In this document: positions 1 to 64,000 of the stretch, in pieces
How the letters are laid out: every line of letters starts with the position of its first letter
Numbering within the stretch: the first letter of the stretch is position 1
DNA from: a virus
Lineage: Duplodnaviria; Heunggongvirae; Uroviricota; Caudoviricetes
DNA: 64,000 nucleotides
IMG/VR virus record: IMGVR_UViG_3300028610_001217
Reading direction: 5' to 3' (one strand)
Position numbers and translations under genes: made by a program
The notes under the pieces: model-generated
What the model was told of the DNA's origin: nothing
Seen by the model: only the letters and a program-made list of their open reading frames with translations
Databases searched by the model: none

Positions 1-271
1 CCGCCTTTTGTTGCGGTTGAAACTCTTCAGGCAAGTTTTCCGGCGTTGGCTCAGGCCCCGAATCAACAACAACCGTTCCAACATTAACAACCGATGCGGG
101 AGCTTTCTTGTTGCCCTCAACTTCAATCACCATATCCAACCTTGTTAATCTATCTAGGAGACGGTCTAGCTTCGGCCCCGGCTTAAGCCCCAACTCTGCG
201 ACCTCAAACGTATCCCCAGCATGCATAGTTCTATCTTTAGTTTTAATGCGCTTACGCTTAACTCTATACAT
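1..271 (-). CDS. hypothetical protein, partial (3' end beyond window start)
   Basis: ATG at 269-271 overlaps the TAA stop of the upstream gene (TAATG). The minus-strand frame stays open to nt 1 (MYRVKRKRIKTKDRTMHAGDTFEV...). Not in the ORF track because it is truncated by the window edge. Confidence 0.4.
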   Translation of the reverse strand, partial: MYRVKRKRIKTKDRTMHAGDTFEVAELGLKPGPKLDRLLDRLTRLDMVIEVEGNKKAPASVVNVGTVVVDSGPEPTPENLPEEFQPQQKA

Positions 272-1281
272 TATTCTTTCCCCTCAATTTCTGCTTTTCT
301 AGCCGCTTCTTGCTTCTCCCTTAGAGCTTCCGCTTCAATCTTATCTTTTACTTCTTGTTTGACTTCTTCTCTAAATAAGTCGCTAGTTCCTCCCGGTGCA
401 CCTAAGCCAATACAATATTTAACATTTTCCTTAGCGCCCATAAGTTGATTTTGTTGAGCTGATAGATTAGCTATTTGTTGCTGGAATTGGGCTATTTGTT
501 GTTGCCCTGCATTTATGCGTTGTTGCAACTCGCCCTCTCGAGCATACATCTTCTTCATGTAAGCTGAATCATCGTCGTACCCGTAAAGCATCCATGATCG
601 ACAAAGATCAGATTCATGTGGCAAATGAACCTTAATTCCCCTACCCCTGGCCCAGCCGATATACATTTCGCAACTTGGTCGTTGGTGTTGATATTCTTGG
701 TCTTGAGCCATATTGACACCGTAAATATGAATTTCCTCATATTGCAAATAAATAGCTAGAACTATCATCCAGCTAATAGTGTTTGTGAAGTAAACCCGAT
801 CACGTTCGTGTAAAATCAATGGATTCATGCCTTCACCGTAAGTATCAAAGTGCTTCATAATTTGTTCCCTGGGATACTTAACCGAATTAGGAATCTCAGG
901 GTGTACGTTCCACATCCAAATTGGGCACTTTAATTTCGATAAACTTAATTTCTGTTGCGGATCTCGAATTGTAGACGGCTCTGAACCGTGAAGTTGAAAC
1001 CAGCCAGTAGCATATTCCCGCAATATTGGCATTTCCAGGTAAAGCTCATTCAATGGCCATACATCAAAAGTTGGGTCATCAACTGGTGCCATATTTCTAG
1101 TATCTGGTGCAAAGCCTAAGATAATAACCTTTTTCCGTTGTTTAATAACAATTGATTGAGTCTCGTTAATCGGTAGAGCAACCACAGCGCCCGAAGGAGG
1201 CTCTTCTACTGGGGTAGAAGTAGCCCCCTCGGGTTGTGTTTGTACTAATCTTTCTTTTGTCACTACATTTTCCATAATCAT
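271..1281 (-). CDS. hypothetical protein with C-terminal Gln-rich coiled coil
   Basis: 336-aa ORF. C-terminus is QQQIAQFQQQIANLSAQQNQL followed by a charged helix. Lies downstream of the head genes; no motif recognised. Confidence 0.5.
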   Translation of the reverse strand: MIMENVVTKERLVQTQPEGATSTPVEEPPSGAVVALPINETQSIVIKQRKKVIILGFAPDTRNMAPVDDPTFDVWPLNELYLEMPILREYATGWFQLHGSEPSTIRDPQQKLSLSKLKCPIWMWNVHPEIPNSVKYPREQIMKHFDTYGEGMNPLILHERDRVYFTNTISWMIVLAIYLQYEEIHIYGVNMAQDQEYQHQRPSCEMYIGWARGRGIKVHLPHESDLCRSWMLYGYDDDSAYMKKMYAREGELQQRINAGQQQIAQFQQQIANLSAQQNQLMGAKENVKYCIGLGAPGGTSDLFREEVKQEVKDKIEAEALREKQEAARKAEIEGKE

Positions 1282-1282
1282 C

Positions 1283-1301
1283 GGCTTGCCCCCGCAAGCC
1301 T
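1283..1301 (-). promoter_or_regulatory. GC hairpin (GGCTTGCCCCCGCAAGCC) between stop of upstream gene and start of ORF 271..1281
   Basis: Perfect 7-bp stem with 4-nt loop. Sits directly between an AGGGGGAAAGG purine tract and the ATG. No T-tract, so more likely translational/attenuator control than a terminator. Confidence 0.25.
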
Positions 1302-1322
1302 TTCCCCCTTTAGGAATCGAAT

Positions 1323-1844
1323 TTACCCTGTTGATGTTGAAGTTGTTACAAATACGCCTGAACTTGGCTCGCCGCCAATCAATCCAAATTGGCTTGTCGA
1401 AAGACCAATCAGAACTGCATACGCTCCGTTGCCGTTTGCTGCTGTGCCTGGTGTCCCAATCGTGACGCTTCGACCGTTAATAATTCCGGTTGAAACGATA
1501 GTGACTGCGCCAAACTCAGTAGACGTAATGCACTTGTTGATTGACGATGACCCTGACATCAACTGATTGAAAAGAGTCACTGTCTGTCCTGCTACTGGAG
1601 CACCTGTAAACAGGTGAAGATTTGTCCCTTTACCTGTCGAGTTAAAATTAACTAACCCGGTCTGCGGAATACTCTCGCTAGAGCCAGCGGTTACCACCGG
1701 AACGACTAACCCCGTTGTAAGGGTCACCACATCCGACGCTGTAAAACCGCTAGTCGCCGTCAGTGTCCCGTCAACCGTAACATTACCAGCAAAACTAGAA
1801 TTCCCAGTAAAGTAACTGTCCCTGAAGAATTTTTGTGTTCCCAT
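1323..1844 (-). CDS. Gly/Thr/Ser-rich structural protein (head completion or fibre-like)
   Basis: 173 aa dominated by G/T/S/V/N (TGLVVPVVTAGSS..., TSTSTG). Immediately follows the putative major capsid gene. Confidence 0.35.
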   Translation of the reverse strand: MGTQKFFRDSYFTGNSSFAGNVTVDGTLTATSGFTASDVVTLTTGLVVPVVTAGSSESIPQTGLVNFNSTGKGTNLHLFTGAPVAGQTVTLFNQLMSGSSSINKCITSTEFGAVTIVSTGIINGRSVTIGTPGTAANGNGAYAVLIGLSTSQFGLIGGEPSSGVFVTTSTSTG

Positions 1845-1857
1845 GTTACAACCCCCC

Positions 1858-2817
1858 TTAACTAACTACAGCTGAGAAGAATACACCCAGGTCAGCGGCC
1901 ACTAGCTTTTGGTCAAATGCAGCTTCAAGCTCGATGCGGTCACTCTTAAGGTGTTCCTGGCGGAACCGAGTAACAGCTTGACCAGTAGCATTTGCGCCTA
2001 AACCACTCCAAGTAAATGTGTAGCCTGCACTCGGACGCATGACACCCGGTGACGGTGCACTATAGCAAAGGAACGCACTCTTGCCATAGATGAAGTCCAT
2101 GACATCGGTAGCATTCTCATTTGCAGTGTTCCGCGTTGCCAGAGGAACGAAAACCCGGCTAACATCAAACAATGCCGCCAAAATATCCTCGGTAACAATT
2201 CCTCTTTGTGTGTACTTAATCCGATCAAGGATATCGGCATGTTCCCGAAGTTCCTTGTAGACTTCTGGCCCCAACACTAACGTGTTAGGCATAAAGCCTG
2301 TCTTCTCGGCGATTGATTGCCGTTGTTCTTGAATATCGTCGATAGGCGTGCTAGCAACGGTATCCCAGAGATCACCCGGCGTAATGTCCGTGCCGGTTGT
2401 ACTTCCTGTCCACAAACTTGTTGTGAAGAAAGCAGTTGTCCACTCTGTTTCTTTTTTAATCATCATATCTTGAGTGATGAACTCAGTAGAATCCCTATCT
2501 AGTTCAATCGGCGAATCTGCATTCGCACGAGTTTGGTCATCTACATCTTTGTGGATAGCAAACACGTCACAGAAATAGCTATCTGTTGTGATTGCCCATC
2601 CCGACCCAGCGGATTCCGAGCCTGGTGCTCGGCGTTGGGTATCAGAACGATACCAATCACCAATGTCATAGACAAAGTATTGATCGCTCTGCTTGCTTAC
2701 AGAAACACGTGGAAAAACTTTTTCCGCGATGAACTGTGAAGCGTCTTGCCGATAAGCAATGCTGATATTCGTCAGCGGCCTATCGACATGCACTTGCCCG
2801 CGATGCGGTTGTGGCAT
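1858..2817 (-). CDS. putative major capsid protein
   Basis: 319 aa. Gene order portal, MuF, protease, scaffold, small decoration-like protein, this ORF mirrors SPP1 (gp6, gp7, gp11, gp12, gp13). Size matches HK97-fold major capsid proteins. Confidence 0.55.
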   Translation of the reverse strand: MPQPHRGQVHVDRPLTNISIAYRQDASQFIAEKVFPRVSVSKQSDQYFVYDIGDWYRSDTQRRAPGSESAGSGWAITTDSYFCDVFAIHKDVDDQTRANADSPIELDRDSTEFITQDMMIKKETEWTTAFFTTSLWTGSTTGTDITPGDLWDTVASTPIDDIQEQRQSIAEKTGFMPNTLVLGPEVYKELREHADILDRIKYTQRGIVTEDILAALFDVSRVFVPLATRNTANENATDVMDFIYGKSAFLCYSAPSPGVMRPSAGYTFTWSGLGANATGQAVTRFRQEHLKSDRIELEAAFDQKLVAADLGVFFSAVVS

Positions 2818-2972
2818 TTAATTCACTCCTTTGTTAATTTTCAATCCACTTCTTCCCCCGAAGCGGAACCCATTACTGTTCGAAAAAATTAATCGTTCCA
2901 CCCCGGCATGGGGGATACCGTTCAAAGCTACTCCTAGGAGGTCGCCTTTAGGTGGAACAAAATTAGTCATTC

Positions 2973-3371
2973 TTACGTGCTCCGATCAACAGGTCGTAGC
3001 AACACTGTTGCATATTCACCTGATGAAGCGCTTTCAAGCACTGGCCCCCAACTTGTTGTCAAGGCTCCAGCTGCGGTACTAGAGGCAATTGCCCCGCTAG
3101 TGCTAAAGATGAAGTTTGCCCCGGCACTAACTGCCGTAAGAGCAAACGCCTTACTAACACCCATCACCATAATTTCAGCAGCCTCATTAGCAACTTGAGG
3201 AGCATTTTGCAGAATACCAATAGGTGAACCACTTGAAGAAGCGTTACCTACAGCAACCTTAATAAAACCTTCCGAACTAGAAGCATTCACTCCGTAATAT
3301 TGCCGATTGCCAAAAGCAGTAGTCGGCGCACGCAACGTTCCAAGAGTAAATCCTTTAATTTCGTAAGACAT
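2973..3371 (-). CDS. putative head decoration / DUF2190-like protein
   Basis: 132 aa, Ala/Gly/Ser-rich. Sits between scaffold and capsid genes, the usual position of a small decoration or cement protein. Confidence 0.35.
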   Translation of the reverse strand: MSYEIKGFTLGTLRAPTTAFGNRQYYGVNASSSEGFIKVAVGNASSSGSPIGILQNAPQVANEAAEIMVMGVSKAFALTAVSAGANFIFSTSGAIASSTAAGALTTSWGPVLESASSGEYATVLLRPVDRST

Positions 3372-4412
<1,041 letters not shown>

Positions 4413-4413
4413 C

Positions 4414-4902
4414 CTAGCTCACCTCCTCTCGGACTGCTTTTCCCCCGATACTGAAGGCTGAATATTCCCCACTTTTCACTTTAGCCCAGGTGTCTGAGTC
4501 ATCGATTTTGAAACCGATCCACCACGCAACTGGCAAGGTTCCTTCAGGAATGCCTAGAGCTTCTTGTTTTTCAACCGTAAAAACCATTGATTCTACTAAG
4601 CGGCCTATCCCATCTATGCGCTTATGCATAGCCCCAGCTCTGCGAGCATCTAGAGTAAAGTCATATGCTGCCTTTTCTAAAACTTCTTCTTCAATAATGT
4701 CGCCCTGGCTATCGATAATAACCTCACCAGCCTTATCAACCGCTACCGATAGCCAACCGAATACCAATTGCCTATCTTCATCTGTTTTAGCAATATCAAA
4801 TTGTGTTGACCAAGTATCTGATTTATCCATTTCCCTCGATTCATTAGTATTTGACTTGTGCTTCCTTATTGTCTTCACTATGCTTTTCAATTTATTGAAC
4901 AC
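4414..4902 (-). CDS. putative prohead protease, XkdF-like (Peptidase S78-like)
   Basis: 162 aa. QLVFGWLSVAVDKAGEVIIDSQGDIIEEEVLEKAAYDF resembles the XkdF-type phage protease signature. Located between the MuF and scaffold genes. Confidence 0.45.
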   Translation of the reverse strand: MFNKLKSIVKTIRKHKSNTNESREMDKSDTWSTQFDIAKTDEDRQLVFGWLSVAVDKAGEVIIDSQGDIIEEEVLEKAAYDFTLDARRAGAMHKRIDGIGRLVESMVFTVEKQEALGIPEGTLPVAWWIGFKIDDSDTWAKVKSGEYSAFSIGGKAVREEVS

Positions 4903-5092
4903 TTAAATTAAGTCCTTCGATATTAAGGTTAGTTCAAACCCTTTAATTGCTGGTATTGGAACATTGTTCGCTTCGTCTTCTTTAATTCGTTTGATAATTT
5001 GTTTGGCTTGCAAGAATTGTTTAGCCCTATCTTCATCTGTTGTTGCTAACCATTCTTTAGGAATATCACGTATTCGCACTTATAAACTCCTA

Positions 5093-5147
5093 TAAATAGA
5101 AAAAGACCCACCGAATTGTCTTTAGTCAACAATTCGCTGGGTCTCTA
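5093..5147 (-). terminator. rho-independent terminator
   Basis: 14-bp imperfect inverted repeat GACCCACCGAATTG / CAATTCGCTGGGTC (5107-5147). On the minus strand it is followed by the T-rich run TCTTTTTCTATTTATAG (5093-5106). Confidence 0.5.
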
Positions 5148-5207
5148 ATGGTCCTCTGGAATTCATTATAGTCCGATTATTTTAATAAGCAAATATTTTA
5201 TCTATCT

Positions 5208-5381
5208 ATTTGTAAGCAGAAGTTCAACTCCTTTAGGCGCACATGTAATAACATAAATATTAATCGCACCACATCTACTACACTTAATGCTTACACGTCC
5301 ATCTGTATACCCCAACAACTTATCACAATCATAGCACCTTATTGCTTCCATTCCGACCGTTGATGGCTTCACTGTTGTCAT
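5208..5381 (-). CDS. Mu Com-like zinc-ribbon small protein (57 aa)
   Basis: Translated by hand: MTTVKPSTVGMEAIRCYDCDKLLGYTDGRVSIKCSRCGAINIYVITCAPKGVELLLTNR. The CxxC...CxxC layout and IRC..C.KLL / I.C.RCG motifs resemble the Mu Com translational activator. The start overlaps the stop of the upstream ORF (ATGA). Below the ORF-track size cutoff. Confidence 0.4.
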
Positions 5382-5683
5382 TCAGGCTCCCATCCTTGTA
5401 GTTGTACCCATAGTGTTTCGAGAGCGTTTTCTAAACTACCTTTAGCGATATTAGCCATTGACATGAATGCTACATTTTGAAACCCTTGCTGTAGCCATTC
5501 AAGCTTTCTTAATGGACCGCCCTTTTTATATCGCTCGGTTTCCATAATGAAATCTATAACCGGGTCTTCGCTGAAGGTCTTACCATCTAAGGATATAAAT
5601 CCATTGCCTTCGTCGTCTGTAAGTAGTAGCGCCTTACCTGCTCCCTCACTAGGAAAGAACTTCATGAATGAGAAATACATCAT
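5378..5683 (-). CDS. hypothetical protein
   Basis: 101-aa ORF, 4-nt overlap with the MuF gene stop. Confidence 0.4.
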   Translation of the reverse strand: MMYFSFMKFFPSEGAGKALLLTDDEGNGFISLDGKTFSEDPVIDFIMETERYKKGGPLRKLEWLQQGFQNVAFMSMANIAKGSLENALETLWVQLQGWEPE

Positions 5684-8600
5684 GTTAATATCTCCAATAA
5701 CGTTTTAGCCCGAAAAACGAAATGTCCTGCATCAAACAAATCTCCGCCAACACCAAATGCATCAATAAGTAATTCCTCAGGAATATCGGAAACCCAATCA
5801 TCAGACAATTCTTGCGTTACATTATTTAATAAAACAATTATTTCGGATCGCATTTCCAATAAATCTGGAGTTAAGCGCGACCTAAGGCTAGGAGAGGAAA
5901 ATATTGCAGGAACATTGACCGCAATATCTTCACCAAAAGTAGCTAGGCCATGATCGATAGCCAATATATTTTCTATCTCATTAATATTTCCCTTTGAACC
6001 GACAATCATATAATTTCCTAAATGACGATCTTCGTTTCCTATGAAAACATCAAAAAGCTTCATTCTCTGCCAGCCTACATTTTTTGATATTTCGCTTGTG
6101 AATTTTATCCCTTCTGGCACATTTTTCTCAAACATTCTTGCTGTTCTGGCTCCAGGGAACTTTTCTTTCAATGATTTTGTTGCCACCCACCAATCTCCTC
6201 TATGCTTGAAGGAAACTACTGCTGGCACATTCACGCCAAAATATTTACCTATCTTTGATGATACAATTTCGCTGATTACTTCAGTATCTCCCGGTCTTTT
6301 TAGAAACCACTCTTCGTCGTTGAACTCAGCCACACGAGAAACATTTGATCCTGACCTTAAGTTTTCTCGCACGTTTTTAAAATCGCTAAACTTCTTAGGT
6401 AATGTGGCAATAGGGGTTGGCTTATCCACCCCTGCAATAACTCCCGTTGGTGAGATATCTAATACCATGGCGCAACGGCAATTATGAACAACAAACCCTT
6501 TAGCTATATAAGATTCATCTTCTTCTACGGAAAAATTGAATAATTTAATTTTTCGTGTAGGTTGATATTTCTCAACCTTAGTTATTTCAACTTCTACAAA
6601 AGAATATTCTTCATTATGATTCATGAGGATTCTTTTTGCTTCATCTTTAACTAAACTTTCATCCTTCATTTCATCTTCTGAAAACCTTAAAACAGTCCAT
6701 CCTTCTTTTTCTATTTTTACTTGTCTGACCGAATCTTTTTCCTTATCTTGATGCCAATAATTACCATCTACTTCGATAGCAACTTTATATTTCGGCAATC
6801 CAAAATCGACAAAATAATTTAGTATAGGTTGCTGGGGTACATATTCCAAGCCTAATTCATCCAATATTATCTTCATTCTTTTTTCAAGGGAACTCATAAA
6901 CCCTTTTTGAGCCATAATGGAATTAGGGTGCTTTTCTGGGTGCGCAAGCATAGTTTTCTTGTAAGATTCGGTCATACGTTTACGAACTTCTGGGATCAAA
7001 CTAGGGTTATTTTTCTTCATACGTTCAGAACTTGCTTTTCTGTGTTGAGGTAAATTTGTTACAAGCTTATTTTTCTCAATTACCCAATCTTGTTGAAAAG
7101 GGTGTTTTCCTTCGGCAGCCATTTCCCTAGTAGCTTCATGAGCTTTCTTGGTAATGGCAGCGCCGTCCCTTGTTCCGTTGCTGTATTCTCTGCGTAATTG
7201 AGCTGAAGTTTTTGCTGATATTAACCGCCTATGTTCTTCCGACTTCCACTGCCTATCAGTTATATCAAGGCTGCAACACCTATCAGAACAATACTTATTA
7301 TCCATCGGGATATCTTTACCACAACGAACACACTTAGCCGCCATATACTTAATCTTTTGGCCTGGTTTCGCATCCTTAGCCTCAACCCACTCCCCGTCGA
7401 TTAAAATTGGGTGATTATCAGTCAAGGTCAAAGTCGCGCAACCATACAATTTAATCTTTACAATAGTTGGGGTTTGCTTAGGCGTTTGAATAAGCTTAGT
7501 TACCTTGCGAAACCTACCTTTATGCGTAAGAACTAAATCATCAACTTTAATTTGCCCTACTTGCTTCCAGCCCTTTGACGTAAAAATAGGCGTCTTATAA
7601 CTAACTAAGCATTGTGGGTGTAGCGGTGGCGTCAGTGTTGGGTTAAACGCTCTAGTTCCACCTCTTTGAAGTTCCACTGTTCCAGACTCAAATAAACCCC
7701 TTAGTGGAACAATTTGCCCATCCATAGGTCTGCAAAAGTCGCAAAGACGATCGTCTGGGGTGACCACCCATCGTCTAACGGCTACGCTTTCATCTATTAA
7801 GCCCCTATCAGCTGCTTGCTCCCAGATAGCTTGTTGCCCCATATTTGAGGAGCGTATGGTTTCGGTTCTAGCAATCATCTCAGATCGTAGTTTCAAGTGC
7901 TTTTTACGGAATTTTTCTGTCATCCGGTCGATGCGTTCTTGCGTTAGCGGTACTGTCTTGAACGGGCTTTTTCCCCTAGCCATTTGATCTTCGAGGTCAC
8001 GCTTGAAATTTATTACGGCATTAGCTTGTCTGTCCGTAAGGCCAACTATTTGTCGTATTTCCCTAGCTGCGGCTTTCGGAACAATACCTTCATTTATAGA
8101 TCTTGCTATAATGCTCCGCACGCCTAACTTCGTTTGCTCAGTAACAGCAGTAACCATTATGGCCGCATTCTCAGCAGCCCACCTCTCAGCTTGCTCAAAA
8201 GATATGCCCAACCCAGCAGCAACATCTACGCCGAGGAGTGCATCGGCTTTTTCAATTTCGATAGGAGGCAGTAAGTCAATTAGGGCCAGCATGAACAAGG
8301 TTGTGTTATCAGCCTTCCGGAATCGGGAACCACGCCAAACACCATCATTACCTTCACGACTCGAAGATTTTATCCATTCAGGCTTAATATCTTGCCCTAT
8401 AAGCTTCAAGCCTGCGGCAAGATTCTCATCTTGTTTTAACTTAGCTCCTATGCTTTGAGGTAATTCAACTCTTAAAATAATAGGGATACTTGATCTTCCG
8501 GTACGCTCCTCATATGCTTCTGTAGCAAAATTAGCCATTCCTTTAGCTGCCTTGAAGTCCTTGGTTACAAAAACCGCTTGACCATTTTCACCCTCATACC

Positions 8601-9132
8601 AATCAACACCCAATTCCTTCCAAGCTTCCGTATCTCCTGTTCGTTGAGGTGGCTTAAACTTTATTCCTTTATTGTTGATTGAATTAAAATACTTACTCAC
8701 GGTTCCATGGAAAACAGTTATCGGGGCAGCTGCTCCCGGATGATACCTCCCATAATTAGGATCGTCACTTGATCCATGCTTCTCGATAGCCGGAGTAACA
8801 CCTTCAGCACCCCTAGATACGGCAAAGATATCCTCAACTGAAGCTTCTGCGCCATCCATTAAAGTTTCCACTAATACCTTCGCAACAGGCATAAGCTTTT
8901 TCTCCATACCCGCGAAGTTAATCGCTATCTCGGCCCCGATAGGATCTTGAACTTTTAAGGCTCCCTCAAGGAACCCCATCCTAACGTCTTTTTCAAATAA
9001 GCCTAAAGCCTGTTCCGTCGCTTCCTGAACAGCAGGAAGGTATTCGTCAGCAATATCATTAAACTTCTGCCAAGCCGGTTCGACTTTTTCTATAAAATCA
9101 TCAAATGCTTTTAAAAGGGCAAGTTTATTCAT
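5680..9132 (-). CDS. MuF-like head morphogenesis protein with intein and C-terminal PI3/4-kinase/HipA-like kinase domain
   Basis: 1150 aa. Residues about 310-507 plus 885 onwards carry Mu gpF/SPP1 gp7 features (IARTETIRSSN ... TPPLHPQ | CRCAMV), split by an intein at residues 508-884. The C-terminal 260 aa contain FDVFIGNEDRHLGNYMIV and ILAIDHGLATF (DRH catalytic-loop and DFG-like motifs). Confidence 0.8.
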   Translation of the reverse strand: MNKLALLKAFDDFIEKVEPAWQKFNDIADEYLPAVQEATEQALGLFEKDVRMGFLEGALKVQDPIGAEIAINFAGMEKKLMPVAKVLVETLMDGAEASVEDIFAVSRGAEGVTPAIEKHGSSDDPNYGRYHPGAAAPITVFHGTVSKYFNSINNKGIKFKPPQRTGDTEAWKELGVDWYEGENGQAVFVTKDFKAAKGMANFATEAYEERTGRSSIPIILRVELPQSIGAKLKQDENLAAGLKLIGQDIKPEWIKSSSREGNDGVWRGSRFRKADNTTLFMLALIDLLPPIEIEKADALLGVDVAAGLGISFEQAERWAAENAAIMVTAVTEQTKLGVRSIIARSINEGIVPKAAAREIRQIVGLTDRQANAVINFKRDLEDQMARGKSPFKTVPLTQERIDRMTEKFRKKHLKLRSEMIARTETIRSSNMGQQAIWEQAADRGLIDESVAVRRWVVTPDDRLCDFCRPMDGQIVPLRGLFESGTVELQRGGTRAFNPTLTPPLHPQCLVSYKTPIFTSKGWKQVGQIKVDDLVLTHKGRFRKVTKLIQTPKQTPTIVKIKLYGCATLTLTDNHPILIDGEWVEAKDAKPGQKIKYMAAKCVRCGKDIPMDNKYCSDRCCSLDITDRQWKSEEHRRLISAKTSAQLRREYSNGTRDGAAITKKAHEATREMAAEGKHPFQQDWVIEKNKLVTNLPQHRKASSERMKKNNPSLIPEVRKRMTESYKKTMLAHPEKHPNSIMAQKGFMSSLEKRMKIILDELGLEYVPQQPILNYFVDFGLPKYKVAIEVDGNYWHQDKEKDSVRQVKIEKEGWTVLRFSEDEMKDESLVKDEAKRILMNHNEEYSFVEVEITKVEKYQPTRKIKLFNFSVEEDESYIAKGFVVHNCRCAMVLDISPTGVIAGVDKPTPIATLPKKFSDFKNVRENLRSGSNVSRVAEFNDEEWFLKRPGDTEVISEIVSSKIGKYFGVNVPAVVSFKHRGDWWVATKSLKEKFPGARTARMFEKNVPEGIKFTSEISKNVGWQRMKLFDVFIGNEDRHLGNYMIVGSKGNINEIENILAIDHGLATFGEDIAVNVPAIFSSPSLRSRLTPDLLEMRSEIIVLLNNVTQELSDDWVSDIPEELLIDAFGVGGDLFDAGHFVFRAKTLLEILT
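6481..7611 (-). mobile_element. intein (377 aa) with Vsr/DUF559-like endonuclease domain inside the MuF gene
   Basis: Starts with Cys (CLVSYKT, block A) and has LTLTDNHPIL (block B). Ends ...GFVVHN followed by extein +1 Cys (CRC). Internal region YFVDFGLPKYKVAIEVDGNYWHQDKEKD...GWTVLRFSEDEM matches the DUF559/Vsr-like PD-(D/E)xK endonuclease pattern. Also carries a CVRCGKD...CSDRCC zinc motif and NUMOD3-like basic repeats. Confidence 0.8.
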
Positions 9133-10612
9133 CAGATTTTAAGGCACTAAGGACTGCACTTTTCATTACCTTAACTGCTTCGACCAACTCTTCCTTGCCG
9201 TCAGGTTGAGGTGTTTTCGGTTCTTCCTTGGGTTCTGTTTTAGGCTTAGGTTTCGGCTTAGGTTTAGTAGTCGCTACACCTTCCTCAGGCACTTCTGCGG
9301 CAGCCGGAATAACCCTATCTTCGTCTTCAGGAGCCATAGGTAAACCAGCAACATCCCGTAAGTAATTTTCAAGCTCGACATCACCTTGCAGGTTAATCCC
9401 TACGCCAGTAAGGTTGCCAAGATAAGCACCGAGTTCAGCTAAGTCTGGCGTTTCAATATCGCCCGGAACTAACTTCGGTAGTTCCTCAAGGTTTTCGCCG
9501 TTAAGTTCAAACAACCGTGGTATTGCGTGCCGGTTAAATACGTCCGCAATCATATTAGTCCAAGCACCAATAGCGGCGGCAAACATCTCAGTCTTAGAGC
9601 TACTAAGGGCAAATGAGCCTACCGACTTCGTGCCCAAGAAGATAAAGTCCGCTAATACTGTCATCGCAATACGCTGGTCATAGCGATTGATAATCGCCTC
9701 TGTATCAAAATTCCGCTTACCGCCTGAATTGAGCAATGCAAGCTCTAATAGTTTGTTGTTGTTATCATCGAAAATAGCGGGAAGGACTACGCCCTCCTGC
9801 TCGTCACGCTTAATGTTTTGCACAATAGTTTTGGCATCTGCATAAGCGTTTTTTAGCCCTTGCGGAGCATTAGCATCCGTCCATTCTGACGGAACAGTTA
9901 AAACCGGGAAGCCAGCCAAATCACGTTCAATGCCGATAGCTTCAAAAGTTTGAATGCGCTTCTTTAGGAACCAGGATTGATATATGCTCCTCAAGATAGA
10001 TTCACCTTCAGGGCTACCCTTATGAACGCTCGTTCGGAACAATAGCGCCTTTGTTATTGGGATCGTAAGAAGTTGGTATTCAGGCGGTGGGTTTTGAATC
10101 ATGGCATTTACTCCGCCCTCATCATCCATTTCCCAGTGATCTAGTGAGTCCTGTGACCGAATAGGCAATTTCCGCCAACCAATTTTCCCGTCATTAAACC
10201 GGCTGCGCTTACTTGCGTTCTTATCCCGCCCGTTTCTAAACTTATAGACAATCTCATGATATGACCAGCCCCAAGGTAGGAATGATAGAATTTCAGCCAA
10301 AGTATCTTCCCAGGATTGTGACATATCATTAATAACGCCCTCCATAAACTCCTTAGCTTCAATATCCTTAGGGTCATCGCTTGCTGCTTGAAACGTCCAG
10401 GGGACTTGCCGAATAAGCATCTCAATAGCAAAAAGGATAGCACCAATTGTGGGGTCATTGGCTTGCATTTCTTTATAAACCCTGCGTCGTTCAGTTTCAC
10501 TTTGAAGCTGCCGTAACTGCTCCTCAAAAAGCCGACCATCAAAAATATTTAGGCCGGTTTTGCCGACCTCACCTGTATCGAGCTTCAATACTCTATCTTT
10601 TTTGTCCGTCAT
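9125..10612 (-). CDS. portal protein
   Basis: 495 aa, immediately downstream of terL and upstream of the MuF gene. C-terminal low-complexity tail KPKPKPKPKTEPKEEPK. Confidence 0.7.
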   Translation of the reverse strand: MTDKKDRVLKLDTGEVGKTGLNIFDGRLFEEQLRQLQSETERRRVYKEMQANDPTIGAILFAIEMLIRQVPWTFQAASDDPKDIEAKEFMEGVINDMSQSWEDTLAEILSFLPWGWSYHEIVYKFRNGRDKNASKRSRFNDGKIGWRKLPIRSQDSLDHWEMDDEGGVNAMIQNPPPEYQLLTIPITKALLFRTSVHKGSPEGESILRSIYQSWFLKKRIQTFEAIGIERDLAGFPVLTVPSEWTDANAPQGLKNAYADAKTIVQNIKRDEQEGVVLPAIFDDNNNKLLELALLNSGGKRNFDTEAIINRYDQRIAMTVLADFIFLGTKSVGSFALSSSKTEMFAAAIGAWTNMIADVFNRHAIPRLFELNGENLEELPKLVPGDIETPDLAELGAYLGNLTGVGINLQGDVELENYLRDVAGLPMAPEDEDRVIPAAAEVPEEGVATTKPKPKPKPKTEPKEEPKTPQPDGKEELVEAVKVMKSAVLSALKSDE

Positions 10613-10624
10613 ATTTATATTCCT

Positions 10625-12133
10625 CTAAAATACATAATTGGGACTTTCTCTTGCAAAATCTTCATTTCCACTAAGACTAACATTGGCATAACTCCTCTTG
10701 CTGCCCAACCTCACTAAGGCTTGGGACATAGCGTCAACTTGGTCATCGTGAGCACCATTAGGAAATAGCGCACACTCTTCAACAAAATCATGTGCCCACT
10801 GAGCGTTATTAGGAAGAAAAACATTACCAGCTTCAATATCCCAACTGATAGCTTGCGCTCTAGCTTCCTTACCGCCCTTGGGCTCTACAGGAATAATTCC
10901 CGGTATTTCATTTTTTAAGACCTGTATGACAGCAATGCCATTAGCCTTATCTTCAATCAATTTCCCCCTAGCTTTCGGCCACTTCCTAGTCATCATTCTG
11001 ATGGCTGCAATTGTAGCCGGGAAGTCCATTTGGTCTCGAACTTGATCTAATAAATACTTATTAGCGCCCTTACGTCCCCAAATTTGCCCTACAACATAAG
11101 AACTGGTTTTTAAATCTTTAAAAGAACAATCCCAAGACTGGATTATTTCCTCCATAGGCATAGGCGGTTCATCAAAGAATTTCCACCATGCTCGTTTTAG
11201 GATGCCACCTTCGGACGGTGATGGTCTTTGTTGGTAGAGTGACGCCCACATTCTAGCGCCATACGTGCCCTTGTAAGAACCCTTAATAGCTTGTAATCTT
11301 TCTAGTGGCCACCTTTCTTCATGAAGAGCTTCACCAACTTTCCTATGAGCCTCCTTTTGCTCTGCCATAGCAGGATAGGCAATACAATCCCACTGGTCTC
11401 CGCCGACTTTTTGTGCCTCAAGTAACCTACCTGGTAGGTCATCTTCGTTCCACCTTGTTACGCACAAGAGGACGCCACCACCTGGGCTTAACCTGGTATA
11501 AGCTGTAGATAAATACCATTCCCACGTTTTCTCGCGGTAGGTTGTACTGTCAGCTTGTTCCGCATCTTTTATGGGGTCATCTAAAATAAGAATATCAGCG
11601 CCCATCCCAGTAATACCGCCACCGACGCCGGTACTACGATACATACCATGGTGTCCCACTATTTCAAAAATATCGGTAGTCCGCAAATAACCCCTAGCGC
11701 CACTGTGATTAATTCTCCGCATTTTAGTGCCAGCTAACATAGTGTCAGGAAATAGGTTTTTGTATTCTTCGGAATCTATAATGCGTTGAACGTTCCGGTT
11801 AATACCGGCGGCAAAATCAGCCCCATAGCTTGTAGCTATAATCTGGAGGTCCGGATTTAGCCCGAACGCCAAAGCAGGCAAACGCCTAGAAACCAGCTCC
11901 GTTTTTCCGTGCCGTGGCGGCATAAATATCATCAATCGCGGCGAGCGCTTAGCCTCCACATCTTTTAAAAACTGATCTAAGCGTTCAGCTATCTCCTCGT
12001 GAACCCAACCGGCTTGGTAATCCGGCTTGGTGTAATGAGTAAAATGAAGTAGCTTACGGCTAGCTCTTGCTCTTTTTACTTCCGTTAGCCCGACTGCTAT
12101 TTCTTTTTGCACCCTGCTTGTTGCCGTTGACAT
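10625..12133 (-). CDS. terL: terminase large subunit
   Basis: 502 aa. N-terminal ATPase region with MPPRHGKTE (P-loop-like) and LILDD (Walker B-like). C-terminal nuclease-like Asp cluster (FPNGAHDDQVDAMSQAL). Gene order TerS, TerL, portal. Confidence 0.85.
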   Translation of the reverse strand: MSTATSRVQKEIAVGLTEVKRARASRKLLHFTHYTKPDYQAGWVHEEIAERLDQFLKDVEAKRSPRLMIFMPPRHGKTELVSRRLPALAFGLNPDLQIIATSYGADFAAGINRNVQRIIDSEEYKNLFPDTMLAGTKMRRINHSGARGYLRTTDIFEIVGHHGMYRSTGVGGGITGMGADILILDDPIKDAEQADSTTYREKTWEWYLSTAYTRLSPGGGVLLCVTRWNEDDLPGRLLEAQKVGGDQWDCIAYPAMAEQKEAHRKVGEALHEERWPLERLQAIKGSYKGTYGARMWASLYQQRPSPSEGGILKRAWWKFFDEPPMPMEEIIQSWDCSFKDLKTSSYVVGQIWGRKGANKYLLDQVRDQMDFPATIAAIRMMTRKWPKARGKLIEDKANGIAVIQVLKNEIPGIIPVEPKGGKEARAQAISWDIEAGNVFLPNNAQWAHDFVEECALFPNGAHDDQVDAMSQALVRLGSKRSYANVSLSGNEDFARESPNYVF

Positions 12134-12671
12134 TTTCCACCGCCTGCGCCTCGGCCACCAACCTCTGGAGTTCCTGATCTAACTCCTCGTCTGTGAAATC
12201 ATCATATTTATGATGTAAGTGATCGATCGTTCCAGTATGTTCAACTTTGTCTTTAAGCATCCCGAAGATCCGGGTGAGTAATTCCAGCGCCGGTTTTTTA
12301 TCATAGAGCTTAATTTTCATTCTGCCGGTGGGTGAGATATTTATCTCCTGGACACAAGATGCCAACTCTTCGCTAAGTGTTTTTGAGTCTTTAACTTTAA
12401 CACCATTATTATCCCAAGAAACAAAGTCGTTCATGCTAGTGAAGGCTATCTTGCCTAACTCAATAAGAACCTTTTCCTCGCTAACCTCGCCTTTGCCAAT
12501 TCTCTTTTTGATGGCCTCAGCAAGTGCGGTTTGAACTACTGGAGTGGCAATCATTTCATAATAACCATCAATGTAGCCAGCTTCATCGGCTGCACGCTTA
12601 ATATCAAAGTGGTCTAAGTATTCATTAATAAATATTTGTTGTTGTGGTGTTAGAACTTTCTTTTCATTCAT
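12060..12671 (-). CDS. terS: terminase small subunit
   Basis: 203 aa. LTPQQQIFINEYL...IKRAADEAGYI resembles the Terminase_2 (P27-like) small-subunit N-terminus. Overlaps the terL start. Confidence 0.6.
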   Translation of the reverse strand: MNEKKVLTPQQQIFINEYLDHFDIKRAADEAGYIDGYYEMIATPVVQTALAEAIKKRIGKGEVSEEKVLIELGKIAFTSMNDFVSWDNNGVKVKDSKTLSEELASCVQEINISPTGRMKIKLYDKKPALELLTRIFGMLKDKVEHTGTIDHLHHKYDDFTDEELDQELQRLVAEAQAVENVNGNKQGAKRNSSRANGSKKSKS

Positions 12672-13354
12672 CTTGTTGTCCTTAATGCCTCGAAAGCCTC
12701 AGCCGACTTAAACCCGCATTCACTTCCCCTGACTATGGCAAGTGCTTCTAGATTATTTAAGCTTCTTGGGTGCGGCTCTTCCCTAACTTCTGTATCATAA
12801 AGGGCCATTGCAGTTAATTTACTATTTATAGTTCCATGAACATCAATATAATGATTAGGGCGAAAGTCACCGTGCGAGCCATAAGCCCACTCGGTACTAG
12901 AGGGAACCTCATATTGGTATATCTCCCTCACGTTGCAAGAGCATGGCCTTGTGGCCGTTATAGTTGCGTAAGCTACCATCCTATGATCAACGTTCAAATC
13001 CTTCGAAGAATGAGTAAATATAATTTCCGGTTGAATGGCCTCAATTACTGCCTCTATTCTCTTTACTATATCTAGCAGAGGAATTGAGTCAAATTTGTTG
13101 TCCGGTAGAACATTGTGTTCTTCTGAGTCTAAAATAGGGAAAGCCCCTAATAACCTACAAACATTACCTTGTGCTTGTTTTAGCATTTCTTCTTCTTCGG
13201 GGTCAATTGCCCCCCTAGCCGCAAGCCCATTCCCGAGCCAAAATATATGAACCCGCTCCCCTTCCATCGTAAATCGTTTAATAGTAGCCCCGCACCCTAA
13301 CACCTCATCATCAGGGTGAGCCGCTATTACTAGAATATCTTGCATTATACTCAT
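12668..13354 (-). CDS. PIG-L/LmbE family N-acetylsugar deacetylase
   Basis: VIAAHPDDEVLGCG motif near the N-terminus; 228 aa. Confidence 0.75.
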   Translation of the reverse strand: MSIMQDILVIAAHPDDEVLGCGATIKRFTMEGERVHIFWLGNGLAARGAIDPEEEEMLKQAQGNVCRLLGAFPILDSEEHNVLPDNKFDSIPLLDIVKRIEAVIEAIQPEIIFTHSSKDLNVDHRMVAYATITATRPCSCNVREIYQYEVPSSTEWAYGSHGDFRPNHYIDVHGTINSKLTAMALYDTEVREEPHPRSLNNLEALAIVRGSECGFKSAEAFEALRTTR

Positions 13355-13355
13355 G

Positions 13356-14018
13356 TTATTTTCCCCCGTCGGACAATAAAAATTCCGCCCATAATAAATC
13401 CAATTCTGTATCTATGTCAACCGCTTTTTCTTCTGGTAAATAATATGGAGATGTCCTCATTTTAATCCAATCATCTACTTCTAAGAACTTATCTGTATTA
13501 CACATAATTATGCTGCCGTCGTGTTTACCTAAGAACCCTAAGTCTTGCCTCTTAGTTTTGTAGCCTATCGGACTATCAGGCATTAGGTAATTTCCTTCTG
13601 CCCTCAACGCCCACTGCGGGGGATATTCATAGTCAGTTACTGACATTAAGCAATCTAAGTTCAAGTGTTCGAAGTCTAAGTGTGCATATTGAATCATTGC
13701 TGAATCCCTAAACGGGCTAGTAGGTGAAAGCATTGCAAAACTATCTGGCCTCATTTGCTCAACGATATCTGTACAAACTTCAAATATTGTTGAAAGTGGT
13801 TTAGCGTAATCAGGTGGCCTATTATGTAGGATACATCCAAATTCTGCAGCTAATGATAAAATTTCACTACTATCTGAGGAAACGACTACCTTTTCGAAAA
13901 CCTCGCTATCTATGGCCGCTTCAATGGTCCACTGCACGAGCGGCTTACCGCCTAAAAGCCTCATGTTTTTACCGGGTACGCGCTCGCTCGTACCTTTAGC
14001 TGGAATCAGAGCAATCAA
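13356..14018 (-). CDS. nonulosonic acid cytidylyltransferase (CMP-NeuAc/CMP-Pse synthetase family, PseF-like)
   Basis: ALIPAKGTSERVPGKN N-terminal motif typical of CMP-sialic acid/CMP-Kdo synthetases. The apparent start codon is TTG. Confidence 0.7.
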   Translation of the reverse strand: MIALIPAKGTSERVPGKNMRLLGGKPLVQWTIEAAIDSEVFEKVVVSSDSSEILSLAAEFGCILHNRPPDYAKPLSTIFEVCTDIVEQMRPDSFAMLSPTSPFRDSAMIQYAHLDFEHLNLDCLMSVTDYEYPPQWALRAEGNYLMPDSPIGYKTKRQDLGFLGKHDGSIIMCNTDKFLEVDDWIKMRTSPYYLPEEKAVDIDTELDLLWAEFLLSDGGK

Positions 14019-14188
14019 TTCCTACTCCCCATGACTGTTGTATAACAACGATCGCAAACTTGAACCATTGGGCCGTCTTTATAAATTGAACCTCCAAATA
14101 CTTCTTCAGCTTCTGCATCACGTTCTTCTTCGCCCCAGGCAGCTTCATGCGTTTCCTTACATATAAAGCAAGTAAATGTTCGTATCAT
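14015..14188 (-). CDS. small CxxC...CxxC zinc-ribbon protein (55 aa)
   Basis: Hand translation: MIRTFTCFICKETHEAAWGEEERDAEAEEVFGGSIYKDGPMVQVCDRCYTTVMGSRN. ATGA overlap with the upstream wbqC-like stop. Confidence 0.35.
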   Translation of the reverse strand: MIRTFTCFICKETHEAAWGEEERDAEAEEVFGGSIYKDGPMVQVCDRCYTTVMGSRN

Positions 14189-14886
14189 GTAACCCCCCTA
14201 AGTATTCTTAAACTATTTGGGCCTTCATTCATCAAAAGGTCGATGATGCACATTCCCTCTTCGAAATTTGGATATACTTGTTCATAAACCGGATGATTAT
14301 AACCTTGAAATACCGTTTCAACTCCGATGGCCTTAAGCCCTTCAATATCCGTATAGGGTTCAGCACCAGCCCCGACTAAGAAGATTTCAACACCTGGTAT
14401 CTTGTCGCACATATCAACAACCCGTTCGCAACCAACACCAAAAATACTCAATGAATAAGCTTGCAATATTCTGGTGGTTATCCCTAGTTGAGTTAGCACC
14501 CAACGGAGCATAGTTTGATTTATTCTGGAGAGATGACCCCACGGAGTTGCGTAAATGGTTTCAAGTTGCGGGTAATATAAATCAAAGAACTTCGCTTTGT
14601 TGTAAGCAAGTTCTATCGCCTTTAAATGCTTACGTCTCCAGTCCGTGGAATTATCTATTTCTATGTCTATGAACTGTTTATCTCGGTATCCCTTGCTAAG
14701 AACTGGAACCGTAAGCCATTGCCAGCCGTGTTTGGTGCGAATCTTGTTGCGGTTATTGAAGCTTCTAGGGGCATATTGAACTGTATCCAATATTACAAAG
14801 ACGTCGGCTTGAGCAATTTTATTTATTGAACCCAACCAACCAGACAGATAAAGTGGTTGCTGTGATACCAATATCACACGAAACAC
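14185..14886 (-). CDS. WbqC-like family protein
   Basis: N-terminus LVSQQPLYLSGWLGSINKIAQADVFVILDTVQYAPRSFNNRNKI...WLTVP matches the WbqC family pattern. Confidence 0.6.
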   Translation of the reverse strand: MFRVILVSQQPLYLSGWLGSINKIAQADVFVILDTVQYAPRSFNNRNKIRTKHGWQWLTVPVLSKGYRDKQFIDIEIDNSTDWRRKHLKAIELAYNKAKFFDLYYPQLETIYATPWGHLSRINQTMLRWVLTQLGITTRILQAYSLSIFGVGCERVVDMCDKIPGVEIFLVGAGAEPYTDIEGLKAIGVETVFQGYNHPVYEQVYPNFEEGMCIIDLLMNEGPNSLRILRGVT

Positions 14887-15039
14887 CCCGGCTCAGTGCT
14901 CATCCAGTGGAGTAATCGCTTAGTGCAATCAGGGCAAACATGATTAAAGTTAACGGTTTCTTCAACACTAAAGATGCTGAATAAACCATCCCCCGGTTGA
15001 GCAGGTCTTTCCATATCTGCTCCGCATTTAGCGCAACTA

Positions 15040-15801
15040 TTAGAGCTCAGCAAAACTAATCGAACCTCCCCATGGTAGACGCTCGACTTTAAGGTTGTTG
15101 ATATCTAGTTCTTCCAAAACAGCCCGAGTTTCCCCCGGCCATGCCCTTAAGTTAAGTTCATCGAAAGCTATAATTGCACCTTTAGGCATTCTGGGAACTA
15201 AATGTTGGAGAGCCGTTTTTGTGGGGGCATATATATCGAAGTCGCAGAATAAAGTTGAGATTATTAAGTGCTGATTATTCTTGATATACTCTGGGATAGT
15301 TTCGCAAGCATCCCCTTTAACGATTTCAACTTTTGGCAGGTGCCCAATTGTGCGATTCTTGTCATATAGTTTAACCGCCTGCTCTATCGTTGCCTTACTA
15401 TCTACCTTGAAGCCGTCTTCTTTGGCCTCAACAGATTTACCTTCAGCTATGTCTTGAACTGATAATTGCGTAATACCATCAAAAGTATCGAACCCAATAA
15501 TTTGACGTTGCATATTTACCGGCTCCATGATAGCAGAAAGATGCGCCCACCAAAGTAATCCACCACCGAATAATACCCCGCACTCAACAATTGAACCTTG
15601 AACATTTAAGGCTCGCTTGAATATTTCGTACTTAGTTAAGTAACGTGTTAAGTCTTGCCTTGCCGTAAATAGTGGAAAGTTTTGCATTTTCTCATAACCA
15701 GAATATTCGCAATCGGTGATAAATTGCTCCATTTCCCCCGAATATGATTGTTCTTCTGTTGACCTAGTTGATTCTGAGAATCTGTACGCTTTCTCCGTCA
15801 T
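15040..15801 (-). CDS. TylF/MycF-family SAM-dependent O-methyltransferase
   Basis: GSIVECGVLFGGG motif and macrocin-O-methyltransferase-like size and arrangement. Confidence 0.65.
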   Translation of the reverse strand: MTEKAYRFSESTRSTEEQSYSGEMEQFITDCEYSGYEKMQNFPLFTARQDLTRYLTKYEIFKRALNVQGSIVECGVLFGGGLLWWAHLSAIMEPVNMQRQIIGFDTFDGITQLSVQDIAEGKSVEAKEDGFKVDSKATIEQAVKLYDKNRTIGHLPKVEIVKGDACETIPEYIKNNQHLIISTLFCDFDIYAPTKTALQHLVPRMPKGAIIAFDELNLRAWPGETRAVLEELDINNLKVERLPWGGSISFAEL

Positions 15802-16625
15802 TAACCCCCCAATAGCCCTAATTGCTTCAAGTAATAGTCTGTGCCGTTACCTCTAACTTTTCGGTAAGCAGCTGCGGTCATTTGACTTCTCACCCTTGAG
15901 TTTTTTAGTCTATTAATATTCCCAACTATCCGCTCAACCGGGATTTCCCTAATCCACCCCAAGCTTACTGCTGCCCCCGCTTTATTAAGCTTCATACAAT
16001 TAACAGTTTGTTCGGGTGAATCAGTAACCAGTAAGCTGGGTACACCTAATAAAGCCAACTCCCACGCCGTAATCCCCCCCGCGCTAATCGCGATATCTGA
16101 TGACTGCATATTAGTAATTATATCTGCGCCGCCAGGATCAACTCTTTGTAACCCTAATTCATCCAAAGCTGAGTCAACGGTATCAGAAAAACTATCATCA
16201 ACCCTAACAAATACACGTTTAATTTGCGGCCTAACCCTGAATGGCCTCTTTCTCGCTTTCCAAATGTCCTCGCGGAACATTGGGTCTGCATTATCGTCAA
16301 TAGCGACTACCTTCAGTTCATGACCCATTAACTTTGCGCAGTAATCAAGCCCTAGCTTGTAACTGTCAACAACGATATACTCTGCATGAAAACCCTTAGC
16401 TATCCCAACTGTTTGACCCACGTCATGATCAGCGTCTATCAAAACACAAAACATGCCCGCATCATTTATAAGTTCGCTGATGAACTCAGTATTCTGACCC
16501 ATTATAAATACGGGGGTAGCATTCTTAGCTCTAATTGCCTGAGCTAAAGCAAAGCACCGCATAGCATGACCTTGGCCGAACTTTTGGCCGTCGTCGGCGT
16601 CGCACCGAATTGCGATGTTACTCAT
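15801..16625 (-). CDS. PseG-like UDP-sugar hydrolase (UDP-2,4-diacetamido-2,4,6-trideoxy-L-altropyranose hydrolase family)
   Basis: IAIRCDADDGQKFGQGHAMRCFALAQAI matches the PseG/SpsG N-terminal signature. Confidence 0.65.
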   Translation of the reverse strand: MSNIAIRCDADDGQKFGQGHAMRCFALAQAIRAKNATPVFIMGQNTEFISELINDAGMFCVLIDADHDVGQTVGIAKGFHAEYIVVDSYKLGLDYCAKLMGHELKVVAIDDNADPMFREDIWKARKRPFRVRPQIKRVFVRVDDSFSDTVDSALDELGLQRVDPGGADIITNMQSSDIAISAGGITAWELALLGVPSLLVTDSPEQTVNCMKLNKAGAAVSLGWIREIPVERIVGNINRLKNSRVRSQMTAAAYRKVRGNGTDYYLKQLGLLGG

Positions 16626-17260
16626 GGCTTACCCTTATAGGCGTAGCAACAAAAATCAGCATCATCAGGATCTATGTAGTCCGTTCTTAAGACAACATAT
16701 GGTGTCATAGTATAAAGATAGCCTAGTATTGAATGGGGTGACAACCAAGTAACCCCAGGTATTTTTTCAGTTCTCATCATACCTGACCAAACTGAAGTAA
16801 ACGCTACTGCAAACTTAGATAGCCTAGCCATATGACTGATTAACTCTAAAACCTTTTTGCCGCCCTCTTCGTTGTTGGGTAACTTATAGAAAATGCCTTG
16901 AGCTAACACCACGTCATATTGCTTTTGGCCGCCGGTTAACAAATCTACTGGCCAATACGTCTCTAGGTCGGCATGAATAAGGTTAAGGTCATGGTTTTCC
17001 TTATTACCAACTTGAATTGCCCTCAGAGAAATATCTATGCCGGTGTAGTTGCTGACCGTCATACCCCTAGTTGAAAGATAACGCCCCAGCCCACCATAAT
17101 TACAGCCCACGTCTAGAACGCTCTTACCATTCAGATCGCAAACTTCACTCAATGCCTTATACCGGGCATCTAACAAGCGCTGATTACCGGCATCCACTGC
17201 TTTAGGCGTTGCGCCATGCTTCATTGCAAGCTTATCATAGAACTTAGCTATGTCAGTCAT
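16622..17260 (-). CDS. class I SAM-dependent methyltransferase
   Basis: VLDVGCNYGGLGRYL motif I. Confidence 0.6.
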   Translation of the reverse strand: MTDIAKFYDKLAMKHGATPKAVDAGNQRLLDARYKALSEVCDLNGKSVLDVGCNYGGLGRYLSTRGMTVSNYTGIDISLRAIQVGNKENHDLNLIHADLETYWPVDLLTGGQKQYDVVLAQGIFYKLPNNEEGGKKVLELISHMARLSKFAVAFTSVWSGMMRTEKIPGVTWLSPHSILGYLYTMTPYVVLRTDYIDPDDADFCCYAYKGKP

Positions 17261-17444
17261 TTTGTGGCATCAATTCAATTAGCACCGTTCTTATTAACTC
17301 AAATGCTTCAACCCTGTTAAATCCTGCGTTCATATATTCTACGAACATTTCGTGTAACTGAACTGCGGCTATCTTCAATTCCGTTATTCCAAATTCTTCT
17401 TCATTTTCAGGCAATGCATTCCCCCAATACTCTGACGACTTCAT
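17253..17444 (-). CDS. hypothetical small protein
   Basis: 63-aa ORF inside the sugar island. Confidence 0.3.
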   Translation of the reverse strand: MKSSEYWGNALPENEEEFGITELKIAAVQLHEMFVEYMNAGFNRVEAFELIRTVLIELMPQND

Positions 17445-18402
17445 TCTGCTCTTCTTTGGTTATTGTAACGTAATACGGCAGCGAAATTATATGCCTAAAT
17501 GCCTCGTCAACTTCTGGCAAATCCTTAGGCCAATCAACCCACAGTCGATAATCAGTTACAGGTGCCATTGCCATTACGCCGCGCTCTTGCATGGCTGCAA
17601 CAACGTCAGTCGTTAGGTGATGTTTCTCCAGCCTTACCGTGTACCTATAAGGTAATTTGGCATTACAAGCTTGATAGTTCTCTAGCAGTGGATCATAATA
17701 GTCGGCCACCTTACGTTTTAAGTCCATCTCCCAAATAAGCTTTGACATCTTACTAAGGGCAATCGCAGCACCTACATCGTTGAAAAGGTCATTTTGCTTT
17801 AACGATGGTGGCTTATTACCGTAAGTCCTGAGGTCTTTGACTTTATCGATTAGCTCCTCGCTGCCACTTACAATGCCCCCGCCAGTTGAACCTATAAATT
17901 TAGTGGGATAAAAGCTTGTGATAGCCAAATCAGCAGTTTGCTCGACTAAGGTATGACACATATCCTCAATAACTGGAATGCCTAGATTCCTCAGCGGCTT
18001 AATCTTGGCCTCATGCCCAAACATGTGAACCGCTATAATGGCACGAGTTTTAGGCGTTACTTTAGCCGTTACCGAGTACGGATCAAGGCAAAGTGTATCG
18101 CCATCTATATCGGCTAACACCGGAACAGCCCCGATCGTGAGGATTGCATTGTGCAACGCAACACAATTGTAAGCTGATATAATTACTTCGTCACCCGCTA
18201 GTACCCCTAGCGCCTTTAAACCCAACCTGAGCGCTGTCAGGCCGCTGGAGACAGTAGCAGAAGCTGTTGCCTTAACCGATTTAGCCCATACATATTCAAG
18301 TGTTTCGCACGCAGGCCCAGAAGCCAAGAAACCGCTGGCTATAACCTCTTGAGCGGCCAACATTTCCGCCTCACCGAAAAGCGGTTTATTGTGGGGTATC
18401 AT
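17407..18402 (-). CDS. DegT/DnrJ/EryC1/StrS-family PLP-dependent sugar aminotransferase
   Basis: 331 aa; N-terminus MIPHNKPLFGEAE...ASGFLASGP is typical of the family. Second aminotransferase in the island. Confidence 0.75.
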   Translation of the reverse strand: MIPHNKPLFGEAEMLAAQEVIASGFLASGPACETLEYVWAKSVKATASATVSSGLTALRLGLKALGVLAGDEVIISAYNCVALHNAILTIGAVPVLADIDGDTLCLDPYSVTAKVTPKTRAIIAVHMFGHEAKIKPLRNLGIPVIEDMCHTLVEQTADLAITSFYPTKFIGSTGGGIVSGSEELIDKVKDLRTYGNKPPSLKQNDLFNDVGAAIALSKMSKLIWEMDLKRKVADYYDPLLENYQACNAKLPYRYTVRLEKHHLTTDVVAAMQERGVMAMAPVTDYRLWVDWPKDLPEVDEAFRHIISLPYYVTITKEEQNEVVRVLGECIA

Positions 18403-18649
18403 TAGCCGCTTTCGCTAACTCTTTGATAAATAGTTCAGCAAAGCCTTCACTCTCACAACCATCTTCACAACTGCAAGCGATACACTGGATGCAATAATTT
18501 TTGTCAGCAATTTCTTTTGCGACCTTCCTAATTAAACCTTCTTCGTAAAGAGCAATATGATAATTAAGAGATCCAACAATTTTACTCAAAGTCACCCACC
18601 TTGATCTTGCCGACCGGAATACCTTCATACCACCAAACGATTCCTTCAA
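18386..18649 (-). CDS. hypothetical Cys-rich protein
   Basis: CIQCIACSCEDGCESEG cluster; 87 aa. Confidence 0.3.
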   Translation of the reverse strand: MKESFGGMKVFRSARSRWVTLSKIVGSLNYHIALYEEGLIRKVAKEIADKNYCIQCIACSCEDGCESEGFAELFIKELAKAANDTPQ

Positions 18650-19154
18650 TTCTGACCCTAGGGTTATAGATACTCCTGCAATCGTTTAATAATGTATGTA
18701 AATCGTCGAAATCTGTAGATGCGACGTACAACTCTAAGCCCTCACGCATGCGCGGATCCGAAAACAGAAATATAAATGGTTTATCTAACGTAAGCGGATT
18801 ACCCTGAATTTTGGGACCAATTGCTTCGCCCGACCATTCACCATCCGATGTATTGGTAAAGTTTGTATTATTTACTGCTACCCACATGTGTTGATCGGCG
18901 GGATCAAGTGATTCGGCATCAGTATACCAAGGATCAACTATCCCCTCTGCCTTTTGCTCCTTCCTGGGATTGCGACGTTTCTCTAATCTGACGCAACGTC
19001 CTGCCCGAATAGTCACGCGGACATTAGTGCCATCTAGTTTCTCAGTAGCCACGGCACCTTCCGGCAAGTCAACAAGTCTTTTATCGATTACATAATGCTT
19101 GCCTCGTTTGCCGTCACCATAATCTCTGTCAAAAATTGTTGGAATTTTCCTCAT
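18582..19154 (-). CDS. nucleotidyltransferase of the RNA/DNA ligase superfamily (KxDG motif)
   Basis: TEKLDGTNVRV (motif I lysine), later EGIVWW and KIKV (motif IV/V-like). Small (190 aa). Confidence 0.4.
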   Translation of the reverse strand: MRKIPTIFDRDYGDGKRGKHYVIDKRLVDLPEGAVATEKLDGTNVRVTIRAGRCVRLEKRRNPRKEQKAEGIVDPWYTDAESLDPADQHMWVAVNNTNFTNTSDGEWSGEAIGPKIQGNPLTLDKPFIFLFSDPRMREGLELYVASTDFDDLHTLLNDCRSIYNPRVRIEGIVWWYEGIPVGKIKVGDFE

Positions 19155-19164
19155 TTAACCCCCA

Positions 19165-19599
19165 TTAAAATATTGCCATTCTTATGTGGCCTTCAGGCTC
19201 ATGTTTACCCTCCGGGTAGAAACCGCATTTACGGAAAGCCCCTATACTGCGCTCGTTTTCCTCCCGAATGACCGCAACAACCTTAATGATGCGCCACTTT
19301 TCAAAAACTTCCCTAACCCCCATATTAATTGCGGTTATTGCTACGCCGCCACCCCTGTGATCTTCGCTGATATATATGGAGACAACAGCTTCCTCATCCA
19401 CCCTATCAAACCGGATGAAACCAACATTAGGCTCAATTATATAATACAAAACCTCGTCACTTGCTATGGCAACTGGGTAATATATTAAATGTTGCTCCCA
19501 GCTTACCGCCTTTTGCGTAGTTGTTACGCTTATCATATCGGGCATGTTCCGCCAATTAAACACCGTCCGCATATCAGTCTTCTTGGCGAGGCGAATCAA
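19165..19599 (-). CDS. GNAT N-acetyltransferase (PseH-like)
   Basis: HRGGGVAITAI acetyl-CoA-binding motif A; 144 aa; sits in the Pse island. Confidence 0.5.
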   Translation of the reverse strand: MIRLAKKTDMRTVFNWRNMPDMISVTTTQKAVSWEQHLIYYPVAIASDEVLYYIIEPNVGFIRFDRVDEEAVVSIYISEDHRGGGVAITAINMGVREVFEKWRIIKVVAVIREENERSIGAFRKCGFYPEGKHEPEGHIRMAIF

Positions 19600-19799
19600 T
19601 GTGTAATCCTTATTTCATCAGCAAAATTCAATAATTCTTCTGCTATTAACCTAATATCAGCTTCATTAAATACGCCAAAACCACCTTCTATATAAACAAC
19701 CACTTTTTTCTCACTCGATATATACGAAACTAAGTCCCCTTTTTTCATTTCTCCAGATAATATATATTCTCTTGCATCTCCAGTTACTACTTCCGCCAT
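19596..19799 (-). CDS. SAF-domain protein (detached C-terminal domain of NeuB-type synthase)
   Basis: 67 aa; VVTGDAREYILSGEMKKGDLVS resembles the SAF/antifreeze-like C-terminal domain. Its ATG overlaps the TGA stop of the upstream NeuB barrel (ATGA). Confidence 0.45.
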   Translation of the reverse strand: MAEVVTGDAREYILSGEMKKGDLVSYISSEKKVVVYIEGGFGVFNEADIRLIAEELLNFADEIRITH

Positions 19800-20524
19800 C
19801 AGCCTATTGTCGCCTTAAGCTGTTTAAGCTCAGTAGTATCTAAGGACCACCAATGATCTGGCCCATCAGCTTCATGTTCAAGCGTAAAATGGACTTCAAT
19901 AGCTACTGCCCCTAATTCAGTGGCACGTATGCAAACATCTACTCCTTGTTTTCCCGCTACATGATTGCTGTACCCGCAAGTATATCCCATGTTTTGTATT
20001 GCTCGTATTTTCCACAATTTGGGGTAAATGCAAGGATATTGTGATTCGCAATGAAGAATTAAATCTTCTGGATTAGCTATTTCGTGAAGGTTGTTTAAAT
20101 CTGCTACATGACCCATTGATATAACAATCGGTAGATTTTGACGATGCATTTCTTTTATCATTTCAGTATTGAATATCATATCTGATGCAACTTTTAAGGC
20201 GCATACACCTAAGTCAACCATCTCCTTGACACCTCGGGCGCTAACAGTGGTAACAAAAAACGGAATACCTACTAATTCACAATGTTCTTTTATTTCTTGC
20301 CATTGCCCTAATGAAAATTCATGACGCTTAAATAAATCAAATAAACTTTCACCATTATGCATACCGCTACTATCAAAATCTTCTGGGGGTGCATGTTGAA
20401 ATTTAACGTAATTAGCCCCAGCGCTAACCGCTGCATTGATAGTTTCTTTGGCTAATTCAATTAACCCATTATGATTTAGGCCAATTTCGGCTATAAGTAT
20501 AGGCGCAGTCCCGACTTTATGCAT
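19799..20524 (-). CDS. NeuB-family nonulosonic acid synthase, TIM-barrel part (PseI/NeuB-like)
   Basis: [12 protein letters not shown]...YVKFQ ... GYSNHV ... IEVHFTLE canonical NeuB motifs. Lacks the fused SAF domain, which is encoded by the next ORF. Confidence 0.75.
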
Positions 20525-21254
20525 TAATAATTTTCATCCCCTCCAACAAAGCTTGTCTAGCATTTTTTCTAATATCTCTCTCCCAAAGCCTAATTACCTT
20601 ATAGCCTTTATCTTTCATATAAGCATCACGCTTTCTATCTGATTCCCTTCCATCAGGATAGTTATGCCAATAGTCCCCGTCGCATTCTATTACTAGGTTG
20701 CAACAAGGGATGAAGATATCTGGGAAATATGGACTAATACGTTTGCCAATTTGGTGCGTTATATTGAGAAGCCCCAATTCTTTACAAATAGCTATTTCGA
20801 TTGAAGATGGATTGGCGGTTCGCGCCAACCAAGCATTTTCTAAATAATCTCTTCGCTCATGAATATCCCTAGCAGCCCATACTTTTTTGCCAGCAATACT
20901 CATTTTATTTTTAGCGGCATTAGTATGTTTATGCCCCTTAAAGCAGCCATCCCGACCCTTGTTGGCCTTACTTATATTTTGTCGATGTTCTTGAGTAAAA
21001 GTTTTTTGCCTACCTGCTTGCTTAAGTTTTTCTATAGTTTCTTCTGAATACACCCCTTTCCGCCCTTTGTTCCAAGGAGTATTCCCAGTCATTCGTTCCC
21101 TAATCTTTTCACAATGTTCTTTAGAAAACTTTTTCCCTTTATGCGCAACACTCATACGATTCTTAGTTTCTTCAGAATGCTTTTTACCTTTGCTCGACTC
21201 ACTTATCTTTTTCTTAGTTTCTTCAGGCATTGGTCTACCTTTTGACCAACTCAC
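20517..21254 (-). CDS. homing endonuclease-like protein: NUMOD3 repeats plus Vsr/DUF559-like nuclease domain
   Basis: [29 protein letters not shown] repeats (NUMOD3-like). C-terminal [22 protein letters not shown]...[20 protein letters not shown] (DUF559/Vsr-like). Confidence 0.7.
20660..20731. repeat. 72-nt exact repeat, copy 1 (shared with 22481..22552)
   Basis: agttatgccaatagtccccgtcgcattctattactaggttgcaacaagggatgaagatatctgggaaatatg is identical at both loci. It encodes the [23 protein letters not shown] core of the two endonuclease genes. Confidence 0.9.
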
Positions 21255-21276
21255 AATTAAACTTCCTCAATTTCAA

Positions 21277-22365
21277 TCATGAAGTCACCGAGTCATAAGT
21301 CAATTGCTCATTATTTTTAGCATCACGACTAGCCCTTTTACCAATGAATAAATAATCGAGGTAAGGTGAAAGACCATTGCCCGGCCTCTTCGCAGCCAGC
21401 ATTTCTCTTGTGATAACCTCACCGGCTTTAACGTCCCGGTTAAAGACCAAACTTACAAACCATAATTCACGCTGCGAAACATCTGCCATAGAGGGAAACA
21501 AACCATAATCACCTAACATCTCTAGCCGGGGGAACCTTGGACTAAATTCGTAGGAAGCACTTTGTAGCCAATAAACATATTCTTTGAACTTCTTAGCCTC
21601 AATAGCTTTAGTTTGATGGTGGCCCCCAGGATCGTCGTTGTTGAGTTTAATCCTTTTCTCTATCAAAACGGCACCTAAACTTACCGCTAAGCCGTCCGGA
21701 TCCCAATCTGCCCAATCAGCACTGTAACCTACCGCTATGTCGTATCTATCTTTGAGGTAAGGAATAGTCTTTAAGTTGAGTTCGGACGCATTAGGTGAGT
21801 GTGACTCATAAACAAATATTACATTACGTTGAAACCACTGCCTGCCCTTTGTTTCAATAATTTGCTCAACTAGCGCAACAACTTCGGAGCTATTAACTGC
21901 CCCAATATCGAATTGTATCGGCTTGCCTGTTTCCAATACTGCTTCAATCAGGTATTTATTGGTAGTGTCCCAGCCGCCTATTTTGTAGCAAGGGACTTCA
22001 AGCTCTTCAGCTAAAGGAATGTAGTCTATTGTTCCAACCGAAACATAAAAAATAATACCCCGCTCTTTGCAGTAAGCAGCTACCTTGCGCCAGTCTTCGT
22101 CAGGCACCCAATAAGACAATATGACCTGAACCAGAGATTTATCTTCATACTGAAGTGTAAAGTCGGCTATCAGTTCTTCCGGGTTTGACATAATGAACTT
22201 AATAGCATCACAAGAAGCATCTACTGCTGCATCGATCAACTTCTTTGCTATTTCCAGGCTACCTTTTGATGTCGATCCTGCCTCAGCTACGATAAATAAG
22301 GGTGCGCCGCTACCGATTTCCCTATTACCAATTTTCAAGCTATTTCCCCCTTGTTGATCGCACAC
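21277..22365 (-). CDS. divergent NeuB-family synthase with fused SAF domain
   Basis: LFIVAEAGSTSKGSLEIAKKLIDAAVDASCDAIKF N-terminal region. C-terminal VITREMLAAKRPGNGLSP SAF-like domain. Diverges from canonical NeuB (KFIMSNP instead of KFQ). Confidence 0.55.
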   Translation of the reverse strand: MCDQQGGNSLKIGNREIGSGAPLFIVAEAGSTSKGSLEIAKKLIDAAVDASCDAIKFIMSNPEELIADFTLQYEDKSLVQVILSYWVPDEDWRKVAAYCKERGIIFYVSVGTIDYIPLAEELEVPCYKIGGWDTTNKYLIEAVLETGKPIQFDIGAVNSSEVVALVEQIIETKGRQWFQRNVIFVYESHSPNASELNLKTIPYLKDRYDIAVGYSADWADWDPDGLAVSLGAVLIEKRIKLNNDDPGGHHQTKAIEAKKFKEYVYWLQSASYEFSPRFPRLEMLGDYGLFPSMADVSQRELWFVSLVFNRDVKAGEVITREMLAAKRPGNGLSPYLDYLFIGKRASRDAKNNEQLTYDSVTS

Positions 22366-22988
22366 AATAAAGCTTGTTGCGCATCCTTCCTAATATCTCG
22401 CTCCCAAATTCTAATAACTTTATACCCATGTGCCCCCATAAAATTATCTCTTTGAGCGTCGTTTTCTTGTCTCCCCGGTAAGTTATGCCAATAGTCCCCG
22501 TCGCATTCTATTACTAGGTTGCAACAAGGGATGAAGATATCTGGGAAATATGAGCCAATTTGTTTATCTGCTTCATAAGTAATGTTGAGGTCATTTAGAA
22601 CTTTATGGATAGCTGTTTCTATAGATGATGGGCTTGATATTTGTGCTACCTTAAATGCTTTTTGAGTATGCTCTCTTTTTTGCCCTATTGATAAGCTACC
22701 CCACCATTCGTTACCACCTTTGTGCAGCAAATCTAACCGTTCTTGCTTGTCTTCTGGTGAAGCGTTAGCCCAAAACTTTTTAGCACCATTGTTAAAAGCT
22801 GGCAAAAGCCTTATTACTCGTTCTTCTTTTGAACAACCCCCCCAATACCCTTTTAAGCCAATAGAAATATTCTGTTTCTGCTTATTAGAAAGCTTTTTAC
22901 CCTTATGTGCTTCCTTCATTTTTGCTTTACTTTCTTCAGTATGCTTCTTGCCCTTAAATCCAGAAACCCTTCTCCCCTTAACTTGCAT
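22335..22988 (-). CDS. homing endonuclease-like protein, paralog of 20517..21254
   Basis: GKKHTEESKAKMKEAHKGKKLSNKQKQNI NUMOD3-like repeats. [24 protein letters not shown]...GYKVIRIWERDI Vsr/DUF559-like domain. Confidence 0.7.
   Translation of the reverse strand: MQVKGRRVSGFKGKKHTEESKAKMKEAHKGKKLSNKQKQNISIGLKGYWGGCSKEERVIRLLPAFNNGAKKFWANASPEDKQERLDLLHKGGNEWWGSLSIGQKREHTQKAFKVAQISSPSSIETAIHKVLNDLNITYEADKQIGSYFPDIFIPCCNLVIECDGDYWHNLPGRQENDAQRDNFMGAHGYKVIRIWERDIRKDAQQALLCAINKGEIA
22481..22552. repeat. 72-nt exact repeat, copy 2
   Basis: Identical to 20660..20731. Confidence 0.9.
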
Positions 22989-24051
22989 AATCCACTATAA
23001 CCTCAATTATATAATCAACTTGTTTGTTTGTTAGGCCAGGGTATATTGGGATACTTAATACTTCTTTGCATACTTTTTCGGAAATTAAGCAACTCCCTGG
23101 GTTATGATAATAAGGCTCCAAGGTCAATGCTCTATAATGTACCTGGCTACCTATCCCTTTATTTTTTAAGTGTTGCCTTAATTTGTTTCTTTTTTTACAC
23201 CTAATAACGTAAAGGTGATGAGAACTTTTACATCCCCCGAGCTGCGTCAATGGCGTTACCCCCGTAACTTGTGAGAAAGCATCATTGTATCTATTAGCTA
23301 TCTTACTCCTTTTATCTATGAAGTGGTCAAGCCTTTTTAATTGATTAATTCCCAAGGCGCAACTGATATCTGAAAGCCGATAATTGAAGCCCAGGGTTTC
23401 CATACCGCGCTCACTTCTACCGTGATTACGAAATTGCTTAGCTCGCTCATAAAGTGCTTCAGCATCAGAATGCTCAAAAGAAACCATACCCCCTTCGCCG
23501 GTAGTTATCGACTTAACTGGGTGAAATGAGAAGCAATTTATATGGCCCCAAAAAGCATGAGGTATTTTTAGGTAGTCGGCCCCTAGTGAATGGCAAGCAT
23601 CGTCAATTAACCATAGGTTATGCTTATCAGCCAACTGCCTTAGCCCTAAGTAGTTGCAAGGTTGCCCGGCAAAGTCGACGGCGATAACAGCTTTTGTCTT
23701 CGCAGTTATCTTGCGCTCGATATCCTCAAGATCTATTAGAAGCGTATCTGCCGCAACATCAGCAAAAACTGGTACTGCTCCCATGTAAGCCACACAATTA
23801 GCACTAGCCACAAACGTAATAGCTGGTGTGATAACTTCATCCCCCACCCCAATCTCAATAGCTGCCATTGCACAATGTAAGGCTGCCGTCCCCGAACTTA
23901 CAGCTAATGTATATTCACTGCCAATTTTAGCAGCAAAGGCTTTTTCGAATTCTTCAACCTTTGGGCCAGTGGTGAGAAAATCTGACCTTAGAGTTTCCGC
24001 TACCGCCTTAATGTCATCCTGGTCAATATTTTGATGATTATATGGTATCAA
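22978..24051 (-). CDS. pseC: PseC-type PLP-dependent aminotransferase (UDP-4-amino-4,6-dideoxy-N-acetyl-beta-L-altrosamine transaminase family)
   Basis: MIPYNHQNIDQDDIKAVAETLRSDFLTTGPKVEEFE is a typical PseC/DegT N-terminus; 357 aa. Confidence 0.8.
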   Translation of the reverse strand: MIPYNHQNIDQDDIKAVAETLRSDFLTTGPKVEEFEKAFAAKIGSEYTLAVSSGTAALHCAMAAIEIGVGDEVITPAITFVASANCVAYMGAVPVFADVAADTLLIDLEDIERKITAKTKAVIAVDFAGQPCNYLGLRQLADKHNLWLIDDACHSLGADYLKIPHAFWGHINCFSFHPVKSITTGEGGMVSFEHSDAEALYERAKQFRNHGRSERGMETLGFNYRLSDISCALGINQLKRLDHFIDKRSKIANRYNDAFSQVTGVTPLTQLGGCKSSHHLYVIRCKKRNKLRQHLKNKGIGSQVHYRALTLEPYYHNPGSCLISEKVCKEVLSIPIYPGLTNKQVDYIIEVIVDYAS

Positions 24052-24175
24052 CCTACTGCACCTTTTTTATGAAAGCCTATTGTGAAAAACCCTAGATCTA
24101 TGAACAAAGCTTTATCTGCTGGAATAATTTCTACCCCTATTCTAAAAATTCCCCAATGCTGATCACTATAAGCCA

Positions 24176-25141
24176 TCATTTAATCAAGCTCCCTATTTGG
24201 TCGCCTGTTAAAAATAACTCATTCTTGTCACTTGCATAAGACCCTTTGAACGGCTTACCCTCTATGCTACCCCGTTCAAACCAGGTATGTGATGGCAGCA
24301 CCACGTATCTATTTTCCTGACTGATCGCTGTTTCTCCTTCAGCTATCAAAACTTCGTGAAGCTTTTCCCCTGGCCTAATTCCTGAAACCTCAATATTACA
24401 ATCCGGCCCAATAGTCTGAGCTAATTGCATAATGTTGCAACTAGGAATCTTGGGAACAAATATTTCGCCGCCGACCATAGTATCTAGCGCTTCAAGTACA
24501 AAGTCGGTAGCTTGGTCGAGTGTTATCCAGAACCGGGTCATCTTAACATCCGTTATTGTGAGCAAACCCTTTTTCTTTTGTTCCTTAAACTTGGGGACAA
24601 CGCTACCCCGGCTCCCCACCACATTACCGTATCGCACAACCGATATCCTAGTTGATGTTCCGCTAGCATAAGCGTTACCCTGAATGAACAATTTTTCAGC
24701 CATTAGCTTGGACGCCCCATATGCATTTATAGGGTTTACAGCTTTATCAGTAGATAGCGCCACTAACTTCTTAACTCTGCACGTTATGGCCGCTTCTAGG
24801 ACGTTCTGAGAGCCTATTATATTAGTGTTCACACCCTCATAAGGGTTATATTCAATTGCCGGCACTTGCTTCAACGCTGCCGCATGAATAACAATATCGA
24901 TATCATGAAGCGCTATCCTTAAGCGCCCTGGATCCCGGACATCACCTAAGAAGTAACGTAACCGGCTGTCGGGATCAATTGAGGTATCCGGGAAGCCAGT
25001 TTGACGCATTTGTTCTTGCTTCAGTTCATCCCGGCTGTAGATAACAACCTTTTTAGCGCGTTGCTTTAATGCTTTCTTTATAAACGCCTTACCGAATGAG
25101 CCTGTGCCTCCTGTGATTAATACGTTAAGTCCTTCCAGCAC
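24176..25141 (-). CDS. pseB: PseB-type UDP-GlcNAc 4,6-dehydratase/5-epimerase (Polysacc_synt_2, FlaA1-like)
   Basis: LNVLITGGTGSFGKAFIKKAL Rossmann motif; 321 aa; short-chain dehydratase architecture. Confidence 0.8.
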   Translation of the reverse strand: MLEGLNVLITGGTGSFGKAFIKKALKQRAKKVVIYSRDELKQEQMRQTGFPDTSIDPDSRLRYFLGDVRDPGRLRIALHDIDIVIHAAALKQVPAIEYNPYEGVNTNIIGSQNVLEAAITCRVKKLVALSTDKAVNPINAYGASKLMAEKLFIQGNAYASGTSTRISVVRYGNVVGSRGSVVPKFKEQKKKGLLTITDVKMTRFWITLDQATDFVLEALDTMVGGEIFVPKIPSCNIMQLAQTIGPDCNIEVSGIRPGEKLHEVLIAEGETAISQENRYVVLPSHTWFERGSIEGKPFKGSYASDKNELFLTGDQIGSLIK

Positions 25142-25143
25142 GC

Positions 25144-25359
25144 TTATATCCCCCTTGATTCATTTATAATTTCAATCTCGGCTAGCCTTAATGCCCCTAG
25201 CGTTTGCAGTAGTTCATTCTTCGTCAACGCTGTGTATATCTTATCGTCCTTGAAACCAATTACTATGACGTTTGTGTAGCCTTGCTTCCCGGCCTCATCA
25301 AGAAGGTCTATCACTGATTCCCGGTAGCGTTCGTCCATTGGTTTGATTTCTCTAACCAT
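25144..25359 (-). CDS. hypothetical protein
   Basis: 71-aa ORF. Confidence 0.3.
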   Translation of the reverse strand: MVREIKPMDERYRESVIDLLDEAGKQGYTNVIVIGFKDDKIYTALTKNELLQTLGALRLAEIEIINESRGI

Positions 25360-25400
25360 AATCCCCCAATTAAATTAACGGCTAGGCAGAAGTTAGGCCG

Positions 25401-25691
25401 TTAAATTCTTTCTACAGTTTTTCCTTCATCGCTCATTACAAAAATAGAACCGATTTCAGCTGCAATAAGTTTGCGTTTTTCTTCGCCTACCTTACTAAGG
25501 CTTATTACCGCCATATGTGAACAATCATTCTCAACTCTCTGGTCTGCCGGTGTTGGTGCATAAAGTTCATATTCGCGCCATTCACTTTCAACTACCGCCC
25601 TTGGGTGTGAGTGACTACTAAACGATTCAGTTTCAAAATAATGCCAAACCGTTTGGTCGTCTACCCCACTTTCTTTTACCTTTACGATCAT
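25401..25691 (-). CDS. hypothetical protein
   Basis: 96-aa ORF. Confidence 0.3.
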   Translation of the reverse strand: MIVKVKESGVDDQTVWHYFETESFSSHSHPRAVVESEWREYELYAPTPADQRVENDCSHMAVISLSKVGEEKRKLIAAEIGSIFVMSDEGKTVERI

Positions 25692-25905
25692 TCCTGTCTC
25701 TCTTTCTGCCTACCTATCTGCCTAGCCGTTAATCAAACAGTCTTGCACTATTTTAACCTAAAAAGAAAAAGCCCAACGGTCTGACGCCCGTCGAGCCTTT
25801 TCTAAATTCGTAACCGGATCCTTAAAGGGTTATCAACCCCCTTGGACCTCAAACATCGGAGCCCGTAAAAGCTAAAAGCAAGAGCACGACCTCGCTATCC
25901 GATAG

Positions 25906-25977
25906 AAGCTACGGCTGGATTCAAACCAGCGTGGAACGGTTTTGCAAACCGTTGCCTAATCACTCGGCCACGTAGCC
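25906..25977 (-). tRNA. tRNA-Cys(GCA)
   Basis: Hand-folded cloverleaf: anticodon stem ACGGT/ACCGT, loop TTGCAAA, T-arm GCTGG-TTTGAAT-CCAGC, U73 discriminator. Confidence 0.65.
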
Positions 25978-25985
25978 ATAAACAG

Positions 25986-26058
25986 CAGCGCTAGGGGGAA
26001 TCGAACCCGCCTTGACAAGATTGAAAATCTTGGATCCTAGCCGTTAGATGATAGCGCC
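25986..26058 (-). tRNA. tRNA-Glu(TTC)
   Basis: Anticodon arm CAAGA-TTTTCAA-TCTTG; D-arm TCATCTAACGGCTAGGA resembles bacterial tRNA-Glu; TTCGATT T-loop. Confidence 0.6.
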
Positions 26059-26175
26059 ATAAAAGGGATAGTAGGTGCACCCTAGAAAGCTATTCCAAGT
26101 ATGCCCTCAGCCAGCAACGCAACGGTTTCCGTGGTCTTGTGTCGTTCTGAACTAGTTGCCGAACCTTTACCCTAG

Positions 26176-26248
26176 TGGCGGAGGCCGGATTCGAACCGGC
26201 GACCTACAGCTTATGAGGCTGGCGAGCTGTCCACTGCTCTACTCCGCT
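26176..26248 (-). tRNA. tRNA-Met/Ile2(CAT)
   Basis: Loop CTCATAA; T-arm GCCGG-TTCGAAT-CCGGC; A1 x C72 mismatch at the acceptor top. Confidence 0.6.
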
Positions 26249-26393
26249 ATGAATTTATAAGTGACTCCCCCACATTATGTGTATTACTAAAGCAGCGCTA
26301 GTTGCCCCTAATCCTATCGACAAAATAAGAATGCTTATGTTTAATCTATCCATATTTAGTTTATCCCCCGGTTAACCAATTCCTAAACCTTTG

Positions 26394-26466
26394 CGACAAT
26401 AATGGGATTCGAACCCACGTCCCCCACCGTGACAGGGTGGTGCTTTAGCCACTAAGCTATATTGCC
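26394..26466 (-). tRNA. tRNA-Asp(GTC)
   Basis: Anticodon arm CCACC-CTGTCAC-GGTGG; G73; T-arm GTGGG-TTCGAAT-CCCAT. Confidence 0.7.
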
Positions 26467-26479
26467 TTGTTAAATCTAG

Positions 26480-26552
26480 TAGGCCATCGAGGTCTCGAAC
26501 CTCGCACCACCGGATTAAAAGTCCGATGCTCTACCTGATGAGCTAATGACCC
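26480..26552 (-). tRNA. tRNA-Lys(TTT)
   Basis: Anticodon arm TCGGA-CTTTTAA-TCCGG; T-arm CGAGG-TTCGAGA-CCTCG. Confidence 0.7.
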
Positions 26553-26556
26553 TCAG

Positions 26557-26628
26557 TGGGCTATAAAGGATTCGAACCTATACTCCCGGATTCGTAGTCC
26601 GGTGCTCTCTCCATTGAGCTAATAACCC
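26557..26628 (-). tRNA. tRNA-Arg(ACG)
   Basis: Anticodon arm CCGGA-CTACGAA-TCCGG; acceptor GGGTTAT/ATAGCCC. Confidence 0.65.
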
Positions 26629-26629
26629 G

Positions 26630-26701
26630 TGGGCTATCAAGGATTCGAACCCTGACTCTCGGGGTAGAAACCCGATGCTCTGTCCTTTGAGCTAATAACC
26701 C
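26630..26701 (-). tRNA. tRNA-Arg(TCT)
   Basis: Anticodon arm TCGGG-TTTCTAC-CCCGA; same acceptor as the previous tRNA; 1-nt spacer to its neighbour. Confidence 0.65.
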
Positions 26702-27406
26702 TTAATAAAATAATAAAGGAACAGCAAAGACTAATCCAAATAATAAGGCTATGCCAGAAATAACAGCAGTTATTCCGACCCCATCAGGGTGCTCCCTACA
26801 AAATACCCGCAAATGATCAATTGCGTTTATCCGTATATTCCCCAAGCTTGGCTTGTAATCGTAAAATTCTTCCCACTCAGCAATTGCATATTTTTGACCA
26901 GTCGCAAACTCTATAACTATAAGTGGGTCTGAGTAACGTATTGAGTGATCATAATTAGGAGTATACACAGTAAAAGTACAATCATTTACCTTTACACCTA
27001 ATTCTTGTTTCCACTTATTTATAGTCATAAGGATATCCGCTGGAACCATCCCTCTTTCTTCGGTGAAATCTTTCAAAGGGGTTCGATTAAACCGCCGTGT
27101 AGTTCGACCTTTGTATTTACAGAATACTCTTTCCTTATTAGCCAGTAAGCCATATATCGGGGTGCTATCGTATCTTTCAGTCCCTCCCTCTAACAAAATA
27201 TTCTCAAGTGGAACACAAAATTTATCGTTATTGTTTTGTATGTTGGCAACAAGTAGCTTAATTTCAATTGTTTTTAATTCGTGATCATAACGAGAAGTCG
27301 GTATTTGAAGTTCCTTTGCTTGCTCAACCGCCAACTCAAGCTGTAACACCTCCGTGTTTATTTCTTCACTCGATATCCGCTCCGTCACATTCTTTAGCGC
27401 AAACAC
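26702..27406 (-). CDS. hypothetical protein with C-terminal transmembrane helix
   Basis: 234 aa; C-terminal ITAVISGIALLFGLVFAVPLLFY; embedded in the tRNA array. Confidence 0.4.
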   Translation of the reverse strand: MFALKNVTERISSEEINTEVLQLELAVEQAKELQIPTSRYDHELKTIEIKLLVANIQNNNDKFCVPLENILLEGGTERYDSTPIYGLLANKERVFCKYKGRTTRRFNRTPLKDFTEERGMVPADILMTINKWKQELGVKVNDCTFTVYTPNYDHSIRYSDPLIVIEFATGQKYAIAEWEEFYDYKPSLGNIRINAIDHLRVFCREHPDGVGITAVISGIALLFGLVFAVPLLFY

Positions 27407-27440
27407 ATTTCCCCCATTCTATATTTCAACATTAAACCTG

Positions 27441-27522
27441 TGGGCCGGGAGGGAGTCGAACCCTCAATCCCGAAGGCAACAGGGCTTAAACCTGTTGTGT
27501 ATTCCAATTCCACCACCAGCCC
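27441..27522 (-). tRNA. tRNA-Leu(TAA)
   Basis: Class II with long variable arm; anticodon arm ACAGG-TTTAAGC-CCTGT; D-arm GTGGAATTGGAATACAC resembles bacterial tRNA-Leu. Confidence 0.7.
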
Positions 27523-27526
27523 AAAA

Positions 27527-27874
27527 TTATTTATCTAAATAATAATATTCAGTTTCTACGCTTGGCTGTGGGGCTAATTTATCAATCGCCCCGGCCCGTA
27601 TTTGTTGACCATATTTACCTCCGCAACTTTCACAAAAAGGGCCAGCCTTTCCTTGTTTAGCATTTGCCCGCACCTTACACGGAACTCTAAGAAGCTCTTC
27701 CCCGCACCAAATACAGTTGACCTTTATCCGCTTAGCCCTTCTAGCATCCTCTAGCCCATGCTGCTTATGGCTTACTATTCTTAGGTTTTCAATTCGATCA
27801 TCCGTGAAGTCCCGATTGATATGGTCTACTGTTTCATCCGCCGTCAACTCCCTGCCTAAATGCTGTTCCATCAA
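27527..27874 (-). CDS. HNH homing endonuclease
   Basis: VDHINRDFTDDRIENLRIVSHKQHG HNH motif plus a Cys4 zinc ribbon (CIWCGEE...CESCG); 115 aa. Confidence 0.7.
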   Translation of the reverse strand: MMEQHLGRELTADETVDHINRDFTDDRIENLRIVSHKQHGLEDARRAKRIKVNCIWCGEELLRVPCKVRANAKQGKAGPFCESCGGKYGQQIRAGAIDKLAPQPSVETEYYYLDK

Positions 27875-27991
27875 ATATCTTGGATAAGATTTAGTAGTTC
27901 TTCTTCCGTCAGCAAACTTAATGATTAATTGCTTTCGCCCATCCGACCTAATATACGGTCCACAAATCTTAATATATATTCCTTTCTGCAG

Positions 27992-28063
27992 TAGGCAAGG
28001 AGGGGATCGAACCCCCGACCAGTAAGATGTAAACCTACCACTCTACCGCTGAGTTACTCGCCT
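27992..28063 (-). tRNA. tRNA-Val(TAC)
   Basis: Anticodon arm GTAGG-TTTACAT-CTTAC; A73; T-arm GGGGG-TTCGATC-CCCTC. Confidence 0.65.
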
Positions 28064-28069
28064 GCAAAG

Positions 28070-28142
28070 TAGGCTAGGAGAGATTCGAACTCTCACTACC
28101 TGGTTTCTAAAACCAGTTTCTCTGCCGTTGGAATACTAGCCT
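28070..28142 (-). tRNA. class I tRNA with anticodon TAG (reads CUA; unusual for Leu)
   Basis: Acceptor AGGCTAG/CTAGCCT; anticodon arm CTGGT-TTTAGAA-ACCAG with U33/A37; only a 5-nt variable loop (no long arm); T-arm GAGAG-TTCGAAT-CTCTC. Confidence 0.5.
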
Positions 28143-28145
28143 ATG

Positions 28146-28230
28146 TTGGTGGTGGCCGGATTCAAACCGACTTGTTGGCGTTTTCTGACGGACTTACACC
28201 GCTCCCATCCGAAGATAAGTCCCCAACCAG
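28146..28230 (-). ncRNA. tRNA-like 3' element (T-arm GTCGG-TTTGAAT-CCGGC plus CACCACCA 3' end) with unresolved 5' half
   Basis: Canonical T-arm and acceptor-like 3' strand are visible, but no complementary 5' acceptor strand (GGTGGTG) occurs within 300 nt. A 7-bp hairpin GGACTTA...TAAGTCC lies upstream. Confidence 0.25.
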
Positions 28231-28428
28231 TACCATGGTTTTCTCTGGCGGGCAGCATTTAAAGGTCTGCAAATTTAAGACTTTCGCCCTCGACTACCCG
28301 CTTCCCTCGCTACCTATGGGCGCATACTAACGGGCTTGTCGGCCAACTTATAACGTAGAACTTCAGCGTTTCTCACACGCCGCACTACCAATTACTTTAT
28401 ACCCCTATAACGGGAATATAAACCTAAG

Positions 28429-28502
28429 TCCGGATGGAAGGATTCGAACCTCCGTCTTCTCGGCCCCAAACCGAGCGCTCCACCAAACTGAGCTACATCC
28501 AG
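28429..28502 (-). tRNA. tRNA-Pro(TGG)
   Basis: Anticodon arm CTCGG-TTTGGGG-CCGAG; T-arm GGAGG-TTCGAAT-CCTTC. Confidence 0.7.
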
Positions 28503-28508
28503 ATAACG

Positions 28509-28593
28509 CGGAAAGAGCAGGATTCGAACCTACGGAGGATTTCTCCCCTCTGGTTTAGCAAACCAGCGCCTTAAACCTCTCAGCCATCTTTCC
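28509..28593 (-). tRNA. tRNA-Ser(GCT)
   Basis: Class II; anticodon arm CTGGT-TTGCTAA-ACCAG; long variable arm; G73. Confidence 0.7.
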
Positions 28594-28747
28594 AAACACT
28601 AAGCCCTTGGTTGCCTCGGGCAGGGAGCCTGAACTATACCCGAGACTTGAACACATCACATACCAGGGCGATATTCTATGAGCCGCTATTTCAGGAGCGC
28701 ACTCTAGCGTGATGCATTGACATAATACGGGCTTGTCGCCGCTATCG

Positions 28748-28819
28748 CACCATCCCCAGGACTCGAACCTGGAACCGTCACCTTAACAGGGTGCTGCTCT
28801 ACCATTGAGCTACGATGGT
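28748..28819 (-). tRNA. tRNA-Asn(GTT)
   Basis: Loop CTGTTAA; T-arm CCAGG-TTCGAGT-CCTGG. Confidence 0.6.
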
Positions 28820-28820
28820 C

Positions 28821-28896
28821 TGGGGTGACCGATGGGATTTGAACCCACATAACCGGGGGTCACGGCCCCGTTCCGTTACCTATTGGATACGGCCAC
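28821..28896 (-). tRNA. tRNA-His(GTG), CCA encoded
   Basis: Anticodon arm CGGGG-CCGTGAC-CCCCG; C73 followed by genomically encoded CCA. Position -1 is T, so no encoded G-1. Confidence 0.6.
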
Positions 28897-28898
28897 AG

Positions 28899-28991
28899 AG
28901 GAAGAAGTAGGATTCGAACCCACGGACCCGTATCGCTACGGACCAACGGTTTTCAAGACCGCCGCAATAATCCAGACTCTGCCATTCTTCC
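28899..28991 (-). tRNA. tRNA-Ser(TGA)
   Basis: Class II; anticodon arm GCGGT-CTTGAAA-ACCGT; 21-nt variable arm; acceptor GGAAGAA/TTCTTCC. Confidence 0.65.
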
Positions 28992-29041
28992 TAAAGGTCG
29001 GGAGAAGAAAGCGAGGTGAGTCCCAAAAAACTCCCGACCAG

Positions 29042-29113
29042 AGCGACTAGAGGGACTCGAACCCCCAAATAACAGCTTGGAAGGCTGCAGCACTACCATT
29101 GTGCGATAGTCGC
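29042..29113 (-). tRNA. tRNA-Gly(TCC)
   Basis: Loop CTTCCAA; acceptor GCGACTA/TAGTCGC; U73. Confidence 0.65.
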
Positions 29114-29199
29114 ATAAGAGGAACTGGGTCGGAACCCAAAGCGACCAAACTAGGAGTAAGTAAGAAGAGGTGAATCTATCTTTTTCCCAGTTCCTCTAG

Positions 29200-29270
29200 C
29201 ACGCCACCCAGGATTCGAACCCGGTCAAGACCGTTTTGGAGACGGTCTGGCACAGCCTACGCTGTAGCGC
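29200..29270 (-). tRNA. probable tRNA-Trp(CCA) with atypical D-arm
   Basis: Anticodon arm ACCGT-CTCCAAA-ACGGT closely resembles bacterial tRNA-Trp. T-arm CCGGG-TTCGAAT-CCTGG, G73. Acceptor pairs with two G-U wobbles; the D-arm does not fold canonically. Confidence 0.4.
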
Positions 29271-29334
29271 ATACGGCGAGAGGGGACTTTCCGGCGGAGA
29301 AGTATATGCTACTTTTACCCGGCCTCTCACCTTG

Positions 29335-29406
29335 TGGAACGTGAAGGAATCGAACCTCCGACCTACAAGTTATCAGCTTGCCGCTCTACCACTGAGCTAC
29401 CATTCC
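29335..29406 (-). tRNA. tRNA-Ile(GAT)
   Basis: Loop CTGATAA; D-arm GCTCAGTGGTAGAGC; T-arm GGAGG-TTCGATT-CCTTC. Confidence 0.65.
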
Positions 29407-29524
29407 TGGCGTCCCGCATGGGATACATCCACAAACACCTTATCGAACGTGTTGCACCTCGCCCAACCCACGGAGGCATGACGGGACTCCCCCCATCCGC
29501 ATGCATACGAAAGGGTTGAGCTTG

Positions 29525-29604
29525 TAGGAGCGGTAGGAGTTGAACCTACACAGCCGCAACGGGTGCTTTACAGGCACTTGGGTTCACCAATACCCAGCGC
29601 TCCT
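29525..29604 (-). tRNA. tRNA-Tyr(GTA)
   Basis: Class II; perfect acceptor AGGAGCG/CGCTCCT; loop CTGTAAA; 13-nt variable arm. Confidence 0.65.
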
Positions 29605-29702
29605 ATGTCGATAGATTAGCTAATCATCGTTAGCCTCACGACCCACGATCCCTCGTCCCACAACCTCACTAACCTATCTCGGGGGTCTTGCAGCCCCCCT
29701 TG

Positions 29703-29775
29703 TGGATGTAATAGGACTTGAACCTACAACCTTTGGCTTGCAAAGCCACTGCTCTCCCAATTGAGCTATACACCC
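29703..29775 (-). tRNA. tRNA-Ala(TGC)
   Basis: G3-U70 pair and A73 discriminator (Ala identity); loop TTTGCAA; T-arm GTAGG-TTCAAGT-CCTAT. Confidence 0.75.
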
Positions 29776-29784
29776 TTACTGATT

Positions 29785-30021
29785 TCATAATCGCCCACGT
29801 AATTCGTTCTTCCAATTGGTAAGTTCTTTTTCACGGCTAATGGCCAACCACTTCTGGTGTTCTTTGACTAGTTCGCCAATATATATGAAGCCACTTGCGA
29901 GGACGATTATCAGGCAACCTATTGCGCCAACAATACGCTCTCCTTGAAGGGCAGCCGCTAACGTCAACGCTGCTCCGCCACCTAAAAATAAACTTAAAGA
30001 GATTCTCAAAAGTATTAACAT
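29785..30021 (-). CDS. small membrane protein (two TM helices)
   Basis: 78 aa; hydrophobic segments ISLSLFLGGGAALTLAAAL and IGCLIIVLASGFIYI. Confidence 0.35.
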   Translation of the reverse strand: MLILLRISLSLFLGGGAALTLAAALQGERIVGAIGCLIIVLASGFIYIGELVKEHQKWLAISREKELTNWKNELRGRL

Positions 30022-30058
30022 AGGTAGTTCTTACCCCGCTATCCCCAATAATAAACCT

Positions 30059-30496
30059 TTATTCAATAATAACTTCAAGTTCCTTGATCCAATCGCCTTC
30101 AATATAGTATGCCCTTATATCGATATCAGATAAGGATACGATCACGTAAACGAGGCCAGCGTCAACTGCTTTAGCCGTATCTATCATTGAGGGGTAAGCT
30201 TCACTCATTGGGTGTGAGTGCCAACTAGCAATAAGCTCATTACCCTCTTCACGCATTTGCTTGATAACGTTAAACGCCTCAACCGGGTCAACTTCGTAAG
30301 TCATGTTACCCTTTTCCAGGTTCTTTGTAGGATATACTTTAGCGACCCTACGCCGTGACCCGCCTAGCATACCACAAGCCTCTCTAGGGAATACACGTAT
30401 CGCCTCCTCAAGCATGCTCATAGCTACTGCTTGCTTGATGTAGAGTTTATCTCTATTCTCGGTTATCAGCTTCATATTTGATGTGCTTCGTTTCAT
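30059..30496 (-). CDS. JAB/MPN (JAMM) metalloisopeptidase
   Basis: Upstream Glu (EACGML) followed by a perfect JAMM motif HSHPMSEAYPSMID (HxHx7Sx2D); 145 aa. Confidence 0.75.
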   Translation of the reverse strand: MKRSTSNMKLITENRDKLYIKQAVAMSMLEEAIRVFPREACGMLGGSRRRVAKVYPTKNLEKGNMTYEVDPVEAFNVIKQMREEGNELIASWHSHPMSEAYPSMIDTAKAVDAGLVYVIVSLSDIDIRAYYIEGDWIKELEVIIE

Positions 30497-30587
30497 TTGT
30501 TTTTATTTTAGATTTCTCAAAAACCATAAGCGCCACTATGACAATTAAGGCAAATACAAAGAAACCCATAACAAATCCGACTAGCAT

Positions 30588-30926
30588 CTAATCCCCCTCT
30601 ACATCTTCTAATGACCAAGTTTTGACTATTTTGTATACCCAGTAATTACTCCCCGCCCGGTCTGGCCACTCACAACCCTCTTTGCCACAAGTGCTACAAA
30701 CTTTTATTCTCTTATTCTTATAAACTCGACGCTTAACCGTCTTCTTGACGTTATCTACCTTGGCTAGTGCGGCATCAGTTTTTTTAATAGCCTTAGTCAC
30801 GTCTGGCACTGTAACCTTGGTCGTTGGCTTAACTACTTCCTCGCTAAGCCCGGTTGTCGCTATCTTCGGCTTTCTCTTTTGCGTTGCCCCCATTAATGCT
30901 GCTCCCCGCTTTTTTATATTGACCAT
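30588..30926 (-). CDS. basic zinc-ribbon protein
   Basis: 112 aa, Lys/Arg-rich N-terminus, CSTCGKEGCEW motif. Confidence 0.35.
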   Translation of the reverse strand: MVNIKKRGAALMGATQKRKPKIATTGLSEEVVKPTTKVTVPDVTKAIKKTDAALAKVDNVKKTVKRRVYKNKRIKVCSTCGKEGCEWPDRAGSNYWVYKIVKTWSLEDVEGD

Positions 30927-31016
30927 TTATCGCTGCCATTAACATCATAAATATACCCGTAGACAAAACAGCTAAACCAATTAATGCTGGTGTTTCGTTA
31001 AACATGCCTCACCTCC

Positions 31017-31232
31017 TCATGCTACTTTACCTGCGCAACGTTCGCGACGTTCACACTTAGAACATGATGCTTTCGTCCTGCACTCAGAAACGTCCAAGTC
31101 GAAGTGTTTGACGATGCCCTCAAGTTGAACCGCAAATATAGGGTCTCGTAGCGTTTCAATGTGAGCTAAATAACGCTTTAATCTATCATCACGTGCAATA
31201 AGCTCGTATGTTCTACCTAATTGACTATTCAT
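31017..31232 (-). CDS. hypothetical protein
   Basis: 71 aa; C-terminal Cys cluster CRTKASCSKCERRERC. Confidence 0.3.
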   Translation of the reverse strand: MNSQLGRTYELIARDDRLKRYLAHIETLRDPIFAVQLEGIVKHFDLDVSECRTKASCSKCERRERCAGKVA

Positions 31233-31486
31233 ATAGCCTCAGCCTCGCCTACCGTCCACTCAGCGCTACCTATAAGCTCCATTTCTTCCCATTTTGCTCG
31301 ATAATATGCTATGCCACCTGGTTGACTGCTAGTTCCTATGTCTTGAACATACCCTTGAGCGCCCCACGGTTTAGGATCAGTTATCACCATGAAGCAAGCT
31401 GAGAAAGCTAAATTCTCAACCTTATTAGGGTTAAGCTGGACAACGTCCCCTCTTCTTAATGCTGTCATTCTCATAGAGCTACCCAC
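31229..31486 (-). CDS. hypothetical protein
   Basis: 85-aa ORF abutting tRNA-Thr. Confidence 0.3.
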   Translation of the reverse strand: MGSSMRMTALRRGDVVQLNPNKVENLAFSACFMVITDPKPWGAQGYVQDIGTSSQPGGIAYYRAKWEEMELIGSAEWTVGEAEAI

Positions 31487-31551
31487 AGGACTCGAACCTG
31501 TAACCTGCTGCTTACAAGGCAGCTGCTCTAGCCAAATTGAGCTACGGTAGC
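31477..31551 (-). tRNA. tRNA-Thr(TGT)
   Basis: Anticodon arm GCTGC-CTTGTAA-GCAGC; T-arm ACAGG-TTCGAGT-CCTGT. Confidence 0.65.
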
Positions 31552-31732
31552 AAAGGGACTGTTTTTATAGAGCTGTCCTTACTCGCTCTCCCGAATGGGT
31601 TCCCAGTTTCGGCTCGCTGGTTACTAACGCTCACTGCTTGCGCTTTCCCTCCAGTCTGCCAAGGTCTGGGCAACCATCGGCTCCTGCATTATTGGCCTTG
31701 TTCAGCCTCATCAGTTTGCAGCTGAGCCGTTG

Positions 31733-31805
31733 CTGCGAAGGCTGGAATCGAACCAGCGTCACAAGGCTCTTCAAGCCCCTGCTCTACCGCTAGAGCTACT
31801 TCGCA
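31733..31805 (-). tRNA. tRNA-Phe(GAA)
   Basis: Perfect acceptor TGCGAAG/CTTCGCA; loop TTGAAGA; T-arm GCTGG-TTCGATT-CCAGC. Confidence 0.65.
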
Positions 31806-31914
31806 TTAAAATCCTAGCTACCTGGCTCTTTCCTTCTCAAGTTGTAGCATGCCTGAGCCATACCATCCCCCATTACTGCGCTTAGCCTTCACGCTCACGC
31901 CTCACTAGAATTCG

Positions 31915-31981
31915 TGGCACCGACGGGAACTGAACCCGCTCCTTAAAATCGACAGTTTCACCTCAACTGACAAGCGATGCC
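31915..31981 (-). ncRNA. short (67 nt) D-arm-less tRNA-like element
   Basis: Perfect acceptor GGCATCG/CGGTGCC plus T-arm GCGGG-TTCAGTT-CCCGT. An internal hairpin CAGTT-GAGGTGA-AACTG lacks U33. No D-arm can be formed. Confidence 0.3.
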
Positions 31982-32219
31982 TACCTCGTACTTTCCTATT
32001 TTAATTCGTATAAAGTGTGTTATTCCCTAGTTACCTAGAAAACGTCCACCCCCTCCTGTAAGCTCTTCAGCCAATTGGGGATATTAAGACCTGATTACCC
32101 AATAGCTATATTCACCGCATGGACGGCTCAGCTACCCCATGCTCTCTGGCGACTGAGGCCATCAGTCGCTCCCTAACAGCTACTCGTCCATACCTTTTCA
32201 CTGTTCCTCACCAGGTCAG

Positions 32220-32298
32220 TGGAGATAGCGGGATTCGAACCCACGTCCGGACGCTGCCATTGTTGGCCTTAACTCCCGTCGATACCAAATCTATCCCC
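32220..32298 (-). ncRNA. tRNA-like element with G3-U70 acceptor, anticodon unresolved
   Basis: T-arm GTGGG-TTCGAAT-CCCGC; acceptor GGGGATA/TATCTCC (G-U at 3:70). The central 45 nt do not give a canonical D/anticodon fold by hand. Confidence 0.3.
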
Positions 32299-32547
32299 GA
32301 GCGAGAGCGGCGGCGATGGTTGTCCCGTCCAGCAGGAGAAGAAGCAAAGCAATTTTTGAATTTCCCGCCGCTCTCAGTCAGCCCCGAATCAGTCTGCCCC
32401 CAACACCAATCGGTTACATTTGCCTTTCCGGTGGCTATTTAATTTATACCCGAACGAATCAATCCTAAACCTAATTCGTAGAATTTGTTTATCACCCCGG
32501 CTGTTGTGGGCAAGTAACCAAAATGCTAGGTAGCAAAACCTTTAACG

Positions 32548-32565
32548 AGCACCCGCCAGGGTGCT
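32548..32565 (-). terminator. possible weak terminator hairpin downstream of ORF 32605..33033
   Basis: AGCACCC-GCCA-GGGTGCT 7-bp GC stem. On the minus strand a TTTT run follows after 9 nt. Confidence 0.25.
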
Positions 32566-32604
32566 ATGTGTTTACATTACAATTAACTTACGCCGGGGTG
32601 AAGC

Positions 32605-33033
32605 TTAATCTGTTTTCTTATTTATCTTAAAAACCGCAGTGCCGCAAATCGCGCAAACACCCCTTGTTGCGTTACGCCCGTTCTTCATAACCACGTCCTC
32701 GGGATCCTGAATCTCACGCTTTTCCTTACACTTCATACAATATGCTTCAGCCATATTCCCACCCCCTAGTAATAAACCTTCAACCATTTCAAAAGCTTCA
32801 TCTATCGTTATGGCTTGACTTTGCTCGGTCATTATTGCTGGCTCAAAGAATTTAGCTACTTCTTCAGCTTCCCGCTCAGCCCTATCTAGTTCACCCTGAG
32901 TCCAATGCCATTCCTTTTTATTGGGGTGACAACATTTAGTGTGGCAAATGTCACAATTGATATCACTACCGCGCTCACATTCCTTAGCGCCGCATATCGG
33001 GCAACCGTCGTCATGGTTGTATGAGTTAGGCAT
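32605..33033 (-). CDS. multi-zinc-ribbon protein
   Basis: 142 aa with CPICGAKEC...CDICHTKCC and CMKCKEK...CAICG Cys clusters. Confidence 0.4.
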   Translation of the reverse strand: MPNSYNHDDGCPICGAKECERGSDINCDICHTKCCHPNKKEWHWTQGELDRAEREAEEVAKFFEPAIMTEQSQAITIDEAFEMVEGLLLGGGNMAEAYCMKCKEKREIQDPEDVVMKNGRNATRGVCAICGTAVFKINKKTD

Positions 33034-33337
33034 TAAAGCTATTAACCCAATCCCAAAAACTCTTCTTCGGTTTCTTTGGTTCCGGCGATTTTGTTATTTT
33101 ATATCGTCTTCTATTTTTGAAATGGCCGCAATCACCATTTTTATTGAGTGTTTCTTCTTGACTAGGCTCTCCAGAATAATGATAATCTAAGCCCCGATAG
33201 GCAAAAGTATAGAGTTTTTCGACATCCCCATCAAACCTTACGTTGGCAACTTCTTGGTCACTCATTTCACTATAATTTAACATGCAACCCTTGATATCCA
33301 TGTGATCACAGTTGCCACACATAACCTTATCAGGCAT
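33026..33337 (-). CDS. small Cys-rich protein, paralog family A
   Basis: 103 aa. Shares M..QEVA.V.FDGD.EK..T..Y.GL.Y...G......Q..NG.G.CGH with 34289..34561. Confidence 0.4.
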   Translation of the reverse strand: MPDKVMCGNCDHMDIKGCMLNYSEMSDQEVANVRFDGDVEKLYTFAYRGLDYHYSGEPSQEETLNKNGDCGHFKNRRRYKITKSPEPKKPKKSFWDWVNSFNA

Positions 33338-33951
33338 TTATTTCCCCCATCATTTCCCGGCTTACCGGGCCAGCTCCTTCGGAGAGTCAAAAGACATCTT
33401 CGACTCATACCACTCTAAAAGTCGCTTCGTCGACCCCTTAGTCGGTTCCCGAGGATTTATGTATCGTTTGTTATATGGTGGTTTCCCTGAATATACTCTT
33501 GTTAACTTTAGCCGCATGCTCAAATTGCGCCCACCCAAGATAAATATACGCCTAAGGTTATAACGCCGAGGGAGAACCCGAAGAGAAATACCTTAATGAA
33601 GCTCACCCGGCCAGCTCCTTTTTTAGTTGGAAGTCAGATTTACAGTTCAGCTTAAACAGGTTGATGCTTCCTGCTTGATACTCACCATATATAAAATGCT
33701 GTTTCAAACACTTTTGTTGATCAGGATGTGTTGCGCTCCATATCCCTTGCCTATACTCACACACCCAGCAACAGTTTATTACTACCGAAGTATCGGCTAA
33801 ACCTGGCGGGATAGGATTAAGTGGCCCCCTGGCTGCCCCAACTAACCTCTCTTTTCGTTCCTCTGCCTTCTTCCCGGTGCCGTTGCAGGCGGAGCAAACA
33901 GTATCTACTATCTTCCGACCGCTTCCATTACAGGCAGAGCAAATATTTAAT

Positions 33952-34170
33952 TTAATTGGCAGGCCACCGCCTCGTTAGTTTTTGGCCAATTCCCTCTAAG
34001 ATCCCATTCATACACTTATCGCAAATATCTTGCTTTTTCCAATTTCGCATATCTGCGCCCGGTAAATCCATAATATGAAACCATTTTATAAGTCGCCATT
34101 TACGCCTTAACTTAAATGTCACTATTTGACCGGAATCGCCACATATATCGCATACTCGTTGCCTAGCCAT
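33952..34170 (-). CDS. hypothetical Cys-containing protein
   Basis: 72 aa; CDICGDS...CDKC. Confidence 0.3.
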   Translation of the reverse strand: MARQRVCDICGDSGQIVTFKLRRKWRLIKWFHIMDLPGADMRNWKKQDICDKCMNGILEGIGQKLTRRWPAN

Positions 34171-34288
34171 TAATCACTAAAGAAACCAATTATAACCGCT
34201 ATGACAATTAACCAACCCCACCAAGGAAGGCCAATATTAATATTGGTGTTAGTCACTGTTTCAGTGGCTTCTACTAACCAGGCGTCTG

Positions 34289-34561
34289 CTAAGTACATGT
34301 AAGCACCTTCCACCAAGGACGTTGGTAGTGTCCGCATCGACCTGTGCCATTAAGCGCTTGTGCTTGCGCGGGGTCAGAGCCTGTATTGTAATAAGCTAAA
34401 CCCCCATAAGTATAAGTGCGAACTTTTTCAAGGTCTCCATCAAACACTACGTCAGCCACTTCTTGATTAGTCATCTTAGCGAAATGTAAATGGCAACCAT
34501 CCGGCCTAGCCCACTTACAACCCCCGCATATGACTTCTCCAGTCGGTACTGGCTTACTCAT
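34289..34561 (-). CDS. small Cys-rich protein, paralog family A
   Basis: 90 aa; paralog of 33026..33337. Confidence 0.4.
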   Translation of the reverse strand: MSKPVPTGEVICGGCKWARPDGCHLHFAKMTNQEVADVVFDGDLEKVRTYTYGGLAYYNTGSDPAQAQALNGTGRCGHYQRPWWKVLTCT

Positions 34562-34824
34562 TCTTCATCCAAGTATTTTAGGAAGTCTTCTTTACTGTAG
34601 AACGTATGCTTCTTATCATTAGTTTTCGTGATGATAAATAGAATAAGCATAACCACTATTAAGCCATTAAGAAATTTTGAGCCCACAAATAGTTCGTTCA
34701 AGGTGATGCTTGCGCCCATGATTATAAACGTAGCTAAGTCAGCAAGCACTGATTGCAAAAAGTTTTCTCGGAAGTAGATTATTTTTACTTTATCACTCAT
34801 ATAATATCTATACCCCAACCCCAA
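34558..34824 (-). CDS. small membrane protein
   Basis: 88 aa with two hydrophobic helices. Confidence 0.3.
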   Translation of the reverse strand: MGLGYRYYMSDKVKIIYFRENFLQSVLADLATFIIMGASITLNELFVGSKFLNGLIVVMLILFIITKTNDKKHTFYSKEDFLKYLDEE

Positions 34825-34828
34825 AAGC

Positions 34829-35254
34829 TTAAACGTACTTAGCGCAACTTATCCCGTATTCGTCCATAAGCCATTGACGGTGTTTCTTGAATATGGAAAG
34901 TTCACCTTCTTCGCCCGGTTGCCGATTATAAAGATTCTGTATTGCGCACTCAGACTTCATCATACTAACTAAATTACCCTCTACCCAATAGTAGTAATCG
35001 CCTGAACCCATATCTACTTGCATAGTAGCCAACCATGGACCGCAGTGAGTTTTGTAGTATTGAGCGTCTTTGGGCTTAGGCTCGTAAGGCTCTAATCGCA
35101 ACCATTCCCCATCAACATAAATCTCCGCATCAATATTCAAGAAATTATTATTTGGATTACGATAGGCCATTCTTATTTCGCCCACATTAGCATTAGCCAT
35201 GAGTTTTAAGGGTAGGTAAACACCCCAACAGCTTGAGTATAACCTTATTCGCAC
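34829..35254 (-). CDS. hypothetical protein
   Basis: 141-aa ORF. Confidence 0.35.
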   Translation of the reverse strand: MRIRLYSSCWGVYLPLKLMANANVGEIRMAYRNPNNNFLNIDAEIYVDGEWLRLEPYEPKPKDAQYYKTHCGPWLATMQVDMGSGDYYYWVEGNLVSMMKSECAIQNLYNRQPGEEGELSIFKKHRQWLMDEYGISCAKYV

Positions 35255-35269
35255 ATAAAGGTAAAATAT

Positions 35270-35758
35270 TTATTTCCTTTTTAATGTACATCCCCTTACG
35301 GTGTTATGGCCGCATACTCTATCTATCGTATGGCAATCGTCCGGAGGGGTGCAGCCTAATACTTGTATTTGCCGGTCTATAAGCCAGCCATTTATATCGT
35401 CAGCTATCTCCGTCAGCTTCTTATCTAGTTTGCGTAAATTCTTTTGGTCATCGTTTTCTTCGAAGTATTCATAAAGCCCCTGCCAATATATAGGGGCATC
35501 AGGAAAATCATTACCATACTCAGCAATCAAGGCTAATGCCTTATCGTAAAACATATCTAGCCTAGCGACTGCATCAGGATCATGATTAGTCTTAGAGCTA
35601 TCCTGCTTTACCTTAGCGCTGAATAGCTTTTCACCTTTCGGCTTAGACCAACCGTGGGCTGCTACGTGTTCTAAGGCTTTCTGAGAGTCAATAAGCTTTT
35701 CTAGGCCGGTACGTTCCGGCTCAGTGGAATCGGGCAGCACCTGTACTCCCCCCTTCAA
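35270..35758 (-). CDS. hypothetical protein
   Basis: 162-aa ORF. Confidence 0.35.
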   Translation of the reverse strand: MKGGVQVLPDSTEPERTGLEKLIDSQKALEHVAAHGWSKPKGEKLFSAKVKQDSSKTNHDPDAVARLDMFYDKALALIAEYGNDFPDAPIYWQGLYEYFEENDDQKNLRKLDKKLTEIADDINGWLIDRQIQVLGCTPPDDCHTIDRVCGHNTVRGCTLKRK

Positions 35759-36068
35759 CCTCTTTCATATCAAGGGTTATAACCATCTCAATGCGATTAG
35801 GGATCTTACCCTCTTTTACCGTCTTGCCCACCTCTTTGTAGGCTTGAGCGAATGCAGCCATAAACGGTTCTTTTAAATGCTCAACTAAGGGCTCTTGCGA
35901 CTCCTCGGGAACGCTTATACGTTCATCCCCGGATAGCTTCATTTCCGTGCTTATGCTTACGCCTGTCCAAGCTTTTCTTGTATCGTCCATTAAATGCACC
36001 CTCCCTTCCGTAGTTCTATCCATAGTTTGGCTACTGCTTCCGTTGGGGTGTTGCCCCATCCTCGCCAT
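35721..36068 (-). CDS. hypothetical protein
   Basis: 115-aa ORF; the real start may be an internal Met. Confidence 0.3.
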   Translation of the reverse strand: MARMGQHPNGSSSQTMDRTTEGRVHLMDDTRKAWTGVSISTEMKLSGDERISVPEESQEPLVEHLKEPFMAAFAQAYKEVGKTVKEGKIPNRIEMVITLDMKEVEGGSTGAARFH

Positions 36069-36346
36069 TTTCCTTTCGGTAATTTAGCGGTTTCTTCGGT
36101 AGTCGTCCATGCTTGAAATAAGCCTTCAAGCCTATCATCATACCTCAATAGCCTCTCAAACTTATCCCCAAGTTCCTCAATGAGTTCTTCTAAAGATGGC
36201 GCTGCTATCCAATCGGTATATTCACAAGCCTCATAATACCCTTCTGGAACCTCGGCCCATACTTCGCCATCAACAAAATACCAATTCTTTTCTGTTTCCT
36301 GCGGGTACCCCAATTCCTTTAACTCTTGGACTAATTCAAGCTTCAT
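35990..36346 (-). CDS. hypothetical protein, paralog family C (with 45658..46056)
   Basis: Both start MKLEL...LKE.GY and share an acidic helical architecture. Confidence 0.35.
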   Translation of the reverse strand: MKLELVQELKELGYPQETEKNWYFVDGEVWAEVPEGYYEACEYTDWIAAPSLEELIEELGDKFERLLRYDDRLEGLFQAWTTTEETAKLPKGKWRGWGNTPTEAVAKLWIELRKGGCI

Positions 36347-36528
36347 GCGCCCTCACCCTTTAAGGCTTTATCGACCAATACAATATGCCCTTCAAGCTCC
36401 TTGATATATGCAATAAGGATGCGAACTTGTAAGGCATCAATCGTAGGCCCATCAAACAAATCCCTTAATTGCGTAAGTTCCTCTATTCCCTCAATATCCG
36501 GCCTATCCATCCTTGTTCGCCACCTCAA
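36343..36528 (-). CDS. hypothetical small protein
   Basis: 61-aa ORF. Confidence 0.25.
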   Translation of the reverse strand: MRWRTRMDRPDIEGIEELTQLRDLFDGPTIDALQVRILIAYIKELEGHIVLVDKALKGEGA

Positions 36529-36748
36529 GCACTATATCAATGCCCTCTAGTGCTACTATGACACCTAGCGCCATGAACATTATAGCTACCGGCCACATAC
36601 CGAGCGTTAATAGGGCTTCAGCTGCTTCGGGGTATTGTATTTCCTGATACCCTGGAACTGAGTTTATACTGCTGGATATTGCTACCGTACTTATGATACA
36701 TAATGTCACTATAAGCAATAATATTCTACGAATCGATTTGGTTATCAT
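36503..36748 (-). CDS. small membrane protein
   Basis: 81 aa with two TM segments. Confidence 0.3.
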   Translation of the reverse strand: MITKSIRRILLLIVTLCIISTVAISSSINSVPGYQEIQYPEAAEALLTLGMWPVAIMFMALGVIVALEGIDIVLEVANKDG

Positions 36749-37064
36749 CCTTGCCCCCCGTAAGCTTATTCACTATTCCCCAGAAACTGACCTTTGGTAT
36801 TTTGGGCACCTTAATTTTAGGCATTATATGCTCGCATCGTTCAGTACCCCTGACTCCTTCACAACGAGCCATCACTTGTACTTTATCGGTTTCCCCAGTA
36901 ATTTCACTGTAGTCGTTTCTTATTTTAACAAGGCAATAATGATCCTCGCGACGCGCCCCGTTTGGTTTCCCCCAAGAATAACGTCCACACTTTATACAGG
37001 GTGGTGCATCTGGCTTCATCATATCCTGCTCAATTCTATATACAGCAAAGCTAATACTTGCCAA
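36726..37064 (-). CDS. Cys-rich small protein (possible family A relative)
   Basis: 112 aa; CIKCGRYSWG...CEGVRGTERCEH. Confidence 0.3.
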   Translation of the reverse strand: MASISFAVYRIEQDMMKPDAPPCIKCGRYSWGKPNGARREDHYCLVKIRNDYSEITGETDKVQVMARCEGVRGTERCEHIMPKIKVPKIPKVSFWGIVNKLTGGKDDNQIDS

Positions 37065-37279
37065 AGCGAGTTACCCGTTACCATGATATCCTCGTACCTA
37101 GCCCTTGCATTAGTTTTTCCGAAATTTAACGAAATTTGCTCTCGACCAGTTATGTCGTTTAACTTATAGCTAAGATCCTCAATATTTGGATGCCAATAAG
37201 GTGGACCCTCAAAAGCATCAAAGCCGTGTTGGCGATAACCTGCTTCCGCTAACGACTTACATATATCTTGATCGTTCAC
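37019..37279 (-). CDS. hypothetical protein, paralog family B (with 41091..41360)
   Basis: MNDQDICKSLAEAGYRQHGFDAFEGPPYWHP versus MKDQEVCKLLAEAGYRQHGLDAFEGPPYWHP; C-terminal SLWQVLALL shared. Confidence 0.4.
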   Translation of the reverse strand: MNDQDICKSLAEAGYRQHGFDAFEGPPYWHPNIEDLSYKLNDITGREQISLNFGKTNARARYEDIMVTGNSLWQVLALLYIELSRI

Positions 37280-37860
37280 GCTCTCTCCTCGCTTACTAAT
37301 CTAACCCCTGGTACTTTCTTACCCGTATAGTAGGATTTTAAAACGTCATCGAGTAATAACGGTTGATAATTCATATCCTCTAGCGATAGGCAAATGTGAT
37401 GCTCCGTTAGCCGCTCGAGGAGCAGCCTATCATATTCACGTATTACCTTGAAGGGGTTATTGTGGAAATGGCCATATATGTTTACATCAATACCTGAAGG
37501 CATTTCCATAAGAACATGCGAAAATAATACCAAATCTCCCATAATCCTATCAACAAAATTATCGCAAACGAAATCCCATCCATGTTCTAAGTACCAGCTA
37601 TTAGTTTCCCTATCGTGATTACCCCTAACCAATACCTTATGGCAAGGCAACGGCTCAATGTACCGCCGGTGAACGTCCTGATTCTTTTCCCGGCTTAAGC
37701 TGATATCTCCCAGATGAATGAGGAGATCATTATTAGTTAAATGCAACAACCTCTCTTCAATGCGCCTATCAAAGTCTACAGGCCGACCGCAAACATCGAC
37801 CATAAGTTCATGGCCAAAGTGTGTATCCGTAGTTATGAATGTTCTAGCCATTAGCCGCAA
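37276..37860 (-). CDS. calcineurin-like metallophosphoesterase
   Basis: TDTHFGH ... GD ... GNHD ... GHFH metal-binding motifs in canonical order; 194 aa. Confidence 0.7.
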   Translation of the reverse strand: MRLMARTFITTDTHFGHELMVDVCGRPVDFDRRIEERLLHLTNNDLLIHLGDISLSREKNQDVHRRYIEPLPCHKVLVRGNHDRETNSWYLEHGWDFVCDNFVDRIMGDLVLFSHVLMEMPSGIDVNIYGHFHNNPFKVIREYDRLLLERLTEHHICLSLEDMNYQPLLLDDVLKSYYTGKKVPGVRLVSEERA

Positions 37861-38338
37861 CCATGACCCGTGGCAATTCCCCCAACAAAGGAATGCTGTC
37901 TACCTCTACCTCATAAGTTTCCCTTAAGGTCATACCCCTCCTGAGGTATCGTCCATTGAAGTCATAATCAAGGCCAGCGCTCGCCATAAGATACTCACAC
38001 TCGCTTTTCGATTCTAACGAAAATTTTATTCCTAATACATTCATAGCAGCATGAGTAAACTTTATCCCCCCGCAGCGAAGATTACAATAAAGATCTTTGC
38101 CGTCTACACCAACCGCCTTATAAAACTCTTGCACAGATGCGTGATAAAAATTATTAGGGCTATTAAGCTCATGATCGTGAAACCTCGAATACGGTATCAC
38201 ATAAAGTTTGCCATTTGCCCCGCGCACAGATATGCGATTATATTTAACTAAAGACTCACGTTGCTCTTCATTCAAATTAGCCCATAACATTTTGTATTCA
38301 GGGCTTTCCGTATTTGGTTTGGTGAATTTTCCCCTCAT
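37844..38338 (-). CDS. tandem paralog family D, copy 1
   Basis: Shares KxLWxNLNEEQRExLVKYNRIxV...GxLxVIPYSRFHDH ... CGG ... NVLGIK ... GMTLxETYEVEVDSIPLLGE with the next three genes and with 55558..56097. Confidence 0.5.
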   Translation of the reverse strand: MRGKFTKPNTESPEYKMLWANLNEEQRESLVKYNRISVRGANGKLYVIPYSRFHDHELNSPNNFYHASVQEFYKAVGVDGKDLYCNLRCGGIKFTHAAMNVLGIKFSLESKSECEYLMASAGLDYDFNGRYLRRGMTLRETYEVEVDSIPLLGELPRVMVAANG

Positions 38339-38793
38339 GGTTTTTCCCCTAAAAATGGAATACTATCTACCTCTATCTCATATGTTTCTTCTAAGGTCAT
38401 ACCTTCTTTAAACCTTCCACTCCATAGTTGACCAAGTAAATGAGCCGCTTGCGCATAGAGTTCAGTTTCTTTCGATTCTAGTAAAAGCTTTATACCTAAC
38501 ACATTAGCAGCTGCTTCGGTTTCATCCGCCCCTCCACAATAAAGTCGACAGAACCTATGTACCCCATTTTCATCCTTCTTAAACAACTGTACCGAGACAT
38601 GATCAAATGGGTCGCCTCTAGACTGAAGCCGATGATCATGAAACCGTGAATAAGGAATCACCAAAAGATTCCCCTTCTTCGTATAAACCGGGATTCGGTT
38701 GTGCTTGACTAAGCATTCCCGCTGTTCCTCATTCAAGTTACGCCAGAGTCGTTTATAGGCTACGCTTTCCGTGTTCGGCTTAGTAAAGCTCAT
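38335..38793 (-). CDS. tandem paralog family D, copy 2
   Basis: MSFTKPNTESVAYKRLWRNLNEEQRECLVKHNRIPV...; ATGA overlap with neighbours. Confidence 0.5.
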   Translation of the reverse strand: MSFTKPNTESVAYKRLWRNLNEEQRECLVKHNRIPVYTKKGNLLVIPYSRFHDHRLQSRGDPFDHVSVQLFKKDENGVHRFCRLYCGGADETEAAANVLGIKLLLESKETELYAQAAHLLGQLWSGRFKEGMTLEETYEIEVDSIPFLGEKP

Positions 38794-39293
38794 GATAATT
38801 GGCCCCGCAACTTATTAACCGCTGATACTGTACGCGGTGGTTTTTCCCCTAATATGAGGATACTATCTATCGGCACTTCGTATGTTTCTTCTAGGGTCAT
38901 ACCTACTTCAAATTCCCCATGAAGTCTGGTGTTGATTGGTCGACATTCCTCAGTATAAAGGTCTGGATCTGTTTCCAGGCAAAGTTTTATTCCCAACACG
39001 TTAGCAGCTGCCTCAGTCTTCTCTAACCCTCCACAATGAATGTAGTAAAGCTTGTATATTCCATCAGGCCACTTACGGAACTGCTGCACCGATACCTGGT
39101 AAAAATAATTAACATGTCTCATCTTAAGCATTTGATCGTGAAATCTAGAATAAGGTATTACAAAGAGACGCCCATCTTCCGTATAAACGGGGATACGATT
39201 ATACTTAACAAGGCATTCTCGTTGCTCTTCATTTAGCTTCCGCCAAAGCCTTTTATAGACTATGTTATTGGGGTCTGGTTTAGTAAAACTCAT
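38790..39293 (-). CDS. tandem paralog family D, copy 3
   Basis: MSFTKPDPNNIVYKRLWRKLNEEQRECLVKYNRIPV... Confidence 0.5.
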   Translation of the reverse strand: MSFTKPDPNNIVYKRLWRKLNEEQRECLVKYNRIPVYTEDGRLFVIPYSRFHDQMLKMRHVNYFYQVSVQQFRKWPDGIYKLYYIHCGGLEKTEAAANVLGIKLCLETDPDLYTEECRPINTRLHGEFEVGMTLEETYEVPIDSILILGEKPPRTVSAVNKLRGQLS

Positions 39294-39748
39294 TACGGTT
39301 CCTCCCCGAGTAAGGGAATACTATCTACTTCTACCTCAAGCGTTTCCTCAAAAGTCATGCCCCTTTCTAGCGGCCAACTAAACCCAGCAGGCATATCATT
39401 GCTTTGTGTGAGATAATCCCTTTGCTTCATTGACTCCAACGAAAGCTTAAGCGCTAACACATTCGAGGCTGCGTGAGTATACTCAATTCCCCCACAGCGA
39501 ACAAAGTTAAAGATATCCCTGCCGTCTCTAGTTCTAGTAAATTGTTGTACTGACATATGGACGAATGCCCTTGAACCCCAATACTCCCCATCATTAAACC
39601 TTGAATAAGGAATTACAAATAGACGGCCATCCCTGCCCCGTACTGGGATCCGATTATATTTGACTAAACAATCCCGTTGCTCTTGGTTGAGGTTTCGCCA
39701 GAGTCTTTTATATTCAATGCTTTCTGTGTTTGGTTTAGTGAATCCCAT
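39293..39748 (-). CDS. tandem paralog family D, copy 4
   Basis: MGFTKPNTESIEYKRLWRNLNQEQRDCLVKYNRIPV... Confidence 0.5.
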   Translation of the reverse strand: MGFTKPNTESIEYKRLWRNLNQEQRDCLVKYNRIPVRGRDGRLFVIPYSRFNDGEYWGSRAFVHMSVQQFTRTRDGRDIFNFVRCGGIEYTHAASNVLALKLSLESMKQRDYLTQSNDMPAGFSWPLERGMTFEETLEVEVDSIPLLGEEP

Positions 39749-39778
39749 ACTACTATTTATACCCCCCCCAAATTCATA

Positions 39779-40147
39779 TTAAACCTGGGCTGCTTCCATC
39801 AACTCCGGATTTTCGTGTATATTACCGATGACTTTAACATGACTGAACCCAGGAAACTCTTCTCGCTGATCCTTTGGGCTTAGATAGAACCACTGATAGT
39901 CCATCCAGATAACTTTCCAGTTAACTTTATCAAAATAAACAATATCCCCCTCAAATATCTCAACCCCGTTCTTGTCGTGTAGGCCGGTGGACTGCATGAG
40001 GATAAGGTCATCATTACGATACCAACCTTCAGAATCTTTACCAATATATTTTAGGGATAAAGCCACCCCGTTATGCGGGGATATATGAAAACCTGTATTA
40101 AACATCTGGTTTTGAACTGTATCCCACGCTCTATACTTCGGTATCAC
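39779..40147 (-). CDS. YopX family protein
   Basis: MIPKYRAWD ... MQSTGLHDKNGVEIFEGDIV ... VIGNIHENPELME; 122 aa, typical YopX layout. Confidence 0.7.
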   Translation of the reverse strand: MIPKYRAWDTVQNQMFNTGFHISPHNGVALSLKYIGKDSEGWYRNDDLILMQSTGLHDKNGVEIFEGDIVYFDKVNWKVIWMDYQWFYLSPKDQREEFPGFSHVKVIGNIHENPELMEAAQV

Positions 40148-40326
40148 TGCAACTCCTCATTACGGTTTTCCCGCCAGCTATCTATAAGCCCGTCCATTAA
40201 TTCTTTCCAAAGTTCATCAGACTTTTTCCTGTATCGTTCCATCCAAAAATATGAACCAACCATAAGCATTGTAAGCCCCAAAAACCACACAACAAAAAAC
40301 CATTGATCTGAGGTTAGGTCAATCAC
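40144..40326 (-). CDS. small membrane protein
   Basis: 60 aa with TM helix WFFVVWFLGLTMLMVGSYFW. Confidence 0.25.
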   Translation of the reverse strand: MIDLTSDQWFFVVWFLGLTMLMVGSYFWMERYRKKSDELWKELMDGLIDSWRENRNEELQ

Positions 40327-40501
40327 CCTTCTTCACCCCTCGATGGCAAGCCGGTAACGCCCTCCCCCGTATTCTTATATCTGGGTCAACGCAACATATT
40401 TGATTAGGCGTTCCGGGCTCCATTTCCTTTAATATCTCCGGATCTCTAATACAATGATATCTACATTCGCCGCATATATCTGGCCTTATAATTTCAGTCA
40501 T
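40319..40501 (-). CDS. small Cys-rich protein
   Basis: 60 aa; CGECRYHC ... C ... C. Confidence 0.25.
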   Translation of the reverse strand: MTEIIRPDICGECRYHCIRDPEILKEMEPGTPNQICCVDPDIRIRGRALPACHRGVKKGD

Positions 40502-40536
40502 ACCTAATTCCTACCCCCAATGTGCGTAAACTAAAC

Positions 40537-40821
40537 TCATTTATATTTGTCGCAGTTCTTCAAGGTCGGTTCATAAAACCTGTTGTCTATAATGAAGCAC
40601 TTACCGTGAATTTCGTACATAATCATTTCTGGCAATAACTCCACAACATTCTCCGCCCCATATGGCACCATTTCTGAGGCAGGAACATGTAGTCTTTCCG
40701 TCCTTTCCTTCGGGGTTTCGCAACCTTGAACTGCTAACGACGCCCCAATAAACAAGGCAATTATTATAAGCTTTTTAATTTTCATCAACACTCTTCCCCC
40801 AAGCCGGTAGCCTAACCACAA
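40537..40821 (-). CDS. secreted/lipoprotein-like small protein
   Basis: N-terminal signal peptide MKIKKLIIIALFIGASLAVQGC with a Cys at the putative lipobox position. Confidence 0.4.
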   Translation of the reverse strand: MWLGYRLGGRVLMKIKKLIIIALFIGASLAVQGCETPKERTERLHVPASEMVPYGAENVVELLPEMIMYEIHGKCFIIDNRFYEPTLKNCDKYK

Positions 40822-41090
40822 ATATAATCGCTGCTATTGCGCCGATGCCTAGCATCAAAATGACCCCTGCAATAGCTATCAGTGCCCAAATAACCGTTTC
40901 ATTGATATCCATAATTAAATCACCCGCTCCAAATAATTGATTGAATGACTAGGTATTTCCATTGAAGCTGTATCAGTTTAAACCACCAAAATTAGGTGAG
41001 TGCTCCCCAGGTCGCCAGCAGTTTGCCAATTAGCGGTAATCCCCTTAATGGACTCTCCCGTTCTTAGGTGTACTATGACGTTGTCTTTCA

Positions 41091-41360
41091 TCAATCCCCT
41101 TTCCCATCTAACTCAACCACTAATAATGCCAATGCTTGCCAAAGCGAATTACTGATTGAAGTGTAATCACCGCAACTCAAAACAACCTGATTTGACATTA
41201 TCTTTAGGTCTATTTGTGTGTCAGCCCTCATACGTTTCTTAAGATAATAATAAAGATCAATAGTGCTAGGGTGCCAATAAGGTGGTCCCTCGAAAGCGTC
41301 AAGACCATGTTGCCTATAACCTGCTTCTGCTAATAACTTGCATACTTCCTGGTCTTTCAT
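41091..41360 (-). CDS. hypothetical protein, paralog family B
   Basis: Paralog of 37019..37279; the two DNA stretches are also alignable. Confidence 0.4.
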   Translation of the reverse strand: MKDQEVCKLLAEAGYRQHGLDAFEGPPYWHPSTIDLYYYLKKRMRADTQIDLKIMSNQVVLSCGDYTSISNSLWQALALLVVELDGKGD

Positions 41361-41633
41361 AATCCCCCCGCAATCGCTTTAGTTATATATACCCCCAACT
41401 ACCAAAATTTAAGCCTATTGAAAGAAGATAAGAATAAGGAAAATAACTATGAGTATGGTGATTTCGTCGTCGTCCACATTCTATTCCATTACTGCGGCAA
41501 TTACCAATAAAGCGAAGCCAACTACCCCTAGAAGCCAACGACCACCCCTATGAAGAGGGATGCGTTCTTGCATCCAGCTGCCATAAACTGCACCTAACGT
41601 AATCCACCCAATTGATTCTAAGAAGCTCATATC

Positions 41634-42056
41634 TTAACCTGCCCTACTTTTTAACCCTTCTACCGTTTCAGCTACTGCCCTTGCCTCTTCAAGATAACTA
41701 TATTGCCTTGTCAACCCTTCGATTTGCGACAAGAATATACGGCATGCTGAGTTATACGCCTGATCATTCGCTACAATGTCTTCAACTGGAAAATAGGCTC
41801 GAACGTTATTCTTAACAGCATTAACATAAACTCTCCTAGCCTTACCCTCCTGACGATCAAGAGCAATCTTCGCAATCCATTCCCCAGCCTCATCAATACG
41901 AAACTTTCGTGCTGCCTCTTTATCGTTCCAAGTAAGCAATTGCTTACCGTGACGTTCATCATAAGCAACCAGCAAGTCTTGAGTGATATGACCATGCTCA
42001 TCATATATCGCCTGACAATACTGTTTAGCTACTGACATTTTAGATGGTTTCTTCAA
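41634..42056 (-). CDS. hypothetical protein
   Basis: 140-aa ORF. Confidence 0.4.
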   Translation of the reverse strand: MKKPSKMSVAKQYCQAIYDEHGHITQDLLVAYDERHGKQLLTWNDKEAARKFRIDEAGEWIAKIALDRQEGKARRVYVNAVKNNVRAYFPVEDIVANDQAYNSACRIFLSQIEGLTRQYSYLEEARAVAETVEGLKSRAG

Positions 42057-42437
42057 AATATCTCCTTTTCCCCTAAAGGGGTGGGGGCCGAAACCCCCAC
42101 CATTACCTAGCTTAACTTGCTATATCCTGAGCCGTGATGGCTTGACGTATCATGGGCTTATGCTGGTTTGCGTTTACCTGCGTTGAGTTGAAGTTCGTTG
42201 TGCTGAAATCTGTTGATGTGGCGTGCAATAGATTGGTGTACCATCTCCTTTAGTAAATTGAGGTGTATTCTCTGTATTATGTACTCCATTGTGATAACTT
42301 GACATATTAGTGTTGTGCATTAGTTTGTGCTACGTTTGAATGTTGTGAGTTCCGTTGTAAGCTATGATTGACTAGGTTGGAATGCAATGACATGCCTTGT
42401 TGTACCCTGACCTGTAATGCGGTGCATTAACTATGTG

Positions 42438-43211
42438 CTATCCATTCACCTCCAGATTGACTATTTCAAACTTGCCAAACCCTTGACCGCTACCAGCTAT
42501 TGAAAAGCCGACGAACTTACCAGCTTTGGCCATCATATTTGCGAAATCCTCAATTGTGATGCGTGAGGTGGGAATCGTTATATCAACTACTATTTCCGCC
42601 CCTTCCGCCAACGCCTCATGATAGGTGAACCCGGTACCCTTCGGGCAAATGCGGGTTTGTTTAATCATTTGACCATTAACAGTTACCGGGTGCGGGTCGA
42701 ACATGATCTTGTCTTTACCATACTTAGGGAAATCATCCAAGAATTCAATTGCCTTCCCCAATAAGCCTCGCCAATGACCGCTTCGAAAGATAAGCTGCCC
42801 TGCTGCATTACGATCAAATAACATATTCCGCTTTTCTTCTTTCGTTTTGCCTTCATCAGGCATTCCGGAAAGGCATGGAGTCTTAAAGCGGATAGTCATT
42901 GTGACATCTTGCCAATCTTTCCACGGTTTTTCACGTGGCCCACCACTAGCCAATCCCCATTCAGCTAATACTTCTTTAATACGTTTTTGGGTGATTTTCT
43001 TGCCGGTCAATTGCAAACCTTGTTTCTTCGGCGTTCCGGCCCTGGTCTCGGTGATCTCCTTCATGGAGGTTTTAAGAATAGTAATAGCTTTGTCAAGGTA
43101 TACTGTGTCCTCGAGCCCTTCACGCAACTCTTCATAAGACAGCCAACCTTCTGATGCCAAACCCTCACATATCCTCAAGACCTCGGCTTTGACCTTCTCT
43201 CCGTTCTTCAT
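42438..43211 (-). CDS. hypothetical protein
   Basis: 257-aa ORF following the endolysin gene. Confidence 0.4.
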   Translation of the reverse strand: MKNGEKVKAEVLRICEGLASEGWLSYEELREGLEDTVYLDKAITILKTSMKEITETRAGTPKKQGLQLTGKKITQKRIKEVLAEWGLASGGPREKPWKDWQDVTMTIRFKTPCLSGMPDEGKTKEEKRNMLFDRNAAGQLIFRSGHWRGLLGKAIEFLDDFPKYGKDKIMFDPHPVTVNGQMIKQTRICPKGTGFTYHEALAEGAEIVVDITIPTSRITIEDFANMMAKAGKFVGFSIAGSGQGFGKFEIVNLEVNG

Positions 43212-43271
43212 TCTTCCCCCTACGGTTGATTCCTTTTCAGAGTATTTACCCTATCACCTTGAAGGCTAAAC

Positions 43272-43994
43272 CTAAATTTCCCCCATACTAGCTACCACTC
43301 CATTTGCCCAAGCTGGGTCCATAGCGTACCCGCGCATTTGCCTTGGGCTACTTACTGCGCCCCAATGCCTAGCGATAAACTCAGCGTGCTCGCGAATGGC
43401 CGTCTCCCAGCTAGGAAATGCCTGATATGGCCTAGTCCCATCCGGCCCTCGTGCGCTGACTACACCGTATCCCGGCGCTGTTCCTGCCGTCATGCCGAAC
43501 GGGTTATGACTCCCCGGTGGTATGTGTCGCCCCAATTGAGACTCCCGCTTAGCTATCCCGGCAGATAGGTTGGGTGGCAAACCGTTGTCGACGGCGGCCA
43601 TGAAAAAGGTTCTTCCTTGACCGGCCAAAGGCGTGCCAGCCAAGTACTGATCAATACGGCCTATCCAATTCCCCCCACGAGCATCAGCTAAGATCCGGCG
43701 ACGGCTGCGCAACTTACTTCGGGACTGTTCGTTTTTCAACCACTCAGGTTCCTTGGTAGTGTCTTTCAATTTATCAATATCCCCCTGCATCGTTTTCTGT
43801 TGACGCTTCAGTGTTTTTAGCTCCTCTTTGATTTCTTCAAGTTGCGTTGTTAAATCTGGATTGACTTCAGGTGGACGGTCGGCAACTCTTGCTAACGTAG
43901 CAAACGCTAAGAGTATTACTGCACCTGTTGCTAGCTTCTTTGCCATAGCTATCCGGCGTTGCTTGCGGGTTTGTTTTTGTTCTCGTAGGGACAT
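43272..43994 (-). CDS. putative peptidoglycan hydrolase (glucosaminidase/FlgJ-like lysozyme-fold domain) with N-terminal membrane anchor
   Basis: N-terminal basic segment and TM helix (AKKLATGAVILLAFATLARVA), then a coiled coil. C-terminal FFMAAVDNG...GIAKRESQLG...NPFGMTA resembles the glucosaminidase family catalytic region. Confidence 0.5.
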   Translation of the reverse strand: MSLREQKQTRKQRRIAMAKKLATGAVILLAFATLARVADRPPEVNPDLTTQLEEIKEELKTLKRQQKTMQGDIDKLKDTTKEPEWLKNEQSRSKLRSRRRILADARGGNWIGRIDQYLAGTPLAGQGRTFFMAAVDNGLPPNLSAGIAKRESQLGRHIPPGSHNPFGMTAGTAPGYGVVSARGPDGTRPYQAFPSWETAIREHAEFIARHWGAVSSPRQMRGYAMDPAWANGVVASMGEI

Positions 43995-44129
43995 AAAGTC
44001 CTCCTTAAAAACAGTGGTGCCCTAACTCGATTGAGGGGCATAGGTTCGGCTTTCGGATATCTCTCTCTATTTTAGTAAAGAGTTCTCCTATTATATACTA
44101 TTATGTTATTAATATTCTATTAGTAAGAT

Positions 44130-44158
44130 ATACTATTCCATTCTAATACAGAAGTCAA
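44130..44158 (-). promoter_or_regulatory. candidate sigma70-like promoter upstream of the endolysin gene
   Basis: Minus strand reads TTGACT - 17 nt - TAGTAT in an AT-rich 240-nt intergenic region with repeated ACTATTA/TATTAT motifs. Confidence 0.3.
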
Positions 44159-44233
44159 TTAAATAACTTAAGAACAACCACCGCAACAAACCACATAACA
44201 TTAGACATAAATATGCCTGCCCAAAATCCTTTG

Positions 44234-44473
44234 CTATACTCCGGCACTTTCAGCCTCCTCCATCATCCGATCATAAATAGCATCAACCTTTACACCAATT
44301 GCTACCAACGTCCCTTCCAAATATTCAATATAATCCGCCATCGCAAGAGCATCATCCTTAATCGCCCCCAACACAGGATGCTCCTTATCCTCTAGAAACT
44401 GCTCAGCTCTATACCGTACCCCCTTTACATCAGGCCTTCCTGGGCTATTCATCAAGCTCCATTTCCTCAACAA
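44234..44473 (-). CDS. hypothetical protein
   Basis: 79-aa ORF. Confidence 0.3.
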   Translation of the reverse strand: MLRKWSLMNSPGRPDVKGVRYRAEQFLEDKEHPVLGAIKDDALAMADYIEYLEGTLVAIGVKVDAIYDRMMEEAESAGV

Positions 44474-44822
44474 CTTTCATTACAACTTCCCTTACAGCCC
44501 CTTTATCAATTCCAATAAAATCAGATATCCCCTCAACCATCTTATCAACATTCACTTTTTCTAAGCCCCAATTAGTTCCATCCCGATATTTGCCCATATC
44601 ACACCACGGACAAACTTTCGTTCCGCCCATTGATGCAGCCTCAACCGGCAACCCGCACTCAATACAAAGTGCCTTAGGGTCATATGGCATCCTTACCTTC
44701 TTGCCGCCCTCAACATTATACTCAGCAACTTCCCAACCCTCGGGGATCTCTTCACTCATAACAACTTCACCAACCACAACCACCATATTAACTGCCACCC
44801 AACGCCGCCAACTATCCCCCAA
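44445..44822 (-). CDS. hypothetical protein with Cys pairs
   Basis: 125 aa; CIECG ... CPWC. Confidence 0.3.
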   Translation of the reverse strand: MGDSWRRWVAVNMVVVVGEVVMSEEIPEGWEVAEYNVEGGKKVRMPYDPKALCIECGLPVEAASMGGTKVCPWCDMGKYRDGTNWGLEKVNVDKMVEGISDFIGIDKGAVREVVMKVVEEMELDE

Positions 44823-45040
44823 AATGGCATAAACCCGTGTACCTTAAATCCCATCATTCTTTTCCACCAAGGCTTTTGTTCTTTATACGCCGCACACCTT
44901 CCGCAATGCGCAGAAAATAACTTCTGCTGCTCCCTATCAGTGCACCACCCAACACTATTTTGAACCTTATGGCATTTATGCCTTAAGTTAGCCCATTCTT
45001 CAATTGGCTCAACCCAAGCTTCAACAATCCCCTTAGCCAC
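44756..45040 (-). CDS. hypothetical protein
   Basis: 94 aa; overlaps its neighbour, so the true start may be internal. Confidence 0.25.
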   Translation of the reverse strand: MAKGIVEAWVEPIEEWANLRHKCHKVQNSVGWCTDREQQKLFSAHCGRCAAYKEQKPWWKRMMGFKVHGFMPFWGIVGGVGWQLIWWLWLVKLL

Positions 45041-45518
45041 CCTCCATCCACTTCCTCAAATACTCCAACCGCTCCTCATTACCCATCGGTGCATATTCTC
45101 GAATGTGATATTTAAAGCCCCGGCTTGCGGAAGCTCTAGCACAACTAGGTCTATGAACATCAGGCCCAAATATATGAAAGTCCATACCATTGCAAGTACA
45201 TAAAGTCGTATGCCATTCATCTTCCTCACCAAAAATCGCCTTAGCAAAATCAACATCAAATATAATTTTTTCTAAGTAGTAAAAGTAATTTTCAGAACCA
45301 CCAAAATCTCTTACGGTTATTTGAAGCTGTGCACCAAGATGAAGGCCGCTGTGAAGCTTATAGCTAAAGATTGGTTCCCCTCGACAATTACCTTCAACTT
45401 TGTGCCCAAACATCCCCCAGCCATTATCAAGCGCCAACTCAATCAGTTGTTTGAGGGTGTTTACTTGTTCACCATTATCCATATATTCCCCTAGGAATAA
45501 CCATACACATAAACACAC
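45033..45518 (-). CDS. hypothetical protein
   Basis: 161-aa ORF. Confidence 0.35.
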   Translation of the reverse strand: MCLCVWLFLGEYMDNGEQVNTLKQLIELALDNGWGMFGHKVEGNCRGEPIFSYKLHSGLHLGAQLQITVRDFGGSENYFYYLEKIIFDVDFAKAIFGEEDEWHTTLCTCNGMDFHIFGPDVHRPSCARASASRGFKYHIREYAPMGNEERLEYLRKWMEGG

Positions 45519-45657
45519 CTGCGCTAAATCCAGAAGCCCATAGATTTCCCGGTGTTGTTACTCGTATTCGATATTGATCAGAGTTACGAAATCCCAACCA
45601 CCAACCAAGATTCGCAATCGCAAAAAACGATACAATTATTTCCCCTATCATGTTACT

Positions 45658-46056
45658 TCAACCCTTTCTGTCGTTATTGTTTATCGCAATCCACAACTCA
45701 GCTAAAGCTTCGGCTGGGGAGTCGCCTTGACATGAAAACTCAGCCGGTTCGCCTACAAGATAAGCACAAGCATGGTGCCCAATGTTGTTGCCCCAAACCA
45801 ATTCAAGTCGTAGCCGTTTGGCGGCGCACAGGGGCTTAAGCGCCTCCCACAATTCATCAGTATCAGGTTCAGATATCCACCTGTCCCTTAATTTGTCTGC
45901 CATTTCTTGTGGGAAACCAGGAGAAACTATATAGCTTGCCCAATCCGCTCTTTGCTCGGTTTCCTTATCCCAACCATAAAGAGACCCCGACTCATACCCC
46001 GCCTCTTTCAGTCTCTTTGCTAATTCTAGTTTCATGCTCGTACTCCCGTAGTGCAC
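45658..46056 (-). CDS. hypothetical protein, paralog family C
   Basis: MKLELAKRLKEAGY...; paralog of 35990..36346. Confidence 0.35.
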   Translation of the reverse strand: MHYGSTSMKLELAKRLKEAGYESGSLYGWDKETEQRADWASYIVSPGFPQEMADKLRDRWISEPDTDELWEALKPLCAAKRLRLELVWGNNIGHHACAYLVGEPAEFSCQGDSPAEALAELWIAINNNDRKG

Positions 46057-46241
46057 TTAACACTCTTCGGTTCTAATTTTATAGCAATCATCATCCCGCG
46101 CTTACTACAGGTTCCCAGAACATTAGGGGCAAACGAACCCGCCGTAGAAAACGACGTACATTCTCCACAATACTCCGGCCTATCTTCAACCGGCGTATCT
46201 ACTTCGGGCTCAACTTTCCTAAATATCTTTGGTAGTTTCAT
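46032..46241 (-). CDS. hypothetical small protein
   Basis: 69-aa ORF. Confidence 0.25.
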   Translation of the reverse strand: MKLPKIFRKVEPEVDTPVEDRPEYCGECTSFSTAGSFAPNVLGTCSKRGMMIAIKLEPKSVKCTTGVRA

Positions 46242-46307
46242 AGCGCCTCTTTCGCATTGAAGCTCACGGCTAAACCGTAGAGGCTGCGCTAACTCTTAGA
46301 AATAAAA

Positions 46308-46724
46308 CTAAGCGCTAACGACCTTATCGAAGTCGATGACAACCATTTTAGAGCGCTTATCATACGTGACTTTATAGTGCTTGCCGTTGCCCCGTGTGTC
46401 ACGCAACTTCTGGGCCGACAAAACGACGCCGATTCCTACTTGCCGAATTGTCTTGTTTTTACTGCTCCGTATTTTGCTGATCTTCCGGCTGTGCCCTAAA
46501 TCGTCACCATTAGGCACAACCTTCAACCCGACCGCCTTACGCCCGCTGTCAGTAAAGAGGTTAACGTGACCATCAATACCATTGTCGGTAAACAGCTGGG
46601 ACGCCGCTAGGTTAAATGAAGCTGCCCCAGCCCTAGTAATCCGGCAATTAGGTATTGCCCTGGCCTCTTCACTGTTGCCACGGACCCCTCTTTGACTATC
46701 TGTCTTGAACTGTGTAAAACCCAT
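46308..46724 (-). CDS. hypothetical protein
   Basis: 138-aa ORF. Confidence 0.35.
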   Translation of the reverse strand: MGFTQFKTDSQRGVRGNSEEARAIPNCRITRAGAASFNLAASQLFTDNGIDGHVNLFTDSGRKAVGLKVVPNGDDLGHSRKISKIRSSKNKTIRQVGIGVVLSAQKLRDTRGNGKHYKVTYDKRSKMVVIDFDKVVSA

Positions 46725-46864
46725 TTACGTCTTTCCTCCCATACTTTGATCTTTCCCACAAACGGTACACCGATATCCTTTATCGGTAGAATTGTGAACC
46801 CGCCTGCCTTTGCCGTGCAGCTTATCCTGACCAGAATGCTTACACGTACAAGTTAGAACCAACG

Positions 46865-47134
46865 TTATCCCTCCTCTTCAAACAAATGCCAGATAAACGT
46901 ACCGCCTGCCATTTGCCACGTACCTATATATATTAAATCAGGCAAATCATGCCCCGTACCAAACACTCGAAACTTACGAACCACTTCCGCAACTTCAGGG
47001 TCGGTATCAACTACAGCCCAAAGCATCCCCTCACCCTTTTGCTCGTGAACTTGTATGATAACCGCCCCAACCGGCATAGTTAACTCAAAGCTATCCGCAA
47101 CCGGCAGTGGGAATTTCCATATCTGCTTAGCCAC
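46865..47134 (-). CDS. hypothetical protein
   Basis: 89-aa ORF. Confidence 0.3.
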   Translation of the reverse strand: MAKQIWKFPLPVADSFELTMPVGAVIIQVHEQKGEGMLWAVVDTDPEVAEVVRKFRVFGTGHDLPDLIYIGTWQMAGGTFIWHLFEEEG

Positions 47135-47136
47135 GC

Positions 47137-47742
47137 CTAATCGTCCATTCCGTCCATCATGCGCTTAAGGTCATCTAAGTCGCCGCCGAAGAAGCCACCG
47201 CTCATTCCACCGCCGCGACTCTTCATAAATTTCTTAAATTTTTCCAACATATCTTCCATACCGTTATCCTCAAACGATATGACAACGATCTTACCGTTGC
47301 GCAGCCGTATGGCCGTTGTGTCAGTTTCCCAACACTCATAATGATCGTTGATTTCCAGCCACGTAGCTTGCATGAGGATCTTTGCTATCTGGCTAAACTT
47401 CCGCGCTTTCCGCGTCAACGTAAGGTCGTTGTTGTTCCGCAGCTTCAGCTTTAGCTCCGTCTCAAGGTGGCACTGCATATAATGGCGCGACGCCCTCATG
47501 ATCCGCTCAATACCTTTATCGAGTGATTCGCAAACTACATCGCGCTTGCCATCAACCTCTTCGTCCCAGATCTCAAGGCTACCAAAAAAGTCGTCATCCT
47601 GGATCTCCTCAGCACCCGCTAAATAAACATCGAGCCCGAGCGTATCCTCAGCGCCACCTTTAATCTCAGCGCCGCCACTATCGCCCGTACTCCTTGAAGC
47701 CTTAACTATGCCTGCAAATTCATCGTCATTTTCCTTCTTCAT
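47137..47742 (-). CDS. acidic hypothetical protein
   Basis: 201 aa; Gly-rich C-terminal tail GGGMSGGFFGGDLDD. Confidence 0.35.
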   Translation of the reverse strand: MKKENDDEFAGIVKASRSTGDSGGAEIKGGAEDTLGLDVYLAGAEEIQDDDFFGSLEIWDEEVDGKRDVVCESLDKGIERIMRASRHYMQCHLETELKLKLRNNNDLTLTRKARKFSQIAKILMQATWLEINDHYECWETDTTAIRLRNGKIVVISFEDNGMEDMLEKFKKFMKSRGGGMSGGFFGGDLDDLKRMMDGMDD

Positions 47743-47799
47743 CTAGCTCCTCCCTCCGCTACTATTACTACAATACTTCGTACCCTATTACCTTCAAAC

Positions 47800-48204
47800 T
47801 TAAACCGGCTTAAGTTTAGTTGGTTCTTCTGGCCCCGGTTCCGATTCCTTAGCTTTCTTACCCTTGACAATATGACCGACCGTCTTAGTCGTATCTCCAA
47901 TATCCTTATATTGCCCAGTGTTTTCTACTTCTTTGGTCTTATGTTGAGTCCCGGCAAAATCTGGCAATACGATTTCCCCAACAAATTGTTCAGTAGTTAA
48001 TTCGCCGCAACCAGTACACTTTGATACTACCGTAGTAAAGCCATAAACATACTTCGCCATACGCTCTCCCGAAATATTCCCGGTCACCCCGCGATTAAGT
48101 GGTGGCGTAAACGTAGTGCTTATAGCTTCCCAATAATGCCTACAAATCGGTGGATCAAATGGCCACATATTATTCTCCCCCTTCCTCGTTTCCATCTGAA
48201 TCAT
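47800..48204 (-). CDS. hypothetical protein
   Basis: 134-aa ORF. Confidence 0.3.
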   Translation of the reverse strand: MIQMETRKGENNMWPFDPPICRHYWEAISTTFTPPLNRGVTGNISGERMAKYVYGFTTVVSKCTGCGELTTEQFVGEIVLPDFAGTQHKTKEVENTGQYKDIGDTTKTVGHIVKGKKAKESEPGPEEPTKLKPV

Positions 48205-48379
48205 TACTATCTATCAATATCATAATTAAACCAAAAGTCCCATAACTTAACCCGGCTATAATAAGCCCTACTGATAACCCTTCATCAAGATAAGCTGCAT
48301 ACGATATAAGGCCGATAGCAACTGCAACTATAAAACCTCCCGAGAAGCTCTTGAGCGTCATTAATTCACATCCCGCCAT
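48170..48379 (-). CDS. small membrane protein
   Basis: 69 aa; two TM helices. Confidence 0.25.
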   Translation of the reverse strand: MAGCELMTLKSFSGGFIVAVAIGLISYAAYLDEGLSVGLIIAGLSYGTFGLIMILIDSNDSDGNEEGGE

Positions 48380-48855
48380 ATATTAGTTATCCACGTGCTA
48401 TGAGTTTTATCGTTTGCCATGGGTTCATTAAACTCAATGCCATCGTCAGTTCGTTTATATTCTATCATGGTACTTGAGCTGCTACGTGCCGTTACACGCG
48501 CCACGATTATGGCTTCCCGGCTAGTTGGGTCTTCAGATAGCCTGCCTTTTATTTTATCTCGCTCAACTAACGCCTCTTCCCACGTTTCACTCTCAAACTG
48601 CTTAAAGTGAGCATCCGAAACAAACAACACAGTATGAAAGCTTTCTTCATCCACTATCTTTCTTATTTCTCTGACAAGCTTTTGTTTGGCCCCCGGCTCA
48701 TTCAAATCCATAAGCACAGGAAGTACGCCTACTTCTTTATCCAAAGTATCGCCTATCATAAAGAACACCGGCATCAAATTTTGGCCGTCCACAAGGAATT
48801 CTTTGGCCTGCTTTATAACTACATCTTCAACAAATCTATCTATATCAACTGGCAT
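48361..48855 (-). CDS. hypothetical protein
   Basis: 164-aa ORF. Confidence 0.35.
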   Translation of the reverse strand: MPVDIDRFVEDVVIKQAKEFLVDGQNLMPVFFMIGDTLDKEVGVLPVLMDLNEPGAKQKLVREIRKIVDEESFHTVLFVSDAHFKQFESETWEEALVERDKIKGRLSEDPTSREAIIVARVTARSSSSTMIEYKRTDDGIEFNEPMANDKTHSTWITNIWRDVN

Positions 48856-49222
48856 AGCAATCCCTCCCCGTTAATACCGTATTAAAGAACGGCAACAACG
48901 CCTCAGCATCGCCCCTCATTAGCCTCCACTTACTAGCCAAGTAACCAGCCTCACCCATCTCAGAGCCTACTGGCAACGAATATGATAAGTGCCTATCTAT
49001 ATTAATTTGAACACCCGTGCCTGAACCGTCTTCGTAAATAACGTCAAGAGGTATGGCTGCCGACAGCGGCACAAAGCTCATCTCAAACCGGGTCATGTTG
49101 CCAAGCGATAACGAGATAGCAACTGGCTCGCAAAGACCAACGACCCGTTCGTGAATCCACAGCGCCGACTCAACGCAGTTCTCAACCTGACCATATTCAT
49201 CTATAACTAACCTATGCATCAA
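48845..49222 (-). CDS. hypothetical protein
   Basis: 125-aa ORF. Confidence 0.3.
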   Translation of the reverse strand: MMHRLVIDEYGQVENCVESALWIHERVVGLCEPVAISLSLGNMTRFEMSFVPLSAAIPLDVIYEDGSGTGVQINIDRHLSYSLPVGSEMGEAGYLASKWRLMRGDAEALLPFFNTVLTGRDCYAS

Positions 49223-49567
49223 TTAGCCCTTCTCCTTCATGGCAACTACTCTATGGCAAGCCGCATCATCTATCTTCCTGCCTACACAAATTGCCCAACC
49301 AGGCTTAAGTTCAATTTCTTCCCCGTCTAGAAAAGGATAAACTTTCTCTAGCCTATCATGAATAACGGTCTCATTACCAGGAGCCACAGCCTTTGCCGAC
49401 TCCTTGCAATCTATCCATAAACCCCCGCGCTGCTTAATCATACGCCGCCCCTCTGCATTGCTGAGTGTCATATTAGCGTCCTTAAGCAACTTTGGTAACC
49501 AGTATGTTCCCGCCTTAACGAAAACTCTGTATGGCCTTCTGTACGCTGGTTTACTCGTTAAAGTCAT
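49223..49567 (-). CDS. S4-like RNA-binding domain protein
   Basis: LSNAEGRRMIKQRGGLWID resembles the S4 RNA-binding motif (as in the TyrRS C-terminus or Hsp15). Confidence 0.35.
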   Translation of the reverse strand: MTLTSKPAYRRPYRVFVKAGTYWLPKLLKDANMTLSNAEGRRMIKQRGGLWIDCKESAKAVAPGNETVIHDRLEKVYPFLDGEEIELKPGWAICVGRKIDDAACHRVVAMKEKG

Positions 49568-49595
49568 ACTTGCTTATACCCCAAGCACTACTCGC

Positions 49596-49799
49596 CTAAT
49601 CTTTGTCCGGCAAAACAACCTTACCCCGCAAGTGCTTATGCTGCGCTAAGCGTGCATCCTCGTCATGTAGTTTAGCTATTTGATCGCCCAACGCAGCAAG
49701 CTCCTTATCATTTTCTCGAAGCAATTTTAATAAATCAAATGCCGCAACAGAAAGCGCTACAATAAATGCAGCCATAATTATTATTGCAATCAACATCAA
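49596..49799 (-). CDS. small membrane protein
   Basis: 67 aa; N-terminal TM helix. Confidence 0.25.
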   Translation of the reverse strand: MMLIAIIIMAAFIVALSVAAFDLLKLLRENDKELAALGDQIAKLHDEDARLAQHKHLRGKVVLPDKD

Positions 49800-50470
49800 T
49801 CTTCACCCCCCCCAATACCTATAAGCGCCGGATTAAGAACACCGCCGTTTTCGTTAGCCTTTTCACCCTCGTTACCCATCTGAGTATCAAGGTTATGCCA
49901 CTTTCTTAATTCCTCGCCGTGAACCCAAACCTGAGATAAGATATTAACCGACACACCGTACATGAATCCAGTAATCCCTTCCTTGTCTGCTTCGTGGCCA
50001 CAAGCCTTAGCGATCTGTTCCAACTCAGCACCTTTAGCCAACTCCCGCTCCATATAATTCGCCCATCGAGCTATATACCGGATACAACAACTGCCATAAT
50101 CATCGTCGTTCATCTCAACTTGTTTATGCCACTCGTCTTGCTTATCCCCCCTTACTACAAAAGAGTGTAGCGGTTCTTTCTTGAACTCCGCAGTACGTTT
50201 CTCAGCCTCTGCCATCATAACTTTATGAGCTTTACCTTCCGGAGTTTTATTCCATTCTTCCTGTTCCCTATTAACAATATCCCAATACGCTTGAATGACA
50301 TCCTTGACTAAGCTCTTCGGCGAAACCTGTATTCGCTTTTCGTTAAAAATAAGAGTGAAAGTTTGACCCTCCACGTTAGCCATATGAACAACCTTGTTGG
50401 CAGCCTTATCGATACTGCCATATGGGGCTTCATATTCCCACCCGGCCTTAGGTGTCTTCCGCGTTGCCAA
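49796..50470 (-). CDS. hypothetical protein
   Basis: 224-aa ORF. Confidence 0.35.
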   Translation of the reverse strand: MATRKTPKAGWEYEAPYGSIDKAANKVVHMANVEGQTFTLIFNEKRIQVSPKSLVKDVIQAYWDIVNREQEEWNKTPEGKAHKVMMAEAEKRTAEFKKEPLHSFVVRGDKQDEWHKQVEMNDDDYGSCCIRYIARWANYMERELAKGAELEQIAKACGHEADKEGITGFMYGVSVNILSQVWVHGEELRKWHNLDTQMGNEGEKANENGGVLNPALIGIGGGED

Positions 50471-50633
50471 ACTGCATCCTTCCCAACAAATTGACCATCT
50501 CTGCTTCGCCCATTTTTGCTAATTCATCCGCTCCATTCGATGCTTCTTTTATTTCTTTATCTAGATATTCCAGCGCTGGCCCCTCACCGAATACACCCAA
50601 CACCATTTCCCGATGATACCCTAATGTCCTCAA
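50448..50633 (-). CDS. hypothetical small protein
   Basis: 61-aa ORF. Confidence 0.25.
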   Translation of the reverse strand: MRTLGYHREMVLGVFGEGPALEYLDKEIKEASNGADELAKMGEAEMVNLLGRMQFGNAEDT

Positions 50634-50881
50634 CTGCTACCGCACCCGCATCCACTTAGTTCAGCATTAAGCCTAATAACTTCGCCGATAAGTGTACCCA
50701 CGTCTTGGCGAGCATGACTAACAAAGTTAGCATCCGGGTCACTAAGCCAAGCAAGCTGGCCTATCGCTTCCCCCCCGACTAAAATAGGCTCCGATAAAAC
50801 CTCAGCCGGTTGTTCTAAGGCCGGTGACGCAGCGTGCCACCGTTCCTCTATCTCTAATAGTTCTTTCATTCGATCATTCAT
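50630..50881 (-). CDS. hypothetical protein
   Basis: 83 aa; preceded by an AGGAGG Shine-Dalgarno sequence 7 nt upstream of the ATG. Confidence 0.35.
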   Translation of the reverse strand: MNDRMKELLEIEERWHAASPALEQPAEVLSEPILVGGEAIGQLAWLSDPDANFVSHARQDVGTLIGEVIRLNAELSGCGCGSS

Positions 50882-50986
50882 TTCACTACCTCCTAAAAAC
50901 CCTTTTTCTACCGCTCGGGTGGCTACTCAGCTTAGTAGTACGCCTGGAGAAAGGACTTTTTGCCTTTCACCCACCCTCGCGGTTCG

Positions 50987-51039
50987 CAGCGGTAGCGGGA
51001 TTCGAACCCGCAAAACCATGCCCTAATGCGCATACCGCT
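50987..51039 (-). ncRNA. 53-nt tRNA-like mini-element lacking an anticodon arm
   Basis: Perfect 7-bp acceptor AGCGGTA/TACCGCT and perfect T-arm GCGGG-TTCGAAT-CCCGC, with only about 20 nt (including an ATGCGCAT palindrome) in between. Confidence 0.3.
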
Positions 51040-51052
51040 CGCCGTGCCTAAC

Positions 51053-51982
51053 TTACTCAGGCGCTTGCATCAATAGCGATATGTCGCTAGCACCAACAAA
51101 CTTCGGCAACACGCCATCCCAGGTATCTAAGTAGCGTTGTTTTAGAACCCCCGGTGTCAAACTTCGGTCAAGCAATTCATTCGCTTTAGCCGTTCCCTCA
51201 GCCTTGAGAATACGAGCTTGCTTAATACCCTCAGCTTCCGCTATCGCCTGCTTAGCTTCAGCCTCTTTAGTTACTACAATGAGCTGAGCTTTCTTAGCAA
51301 GCTGTTTCTGCTTAACCTTATCCTCAATCGCCAACATGAAGTCCTCGTCGAACGATATGTTCTCGACCGAAACATCATCAATGATGATATTAGACTTCGC
51401 CAATCTAGCGCCTAGCGTTGCCAGAATCATATCGCCTAGCTTATCCCGGTTAGCTATCATATCCTCAGCATCAAACTTAGCTGTAGACCGCTTGATAGCG
51501 TCCTGCGTTTTAGGCGCAATAATCCTAGCGTTAACTTCACTTGTCAACCCGTAATCCTGATAAATCTTATGGACCTTCCTTGGGTCGAAATGATAGTTAA
51601 TGGCAACCACGGTCTTGACATTCTGCGTATCCTTTGAAGCTGCTGCCGCCGTAACCGGATGCTTTTGAACTCGTACTTCCATCAAAATTACGCTCTCAAT
51701 AGCCGGTGTAACAACGTTAAAACCCTCACCTAGGATGCGGCTCTTAACTCCCGAACCTTGAGAGAAGACGACCCCACGATGACCCGCCGGAATAATCTGG
51801 ATGGCCGAGAAGAATATCAGCAGCGTAATCAGCAATAAAGTGCTAACAAAAAACCGCCCGAATGGTACTTTCTCAGCACCCCGGATTTGGCCGCCGACCC
51901 GATTCCACTTGAAGCCTGCGAAAACGAACGCCGCAAGACCGGCAAATGCAATAATAAACATTAAAAACTTAACTAAACCCAT
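51053..51982 (-). CDS. SPFH/Band-7 (prohibitin/HflC-like) domain protein
   Basis: N-terminal TM helices, then IPAGHRGVVFSQGSG ... GEGFNVVTPAIESVILMEVRVQ band-7 core, then a long Ala/Lys/Glu coiled coil. Confidence 0.7.
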   Translation of the reverse strand: MGLVKFLMFIIAFAGLAAFVFAGFKWNRVGGQIRGAEKVPFGRFFVSTLLLITLLIFFSAIQIIPAGHRGVVFSQGSGVKSRILGEGFNVVTPAIESVILMEVRVQKHPVTAAAASKDTQNVKTVVAINYHFDPRKVHKIYQDYGLTSEVNARIIAPKTQDAIKRSTAKFDAEDMIANRDKLGDMILATLGARLAKSNIIIDDVSVENISFDEDFMLAIEDKVKQKQLAKKAQLIVVTKEAEAKQAIAEAEGIKQARILKAEGTAKANELLDRSLTPGVLKQRYLDTWDGVLPKFVGASDISLLMQAPE

Positions 51983-52008
51983 ACGTCCCCCTTAAATTGA
52001 TTACATGA

Positions 52009-52383
52009 TTAATGAAGTACTGGTGGCTCTATCGGCTCCTCATGTTCTCCCCCCTTTTCCCCAGGCAATCTTTCAATTTGTTGGATTAATTGATCTAAGC
52101 GCTTCCCAATTATTGAATTAAATTTTTCAGTTTCCCCTAGGCTTTCCTTAAACTCTTGAAGTAAGCGGTGCCTACTAACTACGTGCCAGGAAAACACCAC
52201 TAAGAATGTACCCTGAACGCCTAGTAGAAAATAAGAAAGTGAACTGCCAACAGCAAGAACAAACAAAAGGTTGATACCTGTTGATAGGAGTGTTGGCCAA
52301 ATTATCTTAATGACCCTAGCATCTTTTATTTCTTGAAGTAATTTTTTCATTAGGTATTTATACCCCCAGGTCGCCAATTCCAA
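52009..52383 (-). CDS. membrane protein (possible partner of the SPFH protein)
   Basis: 124 aa; two TM helices; immediately downstream of the SPFH gene. Confidence 0.3.
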   Translation of the reverse strand: MELATWGYKYLMKKLLQEIKDARVIKIIWPTLLSTGINLLFVLAVGSSLSYFLLGVQGTFLVVFSWHVVSRHRLLQEFKESLGETEKFNSIIGKRLDQLIQQIERLPGEKGGEHEEPIEPPVLH

Positions 52384-53069
52384 ACCTCTTCGCCGTTAAG
52401 ATAGCAACCATCTACCTTGCCCGGCCTAACATATTTGCATAAGAAATCAACCTTGCCTTCACGCTCAACCCGCCAAATAATACCCTCAGCTTTATCAATC
52501 GCCCCATGGTGCCCATGCTCGCCTAAAAGAACTAATGCGTTCTCAAGATTAACAGCTCTTTCGTCACCAAAAGAAAGCATAAATGTCCGATTAAATTTAT
52601 ACGTCCGGTGGAAAAGTTCATAATATGTCGCTCTTTCGTGGCCATTTCGCATAATATCAAAAACTACAAAAGGATCTTCAGTCCAATCATTAGGTAAGTT
52701 ATACCTAGTCCCATGCGCTTGAGCTAACCATTCACCAACCAACCGTTCGCCTTCTTCTAGGAATTCAAAACGCTCGATATTCTTCCGCACCCAATCGGCA
52801 AATAGTTGATGTTGTTCGAATGGTGACGACTGGGCCAAGTACCCGGCACGCCCTAGCGCTAACAATTTACCGTCAACCCTAGCTACCGAGACGTTACTAC
52901 CGTCAAGCTTTTCTTGAACTATAACCGTATCGCCCTTGCGTGGTTTTTCGAGCGCTATCCGTTCTTGACCGGCCTCAATCTTATGATCACCTGGCCCTAA
53001 CCGGCTGCCACTAATATGTGGAATCGAGCCGTATGATTTATGTCCCAGTGGCTTGTTCATCTTCACCAA
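52350..53069 (-). CDS. RNA ligase-like nucleotidyltransferase (KxDG)
   Basis: Motif I VQEKLDGSNVSV; motif III-like VVFDI; motif IV EGIIWRV; motif V LCKYVRPGK. 239 aa. Confidence 0.5.
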   Translation of the reverse strand: MVKMNKPLGHKSYGSIPHISGSRLGPGDHKIEAGQERIALEKPRKGDTVIVQEKLDGSNVSVARVDGKLLALGRAGYLAQSSPFEQHQLFADWVRKNIERFEFLEEGERLVGEWLAQAHGTRYNLPNDWTEDPFVVFDIMRNGHERATYYELFHRTYKFNRTFMLSFGDERAVNLENALVLLGEHGHHGAIDKAEGIIWRVEREGKVDFLCKYVRPGKVDGCYLNGEEVWNWRPGGINT

Positions 53070-53280
53070 CTAAAGTAATCTTTAACAACTTTTTATTAAC
53101 GGCATCAAACCCTCTTTGGCCGCTATCAGCCAATTTAGCCACAACATCAAGAGCTTCACTTACCGGTAACCCGTCAACTAGGAATAACGTCGTCCGCCAC
53201 GCAGGTTGAGTATAGGGACTAACTGTGCTTCTTAACTCCCGTATAACCGCCTGCCTTATTCGTTCGTCAGCACTGATCAT
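53038..53280 (-). CDS. hypothetical protein
   Basis: 80-aa ORF. Confidence 0.3.
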   Translation of the reverse strand: MISADERIRQAVIRELRSTVSPYTQPAWRTTLFLVDGLPVSEALDVVAKLADSGQRGFDAVNKKLLKITLVGEDEQATGT

Positions 53281-53428
53281 TCAGCCTCCGCCTCCTCTTC
53301 GTGGAACTTATGACAATTGCCGCAATATTTATACTCAACATCGTCTGGGCACCAACTAATCCGGTCGCACCGCAGACACATTATACCTACCTTATTCCCC
53401 TTTTTAATGAGTTTATAACTAGCCCCCA

Positions 53429-53971
53429 TTAAAGCCTGCCAAACATAAGATTAATGTTGATGCCGAAATTACCGTCATAGCCCGGAACATCCCCGACAAC
53501 ATCTATTACCGCTTGAGCATGTTTACCTTTTCCTTCATTAGTAGTACACCTAAGGTAATTCCTCTCAACCTCAATTGCTTTAGTTATTCCCATAATCATA
53601 ATGCCGCATTGATGTTGTATCCAGTCGCCGTCCTTACGCGGAAACTGTTGCGAATCATGATGCCCTGTATCGAAGCCATAAACCATGCCGAGCTCGTCTT
53701 CCTCCGCATAAGTAATGCCGCCATGAACAGGAACATAAGTTAAAATACCCCAATACCCTTTCTCACGTACCGGTCTCTTAGGATAAATTACATAGCCGTT
53801 ATACCCAGCAAAATCAAACATCTCCGGGTCTTTACCTTCTGCTTTCCACCAAGGCTCTTCGCCATCAAGTTCCCGTTGCATCATAGGGTTAGGCACTACC
53901 CAATATTCTAGATCGCCGATAACGCCAACCCTGTCCGCCGCTTCTTTAATGTCAACATTACTCATTCTCAC
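53429..53971 (-). CDS. hypothetical protein
   Basis: 180-aa ORF. Confidence 0.35.
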   Translation of the reverse strand: MRMSNVDIKEAADRVGVIGDLEYWVVPNPMMQRELDGEEPWWKAEGKDPEMFDFAGYNGYVIYPKRPVREKGYWGILTYVPVHGGITYAEEDELGMVYGFDTGHHDSQQFPRKDGDWIQHQCGIMIMGITKAIEVERNYLRCTTNEGKGKHAQAVIDVVGDVPGYDGNFGININLMFGRL

Positions 53972-54170
53972 TCAATTGTTCCCTAGCTTCCGCAAGTTCT
54001 TTCTCCATCTTACGCAATTCCGCGCCTAATATCCTGCACTCCCTCGGGGTGATGGTTAAATAAAGCTTATTATTTGCAGCAATCCTTAATTGATGCCCTA
54101 ACGCCTTTATAGTGTCAGTTGGTATATCTATGCTCGATACATCCTTTTCTCCATTCATAAACTTTTGCAC
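53958..54170 (-). CDS. hypothetical small protein
   Basis: 70-aa ORF. Confidence 0.25.
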   Translation of the reverse strand: MQKFMNGEKDVSSIDIPTDTIKALGHQLRIAANNKLYLTITPRECRILGAELRKMEKELAEAREQLSENE

Positions 54171-54398
54171 TTAATGCTCCTTGCCGCACCCACACTCATG
54201 ACAACCTTGAGTATTCACGTCATCCCTAAGTTCATCCGGCAACGTCATTACCGCTACCGCGATAACGCATTCAGGACAACCGATTAATAGTTTCCCCTCC
54301 TCTTTCTTAACAACGATCTCAAGCTTTCCGCACCCGCACTTAGCACAGTGCAAGTAAAGTTCCGTTGTTTCGGTTATTTCAATATCTTTCTCAGGCAT
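54171..54398 (-). CDS. zinc-ribbon small protein
   Basis: 75 aa; CAKCGCGK ... CPEC ... CHECGCGKEH. Confidence 0.3.
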   Translation of the reverse strand: MPEKDIEITETTELYLHCAKCGCGKLEIVVKKEEGKLLIGCPECVIAVAVMTLPDELRDDVNTQGCHECGCGKEH

Positions 54399-54759
54399 CT
54401 TTTAGTCCTCCATCAATTATGTTGCCGTCTTTGTCTAGTATTCGCCAAGCCACCCAATCAAACCAAATATGCCCTTTTAGGGAATTATGGGCATCCCGAA
54501 GTTTTTCATATTTCCCCATAGTTATCCAAAACAACCCATCATGAATATTTTGGCAAGGAAACAACTCCCAGCAACCCGGTTCGCCTTGCCAATTAAAGTA
54601 CCAGTGATGCGCTTCACGTAAGAACTGAACCTTTATTTCTTTCTTCTTCTTGCGGCTATTCTTTTTCACCCTGGGCGGTTCATCACTACCGCCTTGGCGG
54701 AACTTCTTATTCTTAACCGACGACTCGCGGTAGCTACTATTAAAGAATTTACCGCCCAC
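54391..54759 (-). CDS. hypothetical protein
   Basis: 122-aa ORF. Confidence 0.3.
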   Translation of the reverse strand: MGGKFFNSSYRESSVKNKKFRQGGSDEPPRVKKNSRKKKKEIKVQFLREAHHWYFNWQGEPGCWELFPCQNIHDGLFWITMGKYEKLRDAHNSLKGHIWFDWVAWRILDKDGNIIDGGLKDA

Positions 54760-54890
54760 GAAATAACCCCCCGAAAGACCACGCTGTCATAAAACCAAAA
54801 AGCACAGCCCAAGACCATAAACCGCTATACAGGTTCAAGCCCATCATTACACCAAATAAAATGACTGGAAACAGATGAAATATTTTAACT

Positions 54891-55241
54891 TTATTTCCCA
54901 CCAATTACCCATGCCTCCATATCTTCGTACTTTATCGCCGGCAAAAGCTTATTGTCTATTTCATAAGAGCGAATGCCGGTCCACACTATATTTGCCAATT
55001 CCATAGCTTTTAGGTTTACTTTATCGCCCATTATCCCCTGAAACTTATCAATATGATTTCGATACTCTTCCGAATCCTTAGGCGCAATATATTCCATGTA
55101 ACATATGAGTCGCCTTTCTATCAAGAATTTATTTTGACTATCCTTCTTTATTTTGTTCAATGCTACTATTAGTACCACAGTTACAATTGTTGGATACAAA
55201 AACATATAATAAACAATAAAGTTTTCTAAGGTCATACTCAA
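54891..55241 (-). CDS. membrane protein
   Basis: 116 aa; N-terminal TM helix. Confidence 0.3.
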   Translation of the reverse strand: MSMTLENFIVYYMFLYPTIVTVVLIVALNKIKKDSQNKFLIERRLICYMEYIAPKDSEEYRNHIDKFQGIMGDKVNLKAMELANIVWTGIRSYEIDNKLLPAIKYEDMEAWVIGGK

Positions 55242-55264
55242 ACCCCTTTCTAATTAAAATTTCG

Positions 55265-55335
55265 CACTCAGGGAAGGGTTCGAACCCTCATTGACGGGTC
55301 CAAGGCCCGCTGTCCTACCATTGGACGACCTGAGT
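55265..55335 (-). tRNA. tRNA-Gln(TTG) (C33 instead of U33 in my fold)
   Basis: Perfect acceptor ACTCAGG/CCTGAGT; D-arm GTCC-AATGGTA-GGAC; anticodon arm GCGGG-CCTTGGA-CCCGT; T-arm GAGGG-TTCGAAC-CCTTC. Confidence 0.5.
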
Positions 55336-55345
55336 AATCTTGTTG

Positions 55346-55552
55346 TTAGTGTAGTACCCTTTCTTCTTCGGATTGATCTTTTTCCTCGACTTCTCCGGCC
55401 TCTATAATTAAGTCTACGAAAGCTGCCATAGCCTTCCCGCACGCAGCCGTAGCACAAGAATCGCAACCGTCACTCTTCATATACATGCTGCAAGTTTTCC
55501 TTATTTGAACAGACTCCTTAGCCAACCGCAGTATTTCTTTAGTTAATATCAT
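55346..55552 (-). CDS. hypothetical small protein
   Basis: 68-aa ORF adjacent to tRNA-Gln. Confidence 0.3.
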   Translation of the reverse strand: MILTKEILRLAKESVQIRKTCSMYMKSDGCDSCATAACGKAMAAFVDLIIEAGEVEEKDQSEEERVLH

Positions 55553-55557
55553 ATTAG

Positions 55558-56097
55558 TTAAACCGTCTCGCTTAAGTAGGCTAACGGATCAATATTAACT
55601 TCAAGCGTTTTTTCGAAAGTCCTACCTGCATAAGATTCAAAAGCCCCGCACGGCCCCCTAAATGAATGCCCCCGCTCTAAGTAAGCGCCTTGATCAGCTT
55701 CGAGCAATAACTTTACGGCTAACACATTAATCGCCGCATGCGTCTTATCTAGCCCCGCGCAATAATGGTCACTTAGGATGTCTTCGCCCTTACCGTCCTT
55801 CTTGAACACTTGAAGCGTAACGTGCGCAAGCGACTCCATTTGCCCGTTCAACGTATGATCATGAAACCTTGAATAAGGCATAACGTAAAGCGTTCCGCTT
55901 TGACCCCGAATAGGTATGCGGTTATATTTCTCAAGGATTTCACGCTGATAGGCGCTCAGATTTCGCCAAAGTCGTTTGAATTGTACGCTTGTTTCATCGT
56001 ACATCACCCGGCCTTTGCCTTCCTTTTTCATTGTGGCTTGAATGCGCCTCGCCTCACGGCAATCTTCGCAATCACAACCACCAACAATATCATTCAT
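55558..56097 (-). CDS. paralog family D, distant fifth copy with extra N-terminal Cys motif
   Basis: FKRLWRNLSAYQREILEKYNRIPIRGQSGTLYVMPYSRFHDH ... NVLAVKLLLE; N-terminal CDCEDCREARR extension. Confidence 0.45.
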   Translation of the reverse strand: MNDIVGGCDCEDCREARRIQATMKKEGKGRVMYDETSVQFKRLWRNLSAYQREILEKYNRIPIRGQSGTLYVMPYSRFHDHTLNGQMESLAHVTLQVFKKDGKGEDILSDHYCAGLDKTHAAINVLAVKLLLEADQGAYLERGHSFRGPCGAFESYAGRTFEKTLEVNIDPLAYLSETV

Positions 56098-56099
56098 GT

Positions 56100-56510
56100 C
56101 TAACTCAATTCCTCGCCACCGGCCATTTGCGGGATAACAAAATACTCTTGAACTGTAATGTCAAACTCGTGAGCAACCTCGCTTACCCCCTCCCCATCAG
56201 TCGTTAAAATAGACCAACCTTGGCTCTTTAGTTGCTTGAACTTAACCTTAGCCGCCTTAATCGATTCAACATCATCCGCTTCCCACTCAAGCAGTGGTTC
56301 GTCGCCCGATGAACCCCTGAGTTGAATCATTCGGCTTTTAACCTTAGCCTTGGCCAAAACGTTGTCGATACCATCGATAGTCGCATCAACTTCCGGCACC
56401 TGCACCTTTCCCTGCTTAACCTCAACCTCAGCATTTAGGCCAACCTTTTTCTCAGCTTTCTTCTTCTGTTCCTGAACCATCCTTAACCTCCCCATAATAT
56501 CCGCCAACAT
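56100..56510 (-). CDS. hypothetical protein
   Basis: 136-aa ORF. Confidence 0.3.
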   Translation of the reverse strand: MLADIMGRLRMVQEQKKKAEKKVGLNAEVEVKQGKVQVPEVDATIDGIDNVLAKAKVKSRMIQLRGSSGDEPLLEWEADDVESIKAAKVKFKQLKSQGWSILTTDGEGVSEVAHEFDITVQEYFVIPQMAGGEELS

Positions 56511-56905
56511 AGTTTTGAAAACAATGCGCTTGTTAACCCTGCTAGGGCTACAACTACAAACGTATTGAAAAATAAATCAAGCACCACGAACTCTGACTCA
56601 AGTACCGTCACCCTATAGTAAGCCACAAATAGAAACGCTATCCAATGACTCACGCACCACCAACAACTAAGTAACTCCCCGAACCAATCATTAACTCCGA
56701 ATGCCCAAACCCGCACGGTTTGAAACATTTGCGACCGGCTTATAGTAATAGATACCCCGGAGACCGCTAGGCTAACCGCTAATAGTTCAATTAACTCAGC
56801 CGCCACAGCAAACCCCACCACAACATTGCTTTTTGACCTTTCGTTTCTGAGCAGTCCTTTCCTTCTTTTGCGCGGCAAGAACCGCACTAGACTTTTCAAT
56901 AGCAT
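56483..56905 (-). CDS. membrane protein
   Basis: 140 aa; at least three TM helices. Confidence 0.35.
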   Translation of the reverse strand: MLLKSLVRFLPRKRRKGLLRNERSKSNVVVGFAVAAELIELLAVSLAVSGVSITISRSQMFQTVRVWAFGVNDWFGELLSCWWCVSHWIAFLFVAYYRVTVLESEFVVLDLFFNTFVVVALAGLTSALFSKLCWRILWGG

Positions 56906-57032
56906 CAGTAGTGCTTTTTAAAACCTTATCTACATTCGGAGTCTTTACTTCCCCTACCTCAAAATCAAAGACAATATCAGTATTAGCACCCTTACCGCTG
57001 CCTTGTGATGACCTTTGTGATTGACTTACCAT
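56796..57032 (-). CDS. small disordered protein ending in Gly-Gly
   Basis: 78 aa; Ser/Gly/Gln-rich N-terminus, Lys-rich helix; C-terminus ...KKQCCGGVCCGG then stop. Immediately downstream of the AAA+ ATPase gene. Confidence 0.3.
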   Translation of the reverse strand: MVSQSQRSSQGSGKGANTDIVFDFEVGEVKTPNVDKVLKSTTDAIEKSSAVLAAQKKERTAQKRKVKKQCCGGVCCGG

Positions 57033-57045
57033 ATTAACCCCCTTT

Positions 57046-58599
57046 TTAGGCTACTGCCTCTATCTTGAGAATAGGCGCATTCAAGTTCTTGCCTAGTTCC
57101 TCAACTTCTGGCCGATGGTCAACATCCTTTTGCTGCGCTCGCATCCAACGAACTGATGCAGTTAGATCTTCTTCCGTTATGCCGGACGGCCCTTCCTTCT
57201 TGGCCGCCAACTCACGCCGGATAGCCTTTGCGATCGCCTGCTCAACTATCGTGGCTATCATACCGCCGCTACACAAGTCGCCTAAAGAAATACTAAACGT
57301 GCCCTCTTTGGTGTGCATACGGTAGAATGCTTTTTCGTTAGAGAATAGGGTCTCAGTTGCACTCAAACTAAGGTTATCGATATTGCATTCAGAATGAAGC
57401 AACGTCTCCCCCAAGTTAAGCCGGAATATTTCTTGAGCGCTCTCTTTAGTTGGGCGACCTATCTTGATCTTGCGATCAATTCGCCCTTCCCTAACCACTG
57501 CCGGGTCAAGCACGTCTGGCCGGTTAGTCGCCAGTATAATCAAAGCGCCTGATTCCTGCAAGCCATCCATCTCAGTAAGAAACATAGGCACGATAGTTCT
57601 TTCCATATCCGAACTTATTCCGCTCCCCCGCCTACCCAATAGGGAATCTGCCTCATCAAGAAACACCACCGCCGGATAACCTTTTTCCTCGCGGAAATCT
57701 TTAGCGTAAGCAAATAAGCGCCTTATGGCTGCTTCGGCTACGCCAACATAGCGGTCGAGTATTTCCGGCCCCTTGACATAGATAAAACCTTCTGACGTTC
57801 CGTCCTTTACGCCGTAGATCTTAGCCAACGAGGTTGCCACGGCCTTACCGATCATCGTCTTGCCACAACCTGGTGGTCCATAAAGAAGAATGCCTTTAAT
57901 AGGTTTCTTACCATATTTCTCAAAAATACCAGGATTAGTATGCGGTAATTCAACCGCATCGACCATTTCCCGCTTAGCCTCTTCAAGGCCACCAATATCT
58001 TCCCAATGAACGGCTGCCGGCAATTGCGCGGCGAACTGGTTTTCGCCTTTACCTATATTGTGGGTGACGACCATGTTTGATTCATCGACCAAAACCCGAT
58101 CGCCGATTTCAAGTTCTTCTTGCCCATGGAAAACCGTGCGAACTTGTTCGTTAATGTTGACTTCGCAATACTTGCCATCTATGACCTTGGAAACGGTTCC
58201 AATATTTCCGGGGATATGTTCTTGGCTCACCGGCTCGTCAGCTATCGTCATAAGTTCCGGGTTCATCTTAACAGGTGAACCCGCCTTCAACCCTAACTTT
58301 TTGACCACTTCACTAGACGCCCATATCTCCATCAGCTTGCCGTTGCTACCTAACAGCACCCGGCGGACATTGATTGTTTTGCCGTTCTTCTTAGGCTCAA
58401 TAATTTTGCCGTCCAAGCTCTTAGATGGTTTTTCGACGGGCTGCTTCTTTTCCTCGCCGATATCTAATACTGTTGCAAATGCAAACGGTGGCTCAGTGAT
58501 GTCCTCAATAAATTGTTTTTGAGCCAAGAGGGACTCATTAGCCTCCTCTAAGCTCTCCTTGAGAGATAGTATTACTTCCTCTTCAGCCGCTGGTGCCAT
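57046..58599 (-). CDS. AAA+ ATPase, proteasomal-ATPase (ARC/Mpa/PAN)-like
   Basis: Walker A GILLYGPPGCGKT; Walker B VVFLDEADSL; second region of homology ILATNRPDVLDPAVVREGRIDRKIKI; KGPEILDRYVGVAEAAIRRLF typical of proteasomal/CDC48 AAA modules; about 250-aa N-domain with a coiled coil. Confidence 0.75.
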   Translation of the reverse strand: MAPAAEEEVILSLKESLEEANESLLAQKQFIEDITEPPFAFATVLDIGEEKKQPVEKPSKSLDGKIIEPKKNGKTINVRRVLLGSNGKLMEIWASSEVVKKLGLKAGSPVKMNPELMTIADEPVSQEHIPGNIGTVSKVIDGKYCEVNINEQVRTVFHGQEELEIGDRVLVDESNMVVTHNIGKGENQFAAQLPAAVHWEDIGGLEEAKREMVDAVELPHTNPGIFEKYGKKPIKGILLYGPPGCGKTMIGKAVATSLAKIYGVKDGTSEGFIYVKGPEILDRYVGVAEAAIRRLFAYAKDFREEKGYPAVVFLDEADSLLGRRGSGISSDMERTIVPMFLTEMDGLQESGALIILATNRPDVLDPAVVREGRIDRKIKIGRPTKESAQEIFRLNLGETLLHSECNIDNLSLSATETLFSNEKAFYRMHTKEGTFSISLGDLCSGGMIATIVEQAIAKAIRRELAAKKEGPSGITEEDLTASVRWMRAQQKDVDHRPEVEELGKNLNAPILKIEAVA

Positions 58600-58688
58600 A
58601 GTTCCCCTTCCGTTGCCTTTCTCCGTTTTCTATTAAGTTATACCCGTAACAATGAACAATAAAACCGCTTTCGAAGAAAAACTTAGAA

Positions 58689-59597
58689 TTACTTATTCAA
58701 TATAATTTTTATTATGTTCCGCTCAGCTTCTTCCCTTGTGTTCTTACTAACAGTTGTTAGGTCAAACCCCTTGGCGAGCCTAACATCGAATGGCTTCGGT
58801 TGAGGGAAGGTTAGCCACGGCAACCTCTCTAATATCTCAGCTGGTTCACCCATATTATTCAGTGCGGCATTCAAAAACTCTGCACACCAAATTAAGCAAT
58901 TCCTCATTTCAACCATGTTGAGCGTTCCAAAGAAATGCCTAAACTCAATAGTGCCATGCTTCTTTAGGCTCTTCATATTTACCGCCGCTCGTGGTGCGAA
59001 TTGGAATAGTCTTTGACCATTTTTGCCTACAGGTGCGTGAGCATCATAAAACTCCTCAAAAGTTTCCGCCCTCATAGCTTCCGCATACCTAGCTTCCGGT
59101 AGCATACACCTGTGCGATAGTAGGTTCTTCCTATGCCGCTTCTTAGCCCACATTAATTCCTCAGCATCGGGAAACAGCTCCGCCGTGGGCTTAATGATAG
59201 GGTCACAAATTTCAAATGACTGATTAACAAAATCATGAACATACTTCAAAACCCGCTTACAACTATCAATATCGTCTATTAGCCCTGGCACCCCAATGTG
59301 CACGTGAAGATTGCACTTGTAATTTATTACCGGCTTAGGCTGAAGTAATGCGTTTATTTCTTTAATATGGGTTATTTGTTCGCCCATAGTAGGTGTTGGC
59401 TTGGTATTAACCTCACCCCCAAATCCATAAAGCTTACCCTTGGGATCGTTGGCTATCCCATTGCTGTTAACAATAGTGTAGTCTTCCCTACTCCAAACAG
59501 CCCCTTCCGGTAGCAACCCAAAGCAATCAACGTCAGCATATTCCAACTCAACGCCATATGTAAAGCCCAACACGCTATAACGCAATGAACTTCTCAC
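58689..59597 (-). CDS. putative amidoligase (GS-like COOH-NH2 ligase, Amidoligase_2-like)
   Basis: 302 aa; N-terminal YGVELEYADVD resembles the amidoligase catalytic start. Next to a class-II amidotransferase, as in phage amidoligase systems. Confidence 0.5.
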   Translation of the reverse strand: MRSSLRYSVLGFTYGVELEYADVDCFGLLPEGAVWSREDYTIVNSNGIANDPKGKLYGFGGEVNTKPTPTMGEQITHIKEINALLQPKPVINYKCNLHVHIGVPGLIDDIDSCKRVLKYVHDFVNQSFEICDPIIKPTAELFPDAEELMWAKKRHRKNLLSHRCMLPEARYAEAMRAETFEEFYDAHAPVGKNGQRLFQFAPRAAVNMKSLKKHGTIEFRHFFGTLNMVEMRNCLIWCAEFLNAALNNMGEPAEILERLPWLTFPQPKPFDVRLAKGFDLTTVSKNTREEAERNIIKIILNK

Positions 59598-60006
59598 AGC
59601 AATTAACTAGATCGCGAACAACGTCGTCATATTTGCTAATGTCCATCTCATAGTTAGGATCGTGGATTCGTTTCTTCTTGATGAGCCCCGCAAAGTTAAC
59701 AAACTTACGCCTATGGGCACGACTACCGCCGCCGATCATAATAAGCTTTTCTAGGTGAGACGGCTGCATATAACAAGCCATATCGGCCCATTCAATTAAC
59801 TCTACGGTCGTCATCTTTGATCTAATCTCGCGGTATTCGAAACCATTCCGCCCTAAAGCTTCACGCATCCGCTTGCGCGTTATGTTCCCTTCGTTACCGT
59901 TCAAGCAAGAAGAATCAACTTCATAATCAGGCGCAAGGCTTTCCATAATTATCTGCGCAGCAGGCGAACGATTTATATTGCCCGTACAAACAAATAGCAC
60001 CTTCAT
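59575..60006 (-). CDS. low-molecular-weight protein tyrosine phosphatase / ArsC-fold phosphatase
   Basis: VLFVCTGNINRSP (CX5R-S P-loop) and a downstream HDP motif; 143 aa. Confidence 0.65.
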   Translation of the reverse strand: MKVLFVCTGNINRSPAAQIIMESLAPDYEVDSSCLNGNEGNITRKRMREALGRNGFEYREIRSKMTTVELIEWADMACYMQPSHLEKLIMIGGGSRAHRRKFVNFAGLIKKKRIHDPNYEMDISKYDDVVRDLVNCCEKFIAL

Positions 60007-61064
60007 TACCTATACACATCCCCAATATTAGGTAAAACAACCTTTTGTTTATATGTGCCTATACCGATATTTACCACTTCCCCTTTTTCTAGGAATTGAC
60101 GTGTATCTTTAAACAAGTTCAATCTACCCTTGCGCACCCCTACCCATCCAGAAATTTCGCCTAACAAGGAGTGATCAAAAAACTCTCGCCTGAAATCCCA
60201 AAGTATATTCCAGTTAACGCCCTCAGGGATATTATCCTGCATCGTTATTATTTCTTGTTGCATCCTGTCTATGTAATAGCCTAAATAGCGTGCTCCCCAA
60301 AACAATTTCTTGTAGGCGCAAAGCGCGGTTTCAATGTTCCAATAAGTAACCGGGATGTCCGGGTTATCAATCGTAAGTTGAGTATGTAACCCGAGCAACG
60401 TACTCTCTAAGAGTTCATAGTTTATGGGTTCTTCAGGCTTTTGGTGATGCTTGGTGACTTGAGCCTCTAAGCCATATACATAACAAAGGCCATTTCTAGA
60501 GCTTTCTGCTTTCTTTAATTCAAGGGTATCTGGGGTCATTTTTAAGCTAGTAAGCTCATTGATGGCCTCCAAATAATTGAATAAGGAGAACCGCCCGAAA
60601 TAATAGATGTTGTCGGCAAATTTGTACACAGCCTTATATCTATCTTCGTATGGAATATCAAGGAACTCCGCAAATTTAGCTTCCTGCTCTAAGCCGCCCA
60701 TTAAATCGCGATAGCTTTCGTAAGAACGCACAAATTTATTAAAGTTCCTAACCTTAGCTCGGTCTGTTTGAAAGAATAACGAACCTCTCTTTTCGGCCCA
60801 CCATCTTTCCATCCTGCCCAAGTCTACGTTTTCCATATCGGGAAATTCATTCAGTATGTAGTAAGACGTTGGAGCGCAATACGTTAAGCCATAAAGGAAC
60901 GCCAACCAATACCTTTGTGACATGTTCAACTCTAATCGGTCAGCAATATAGTTCATAGCTGCATACGACGGGTCGCAATCACCCGCGCACATCATTAGGC
61001 GATAATATTCTTTGAACAATGGTACATTCCTATTCACAAAGTTTCTCCTCAAAAGGCGGCACAA
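60006..61064 (-). CDS. hypothetical protein (352 aa) inside the modification module
   Basis: No motif recognised by eye; tightly coupled to the neighbouring genes. Confidence 0.4.
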   Translation of the reverse strand: MCRLLRRNFVNRNVPLFKEYYRLMMCAGDCDPSYAAMNYIADRLELNMSQRYWLAFLYGLTYCAPTSYYILNEFPDMENVDLGRMERWWAEKRGSLFFQTDRAKVRNFNKFVRSYESYRDLMGGLEQEAKFAEFLDIPYEDRYKAVYKFADNIYYFGRFSLFNYLEAINELTSLKMTPDTLELKKAESSRNGLCYVYGLEAQVTKHHQKPEEPINYELLESTLLGLHTQLTIDNPDIPVTYWNIETALCAYKKLFWGARYLGYYIDRMQQEIITMQDNIPEGVNWNILWDFRREFFDHSLLGEISGWVGVRKGRLNLFKDTRQFLEKGEVVNIGIGTYKQKVVLPNIGDVYR

Positions 61065-61677
61065 TTTCTACGTTGTTCAAATCCCCGCCAGCTCTAGCAA
61101 TTACGTCTATCGTTGATGTGAAGTATTTACAATTTTTATACTCCCCGTAATAAAGCGGCCTCTTATTGTTCCGGAAAGCGTACAAGTGGCCGCCAACAAG
61201 GTACACGCCAGCAAAGCTACACAACGGATTAGCCTTTACGAATTCAGGAATATCTACCCCGTCCATGATTAGCTTCCTAAGGAATATCTCTGCATCGTTA
61301 GCTGAATTGCATTGCACTGAATATTGTTTTTCATATACTTGTTTTGTTGCTTGCGTGAGGATACCGTTCATCGCAATAGCAGTACGTCCGACGATTATAG
61401 GTTGATTGTTTTCCATAACTTCATGATTACCGGATGTTGAGTAACGGCTATGGAATATAAGGGTGTCGGCCTCCGAAGTTTTGAACCCTTCAACAAACCA
61501 ATTAATACCGATACCGCCAGCGCCAAAAATACGCTCTAGTTCAATTGAATTCGCTAGCGAATAGGCCACACCTAAAGAATGCGTTCCCCTGATCCGCAAC
61601 TCCAACATCAATGATTTAATGAAATTGATAGTTCCTTCATCCTTATTTTGAACCTTAACGCCTAGAATCCCACACAT
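61030..61677 (-). CDS. class-II (Ntn) glutamine amidotransferase domain protein
   Basis: N-terminal MCGILG with the nucleophilic Cys at position 2; 215 aa. Confidence 0.65.
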   Translation of the reverse strand: MCGILGVKVQNKDEGTINFIKSLMLELRIRGTHSLGVAYSLANSIELERIFGAGGIGINWFVEGFKTSEADTLIFHSRYSTSGNHEVMENNQPIIVGRTAIAMNGILTQATKQVYEKQYSVQCNSANDAEIFLRKLIMDGVDIPEFVKANPLCSFAGVYLVGGHLYAFRNNKRPLYYGEYKNCKYFTSTIDVIARAGGDLNNVEIVPPFEEKLCE

Positions 61678-61687
61678 AACTTATTGC

Positions 61688-62305
61688 CTACCAAAACGCC
61701 GCTCTAGAAGCCAGTATGTGGCTAACAATTTCTGCGAGTGTTTCTTCGACTGTTGCCTCCGTCGTATCTATGAATAAGGAAGGTATGTCTGGGTGTTCCT
61801 CAACACAATATTCGTAAGTCCGGGTACATTGCCGATTTTTATCTTCGATATTTTTAGCACCGTTCTTATATTCCTTTTTGACGCCATTTCTGACTTCTAG
61901 GCGATGAAGGAGCGTTTCCAAATCAGTATGTAGGAATATGGGCACAACCTGCCGTCCTTGAACTTCCCTGAAGCGCCTAATATTAATCATGTTGGGTAGC
62001 AGTAATCCCTCTATCAAACAATCTTCTTCCTTGAAATCAACTATAAACCGCTTGAGGTTGTCGGTTGTGCTGCCCCCCATATTATTACAATCAGCGCCGC
62101 CCATCTTCTTATCGGGATAATATGGGCCGAAAGCTACATAGCCGTTTCCCTTCGTAATTTTATAGCCATCGTGTACCTCAACTTCATAATCATTACCCAA
62201 TAGATATTTAACTACAGATGTTTTTCCCGACCCATTAGTTCCACAAACAAAAACAATCACGCCTAATCTTCCTCCAATATTTTGTCGGCCAGCATCATAC
62301 AGCAA
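61688..62305 (-). CDS. P-loop kinase
   Basis: Walker A VCGTNGSGKTS near the N-terminus; 205 aa; small-kinase size class. Confidence 0.55.
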   Translation of the reverse strand: MLYDAGRQNIGGRLGVIVFVCGTNGSGKTSVVKYLLGNDYEVEVHDGYKITKGNGYVAFGPYYPDKKMGGADCNNMGGSTTDNLKRFIVDFKEEDCLIEGLLLPNMINIRRFREVQGRQVVPIFLHTDLETLLHRLEVRNGVKKEYKNGAKNIEDKNRQCTRTYEYCVEEHPDIPSLFIDTTEATVEETLAEIVSHILASRAAFW

Positions 62306-62535
62306 TTTGCAACGTCAGCACATTCCAACGCTATTTCTTCAGGGGTTCGCCCTTCAACTAATGCCTCAGTAAGTTCAAATAACTCTTCATGGATCCTTTT
62401 GTAGAAGTACATGCTACCCTTGGTGCCATATTCGTCTAACTTCTTACCACGCAAAACCATTTTACTTCGCATCAACGGAGTAAATTCATCCATCAATCTT
62501 TCAATCATTTCAGTTCTATAAATATTACCGGCCAT
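62263..62535 (-). CDS. MazG-like nucleotide pyrophosphohydrolase (small all-alpha NTP-PPase)
   Basis: HEELFELTEALVEG ... EEIALECADVANCCMMLA, i.e. EExxE and downstream E..AD metal-binding helices; 90 aa. Confidence 0.55.
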   Translation of the reverse strand: MAGNIYRTEMIERLMDEFTPLMRSKMVLRGKKLDEYGTKGSMYFYKRIHEELFELTEALVEGRTPEEIALECADVANCCMMLADKILEED

Positions 62536-62545
62536 ATTGCTCCAA

Positions 62546-63073
62546 TCAGGGCATCAAAGATGGACCATTGCCTAGTCCCTCAAACAATTTATAGTATTCT
62601 TCACGTTCACTAGCCTTATAAAGCGTCGGCTCTTGCCCAAGCTTCATTTGGTGCCACCATAAAAGCATGCGGCCAGTCCTTCCGTTGCCGTCAACAAACG
62701 GGTGGATATATTCATATCTCACGTGCATACTTGTAGGGTCATCCGATACTTTCATATCATAGAGATAGTTTTGCATTAAACCTTCAACATAATCATGATG
62801 AGGAGTCATCCGGCCCCCAACTTCCCTACTGTCTTGACGATAAACTCCTCTTAATTCCGGGTTAAGCAACCCCTTCATTATCATACCGTGAAGGCCACAA
62901 ATAACTTCATGAGTTAATTCCTCTTGCTGAGTAAGCCAAAGCCAAGCCGCAAACGAATGCCCATCAGATTTACGTGAGTCAACGCCCTCTATTAAGTTCG
63001 ACTCTTTGATGTGTTCACGCATATCTTTCAAAACAATCCCCCCTGTTCTTCCTCTTTGTCCCGCATAAAACAA
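62546..63073 (-). CDS. Fic/DOC family protein
   Basis: Canonical Fic motif HPFVDGNGRTGR. Confidence 0.8.
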   Translation of the reverse strand: MFYAGQRGRTGGIVLKDMREHIKESNLIEGVDSRKSDGHSFAAWLWLTQQEELTHEVICGLHGMIMKGLLNPELRGVYRQDSREVGGRMTPHHDYVEGLMQNYLYDMKVSDDPTSMHVRYEYIHPFVDGNGRTGRMLLWWHQMKLGQEPTLYKASEREEYYKLFEGLGNGPSLMP

Positions 63074-63237
63074 TGAAAATCGTCACACGCTGGTTGTATC
63101 AAATTTACAATTTTATTTAATTTTTTACAAAGAGCATCCCCAGTGTAATCATCGCCTAGCTCTTCATCAGTAGGGAAATGCTTACACCAATCACAAATAA
63201 GCTCGCTTTTATCTAAACAATTAGAGCATAATTTCAT
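63028..63237 (-). CDS. small Cys-rich protein
   Basis: 69 aa; CSNC ... CDWC ... C ... C. Confidence 0.25.
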   Translation of the reverse strand: MKLCSNCLDKSELICDWCKHFPTDEELGDDYTGDALCKKLNKIVNLIQPACDDFHCFMRDKEEEQGGLF

Positions 63238-63566
63238 TTCAATAAATGCGCCTGCCGTTTATCGTGATACTTTGCATAATCCCTCAACCATTCCCCGGTA
63301 AGTTCGTGAAGCTCTTTTATGTCTACCGTATCAAGAAGTATCTCCCCGTGATGCACTTCGCCGTGACGCAGTAAATTCCAAATCATACCGAAACGATCAC
63401 GCCAATTTCGGTGAACATGAATAACCTGCACATACCAATCACGCTCAATTTCGTCCGATTCCTTAATCTCTCCATCAAAATCTTCCATACCGATCCTAAG
63501 GAAAGCATCACCAAACCCGCAACTACATTCTATAATTTTAGACTTGAATCCTCGTTTTTGACTCAT
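63234..63566 (-). CDS. hypothetical protein
   Basis: 110-aa ORF. Confidence 0.3.
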   Translation of the reverse strand: MSQKRGFKSKIIECSCGFGDAFLRIGMEDFDGEIKESDEIERDWYVQVIHVHRNWRDRFGMIWNLLRHGEVHHGEILLDTVDIKELHELTGEWLRDYAKYHDKRQAHLLK

Positions 63567-63748
63567 AACCCTATTCTTTCATCTTGTTTCGCCCAACGAT
63601 TTTTCTGTCGCCTTGGCAAATCTAAAAGATTAGCCCATAGTAAAATGCCAACCAAGACTGCCGGTAACATAATCCATTGGCCCCGCTCTATTGCAAGCCA
63701 ACCGAAATATGTACAAACTAAGATTCCGCATATTCCTAATATTTTCAT
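63563..63748 (-). CDS. small membrane protein
   Basis: 61 aa; two TM helices. Confidence 0.25.
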   Translation of the reverse strand: MKILGICGILVCTYFGWLAIERGQWIMLPAVLVGILLWANLLDLPRRQKNRWAKQDERIGL

Positions 63749-64000
63749 CTGCTAAACCAACCTCGTTTCTGCTTTATACGTTTAATGTTTTCTTCGGGGG
63801 TATGGTCATTGATGTTGTAATTGTTTGAATAATCGTGTTCAGGTTTTTTAGCTATTATTTTTTTCTCTTGCGGTATCTCATAAAATTCTTCCCATTGAGC
63901 AACTATGTAATCTAATTTCCAGGTTGGGAAATTTAACATAACTAATGGATCTTTGTCCCATTGAGGTGTATAAATATGTAGTGCTGTTTCACAGCTAAAC
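63745..64000 (-). CDS. hypothetical protein, partial (5' end beyond window)
   Basis: The frame of ORF 63745..63939 stays open upstream to the window end (…FSCETALHIYTPQWDKDPLV-MLNFPTWK…). Confidence 0.3.
   Translation of the reverse strand, partial: FSCETALHIYTPQWDKDPLVMLNFPTWKLDYIVAQWEEFYEIPQEKKIIAKKPEHDYSNNYNINDHTPEENIKRIKQKRGWFSR

Follow-up and report, generated by a model that had tools for sequence, protein, structure and literature searches.

Gene Content of the Pseudaminic Acid Cassette

The stretch of 64,000 nucleotides analyzed here (the window) originates from a large tailed phage, for which assemblies of about 93-102 kb were found. Just upstream of the terminase genes this phage carries a complete pseudaminic-acid-type cassette comprising PseB, PseC, two NeuB-type synthases, PseH, PseG, PseF and tailoring enzymes; all genes given below with coordinates are located on the minus strand. 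The first gene of the cassette (24176..25141) encodes a PseB-like inverting UDP-GlcNAc 4,6-dehydratase (Pfam Polysacc_synt_2), which scored 411.9 bits against the NCBIfam PseB model TIGR03589, above its cut-off of 407.75. It is followed by a PseC-like DegT aminotransferase (22978..24051; Pfam DegT_DnrJ_EryC1, E = 8e-111) with PseC as its top NCBIfam match (384 bits). Further downstream lie the two synthases, named here NeuB_A and NeuB_B, each directly preceded by a putative homing endonuclease gene (HEG2 and HEG1, respectively), then a 67-aa ORF and a PseH-like GNAT acetyltransferase (19165..19599; Pfam Acetyltransf_3 and Acetyltransf_1, best NCBIfam match PseH). The next region (18386..19154) is occupied by an RNA-ligase-like gene (18582-19154; PHROG 14301, RNA ligase) and an 87-aa ORF; the sister phage L005 lacks any equivalent of the block 18404-19164, which makes it a third ORF-sized indel between the two phages.

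The NeuB Paralogues

The divergent, SAF-bearing synthase NeuB_A (Pfam NeuB 105.8 bits, SAF 29.5 bits) had been assigned to 21277..22365 by an earlier sequence-only reading of the window. The mechanically called ORF does span 21277-22365, opening at GTG 22365, but the translation start is most likely TTG 22338 (MKIGNREIG...), which overlaps the stop codon of HEG2 as TTGA and gives a gene at 21277..22338. When aligned to NeuB of Neisseria meningitidis (1XUU), NeuB_A lacks both canonical metal-binding histidines, having GYSAD and IEKRI in place of G.SDH and IEKHF, i.e., Asp and Arg at the positions of NmNeuB His215 and His236. Asn184, Tyr186, Gln55 and Asp247 are substituted as well, a conserved GHHH motif stands where GPDH is expected, and the EKR triplet is invariant across the 16-member clade of such A-type proteins. 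The catalytic arginine of the SAF domain is retained, as KRPGNG of NeuB_A aligns with KRPGNG of NmNeuB (Arg314), this residue (R327) being invariant in our alignment A2.

NeuB_B (19799..20524; Pfam NeuB 141.4 bits), rightly recognized before as the more canonical synthase and the next in line, is a 241-aa TIM barrel that keeps the catalytic and metal-binding residues (NHNG, KFQ, GYSNH, IEVHF). No SAF domain is present in it: the protein stops at the last barrel helix (...LKATIG*), the same end being found in P0002-P0004, and its homologues at 64-79% identity are all SAF-less proteins of 241-251 aa. Its best PDB match is also a SAF-less synthase, the 290-aa 6NCS. Neither paralogue reached the equivalog cut-offs of the NCBIfam models for PseI (TIGR03586, 340 bits) and NeuB (TIGR03569, 400 bits), the respective scores being 119.8 and 143.6 bits for NeuB_A and 116 and 154.4 bits for NeuB_B.

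Two Endonuclease Genes at the Cassette Gene Boundaries

HEG2 (22335..22988, 217 aa) and HEG1 (20517..21254, 245 aa) bracket the NeuB_A gene. The proposal that they are paralogous free-standing genes with NUMOD3 repeats and a Vsr/DUF559-like domain was borne out by Pfam, both proteins carrying NUMOD3 and DUF559/MTES_1575 (Vsr-like) domains above the cut-offs. HEG2 has one NUMOD3 repeat (25.2 bits) N-terminal to the nuclease domain (DUF559 40.2 bits, MTES_1575 39.9 bits), and HEG1 has four NUMOD3 stretches (64.1 bits) in the same position and DUF559 at 33.5 bits, the DUF559 cut-off being 20.6 bits. The order of the DNA-binding and nuclease domains is thus reversed relative to I-TevI and I-HmuI. 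The AlphaFold2 model of HEG1 (pLDDT 80.5, above 90 in the nuclease domain) points, in line with the Pfam assignment, to a Vsr-like PD-(D/E)xK-type fold of the EDxHD kind: the top PDB match in Foldseek was the homing endonuclease I-Bth0305I (3R3P, E = 5e-5, TMt 0.74), followed by 3HRL, 1CW0 and 1VSR. The composite E-D-x-H-D motif was recovered in a 22-member alignment (A4), where D179, D192, H197 and D206 never vary and E190 is kept in at least 90% of the sequences; in the phmmer alignment these residues match D196, E, N208, H213 and D222 of I-Bth0305I (PMC3239194). Searching the window with both genes by tblastn also revealed a third member of this superfamily, a Vsr-like endonuclease domain residing in an intein (6481..7611; CLV...VVHN|C; Pfam Intein_splicing, DUF559 and Vsr) at residues 508-884 of a 1150-aa Mu-F-like protein.

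Both genes are fused at their 3' ends to pre-existing local sequence, and therefore the operon remains tightly packed and translationally coupled. According to the junction analysis, the last six codons of HEG1 (MKIINA*) are the ancestral 5' end of NeuB_B, the start codon of which was re-created. The final five codons of HEG2 were likewise taken from pre-existing sequence, and the last few codons of PseC were replaced by HEG2: as aligned with L005, the insertion contains the PseC stop codon and its final ~4 codons. HEG1 carries its own Shine-Dalgarno sequence (GAGGA). The expression of HEG2 is uncertain, since it overlaps PseC by 11 nt and no clear Shine-Dalgarno sequence was found in front of it.

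Junction Occupancy in Related Phages

Variable presence at a conserved syntenic site, the signature of mobile free-standing endonuclease genes, was observed for both HEG1 and HEG2. An orthologue of HEG1 (73% amino acid identity) is present in the sister phages L005, L006 and L007, two of which (L006 and L007) come from samples that also contain the window phage, and its divergence equals that of the flanking genes (76-80% nucleotide identity). The gene is missing in more distant relatives (L011, L012, L014-L017 and L021), where NeuB_A directly abuts and overlaps NeuB_B. This distribution suggests that HEG1 was already in place when the nearest sister lineage branched off. L005 has no HEG2 between PseC and NeuB_A, the window phage differing from it by an ORF-sized segment of 638 nt (22351-22988) with base-precise boundaries. 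The counter-expectation that the arrangement is ancient and vertically conserved is thus half realized: the SAF-less NeuB is ancient and HEG1 is common to the sister lineage, while HEG2 is variable.

Most parsimoniously, HEG2 is specific to the window lineage and was gained later, a parsimony inference in which only distant outgroups separate gain in this lineage from loss in L005. The opposite polarity, with HEG2 ancestral at this site and precisely deleted in the L005 lineage, is rather unlikely but deserves consideration, as such genes are lost as well as gained, and the occurrence of a different endonuclease gene (HNH_3) at the same junction in L011 could reflect long-term occupancy of the site. 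Nevertheless, PseC and NeuB_A are joined directly in L021, unrelated small non-HEG ORFs hold the site in L096, L012 and L014, and only an exact deletion would give back both a functional PseC C-terminus and the NeuB_A start.

Across the relatives, the gene order supports the view of the pseudaminic acid island as a hot spot for HEG-type insertions: in addition to the cases above, L008 carries an HNH+NUMOD3 gene after PseB, and the second DegT gene of L021 is split by a NUMOD3+Vsr endonuclease gene. The closest relative outside the cassette was met on contigs of the same samples, where it adjoins a gene for thymidylate synthase. The occurrence of non-HEG small ORFs at the same junctions means that insertion at gene boundaries is not endonuclease-specific and need not be endonuclease-driven. 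The active turnover by mobile endonucleases proposed earlier is supported by the presence/absence polymorphism and the recombination between the copies, both expected of such genes, and by the insertion hot spot.

One may also suppose that the endonucleases are no longer selfish and have been domesticated, for instance to exclude competitor phages, to defend against satellites or to regulate the sugar operon by binding DNA. Domestication of phage endonuclease genes is documented for ICP1 (PMC10448857), the catalytic residues are conserved, and HEG1 is intact and vertically kept in two lineages differing by ~20-24% at the nucleotide level. We regard this as unlikely, considering that family members occur in unrelated contexts and that HEG2 shows both presence/absence polymorphism and, in another assembly, a frameshifted allele (P0241, with a 1-nt deletion), features typical of selfish turnover. 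The frameshifted allele fits the decay cycle of such genes.

The 72-nt Identical Tract

HEG1 and HEG2 share a tract of perfect identity (20660..20731 and 22481..22552), noted before and verified here as 72 of 72 positions, with the match extending not one base beyond either end. It encodes a 23-residue stretch, the catalytic core, and is still present in the frameshifted allele of HEG2. The concern that the identity might be an assembly artefact is set aside, because the tract is the same in the JGI and ENA/MEGAHIT assemblies and in the HEG2 of a third one; the former two are identical in sequence over 10 kb and perhaps derive from the same reads, so that the assemblies are independent while the samples are not necessarily so. 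The identity is far beyond chance: among the codons specifying the same amino acid in HEG1 and HEG2, 53% differ synonymously outside the tract and 0 of 22 inside it (Fisher p = 2e-6).

Purifying selection on the catalytic motif, perhaps through codon bias or a nucleotide-level function, might account for the tract without any recombination between the copies, as no other peptide of the family is as well conserved as the one specified there, IECDGDYWH. We consider this highly improbable, since the peptide is nearly unchanged in HEG1 of L005 (L005_HEG) and in the relatives L093 and L021, with only 58-76% nucleotide identity across the tract, and the identity between the window copies ends abruptly on both sides. 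In particular, the window HEG1 and L005_HEG differ synonymously in 13 of the 20 conserved codons of the tract.

Recent duplication was the first of two origins proposed earlier. A tandem or segmental event that trapped NeuB_A between the copies would agree with the common domain architecture and orientation, the 1821-nt spacing and the identical patch, but is hardly credible: HEG1 and HEG2 share 45% of amino acids and, outside the tract, ~53% of nucleotides, compared with 73% of amino acids for HEG1 and its sister orthologue, and the sister phage possesses HEG1 without HEG2. Such low protein identity excludes recent duplication and leaves gene conversion, the other origin proposed. Judging from the codon comparison, the patch is a short gene-conversion tract laid over the catalytic core between old paralogues. 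The direction was probably from HEG2 (22481..22552, the probable donor) to HEG1 (20660..20731, the probable recipient), given that synonymous change between HEG1 and L005_HEG affects 65% of the conserved tract codons and 34.5% of those elsewhere, a difference resting on 20 codons (Fisher p = 0.013).

Taken together, these data make it quite probable that two endonuclease genes of the EDxHD family were inserted at gene boundaries of the cassette and later exchanged the 72-nt patch, the architecture of the NeuB genes being independent of them. Each gene lies immediately 5' of one NeuB paralogue, in homologous positions. During co-infection with a related phage devoid of the gene, the endonuclease would cut the naive allele near the junction, and recombinational repair would then copy the gene in, similarly to the intron-less homing by seg/mob genes of T4.

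Independence of the NeuB Architecture from the Endonucleases

The sequence-only reading further suggested that the endonucleases may have remodelled the NeuB locus. However, in each of the 13 related phage loci an A-type NeuB, devoid of the histidines but equipped with SAF, is followed by a canonical NeuB, often missing its SAF, and most of these loci have no endonuclease gene between the two. The A-type clade was found in phage and metagenome contigs only, always beside a canonical partner. The pair is older than the endonuclease genes, and its two-gene arrangement was not made by them.

The 67-aa ORF (19596..19799) had been taken for a separate SAF domain joined to NeuB_B by an ATGA overlap. 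Both statements proved erroneous, the actual junction being TGATG with a 1-nt overlap, and the ORF yielding no SAF, Pfam (E <= 0.01) or PHROG match. An exhaustive phmmer search among 1.8 billion representatives returned one credible homologue and no SAF proteins; the AlphaFold2 model of the protein, of low confidence, is alpha-beta3-alpha and not a SAF/AFP-III beta-clip. In L005 and L006, NeuB_B ends at the same residue and TGATG joins it directly to the GNAT gene, so the ORF is a precise insertion of 204 nt at the NeuB_B-stop/GNAT-start junction, lineage-specific and unrelated to a detached SAF domain. The model in which a formerly fused NeuB was broken by the endonucleases into a barrel ORF and a SAF ORF, favoured by the missing SAF and the small neighbouring ORF with its stop/start overlap, has next to no plausibility given these findings, the unrelated small ORFs 3' of NeuB_B in L008 and L012, and the conservation of SAF-less NeuB_B at the identities given above.

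Thus the pairing of NeuB_A with NeuB_B, the lack of SAF in NeuB_B and the presence of the 67-aa ORF do not depend on the endonucleases, and the remodelling attributable to the latter is cosmetic only (the tail of PseC, the 3' ends of HEG2 and HEG1, and the 5' end of NeuB_B). The turnover of the endonuclease genes is genuine but ordinary phage biology; of greater novelty, as a by-product of this analysis, is the obligate pairing of the NeuB paralogues.

Comparison with Known Systems

Both NeuB paralogues share the TIM barrel of the NeuB/PseI/LegI synthases (PF03102 + SAF; N. meningitidis NeuB 1XUZ, Campylobacter jejuni PseI 8H2C, the SAF-less 6NCS); NeuB_A keeps the SAF domain with the equivalent of NmNeuB Arg314, and NeuB_B the catalytic and metal-binding residues. 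They depart from these synthases in that NeuB_A has lost the metal histidines and several substrate residues, and NeuB_B the SAF domain.

The EDxHD family was defined with I-Bth0305I (PDB 3R3P) as its prototype (Dassa et al., 2009, PMC2677866; Taylor et al., 2011, PMC3239194) and is known in phages and marine metagenomes, where its genes either stand free or reside in introns or inteins. The window endonucleases agree with it in the N-terminal NUMOD-type repeats, the C-terminal Vsr-like nuclease domain and the E/D/H/D catalytic residues. Unlike I-Bth0305I, to which their sequence similarity is marginal (phmmer E = 0.27), they are better scored as DUF559/MTES_1575, contain NUMOD3 instead of NUMOD2 repeats, and are free-standing among sugar biosynthesis genes rather than located in a recA intron, their activity being predicted.

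The free-standing endonuclease genes of T4-like and ICP1-like phages (seg/mob; the "HEG islands" of Barth et al., 2023, PMC10448857) offer a parallel in behaviour, including intergenic insertion beside conserved genes, a pair bracketing one gene, and domains shuffled between nuclease types, as in L021, where NUMOD3-HNH and NUMOD3-Vsr proteins have a common N-terminus. The differences concern the nuclease family, Vsr-like in the window versus GIY-YIG, HNH or T5orf172, and the bracketed gene, which serves an auxiliary sugar pathway rather than essential replication or structural functions; no high-identity "island" was seen between the window and relative phages, the flanks being 73-83% identical. 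The window genes match the published hallmarks of phage endonuclease genes (PMC10448857): their presence varies among near relatives, frameshifts occur, paralogous copies resemble one another in nucleotide sequence, and gene modules are bracketed.

Mobility of the endonuclease genes in the sugar cassette

Every gene in the region is on the minus strand. In the order of transcription, these are the genes of a PseB-like dehydratase (24176-25141) and a PseC-like aminotransferase (22978-24051), HEG2 (22335-22988, 217 aa), NeuB_A with its NeuB and SAF domains (ORF 21277-22365), HEG1 (20517-21254, 245 aa), NeuB_B, which comprises the NeuB barrel alone (19799-20524, 241 aa), a 67-aa ORF (19596-19799) and a PseH-like GNAT (19165-19599); the assignments are those of Pfam or NCBIfam. 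HEG1 and HEG2 are free-standing endonuclease genes, and NeuB_A almost certainly starts at TTG 22338 (MKIGNREIG...), forming a TTGA overlap with the HEG2 stop. Farther downstream, PseG-like, PseF-like, second DegT, methyltransferase, WbqC and PIG-L genes are followed by terminase and portal genes; the island is therefore a pseudaminic-acid-type cassette adjoining the phage packaging module. A scan for sigma-70 promoters and terminators found fewer sites than in shuffled sequences and is uninformative; its top-scoring site, directly upstream of HEG2, carries no weight. An RNA-ligase-like gene (PHROG 14301) and a cysteine-rich ORF of 87 aa make up a ~760-nt block that separates PseH from the second DegT gene (18386-19154, minus strand), an odd cargo for a sugar operon. 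Directly upstream of the cassette lie 22 tRNA genes covering most amino acids (25905-31805, minus strand), matching in position a local GC rise at 28-30 kb.

Searches of GenBank phages (INPHARED; megablast, blastn and tblastn) gave no close DNA-level relative, only distant endonuclease matches, and IMG/VR scans with the single proteins PseC and NeuB_B gave no matches; the nearest relatives were found through contig look-up by exact protein. The sister lineage L005 (JGI 3300009788), with 73-83% nucleotide identity to the window, has the gene order PseC, NeuB_A, HEG1 orthologue, NeuB_B, GNAT, DegT and lacks HEG2, the 67-aa ORF and the block of the RNA-ligase-like gene and 87-aa ORF. The HEG2 indel is precise to the base (slashes mark the junctions): the empty site of L005 reads …GTTGAAAATT/GGGGTAGATAGCTTAAAAATTGG…, and the filled site of the window reads …GTGGATT/ATGCAAG…(638 nt, 22351-22988)…ATCAACAA/GGGGGAAATAGCTTGAAAATTGG…. 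The insertion starts exactly at the HEG2 ATG and gives PseC a new C-terminus, while the last five codons and the stop of HEG2 are pre-existing sequence. At the empty PseC/NeuB_A junction of L005 (L005:1031-1069), an imperfect tandem repeat (TTGAAAATTGGGGTAGA / TTAAAAATTGGGGGTAGA) duplicates the NeuB_A start region. L006 and L007, which are L005-type fragments, share their two samples of origin with the window contig; therefore, HEG2-bearing and sister phages co-occur.

Other relatives carry different insertions at the cassette junctions, or none. In L096, the third close relative and found in the L005 sample, an unrelated ORF of ~73 aa occupies the PseC/NeuB_A junction (L096:250-470) and another small ORF follows NeuB_A (L096:1500-1698), so the same gene boundaries take non-HEG cassettes too. 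PseC, NeuB_A and NeuB_B are joined directly in L021, a related IMG/VR phage, and NeuB_A and NeuB_B overlap in L012 and L011. In the latter, the PseC/NeuB_A junction holds an HNH_3 gene of opposite orientation, and L008 has an HNH+NUMOD3 gene after PseB. In L021, a 363-aa NUMOD3+Vsr-like HEG of the same family as HEG1 and HEG2 splits the second DegT gene (L021:10621-13717) into fragments matching Pfam profile positions 9-203 and 223-359. Directly upstream of this HEG lies a 305-aa NUMOD3+HNH paralogue; the two share their zinc-finger N-terminus, a sign that nuclease domains have been shuffled. The closest family member outside the cassette, P0244 (43% identity to HEG2, on contigs from the same samples), follows a thymidylate synthase gene (L093/L094:9721-10519) and seems to have broken up, giving a NUMOD3 ORF of 66 aa and a nuclease ORF of 172 aa.

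Mobile-endonuclease turnover, as proposed by the sequence-only reading, is thus upheld by the base-precise HEG2 indel relative to L005 and by the other HEGs at cassette junctions. The comparison with relatives that it called for cuts both ways: the lack of HEG2 in L005 speaks for turnover, HEG1 is shared with this sister lineage, and the age of the SAF-less NeuB_B speaks against a NeuB gene split by a HEG. The locus provides a natural, base-resolved example of free-standing Vsr-like (EDxHD-type) HEGs with filled and empty sites defined, the empty-site sequences (L005, L012 and L021 junctions) being usable as specificity substrates. The hot spots of HEG and ORF cassettes include auxiliary sugar-biosynthesis islands, besides essential genes.

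Gene conversion between the endonuclease paralogues

The perfect identity over 72 nt noted earlier between HEG1 (20660-20731) and HEG2 (22481-22552) is exact, stops abruptly at both ends and covers the catalytic core (23 aa). The observation is real and non-random: at conserved codons, synonymous changes between HEG1 and HEG2 number 0/22 within the tract, as compared with 53% outside it (Fisher p = 2e-6), which confirms the proposed inter-copy recombination. Between HEG1 and its L005 orthologue the relation is reversed, with 13/20 (65%) synonymous changes inside the tract and 34.5% outside (Fisher p = 0.013), and the excess divergence inside the tract is about that between paralogues. This suggests that the HEG1 tract may have been overwritten by a copy from HEG2.

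Selection on the protein fails as a source of the identity, since the L005 orthologue has nearly the same tract peptide, yet 18/69 nt differ, and the L093 and L021 relatives show 58-76% identity across the tract. Of the two origins suggested earlier, recent duplication does not stand, HEG1 and HEG2 sharing only 45% protein identity, and gene conversion does; we conclude that the tract represents short-tract gene conversion between old paralogues. An assembly artefact, named earlier as what could undo the observation, is rejected: over 10 kb, a JGI contig of 93 kb (3300024265) and an ENA/MEGAHIT contig of 102 kb (ERZ27251120) match the window at 100% identity. A third JGI assembly (contig 101,279 bp) encodes the HEG2 allele P0241, a truncated product of 157 aa, the divergent C-terminus of which is exactly the tract sequence read after a 1-nt deletion, one C being lost in the CCC run with which the tract opens. 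The presence of the tract in all these assemblies, including that of P0241, therefore shows it to be real. P0241 is explained by HEG decay or by a sequencing error in the homopolymer; unless the latter holds, a frameshifted HEG2 allele exists.

Effects on the NeuB genes and the 67-aa ORF

If the HEG1 stop codon (TAA) is stripped of its T, a canonical NeuB N-terminus of 19 aa reappears, homologous to the NeuB_A start, MKIGNREIGSGAPLFIVAEAG, and the same structure is found in L005. Therefore, HEG1 was inserted directly 5' of NeuB_B, taking over its first six codons, and NeuB_B now starts at a new ATG. The locus documents short-tract conversion between HEG paralogues, and its HEG 3' ends are made from host-gene sequence. 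Both HEG paralogues occupy homologous positions directly upstream of the two NeuB paralogues (TGAAAATTNNTAAT...). They are consistent with, but do not prove, a HEG target within the conserved 5' coding part of NeuB, and may point to one HEG lineage that hopped between NeuB paralogues.

The HEGs remodelled NeuB only at the margins, and the HEG-driven restructuring proposed before is not borne out: the NeuB pair predates the HEGs, and NeuB_B homologues at 64-79% identity are likewise SAF-less, all with 241-251 aa. Nor is the 67-aa ORF the detached SAF domain for which it had been taken. Its 204 nt were inserted precisely at the TGATG where NeuB_B meets GNAT and are missing in L005 and L006; Pfam, PHROG, exhaustive phmmer searches and an AF2 model revealed no SAF signal and essentially no homologues, its matches to long proteins being repeats or low-complexity (dockerin, FG-GAP). 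It overlaps NeuB_B by 1 nt in TGATG, not by the ATGA described earlier, and it bears no relation to the small ORFs found after NeuB_B in L008 and L012. An annotation trap is thereby corrected, as a small ORF after a short NeuB need not be a detached SAF domain.

The paired NeuB genes

NeuB ORFs of all fetched loci were classed by clade-specific HMMs. The NeuB_A clade (A-type) extends down to 32% identity. In its members both canonical metal-binding histidines are replaced (G.SDH by GYSAD-like, IEKHF by IEKR.), the NH of AE.G.NHNG is lost, GHHH stands in place of GPDH, and the SAF arginine is invariant (KRPG.G). All 13 loci with an A-type gene (the window, L005, L008, L010-L012, L014-L019 and L021) also hold a canonical-type NeuB, versus 10/72 canonical-only loci with two NeuB genes (Fisher p = 1.5e-9). 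The canonical gene mostly follows the A-type gene immediately, the two overlapping at their ends and usually being coupled in translation. Hence the pair is far older than the HEGs, and the ancestral order was PseB-PseC-NeuB_A-NeuB_B-GNAT. In L011 and L014-L019 the canonical partner has its full length, including a SAF arginine; in the window, L005, L008, L010, L012 and L021 it is SAF-less. Judged from these genes, the A-type NeuB appears phage-restricted among the loci examined, and its partner seems to have lost SAF repeatedly.

In the domain-swapped dimer of canonical NeuB, the active site of each subunit is completed by the SAF arginine of the other. Considering this and the retention of SAF in the A-type and its loss in canonical partners, the pair may be an obligate heterodimer. 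As a firm conclusion this is rejected, because the partners in L011 and L014-L019 keep the SAF arginine, and the lone SAF-less NeuB of many phages argues against strict SAF dependence. The A-type protein may be either a pseudo-enzyme that donates the lid of a heterodimer or a synthase that has become neofunctionalised. A fuller scenario, in which the pair is either an obligate heterodimer of an A-type 'lid' and a catalytic barrel or includes an A-type enzyme with a rebuilt His-His metal site making a second ulosonic acid, and in which a HEG lineage targets the NeuB 5' sequence, is put forward tentatively, as we regard it as rather unlikely. A literature search for phage NeuB pairs found nothing relevant, and the A. 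baumannii EpaA/EpaB phage enzymes were rejected as a parallel, belonging to unrelated families. The A-type/canonical pairing, a by-product of the analysis, is more unusual than the HEGs: an always-paired, uncharacterised NeuB paralogue family in phage pseudaminic-acid clusters, which bears on phage nonulosonic acid synthesis.

Endonuclease family and relation to known systems

In both HEGs, NUMOD3 repeats precede a DUF559/MTES_1575 (Vsr-like) domain, above Pfam thresholds. Among 22 aligned family members D179, D192, Y195, H197, D206 and R222 are invariant and E190 nearly so (HEG1 numbering); in the phmmer alignment to 3R3P, the conserved residues correspond to the catalytic ones defining the EDxHD family (PMC3239194). 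The AlphaFold2 model of HEG1 (mean pLDDT 80.5, >90 in the nuclease domain) matched best the catalytic domain of I-Bth0305I in the PDB, then the DUF559 protein 3HRL and E. coli Vsr.

The genome is HEG-rich. A third superfamily member in the window resides within a textbook intein of 377 aa (CLVSYK...FVVHN/C; 6481-7611, minus strand). This intein interrupts a 1150-aa Mu-F-like head-morphogenesis protein (ORF 5680-9132) with a C-terminal HipA-like/PI3-4-kinase-like domain, and its cargo (zinc ribbon, NUMOD-like repeats and Vsr/DUF559 endonuclease domain) represents an intein-borne EDxHD-type HEG. A 115-aa HNH_3 endonuclease gene inside the tRNA array (27527-27874, minus strand) is another putative HEG.

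HEG1 and HEG2 add two members to the known Vsr-like/EDxHD kind, sharing with that family the architecture of N-terminal NUMOD repeats and a C-terminal Vsr-like nuclease. They differ from its prototype I-Bth0305I in having NUMOD3 instead of NUMOD2, and direct sequence similarity to it is marginal. The comparative features agree with the genomic hallmarks published for phage HEGs (PMC10448857), and the HEGs of the window behave as described for those of T4 and ICP1.

Follow-up and report, generated by a model that had tools for sequence, protein, structure and literature searches.

A five-gene block carried by a Caudoviricetes virus (IMG/VR record IMGVR_UViG_3300028610_001217) represents an uncharacterised branch of a known type of anti-restriction pathway, one that decorates thymines of the phage's own DNA. 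The whole stretch of DNA that was analysed, 64,000 nucleotides in length, is referred to here as the window. On balance, and with modest confidence, we read the locus as encoding those steps of a phage thymidine-hypermodification pathway that follow DNA replication, in which an ammonia route would lead to 5-aminomethyl-dU (5-NmdU), followed by acylation by an amidoligase and an LMW-PTP-fold phosphatase. If this is true, the end product, a bulky N-acyl-aminomethyl-uracil, would shield virion DNA from host nucleases.

Organisation of the locus

All seven minus-strand open reading frames listed in a preliminary description of the locus are present at exactly their stated positions, and their translations contain the motifs quoted there (CTGNINRS, MCGILG, GTNGSGKTS and HPFVDGNGRTGR). 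On the source contig, five of the gene calls start slightly later (Table 1), and with these starts the junctions range from an 8-nt overlap (GATase/AADT) up to 10-nt gaps; the next gene, past an 89-nt gap, encodes an AAA ATPase.

Table 1. Genes of the locus, with positions in the window.
Feature	Gene call	Strand	Mechanical ORF	Basis
GS/GCL-fold ATP-dependent carboxylate-amine ligase (Amidoligase_2)	58689..59573	-	58689-59597	
LMW-PTP-fold Cys phosphatase	59575..60000	-	59575-60006	LMWPc
Amino-acid:DNA transferase (AADT, formerly aGPT-Pplase clade 2), GATase-linked clade	60006..61037	-	60006-61064	
Stand-alone class-II (Ntn) glutamine amidotransferase (GATase), glutaminase domain	61030..61677	-	61030-61677	GATase_6, PurF alignment
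Predicted 5-hydroxymethyl-dU DNA kinase (5-HMUDK)	61688..62260	-	61688-62305	
Small MazG-like all-alpha NTP pyrophosphohydrolase candidate	62263..62535	-	62263-62535	Sub-threshold PRA-PH
Fic-domain protein (FICD-like AMPylase)	62546..63022	-	62546-63073	

The conserved module comprises five genes rather than the seven originally proposed. Comparison with approximately 160 related loci (80 seeded with the AADT and 80 with the amidoligase) retained the kinase, GATase, AADT, LMW-PTP and amidoligase (58689-62305), while the Fic and MazG-like genes occurred in none. The GATase-AADT-amidoligase-LMW-PTP block recurs on independent contigs (L004, L006, L083, L084) at 45-55% amino-acid identity and parts of it are found as single fused proteins; the arrangement is far beyond chance.

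Kinase and dUMP hydroxymethylase

Profile searches placed both the kinase and the 352-aa protein in the families against which the preliminary description had proposed to compare them (5-HMUDK and aGPT-Pplase). The P-loop protein carries the Walker A motif GTNGSGKTS and scores 35.1 bits against Pfam PF18748 HMUDK_HMUD1 (cut-off 27); among cultured phages, it is best matched by ViI gp67 (YP_004327432.1), a verified 5-HMUDK whose RefSeq label of terminase small subunit is wrong (PMC8989533). Homology assigns it to the 5-hmdU DNA kinase family, with a predicted activity that follows from verified homologs.

A check of the genome for a dUMP/dCMP hydroxymethylase found an SPO1-gp29-like dUMP hydroxymethylase gene on the source contig, approximately 6 kb upstream and beyond the window. 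The best match of this thymidylate-synthase (TS)-family gene is SPO1 gp29 (1e-51), its other top matches are homologs from hmU and M6-like phages, and its product has in common with SPO1 gp29 the Cys, the specificity-determining Asn and a C-terminal extension. Hydroxymethylase rather than synthase activity is predicted from these nearest relatives, and Asn rather than Asp at the TS specificity position (N209) presumably marks dUMP rather than dCMP as the substrate. A pathway acting on 5-hydroxymethylcytosine instead of 5-hydroxymethyluracil could appeal to the placement of dCMP hydroxymethylases within the TS family and to the annotation of some database homologs as 'thymidylate synthase/dCMP hydroxymethylase', but is very improbable, given the matches to a dUMP hydroxymethylase and to homologs from hmU and M6-like phages, the residue at N209, and kinase and transferase families that have been characterised on 5-hmdU only.

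The amino-acid:DNA transferase

The 352-aa protein is a member of the AADT/aGPT-Pplase clade 2 family, scoring 69.6 bits against ADDT PF18724 (cut-off 26.2; 4.1e-19). When its AF2 model (pLDDT 93.5) was compared with the PDB using Foldseek, the only significant matches were 8z2m and 8z2n, both PaMx11 gp46, the 5-PmdU glycinyltransferase PUGT (probability 1.0, TM 0.57-0.68). Catalytic D31 and E245-T246-x-x-C249 correspond to PUGT D24 and E243-T244-x-x-C247, and this D/E-T-x-x-C set is kept in 82/82 members of the GATase-linked clade. The donor pocket differs: the glycine-binding W146/K150 of PUGT, kept in 12/12 glycine-type AADTs, become F159/N163 in the window, and across GATase-linked AADTs neither Trp (0/82) nor Lys (0/82) is retained, Y/F and F/I/N/L respectively standing in for them, in an alignment across clades that are only ~15-20% identical (hhalign probability 9.5%) but in which the catalytic anchors do align.

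The closest cultured homologs are ViI-like proteins (~28% identity). Characterised AADTs of the same Pfam family, namely ViI gp247 (Ser), M6 gp51 (Gly), PhiW-14 gp109 (putrescine) and SH-Ab 15599 DADT (1,3-diaminopropane), have a common 5-PmdU substrate logic with the window AADT. However, the descriptions of their clusters that we consulted list no glutaminase partner, whereas the window's clade is always GATase-linked and has a different donor pocket. The original suggestion of a glutamyl- or putrescinyl-type transferase thus holds for the transferase family, while comparative evidence favours another donor, which is probably ammonia from the adjacent glutaminase rather than glutamate or putrescine.

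Together, the PF18724, PF18748 and PaMx11 gp46 fold matches and the upstream dUMP-hydroxymethylase-like gene bear out the base-hypermodification reading of the preliminary description; the peptide-modification alternative that it also offered is unsupported. A cassette unrelated to DNA, serving to modify peptides or proteins or to take over the host, with amidoligase and GAT-II acting as in mobile-element peptide tagging, would suit the classically protein-directed Fic and LMW-PTP families, and Amidoligase_2 proteins with GAT-II-like proteins are reportedly predicted, by Iyer et al. in 2009 and in the Pfam family description, to make peptide tags. This reading is strongly disfavoured, and we give it very little weight: the block itself contains the AADT and 5-HMUDK, a dUMP hydroxymethylase is encoded upstream, and the partners in the ~160 related loci are in every case a TET or TS-like enzyme, a kinase and an AADT, never Fic.

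Glutaminase and the proposed ammonia route

The GATase matches GATase_6 marginally (27.8 bits; cut-off 27). Aligned to PurF (6lbp), it has Cys2, Arg78, Asn104-Gly105 and Asp128 in place, residues conserved in 95-96/96 AADT-linked homologs, all of which are stand-alone, with no GATase-AADT fusion found among them, a point against the ammonia route. It resembles PurF, GlmS and AsnB in its N-terminal Cys nucleophile, glutamine-binding Arg and Asp, Asn-Gly oxyanion hole and proposed supply of ammonia to a partner active site, but differs in that, at 215 aa, it is a glutaminase domain alone, not fused to a synthase domain.

The GATase shares an operon with the AADT in 74/80 AADT-seeded loci, and 60/80 amidoligase-seeded loci also have it. 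Many AADT-seeded loci consist of TET, ParB, kinase, GATase and AADT alone, some of them with a GNAT added, and so encode no further ammonia acceptor. Two routes to the C5 primary amine of 5-NmdU and 5-NedU are known, the gp47 FAD lyase of PaMx11 and the PLP and radical-SAM genes of M6; among the 80 amidoligase loci, GATase (60) never occurs together with gp47 (11) or with PLP plus radical-SAM (2). The mutual exclusion of GATase and gp47 suggests that the GATase acts like an amine-installing step rather than a tailoring step. In ~26 loci, a GNAT with 31% full-length identity to PaMx11 gp48, the 5-NmdU acetyltransferase, lies between GATase and AADT; GNAT-AADT fusions also occur, and gp47 is absent from all of these GNAT-bearing loci and fusion cases. 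To our knowledge, a DNA nucleobase would be an unprecedented acceptor for a class-II (Ntn) glutamine amidotransferase. In many amidoligase loci the GATase adjoins the amidoligase rather than the AADT, a position that would equally suit delivery of ammonia to an acyl-phosphate and counts against ammonia use by the AADT.

That same adjacency (e.g. L111) fits an alternative in which the AADT places an amino acid, for example Glu or Gly, on 5-PmdU, the amidoligase activates the DNA-borne carboxylate and GATase-derived ammonia amidates it, in the style of asparagine or glutamine synthetase, to give a carboxamide such as glutaminyl or glycinamide thymidine. Every characterised AADT takes amino acids or diamines (PMC8989533, PMC13458397), and ammonia is the classical amine of GS-type ligases. 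We nevertheless judge this order of events unlikely: ~69/74 GATase-AADT loci are without any amidoligase; 13 gp46-type loci have an amidoligase without GATase, and there the carboxylate is removed by gp47 or PLP plus radical SAM, leaving only an amine; the exclusion between GATase and gp47 makes the GATase resemble an amine-installing step; and none of the 82 GATase-linked AADTs retains the amino-acid-anchoring Lys or Trp.

The amidoligase/LMW-PTP pair

The amidoligase scores only marginally over the Pfam Amidoligase_2 cut-off. Compared with GS/GCL/PafA-type ligases (Amidoligase_2; YbdK, gamma-glutamylcysteine ligase, Pup ligase), it is much smaller (~295 aa) and has an LMW-PTP-fold phosphatase as its obligate partner, either separate or fused. 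The phosphatase matches LMWPc (1.6e-17) and aligns full-length to solved LMW-PTPs; Cys7, Arg13-Ser14 and Asp116-Pro117 are invariant in 73-74/74 amidoligase-linked copies, with Asn in place of the second P-loop Cys. In 75/80 loci the phosphatase immediately follows the amidoligase; the two are fused in six cases (L083, L155, P0124, P0129, P0130, P0148), and in L004 the phosphatase is fused to a P-loop kinase. By these genomic associations the LMW-PTP is an obligate partner of the amidoligase, a relationship not recognised in the preliminary description and of which we found no report in the searchable literature. We know of no established chemistry that accounts for its role at the locus.

The pair occurs after three different amine-forming routes, including the 13 gp46-type loci, where gp47, or PLP plus radical SAM, is present and GATase is not. 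These loci bear on a further alternative, in which amidoligase and LMW-PTP, fed by the GATase, make a small nucleophilic molecule, for example a gamma-glutamyl amine or a dephosphorylated amino alcohol, for the AADT to transfer to 5-PmdU. We consider this rather improbable, since the same pair accompanies glycine-type AADTs whose glycine-binding residues are intact and after which comes gp47 or PLP plus radical SAM, so that the donor is already defined there, and since GATase and AADT work without amidoligase and LMW-PTP in most loci.

Proposed pathway and closest known systems

The favoured route would run from 5-hmdU through 5-phosphomethyl-dU (5-PmdU) and, by ammonia, 5-NmdU to an N-acylated product. 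Outside the window, the SPO1-gp29-like enzyme, its family supported as above, would make 5-hmdUMP, leading presumably to incorporation of 5-hmdU into phage DNA. The P-loop kinase would phosphorylate 5-hmdU in DNA to 5-PmdU, from which Cys249 and the Glu245/Thr246 metal site of the AADT would expel phosphate to leave an exocyclic methylene, as in PaMx11 gp46. On the strength of comparative genomics and the donor-pocket residues, the nucleophile would be not an amino acid but ammonia that the translationally coupled Ntn glutaminase frees from glutamine, giving 5-NmdU. The amidoligase would then activate a carboxylate with ATP and join it to the 5-NmdU amine as an amide, thereby substituting for the GNAT acetyltransferase of sister clusters, and the LMW-PTP-fold phosphatase would take off a phosphate specific to the amidoligase step, possibly from a phospho-acyl donor after ligation.

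The PaMx11 5-AcNmdU pathway of a Pseudomonas phage (gp49 5-HMUDK, gp46 PUGT glycinyltransferase, gp47 FAD lyase, gp48 acetyltransferase, gp51 dUMP hydroxymethylase) follows the same logic, with the same first two enzyme families, AADT fold and catalytic D/E-T-x-x-C residues, a TS-like hydroxymethylase of the same subgroup and, we infer, a shared 5-NmdU intermediate that is then N-acylated. The window, however, lacks a gp47-like lyase and a GNAT; it has a glutaminase in place of glycine plus lyase, an ATP-dependent amidoligase and LMW-PTP in place of the acetyltransferase, and an AADT with only ~15% identity to gp46, from which the glycine-binding Trp and Lys have disappeared.

Metagenomic-phage clusters with ParB-dependent T-dioxygenases (PMC13229309, 2026) and those described from metaviromes by Lee et al. 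2021 (PMC8989533) contain the same trio of GATase, P-loop kinase and AADT, their AADTs being 40-56% identical to that of the window. Most of them make 5-hmdU post-replicatively (TET/JBP + ParB) and are tailored by a GNAT or nothing, whereas TET and ParB are absent from the window, which has a pre-replicative dUMP hydroxymethylase and the amidoligase/LMW-PTP pair. Co-occurring glutamine amidotransferases and amidoligases have been noted in surveys without an assigned function (PMC13229309, PMC8989533).

Neighbouring genes

The Fic protein, which had been counted as part of the module, is an ordinary FICD-like AMPylase and a bystander: it carries the HPFVDGNGRTGR motif, matches the Fic domain at 1.2e-15 and, in the PDB, most closely matches FICD protein adenylyltransferases (7e-11). 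By sequence, an N-terminal SNLIEG fits the inhibitory (S/T)xxxE(G/N) motif. The MazG-like gene, likewise dropped from the module, scores 18.7 bits against MazG/PRA-PH, under the cut-off of 21.3, has no homolog near any of the ~160 related clusters, and encodes a protein that has no PHROG match and only weakly matches 2p06, a MazG-like structure (E 0.11). It may be a dTTPase/dUTPase that helps to bias the dNTP pool, and a pathway-linked dTTPase/dUTPase has precedent (PMC13458397).

Gene content of the cluster and its relatives

The minus-strand segment at 58689-63073 is very probably a thymidine-hypermodification cluster, in which a 5-hmdU DNA kinase (5-HMUDK), a protein of the amino-acid:DNA transferase (AADT) family and a stand-alone glutaminase (GATase) lie together with an amidoligase and its phosphatase-fold partner (LMW-PTP). 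All seven minus-strand open reading frames (ORFs) claimed in the preliminary description were found at exactly the positions it gave, and each of the four motifs it quoted was found in the translations. The genes as called for the source contig (ENA ERZ27251120 k141_2661871; 102,020 bp; locus L001 in the Table lies on it) start slightly later than the ORFs of the window; with these starts, neighbouring genes overlap by up to 8 nt (GATase/AADT) or stand up to 10 nt apart, and 89 nt separate the cluster from the next gene downstream, which encodes an AAA+ ATPase. A promoter and terminator consensus scan of the region gave counts no higher than those from shuffled sequences and is thus uninformative on transcription or operon boundaries.

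The 64-kb window is a unidirectional tailed-phage segment in which capsid, portal and terminase genes are present. Its TerL shows only ~44% identity to that of any cultured phage, and a nucleotide search of deposited phages with the region found no nucleotide-level relative of the window.

The cluster was compared with two sets of 80 viral loci, one seeded on AADT and the other on the amidoligase, and with the contigs that carry its closest homologs. The GATase-AADT-amidoligase-LMW-PTP block recurs in the closest relatives (L004, L006, L083 and L084). The idea of a single seven-gene system stands as regards a modification cluster and falls as regards the Fic protein, a genuine, FICD-like AMPylase by sequence and PDB match that is missing from all 80 AADT loci, all 80 amidoligase loci and every one of the closest contigs. 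The MazG-like gene probably does not belong either: it is absent from the AADT-seeded, amidoligase-seeded and closest-homolog loci. Its 90-aa product, a candidate MazG-like protein, scores below the PRA-PH cut-off, matches 2p06 weakly (E 0.11) and has no PHROG match. The neighbouring AAA+ ATPase does not travel with the module either: it occurs in none of the 80 AADT-seeded loci and has a match, at any position, in three of the 80 amidoligase-seeded loci. Radical SAM/SPASM genes are found next to the AADT cluster in the three most closely related long contigs (L083, L084 and L085), with none in the window; we regard them as another variable tailoring function.

Table. Features of the window, of the locus L001 on its source contig and of related viral loci. 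Coordinates refer to the window unless a locus is named.
Feature	Coordinates	Strand	Evidence or remarks
Amidoligase (Amidoligase_2)	58689-59597	minus	Pfam 23.1 bits, cut-off 22
LMW-PTP (LMWPc)	59575-60006	minus	Pfam 1.6e-17
AADT (ADDT, amino acid:DNA transferase)	60006-61064	minus	PF18724, 69.6 bits, cut-off 26.2
GATase (GATase_6)	61030-61677	minus	Pfam 27.8 bits, cut-off 27
5-hmdU DNA kinase	61688-62305	minus	PF18748, 35.1 bits, cut-off 27
PRA-PH/MazG-like	62263-62535	minus	Pfam 18.7 bits, below cut-off 21.3
Fic	62546-63073	minus	Pfam 1.2e-15
AAA+ ATPase	57046-58599	minus	PF00004 2.7e-33; faint proteasomal-ATPase OB-domain match
Radical SAM/SPASM genes	L083 10929-11960; L084 9089-10321; L085 13471-14691		Beside AADT cluster
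GT1 glycosyltransferase	L089 6935-8020		Also in 19 other amidoligase loci
DUF2284 predicted metal-binding gene	L001 119-775		Outside window; adjoins hydroxymethylase gene
DUF2284 in related contigs	L083 3896-4993, 5373-5846; L085 5818-6492		Beside kinase, GATase and AADT genes
HAD/PNKP-like and RtcB genes	L001 3933-4376, 5540-6697		Outside window
RNA ligase	52350-53069		RNA-repair set
Tad4-family protein	49796-50470	minus	PF25186 7e-31
23 tRNA genes	25905-31805, 55264-55335	minus	All 20 amino acids
tmRNA match, 82 nt	32217-32298		Rfam 54.6 bits, gathering score 47
Nonulosonic-acid sugar pathway	12668-25141	minus	PIG-L deacetylase, CMP-cytidylyltransferase, WbqC, methyltransferases, GT28, two DegT aminotransferases, two NeuB, PseB-like dehydratase
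Homing-endonuclease-like ORFs	20517-21254, 22335-22988		NUMOD3 + DUF559; one after each NeuB
1150-aa ORF	5680-9132	minus	Mu-F-like head morphogenesis domain; intein-like segment with DUF559/Vsr-type endonuclease; C-terminal HipA-like kinase domain

An AADT-family protein with an altered donor pocket

The 352-aa protein that had been put forward as a transferase candidate proved on profile search to be a member of PF18724 (E 4.1e-19, with an alignment that spans positions 4-227 of the 232 in the profile), which appears to be the current Pfam name of ‘aGPT-Pplase clade 2’. The characterised transferases ViI gp247, M6 gp51, PaMx11 gp46 and PhiW-14 gp109 were filed under that clade (PMC8989533), and the SH-Ab 15599 DADT was formerly αGPT-Pplase2 (PMC13458397). 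An AlphaFold (AF2) model built with 40 homologs as input (pLDDT 93.5) is predicted to adopt the all-alpha, HhH-containing fold of the solved PaMx11 glycinyltransferase gp46 (PUGT): in a Foldseek search of the PDB, the gp46 structures 8z2m and 8z2n were the sole meaningful matches (probability 1.0, TM 0.57-0.68) and the next had E > 1. Only this fold search recovered gp46, which was missed by single-sequence and profile HMM searches of PDB sequences.

In gp46, Cys247 attacks C6, Glu243 and Thr244 form a metal site and Asp24 completes the catalytic set (PMC11472151). Their counterparts in the window protein are C249, E245, T246 and D31; in an alignment of its clade, C249, T246 and D31 are invariant and E245 nearly so, and a wider alignment shows the full set of four in 82/82 GATase-linked AADTs. 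The two clades are very divergent, with an hhalign probability of just 9.5% for the AADT clade against gp46, so that comparison of their donor pockets, which depends on how they are aligned, was based instead on the catalytic anchors and a larger MAFFT alignment: here the glycine-anchoring residues W146 and K150 of PUGT are replaced by F159 and N163 in the window protein. The Trp and the Lys are both missing from every GATase-linked AADT (0/82 each), with Tyr/Phe and Phe/Ile/Asn/Leu at the respective positions; the 12 glycine-type AADTs all keep the pair. The window protein thus belongs to the family by fold and catalysis, yet without this pair it is unlikely to be a strict amino-acid transferase. 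Glutamate or putrescine, as in the glutamyl/putrescinyl-type transfer of the preliminary description, is unlikely to be its donor.

Predicted supply and phosphorylation of 5-hydroxymethyl-dU

The kinase carries the Walker A motif GTNGSGKTS, and its proposed placement among the 5-HMUDKs agrees with its PF18748 score. Its best match in a cultured phage is ViI gp67 (YP_004327432.1), a verified 5-HMUDK (PMC8989533); the match is weak (30% identity over 62% of the query, E 3e-3). The RefSeq label of gp67, ‘terminase small subunit’, is wrong, which also accounts for the PHROG name of the window kinase. A phmmer search of the PDB gave generic P-loop matches only. No HMUDK helical domain or gene (PF18723) was found in the window or in L001 by tblastn with the protein from L155, a related locus; this domain occurs in just 16/80 amidoligase loci, which makes it an accessory rather than a universal component.

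A search elsewhere in the genome for a hydroxymethylase, as the preliminary description had advised, led to a thymidylate synthase (TS)-family gene of 400 aa on the same contig, ~6 kb upstream of Fic and just past the end of the window (PF00303 at 1e-21). Its best cultured-phage match is SPO1 gp29 (1e-51), a characterised dUMP hydroxymethylase, with further matches in other hmU phages and in M6/PaMx11-like phages. The P-C-N catalytic motif, an Asn at the pyrimidine-specificity position (N209) and a C-terminal extension are common to this protein, SPO1 gp29 and PaMx11 gp51. The gene is thus a predicted dUMP hydroxymethylase, which would provide the missing first step of the pathway. Another ten small ORFs, scanned with Pfam for a dCMP deaminase, a dNMP kinase or a dUTPase, gave no match.

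The hydroxymethylase gene adjoins a primase-helicase gene and a DUF2284 gene; the latter recurs in two of the closest contigs and in none of the 80 amidoligase-seeded loci. Between the hydroxymethylase gene and the modification cluster lie HAD/PNKP-like and RtcB genes, which with an RNA ligase gene inside the window make up an RNA-repair set.

A probable glutamine-dependent route to the amine

Alignment of the GATase with PurF (6lbp) shows the N-terminal Cys of MCGILG, R78, N104-G105 and D128 all in place. Of 96 AADT-linked homologs, 95-96 keep these glutaminase residues; in 76 the Cys comes straight after the initiator Met. A search for fusions that might name a partner, AADT included, found none: the GATase stands alone in 23/23 database homologs and in every locus copy, at ~200-240 aa, so a separate acceptor for the ammonia is required. 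In 74/80 AADT-seeded loci, GATase lies upstream of AADT in the same orientation. Most of these loci are minimal clusters of ParB, TET/JBP, GATase, AADT and P-loop kinase, in some cases with a GNAT as well, that run straight into terminase genes; in them AADT is the sole encoded candidate acceptor.

The amidoligase-seeded loci contain GATase with an AADT of the window clade in 60 of 80 cases; in 11, a PaMx11-gp46-like AADT is found with a gp47-like FAD lyase, and in two (L155 and L161) a gp46-like AADT is accompanied by M6-type PLP and radical-SAM enzymes. In these 80 loci GATase never occurs together with gp47 or with the PLP and radical-SAM genes, and the two AADT clades never share a locus. 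The gp46/gp47 route has been shown by experiment to lead to 5-aminomethyl-dU (5-NmdU) and the M6 route to 5-NedU, both primary amines (PMC8989533, PMC11472151).

Around 26 AADT-seeded loci, none of them with gp47, have between GATase and AADT a GNAT whose full-length identity to PaMx11 gp48, the 5-NmdU acetyltransferase, is 31%; GNAT-AADT fusion proteins were also found. An ORF of ~134 aa that clustered with AADT is this GNAT, joined to it through the fusion proteins.

Taken together, gene order, residue conservation and the exchange of partners make it fairly likely that the GATase/AADT pair provides a one-step, glutamine-dependent route to 5-aminomethyl-dU. The adjacency of GATase and amidoligase in many loci would also suit a model in which the two act together in amidation, and this we consider less parsimonious because each of them is widespread without the other.

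The amidoligase and its phosphatase-fold partner

The amidoligase matches its Pfam profile and has a predicted GS/GCL fold. Judged by locus context, it is found after three routes that give a primary amine at C5, and it may serve, with LMW-PTP, as an alternative to acetylation for capping that amine.

LMW-PTP can be aligned over its whole length with canonical LMW-PTPs and shares their DP general acid, and its P-loop C7-TGNIN-R13-S14 and D116-P117 are invariant in 73-74 of 74 copies. The second P-loop Cys of canonical enzymes (CxGNxCRS) is replaced by Asn in 69/74 copies, and neither the redox Cys triad of ArsC nor any other conserved Cys is present in the 74, which marks a distinct LMW-PTP subfamily. 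An ArsC-type reductase that would turn 5-phosphomethyl-dU (5-PmdU) into thymine is unlikely for want of an additional conserved Cys.

In 75/80 amidoligase-seeded loci, the LMW-PTP gene is the next one downstream of the amidoligase. It occurs in two of the 80 AADT-seeded loci, both with an amidoligase, and amidoligase-LMW-PTP fusions are found in six related loci or contigs (L083, L155, P0124, P0129, P0130 and P0148); in L004, LMW-PTP is fused to a kinase. The phosphatase is thus a partner of the amidoligase and not a general accessory of the kinase. The same strict linkage speaks against a role in just clearing away unused 5-PmdU phosphate: a clean-up phosphatase, which is unlikely here, would follow the kinase.

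A hint about the acyl group, and no more than that, is that every structural neighbour of the amidoligase activates a carboxylate of the glutamate type. We speculate that the ligase attaches a phosphorylated hydroxy- or amino-acid that LMW-PTP then unmasks, since this would fit both the strict ligase-phosphatase linkage and the insertion of a GT1 glycosyltransferase gene between GATase and amidoligase in 20/80 amidoligase loci. To judge by that insertion, the appended group or residual 5-hmdU may be glycosylated in some relatives. The source of 5-hmdU in amidoligase loci is TET/JBP in 53/80 and a TS-like enzyme in 14/80.

Proposed pathway and its novelty

The locus genuinely belongs to the 5-HMUDK/AADT systems for thymidine hypermodification, an established type. 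All four pairings of an amine-forming unit (glycine plus lyase, or GATase plus AADT) with a capping unit (GNAT, or amidoligase plus LMW-PTP) were seen, for which a shared intermediate, 5-aminomethyl-dU, is the simplest reading; GNAT and the amidoligase/LMW-PTP pair thus look interchangeable from their distribution among loci. On balance we lean towards the full pathway, in which 5-hmdU would be converted to 5-PmdU, then to 5-NmdU, and finally capped by N-acylation. More tentatively, the cluster may make an undescribed N-acylated 5-aminomethyl-deoxyuridine, with the acyl group added by an ATP-dependent ligase, and so embody two new DNA-directed chemistries: glutamine-dependent amination of a nucleobase within polymeric DNA, in which a stand-alone Ntn glutaminase would pass ammonia to an AADT-fold enzyme, and a GNAT-exchangeable amidoligase/LMW-PTP capping unit attached to three amine-forming routes.

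The gene association itself is already known from metavirome surveys. The association of GATase, kinase and AADT in ParB-dependent T-dioxygenase clusters, which are our minimal AADT-seeded clusters, has been noted with GATase left without an assigned role (PMC13229309), and amidoligase and glutaminotransferase genes have been listed among ‘functions not yet known’ (PMC8989533). We found no report of the ammonia route or of the amidoligase/LMW-PTP pairing in the searchable literature, against which the GATase role, the donor-pocket change, the equivalence with the PaMx11 and M6 routes and the amidoligase/LMW-PTP unit appear to be new. If the pathway is correct, it would yield two useful tools and widen the known chemistry of viral genomes: a one-step enzymatic conversion of 5-hmU to 5-aminomethyl-U in DNA with glutamine or ammonium, and an ATP-dependent ligase for joining carboxylic acids to amines on DNA. 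Hypermodification enzymes are a source of tools for the site-selective functionalisation of DNA.

Other features of the genome

Thymidine hypermodifications shield phage DNA from restriction enzymes and possibly from other nucleases. A Tad4-family protein, the family of a type I Thoeris inhibitor, is also encoded in the window and, going by its profile match, gives this genome another anti-defence function.

Most of the tRNA genes form a single array that corresponds to the GC-rich segment at 28-30 kb; ARAGORN made no call at the Rfam tmRNA match. The window also contains a 1150-aa ORF with several fused domains and a phage-encoded nonulosonic-acid pathway of the pseudaminic or legionaminic type, in which a homing-endonuclease-like ORF comes after each of the two NeuB genes.
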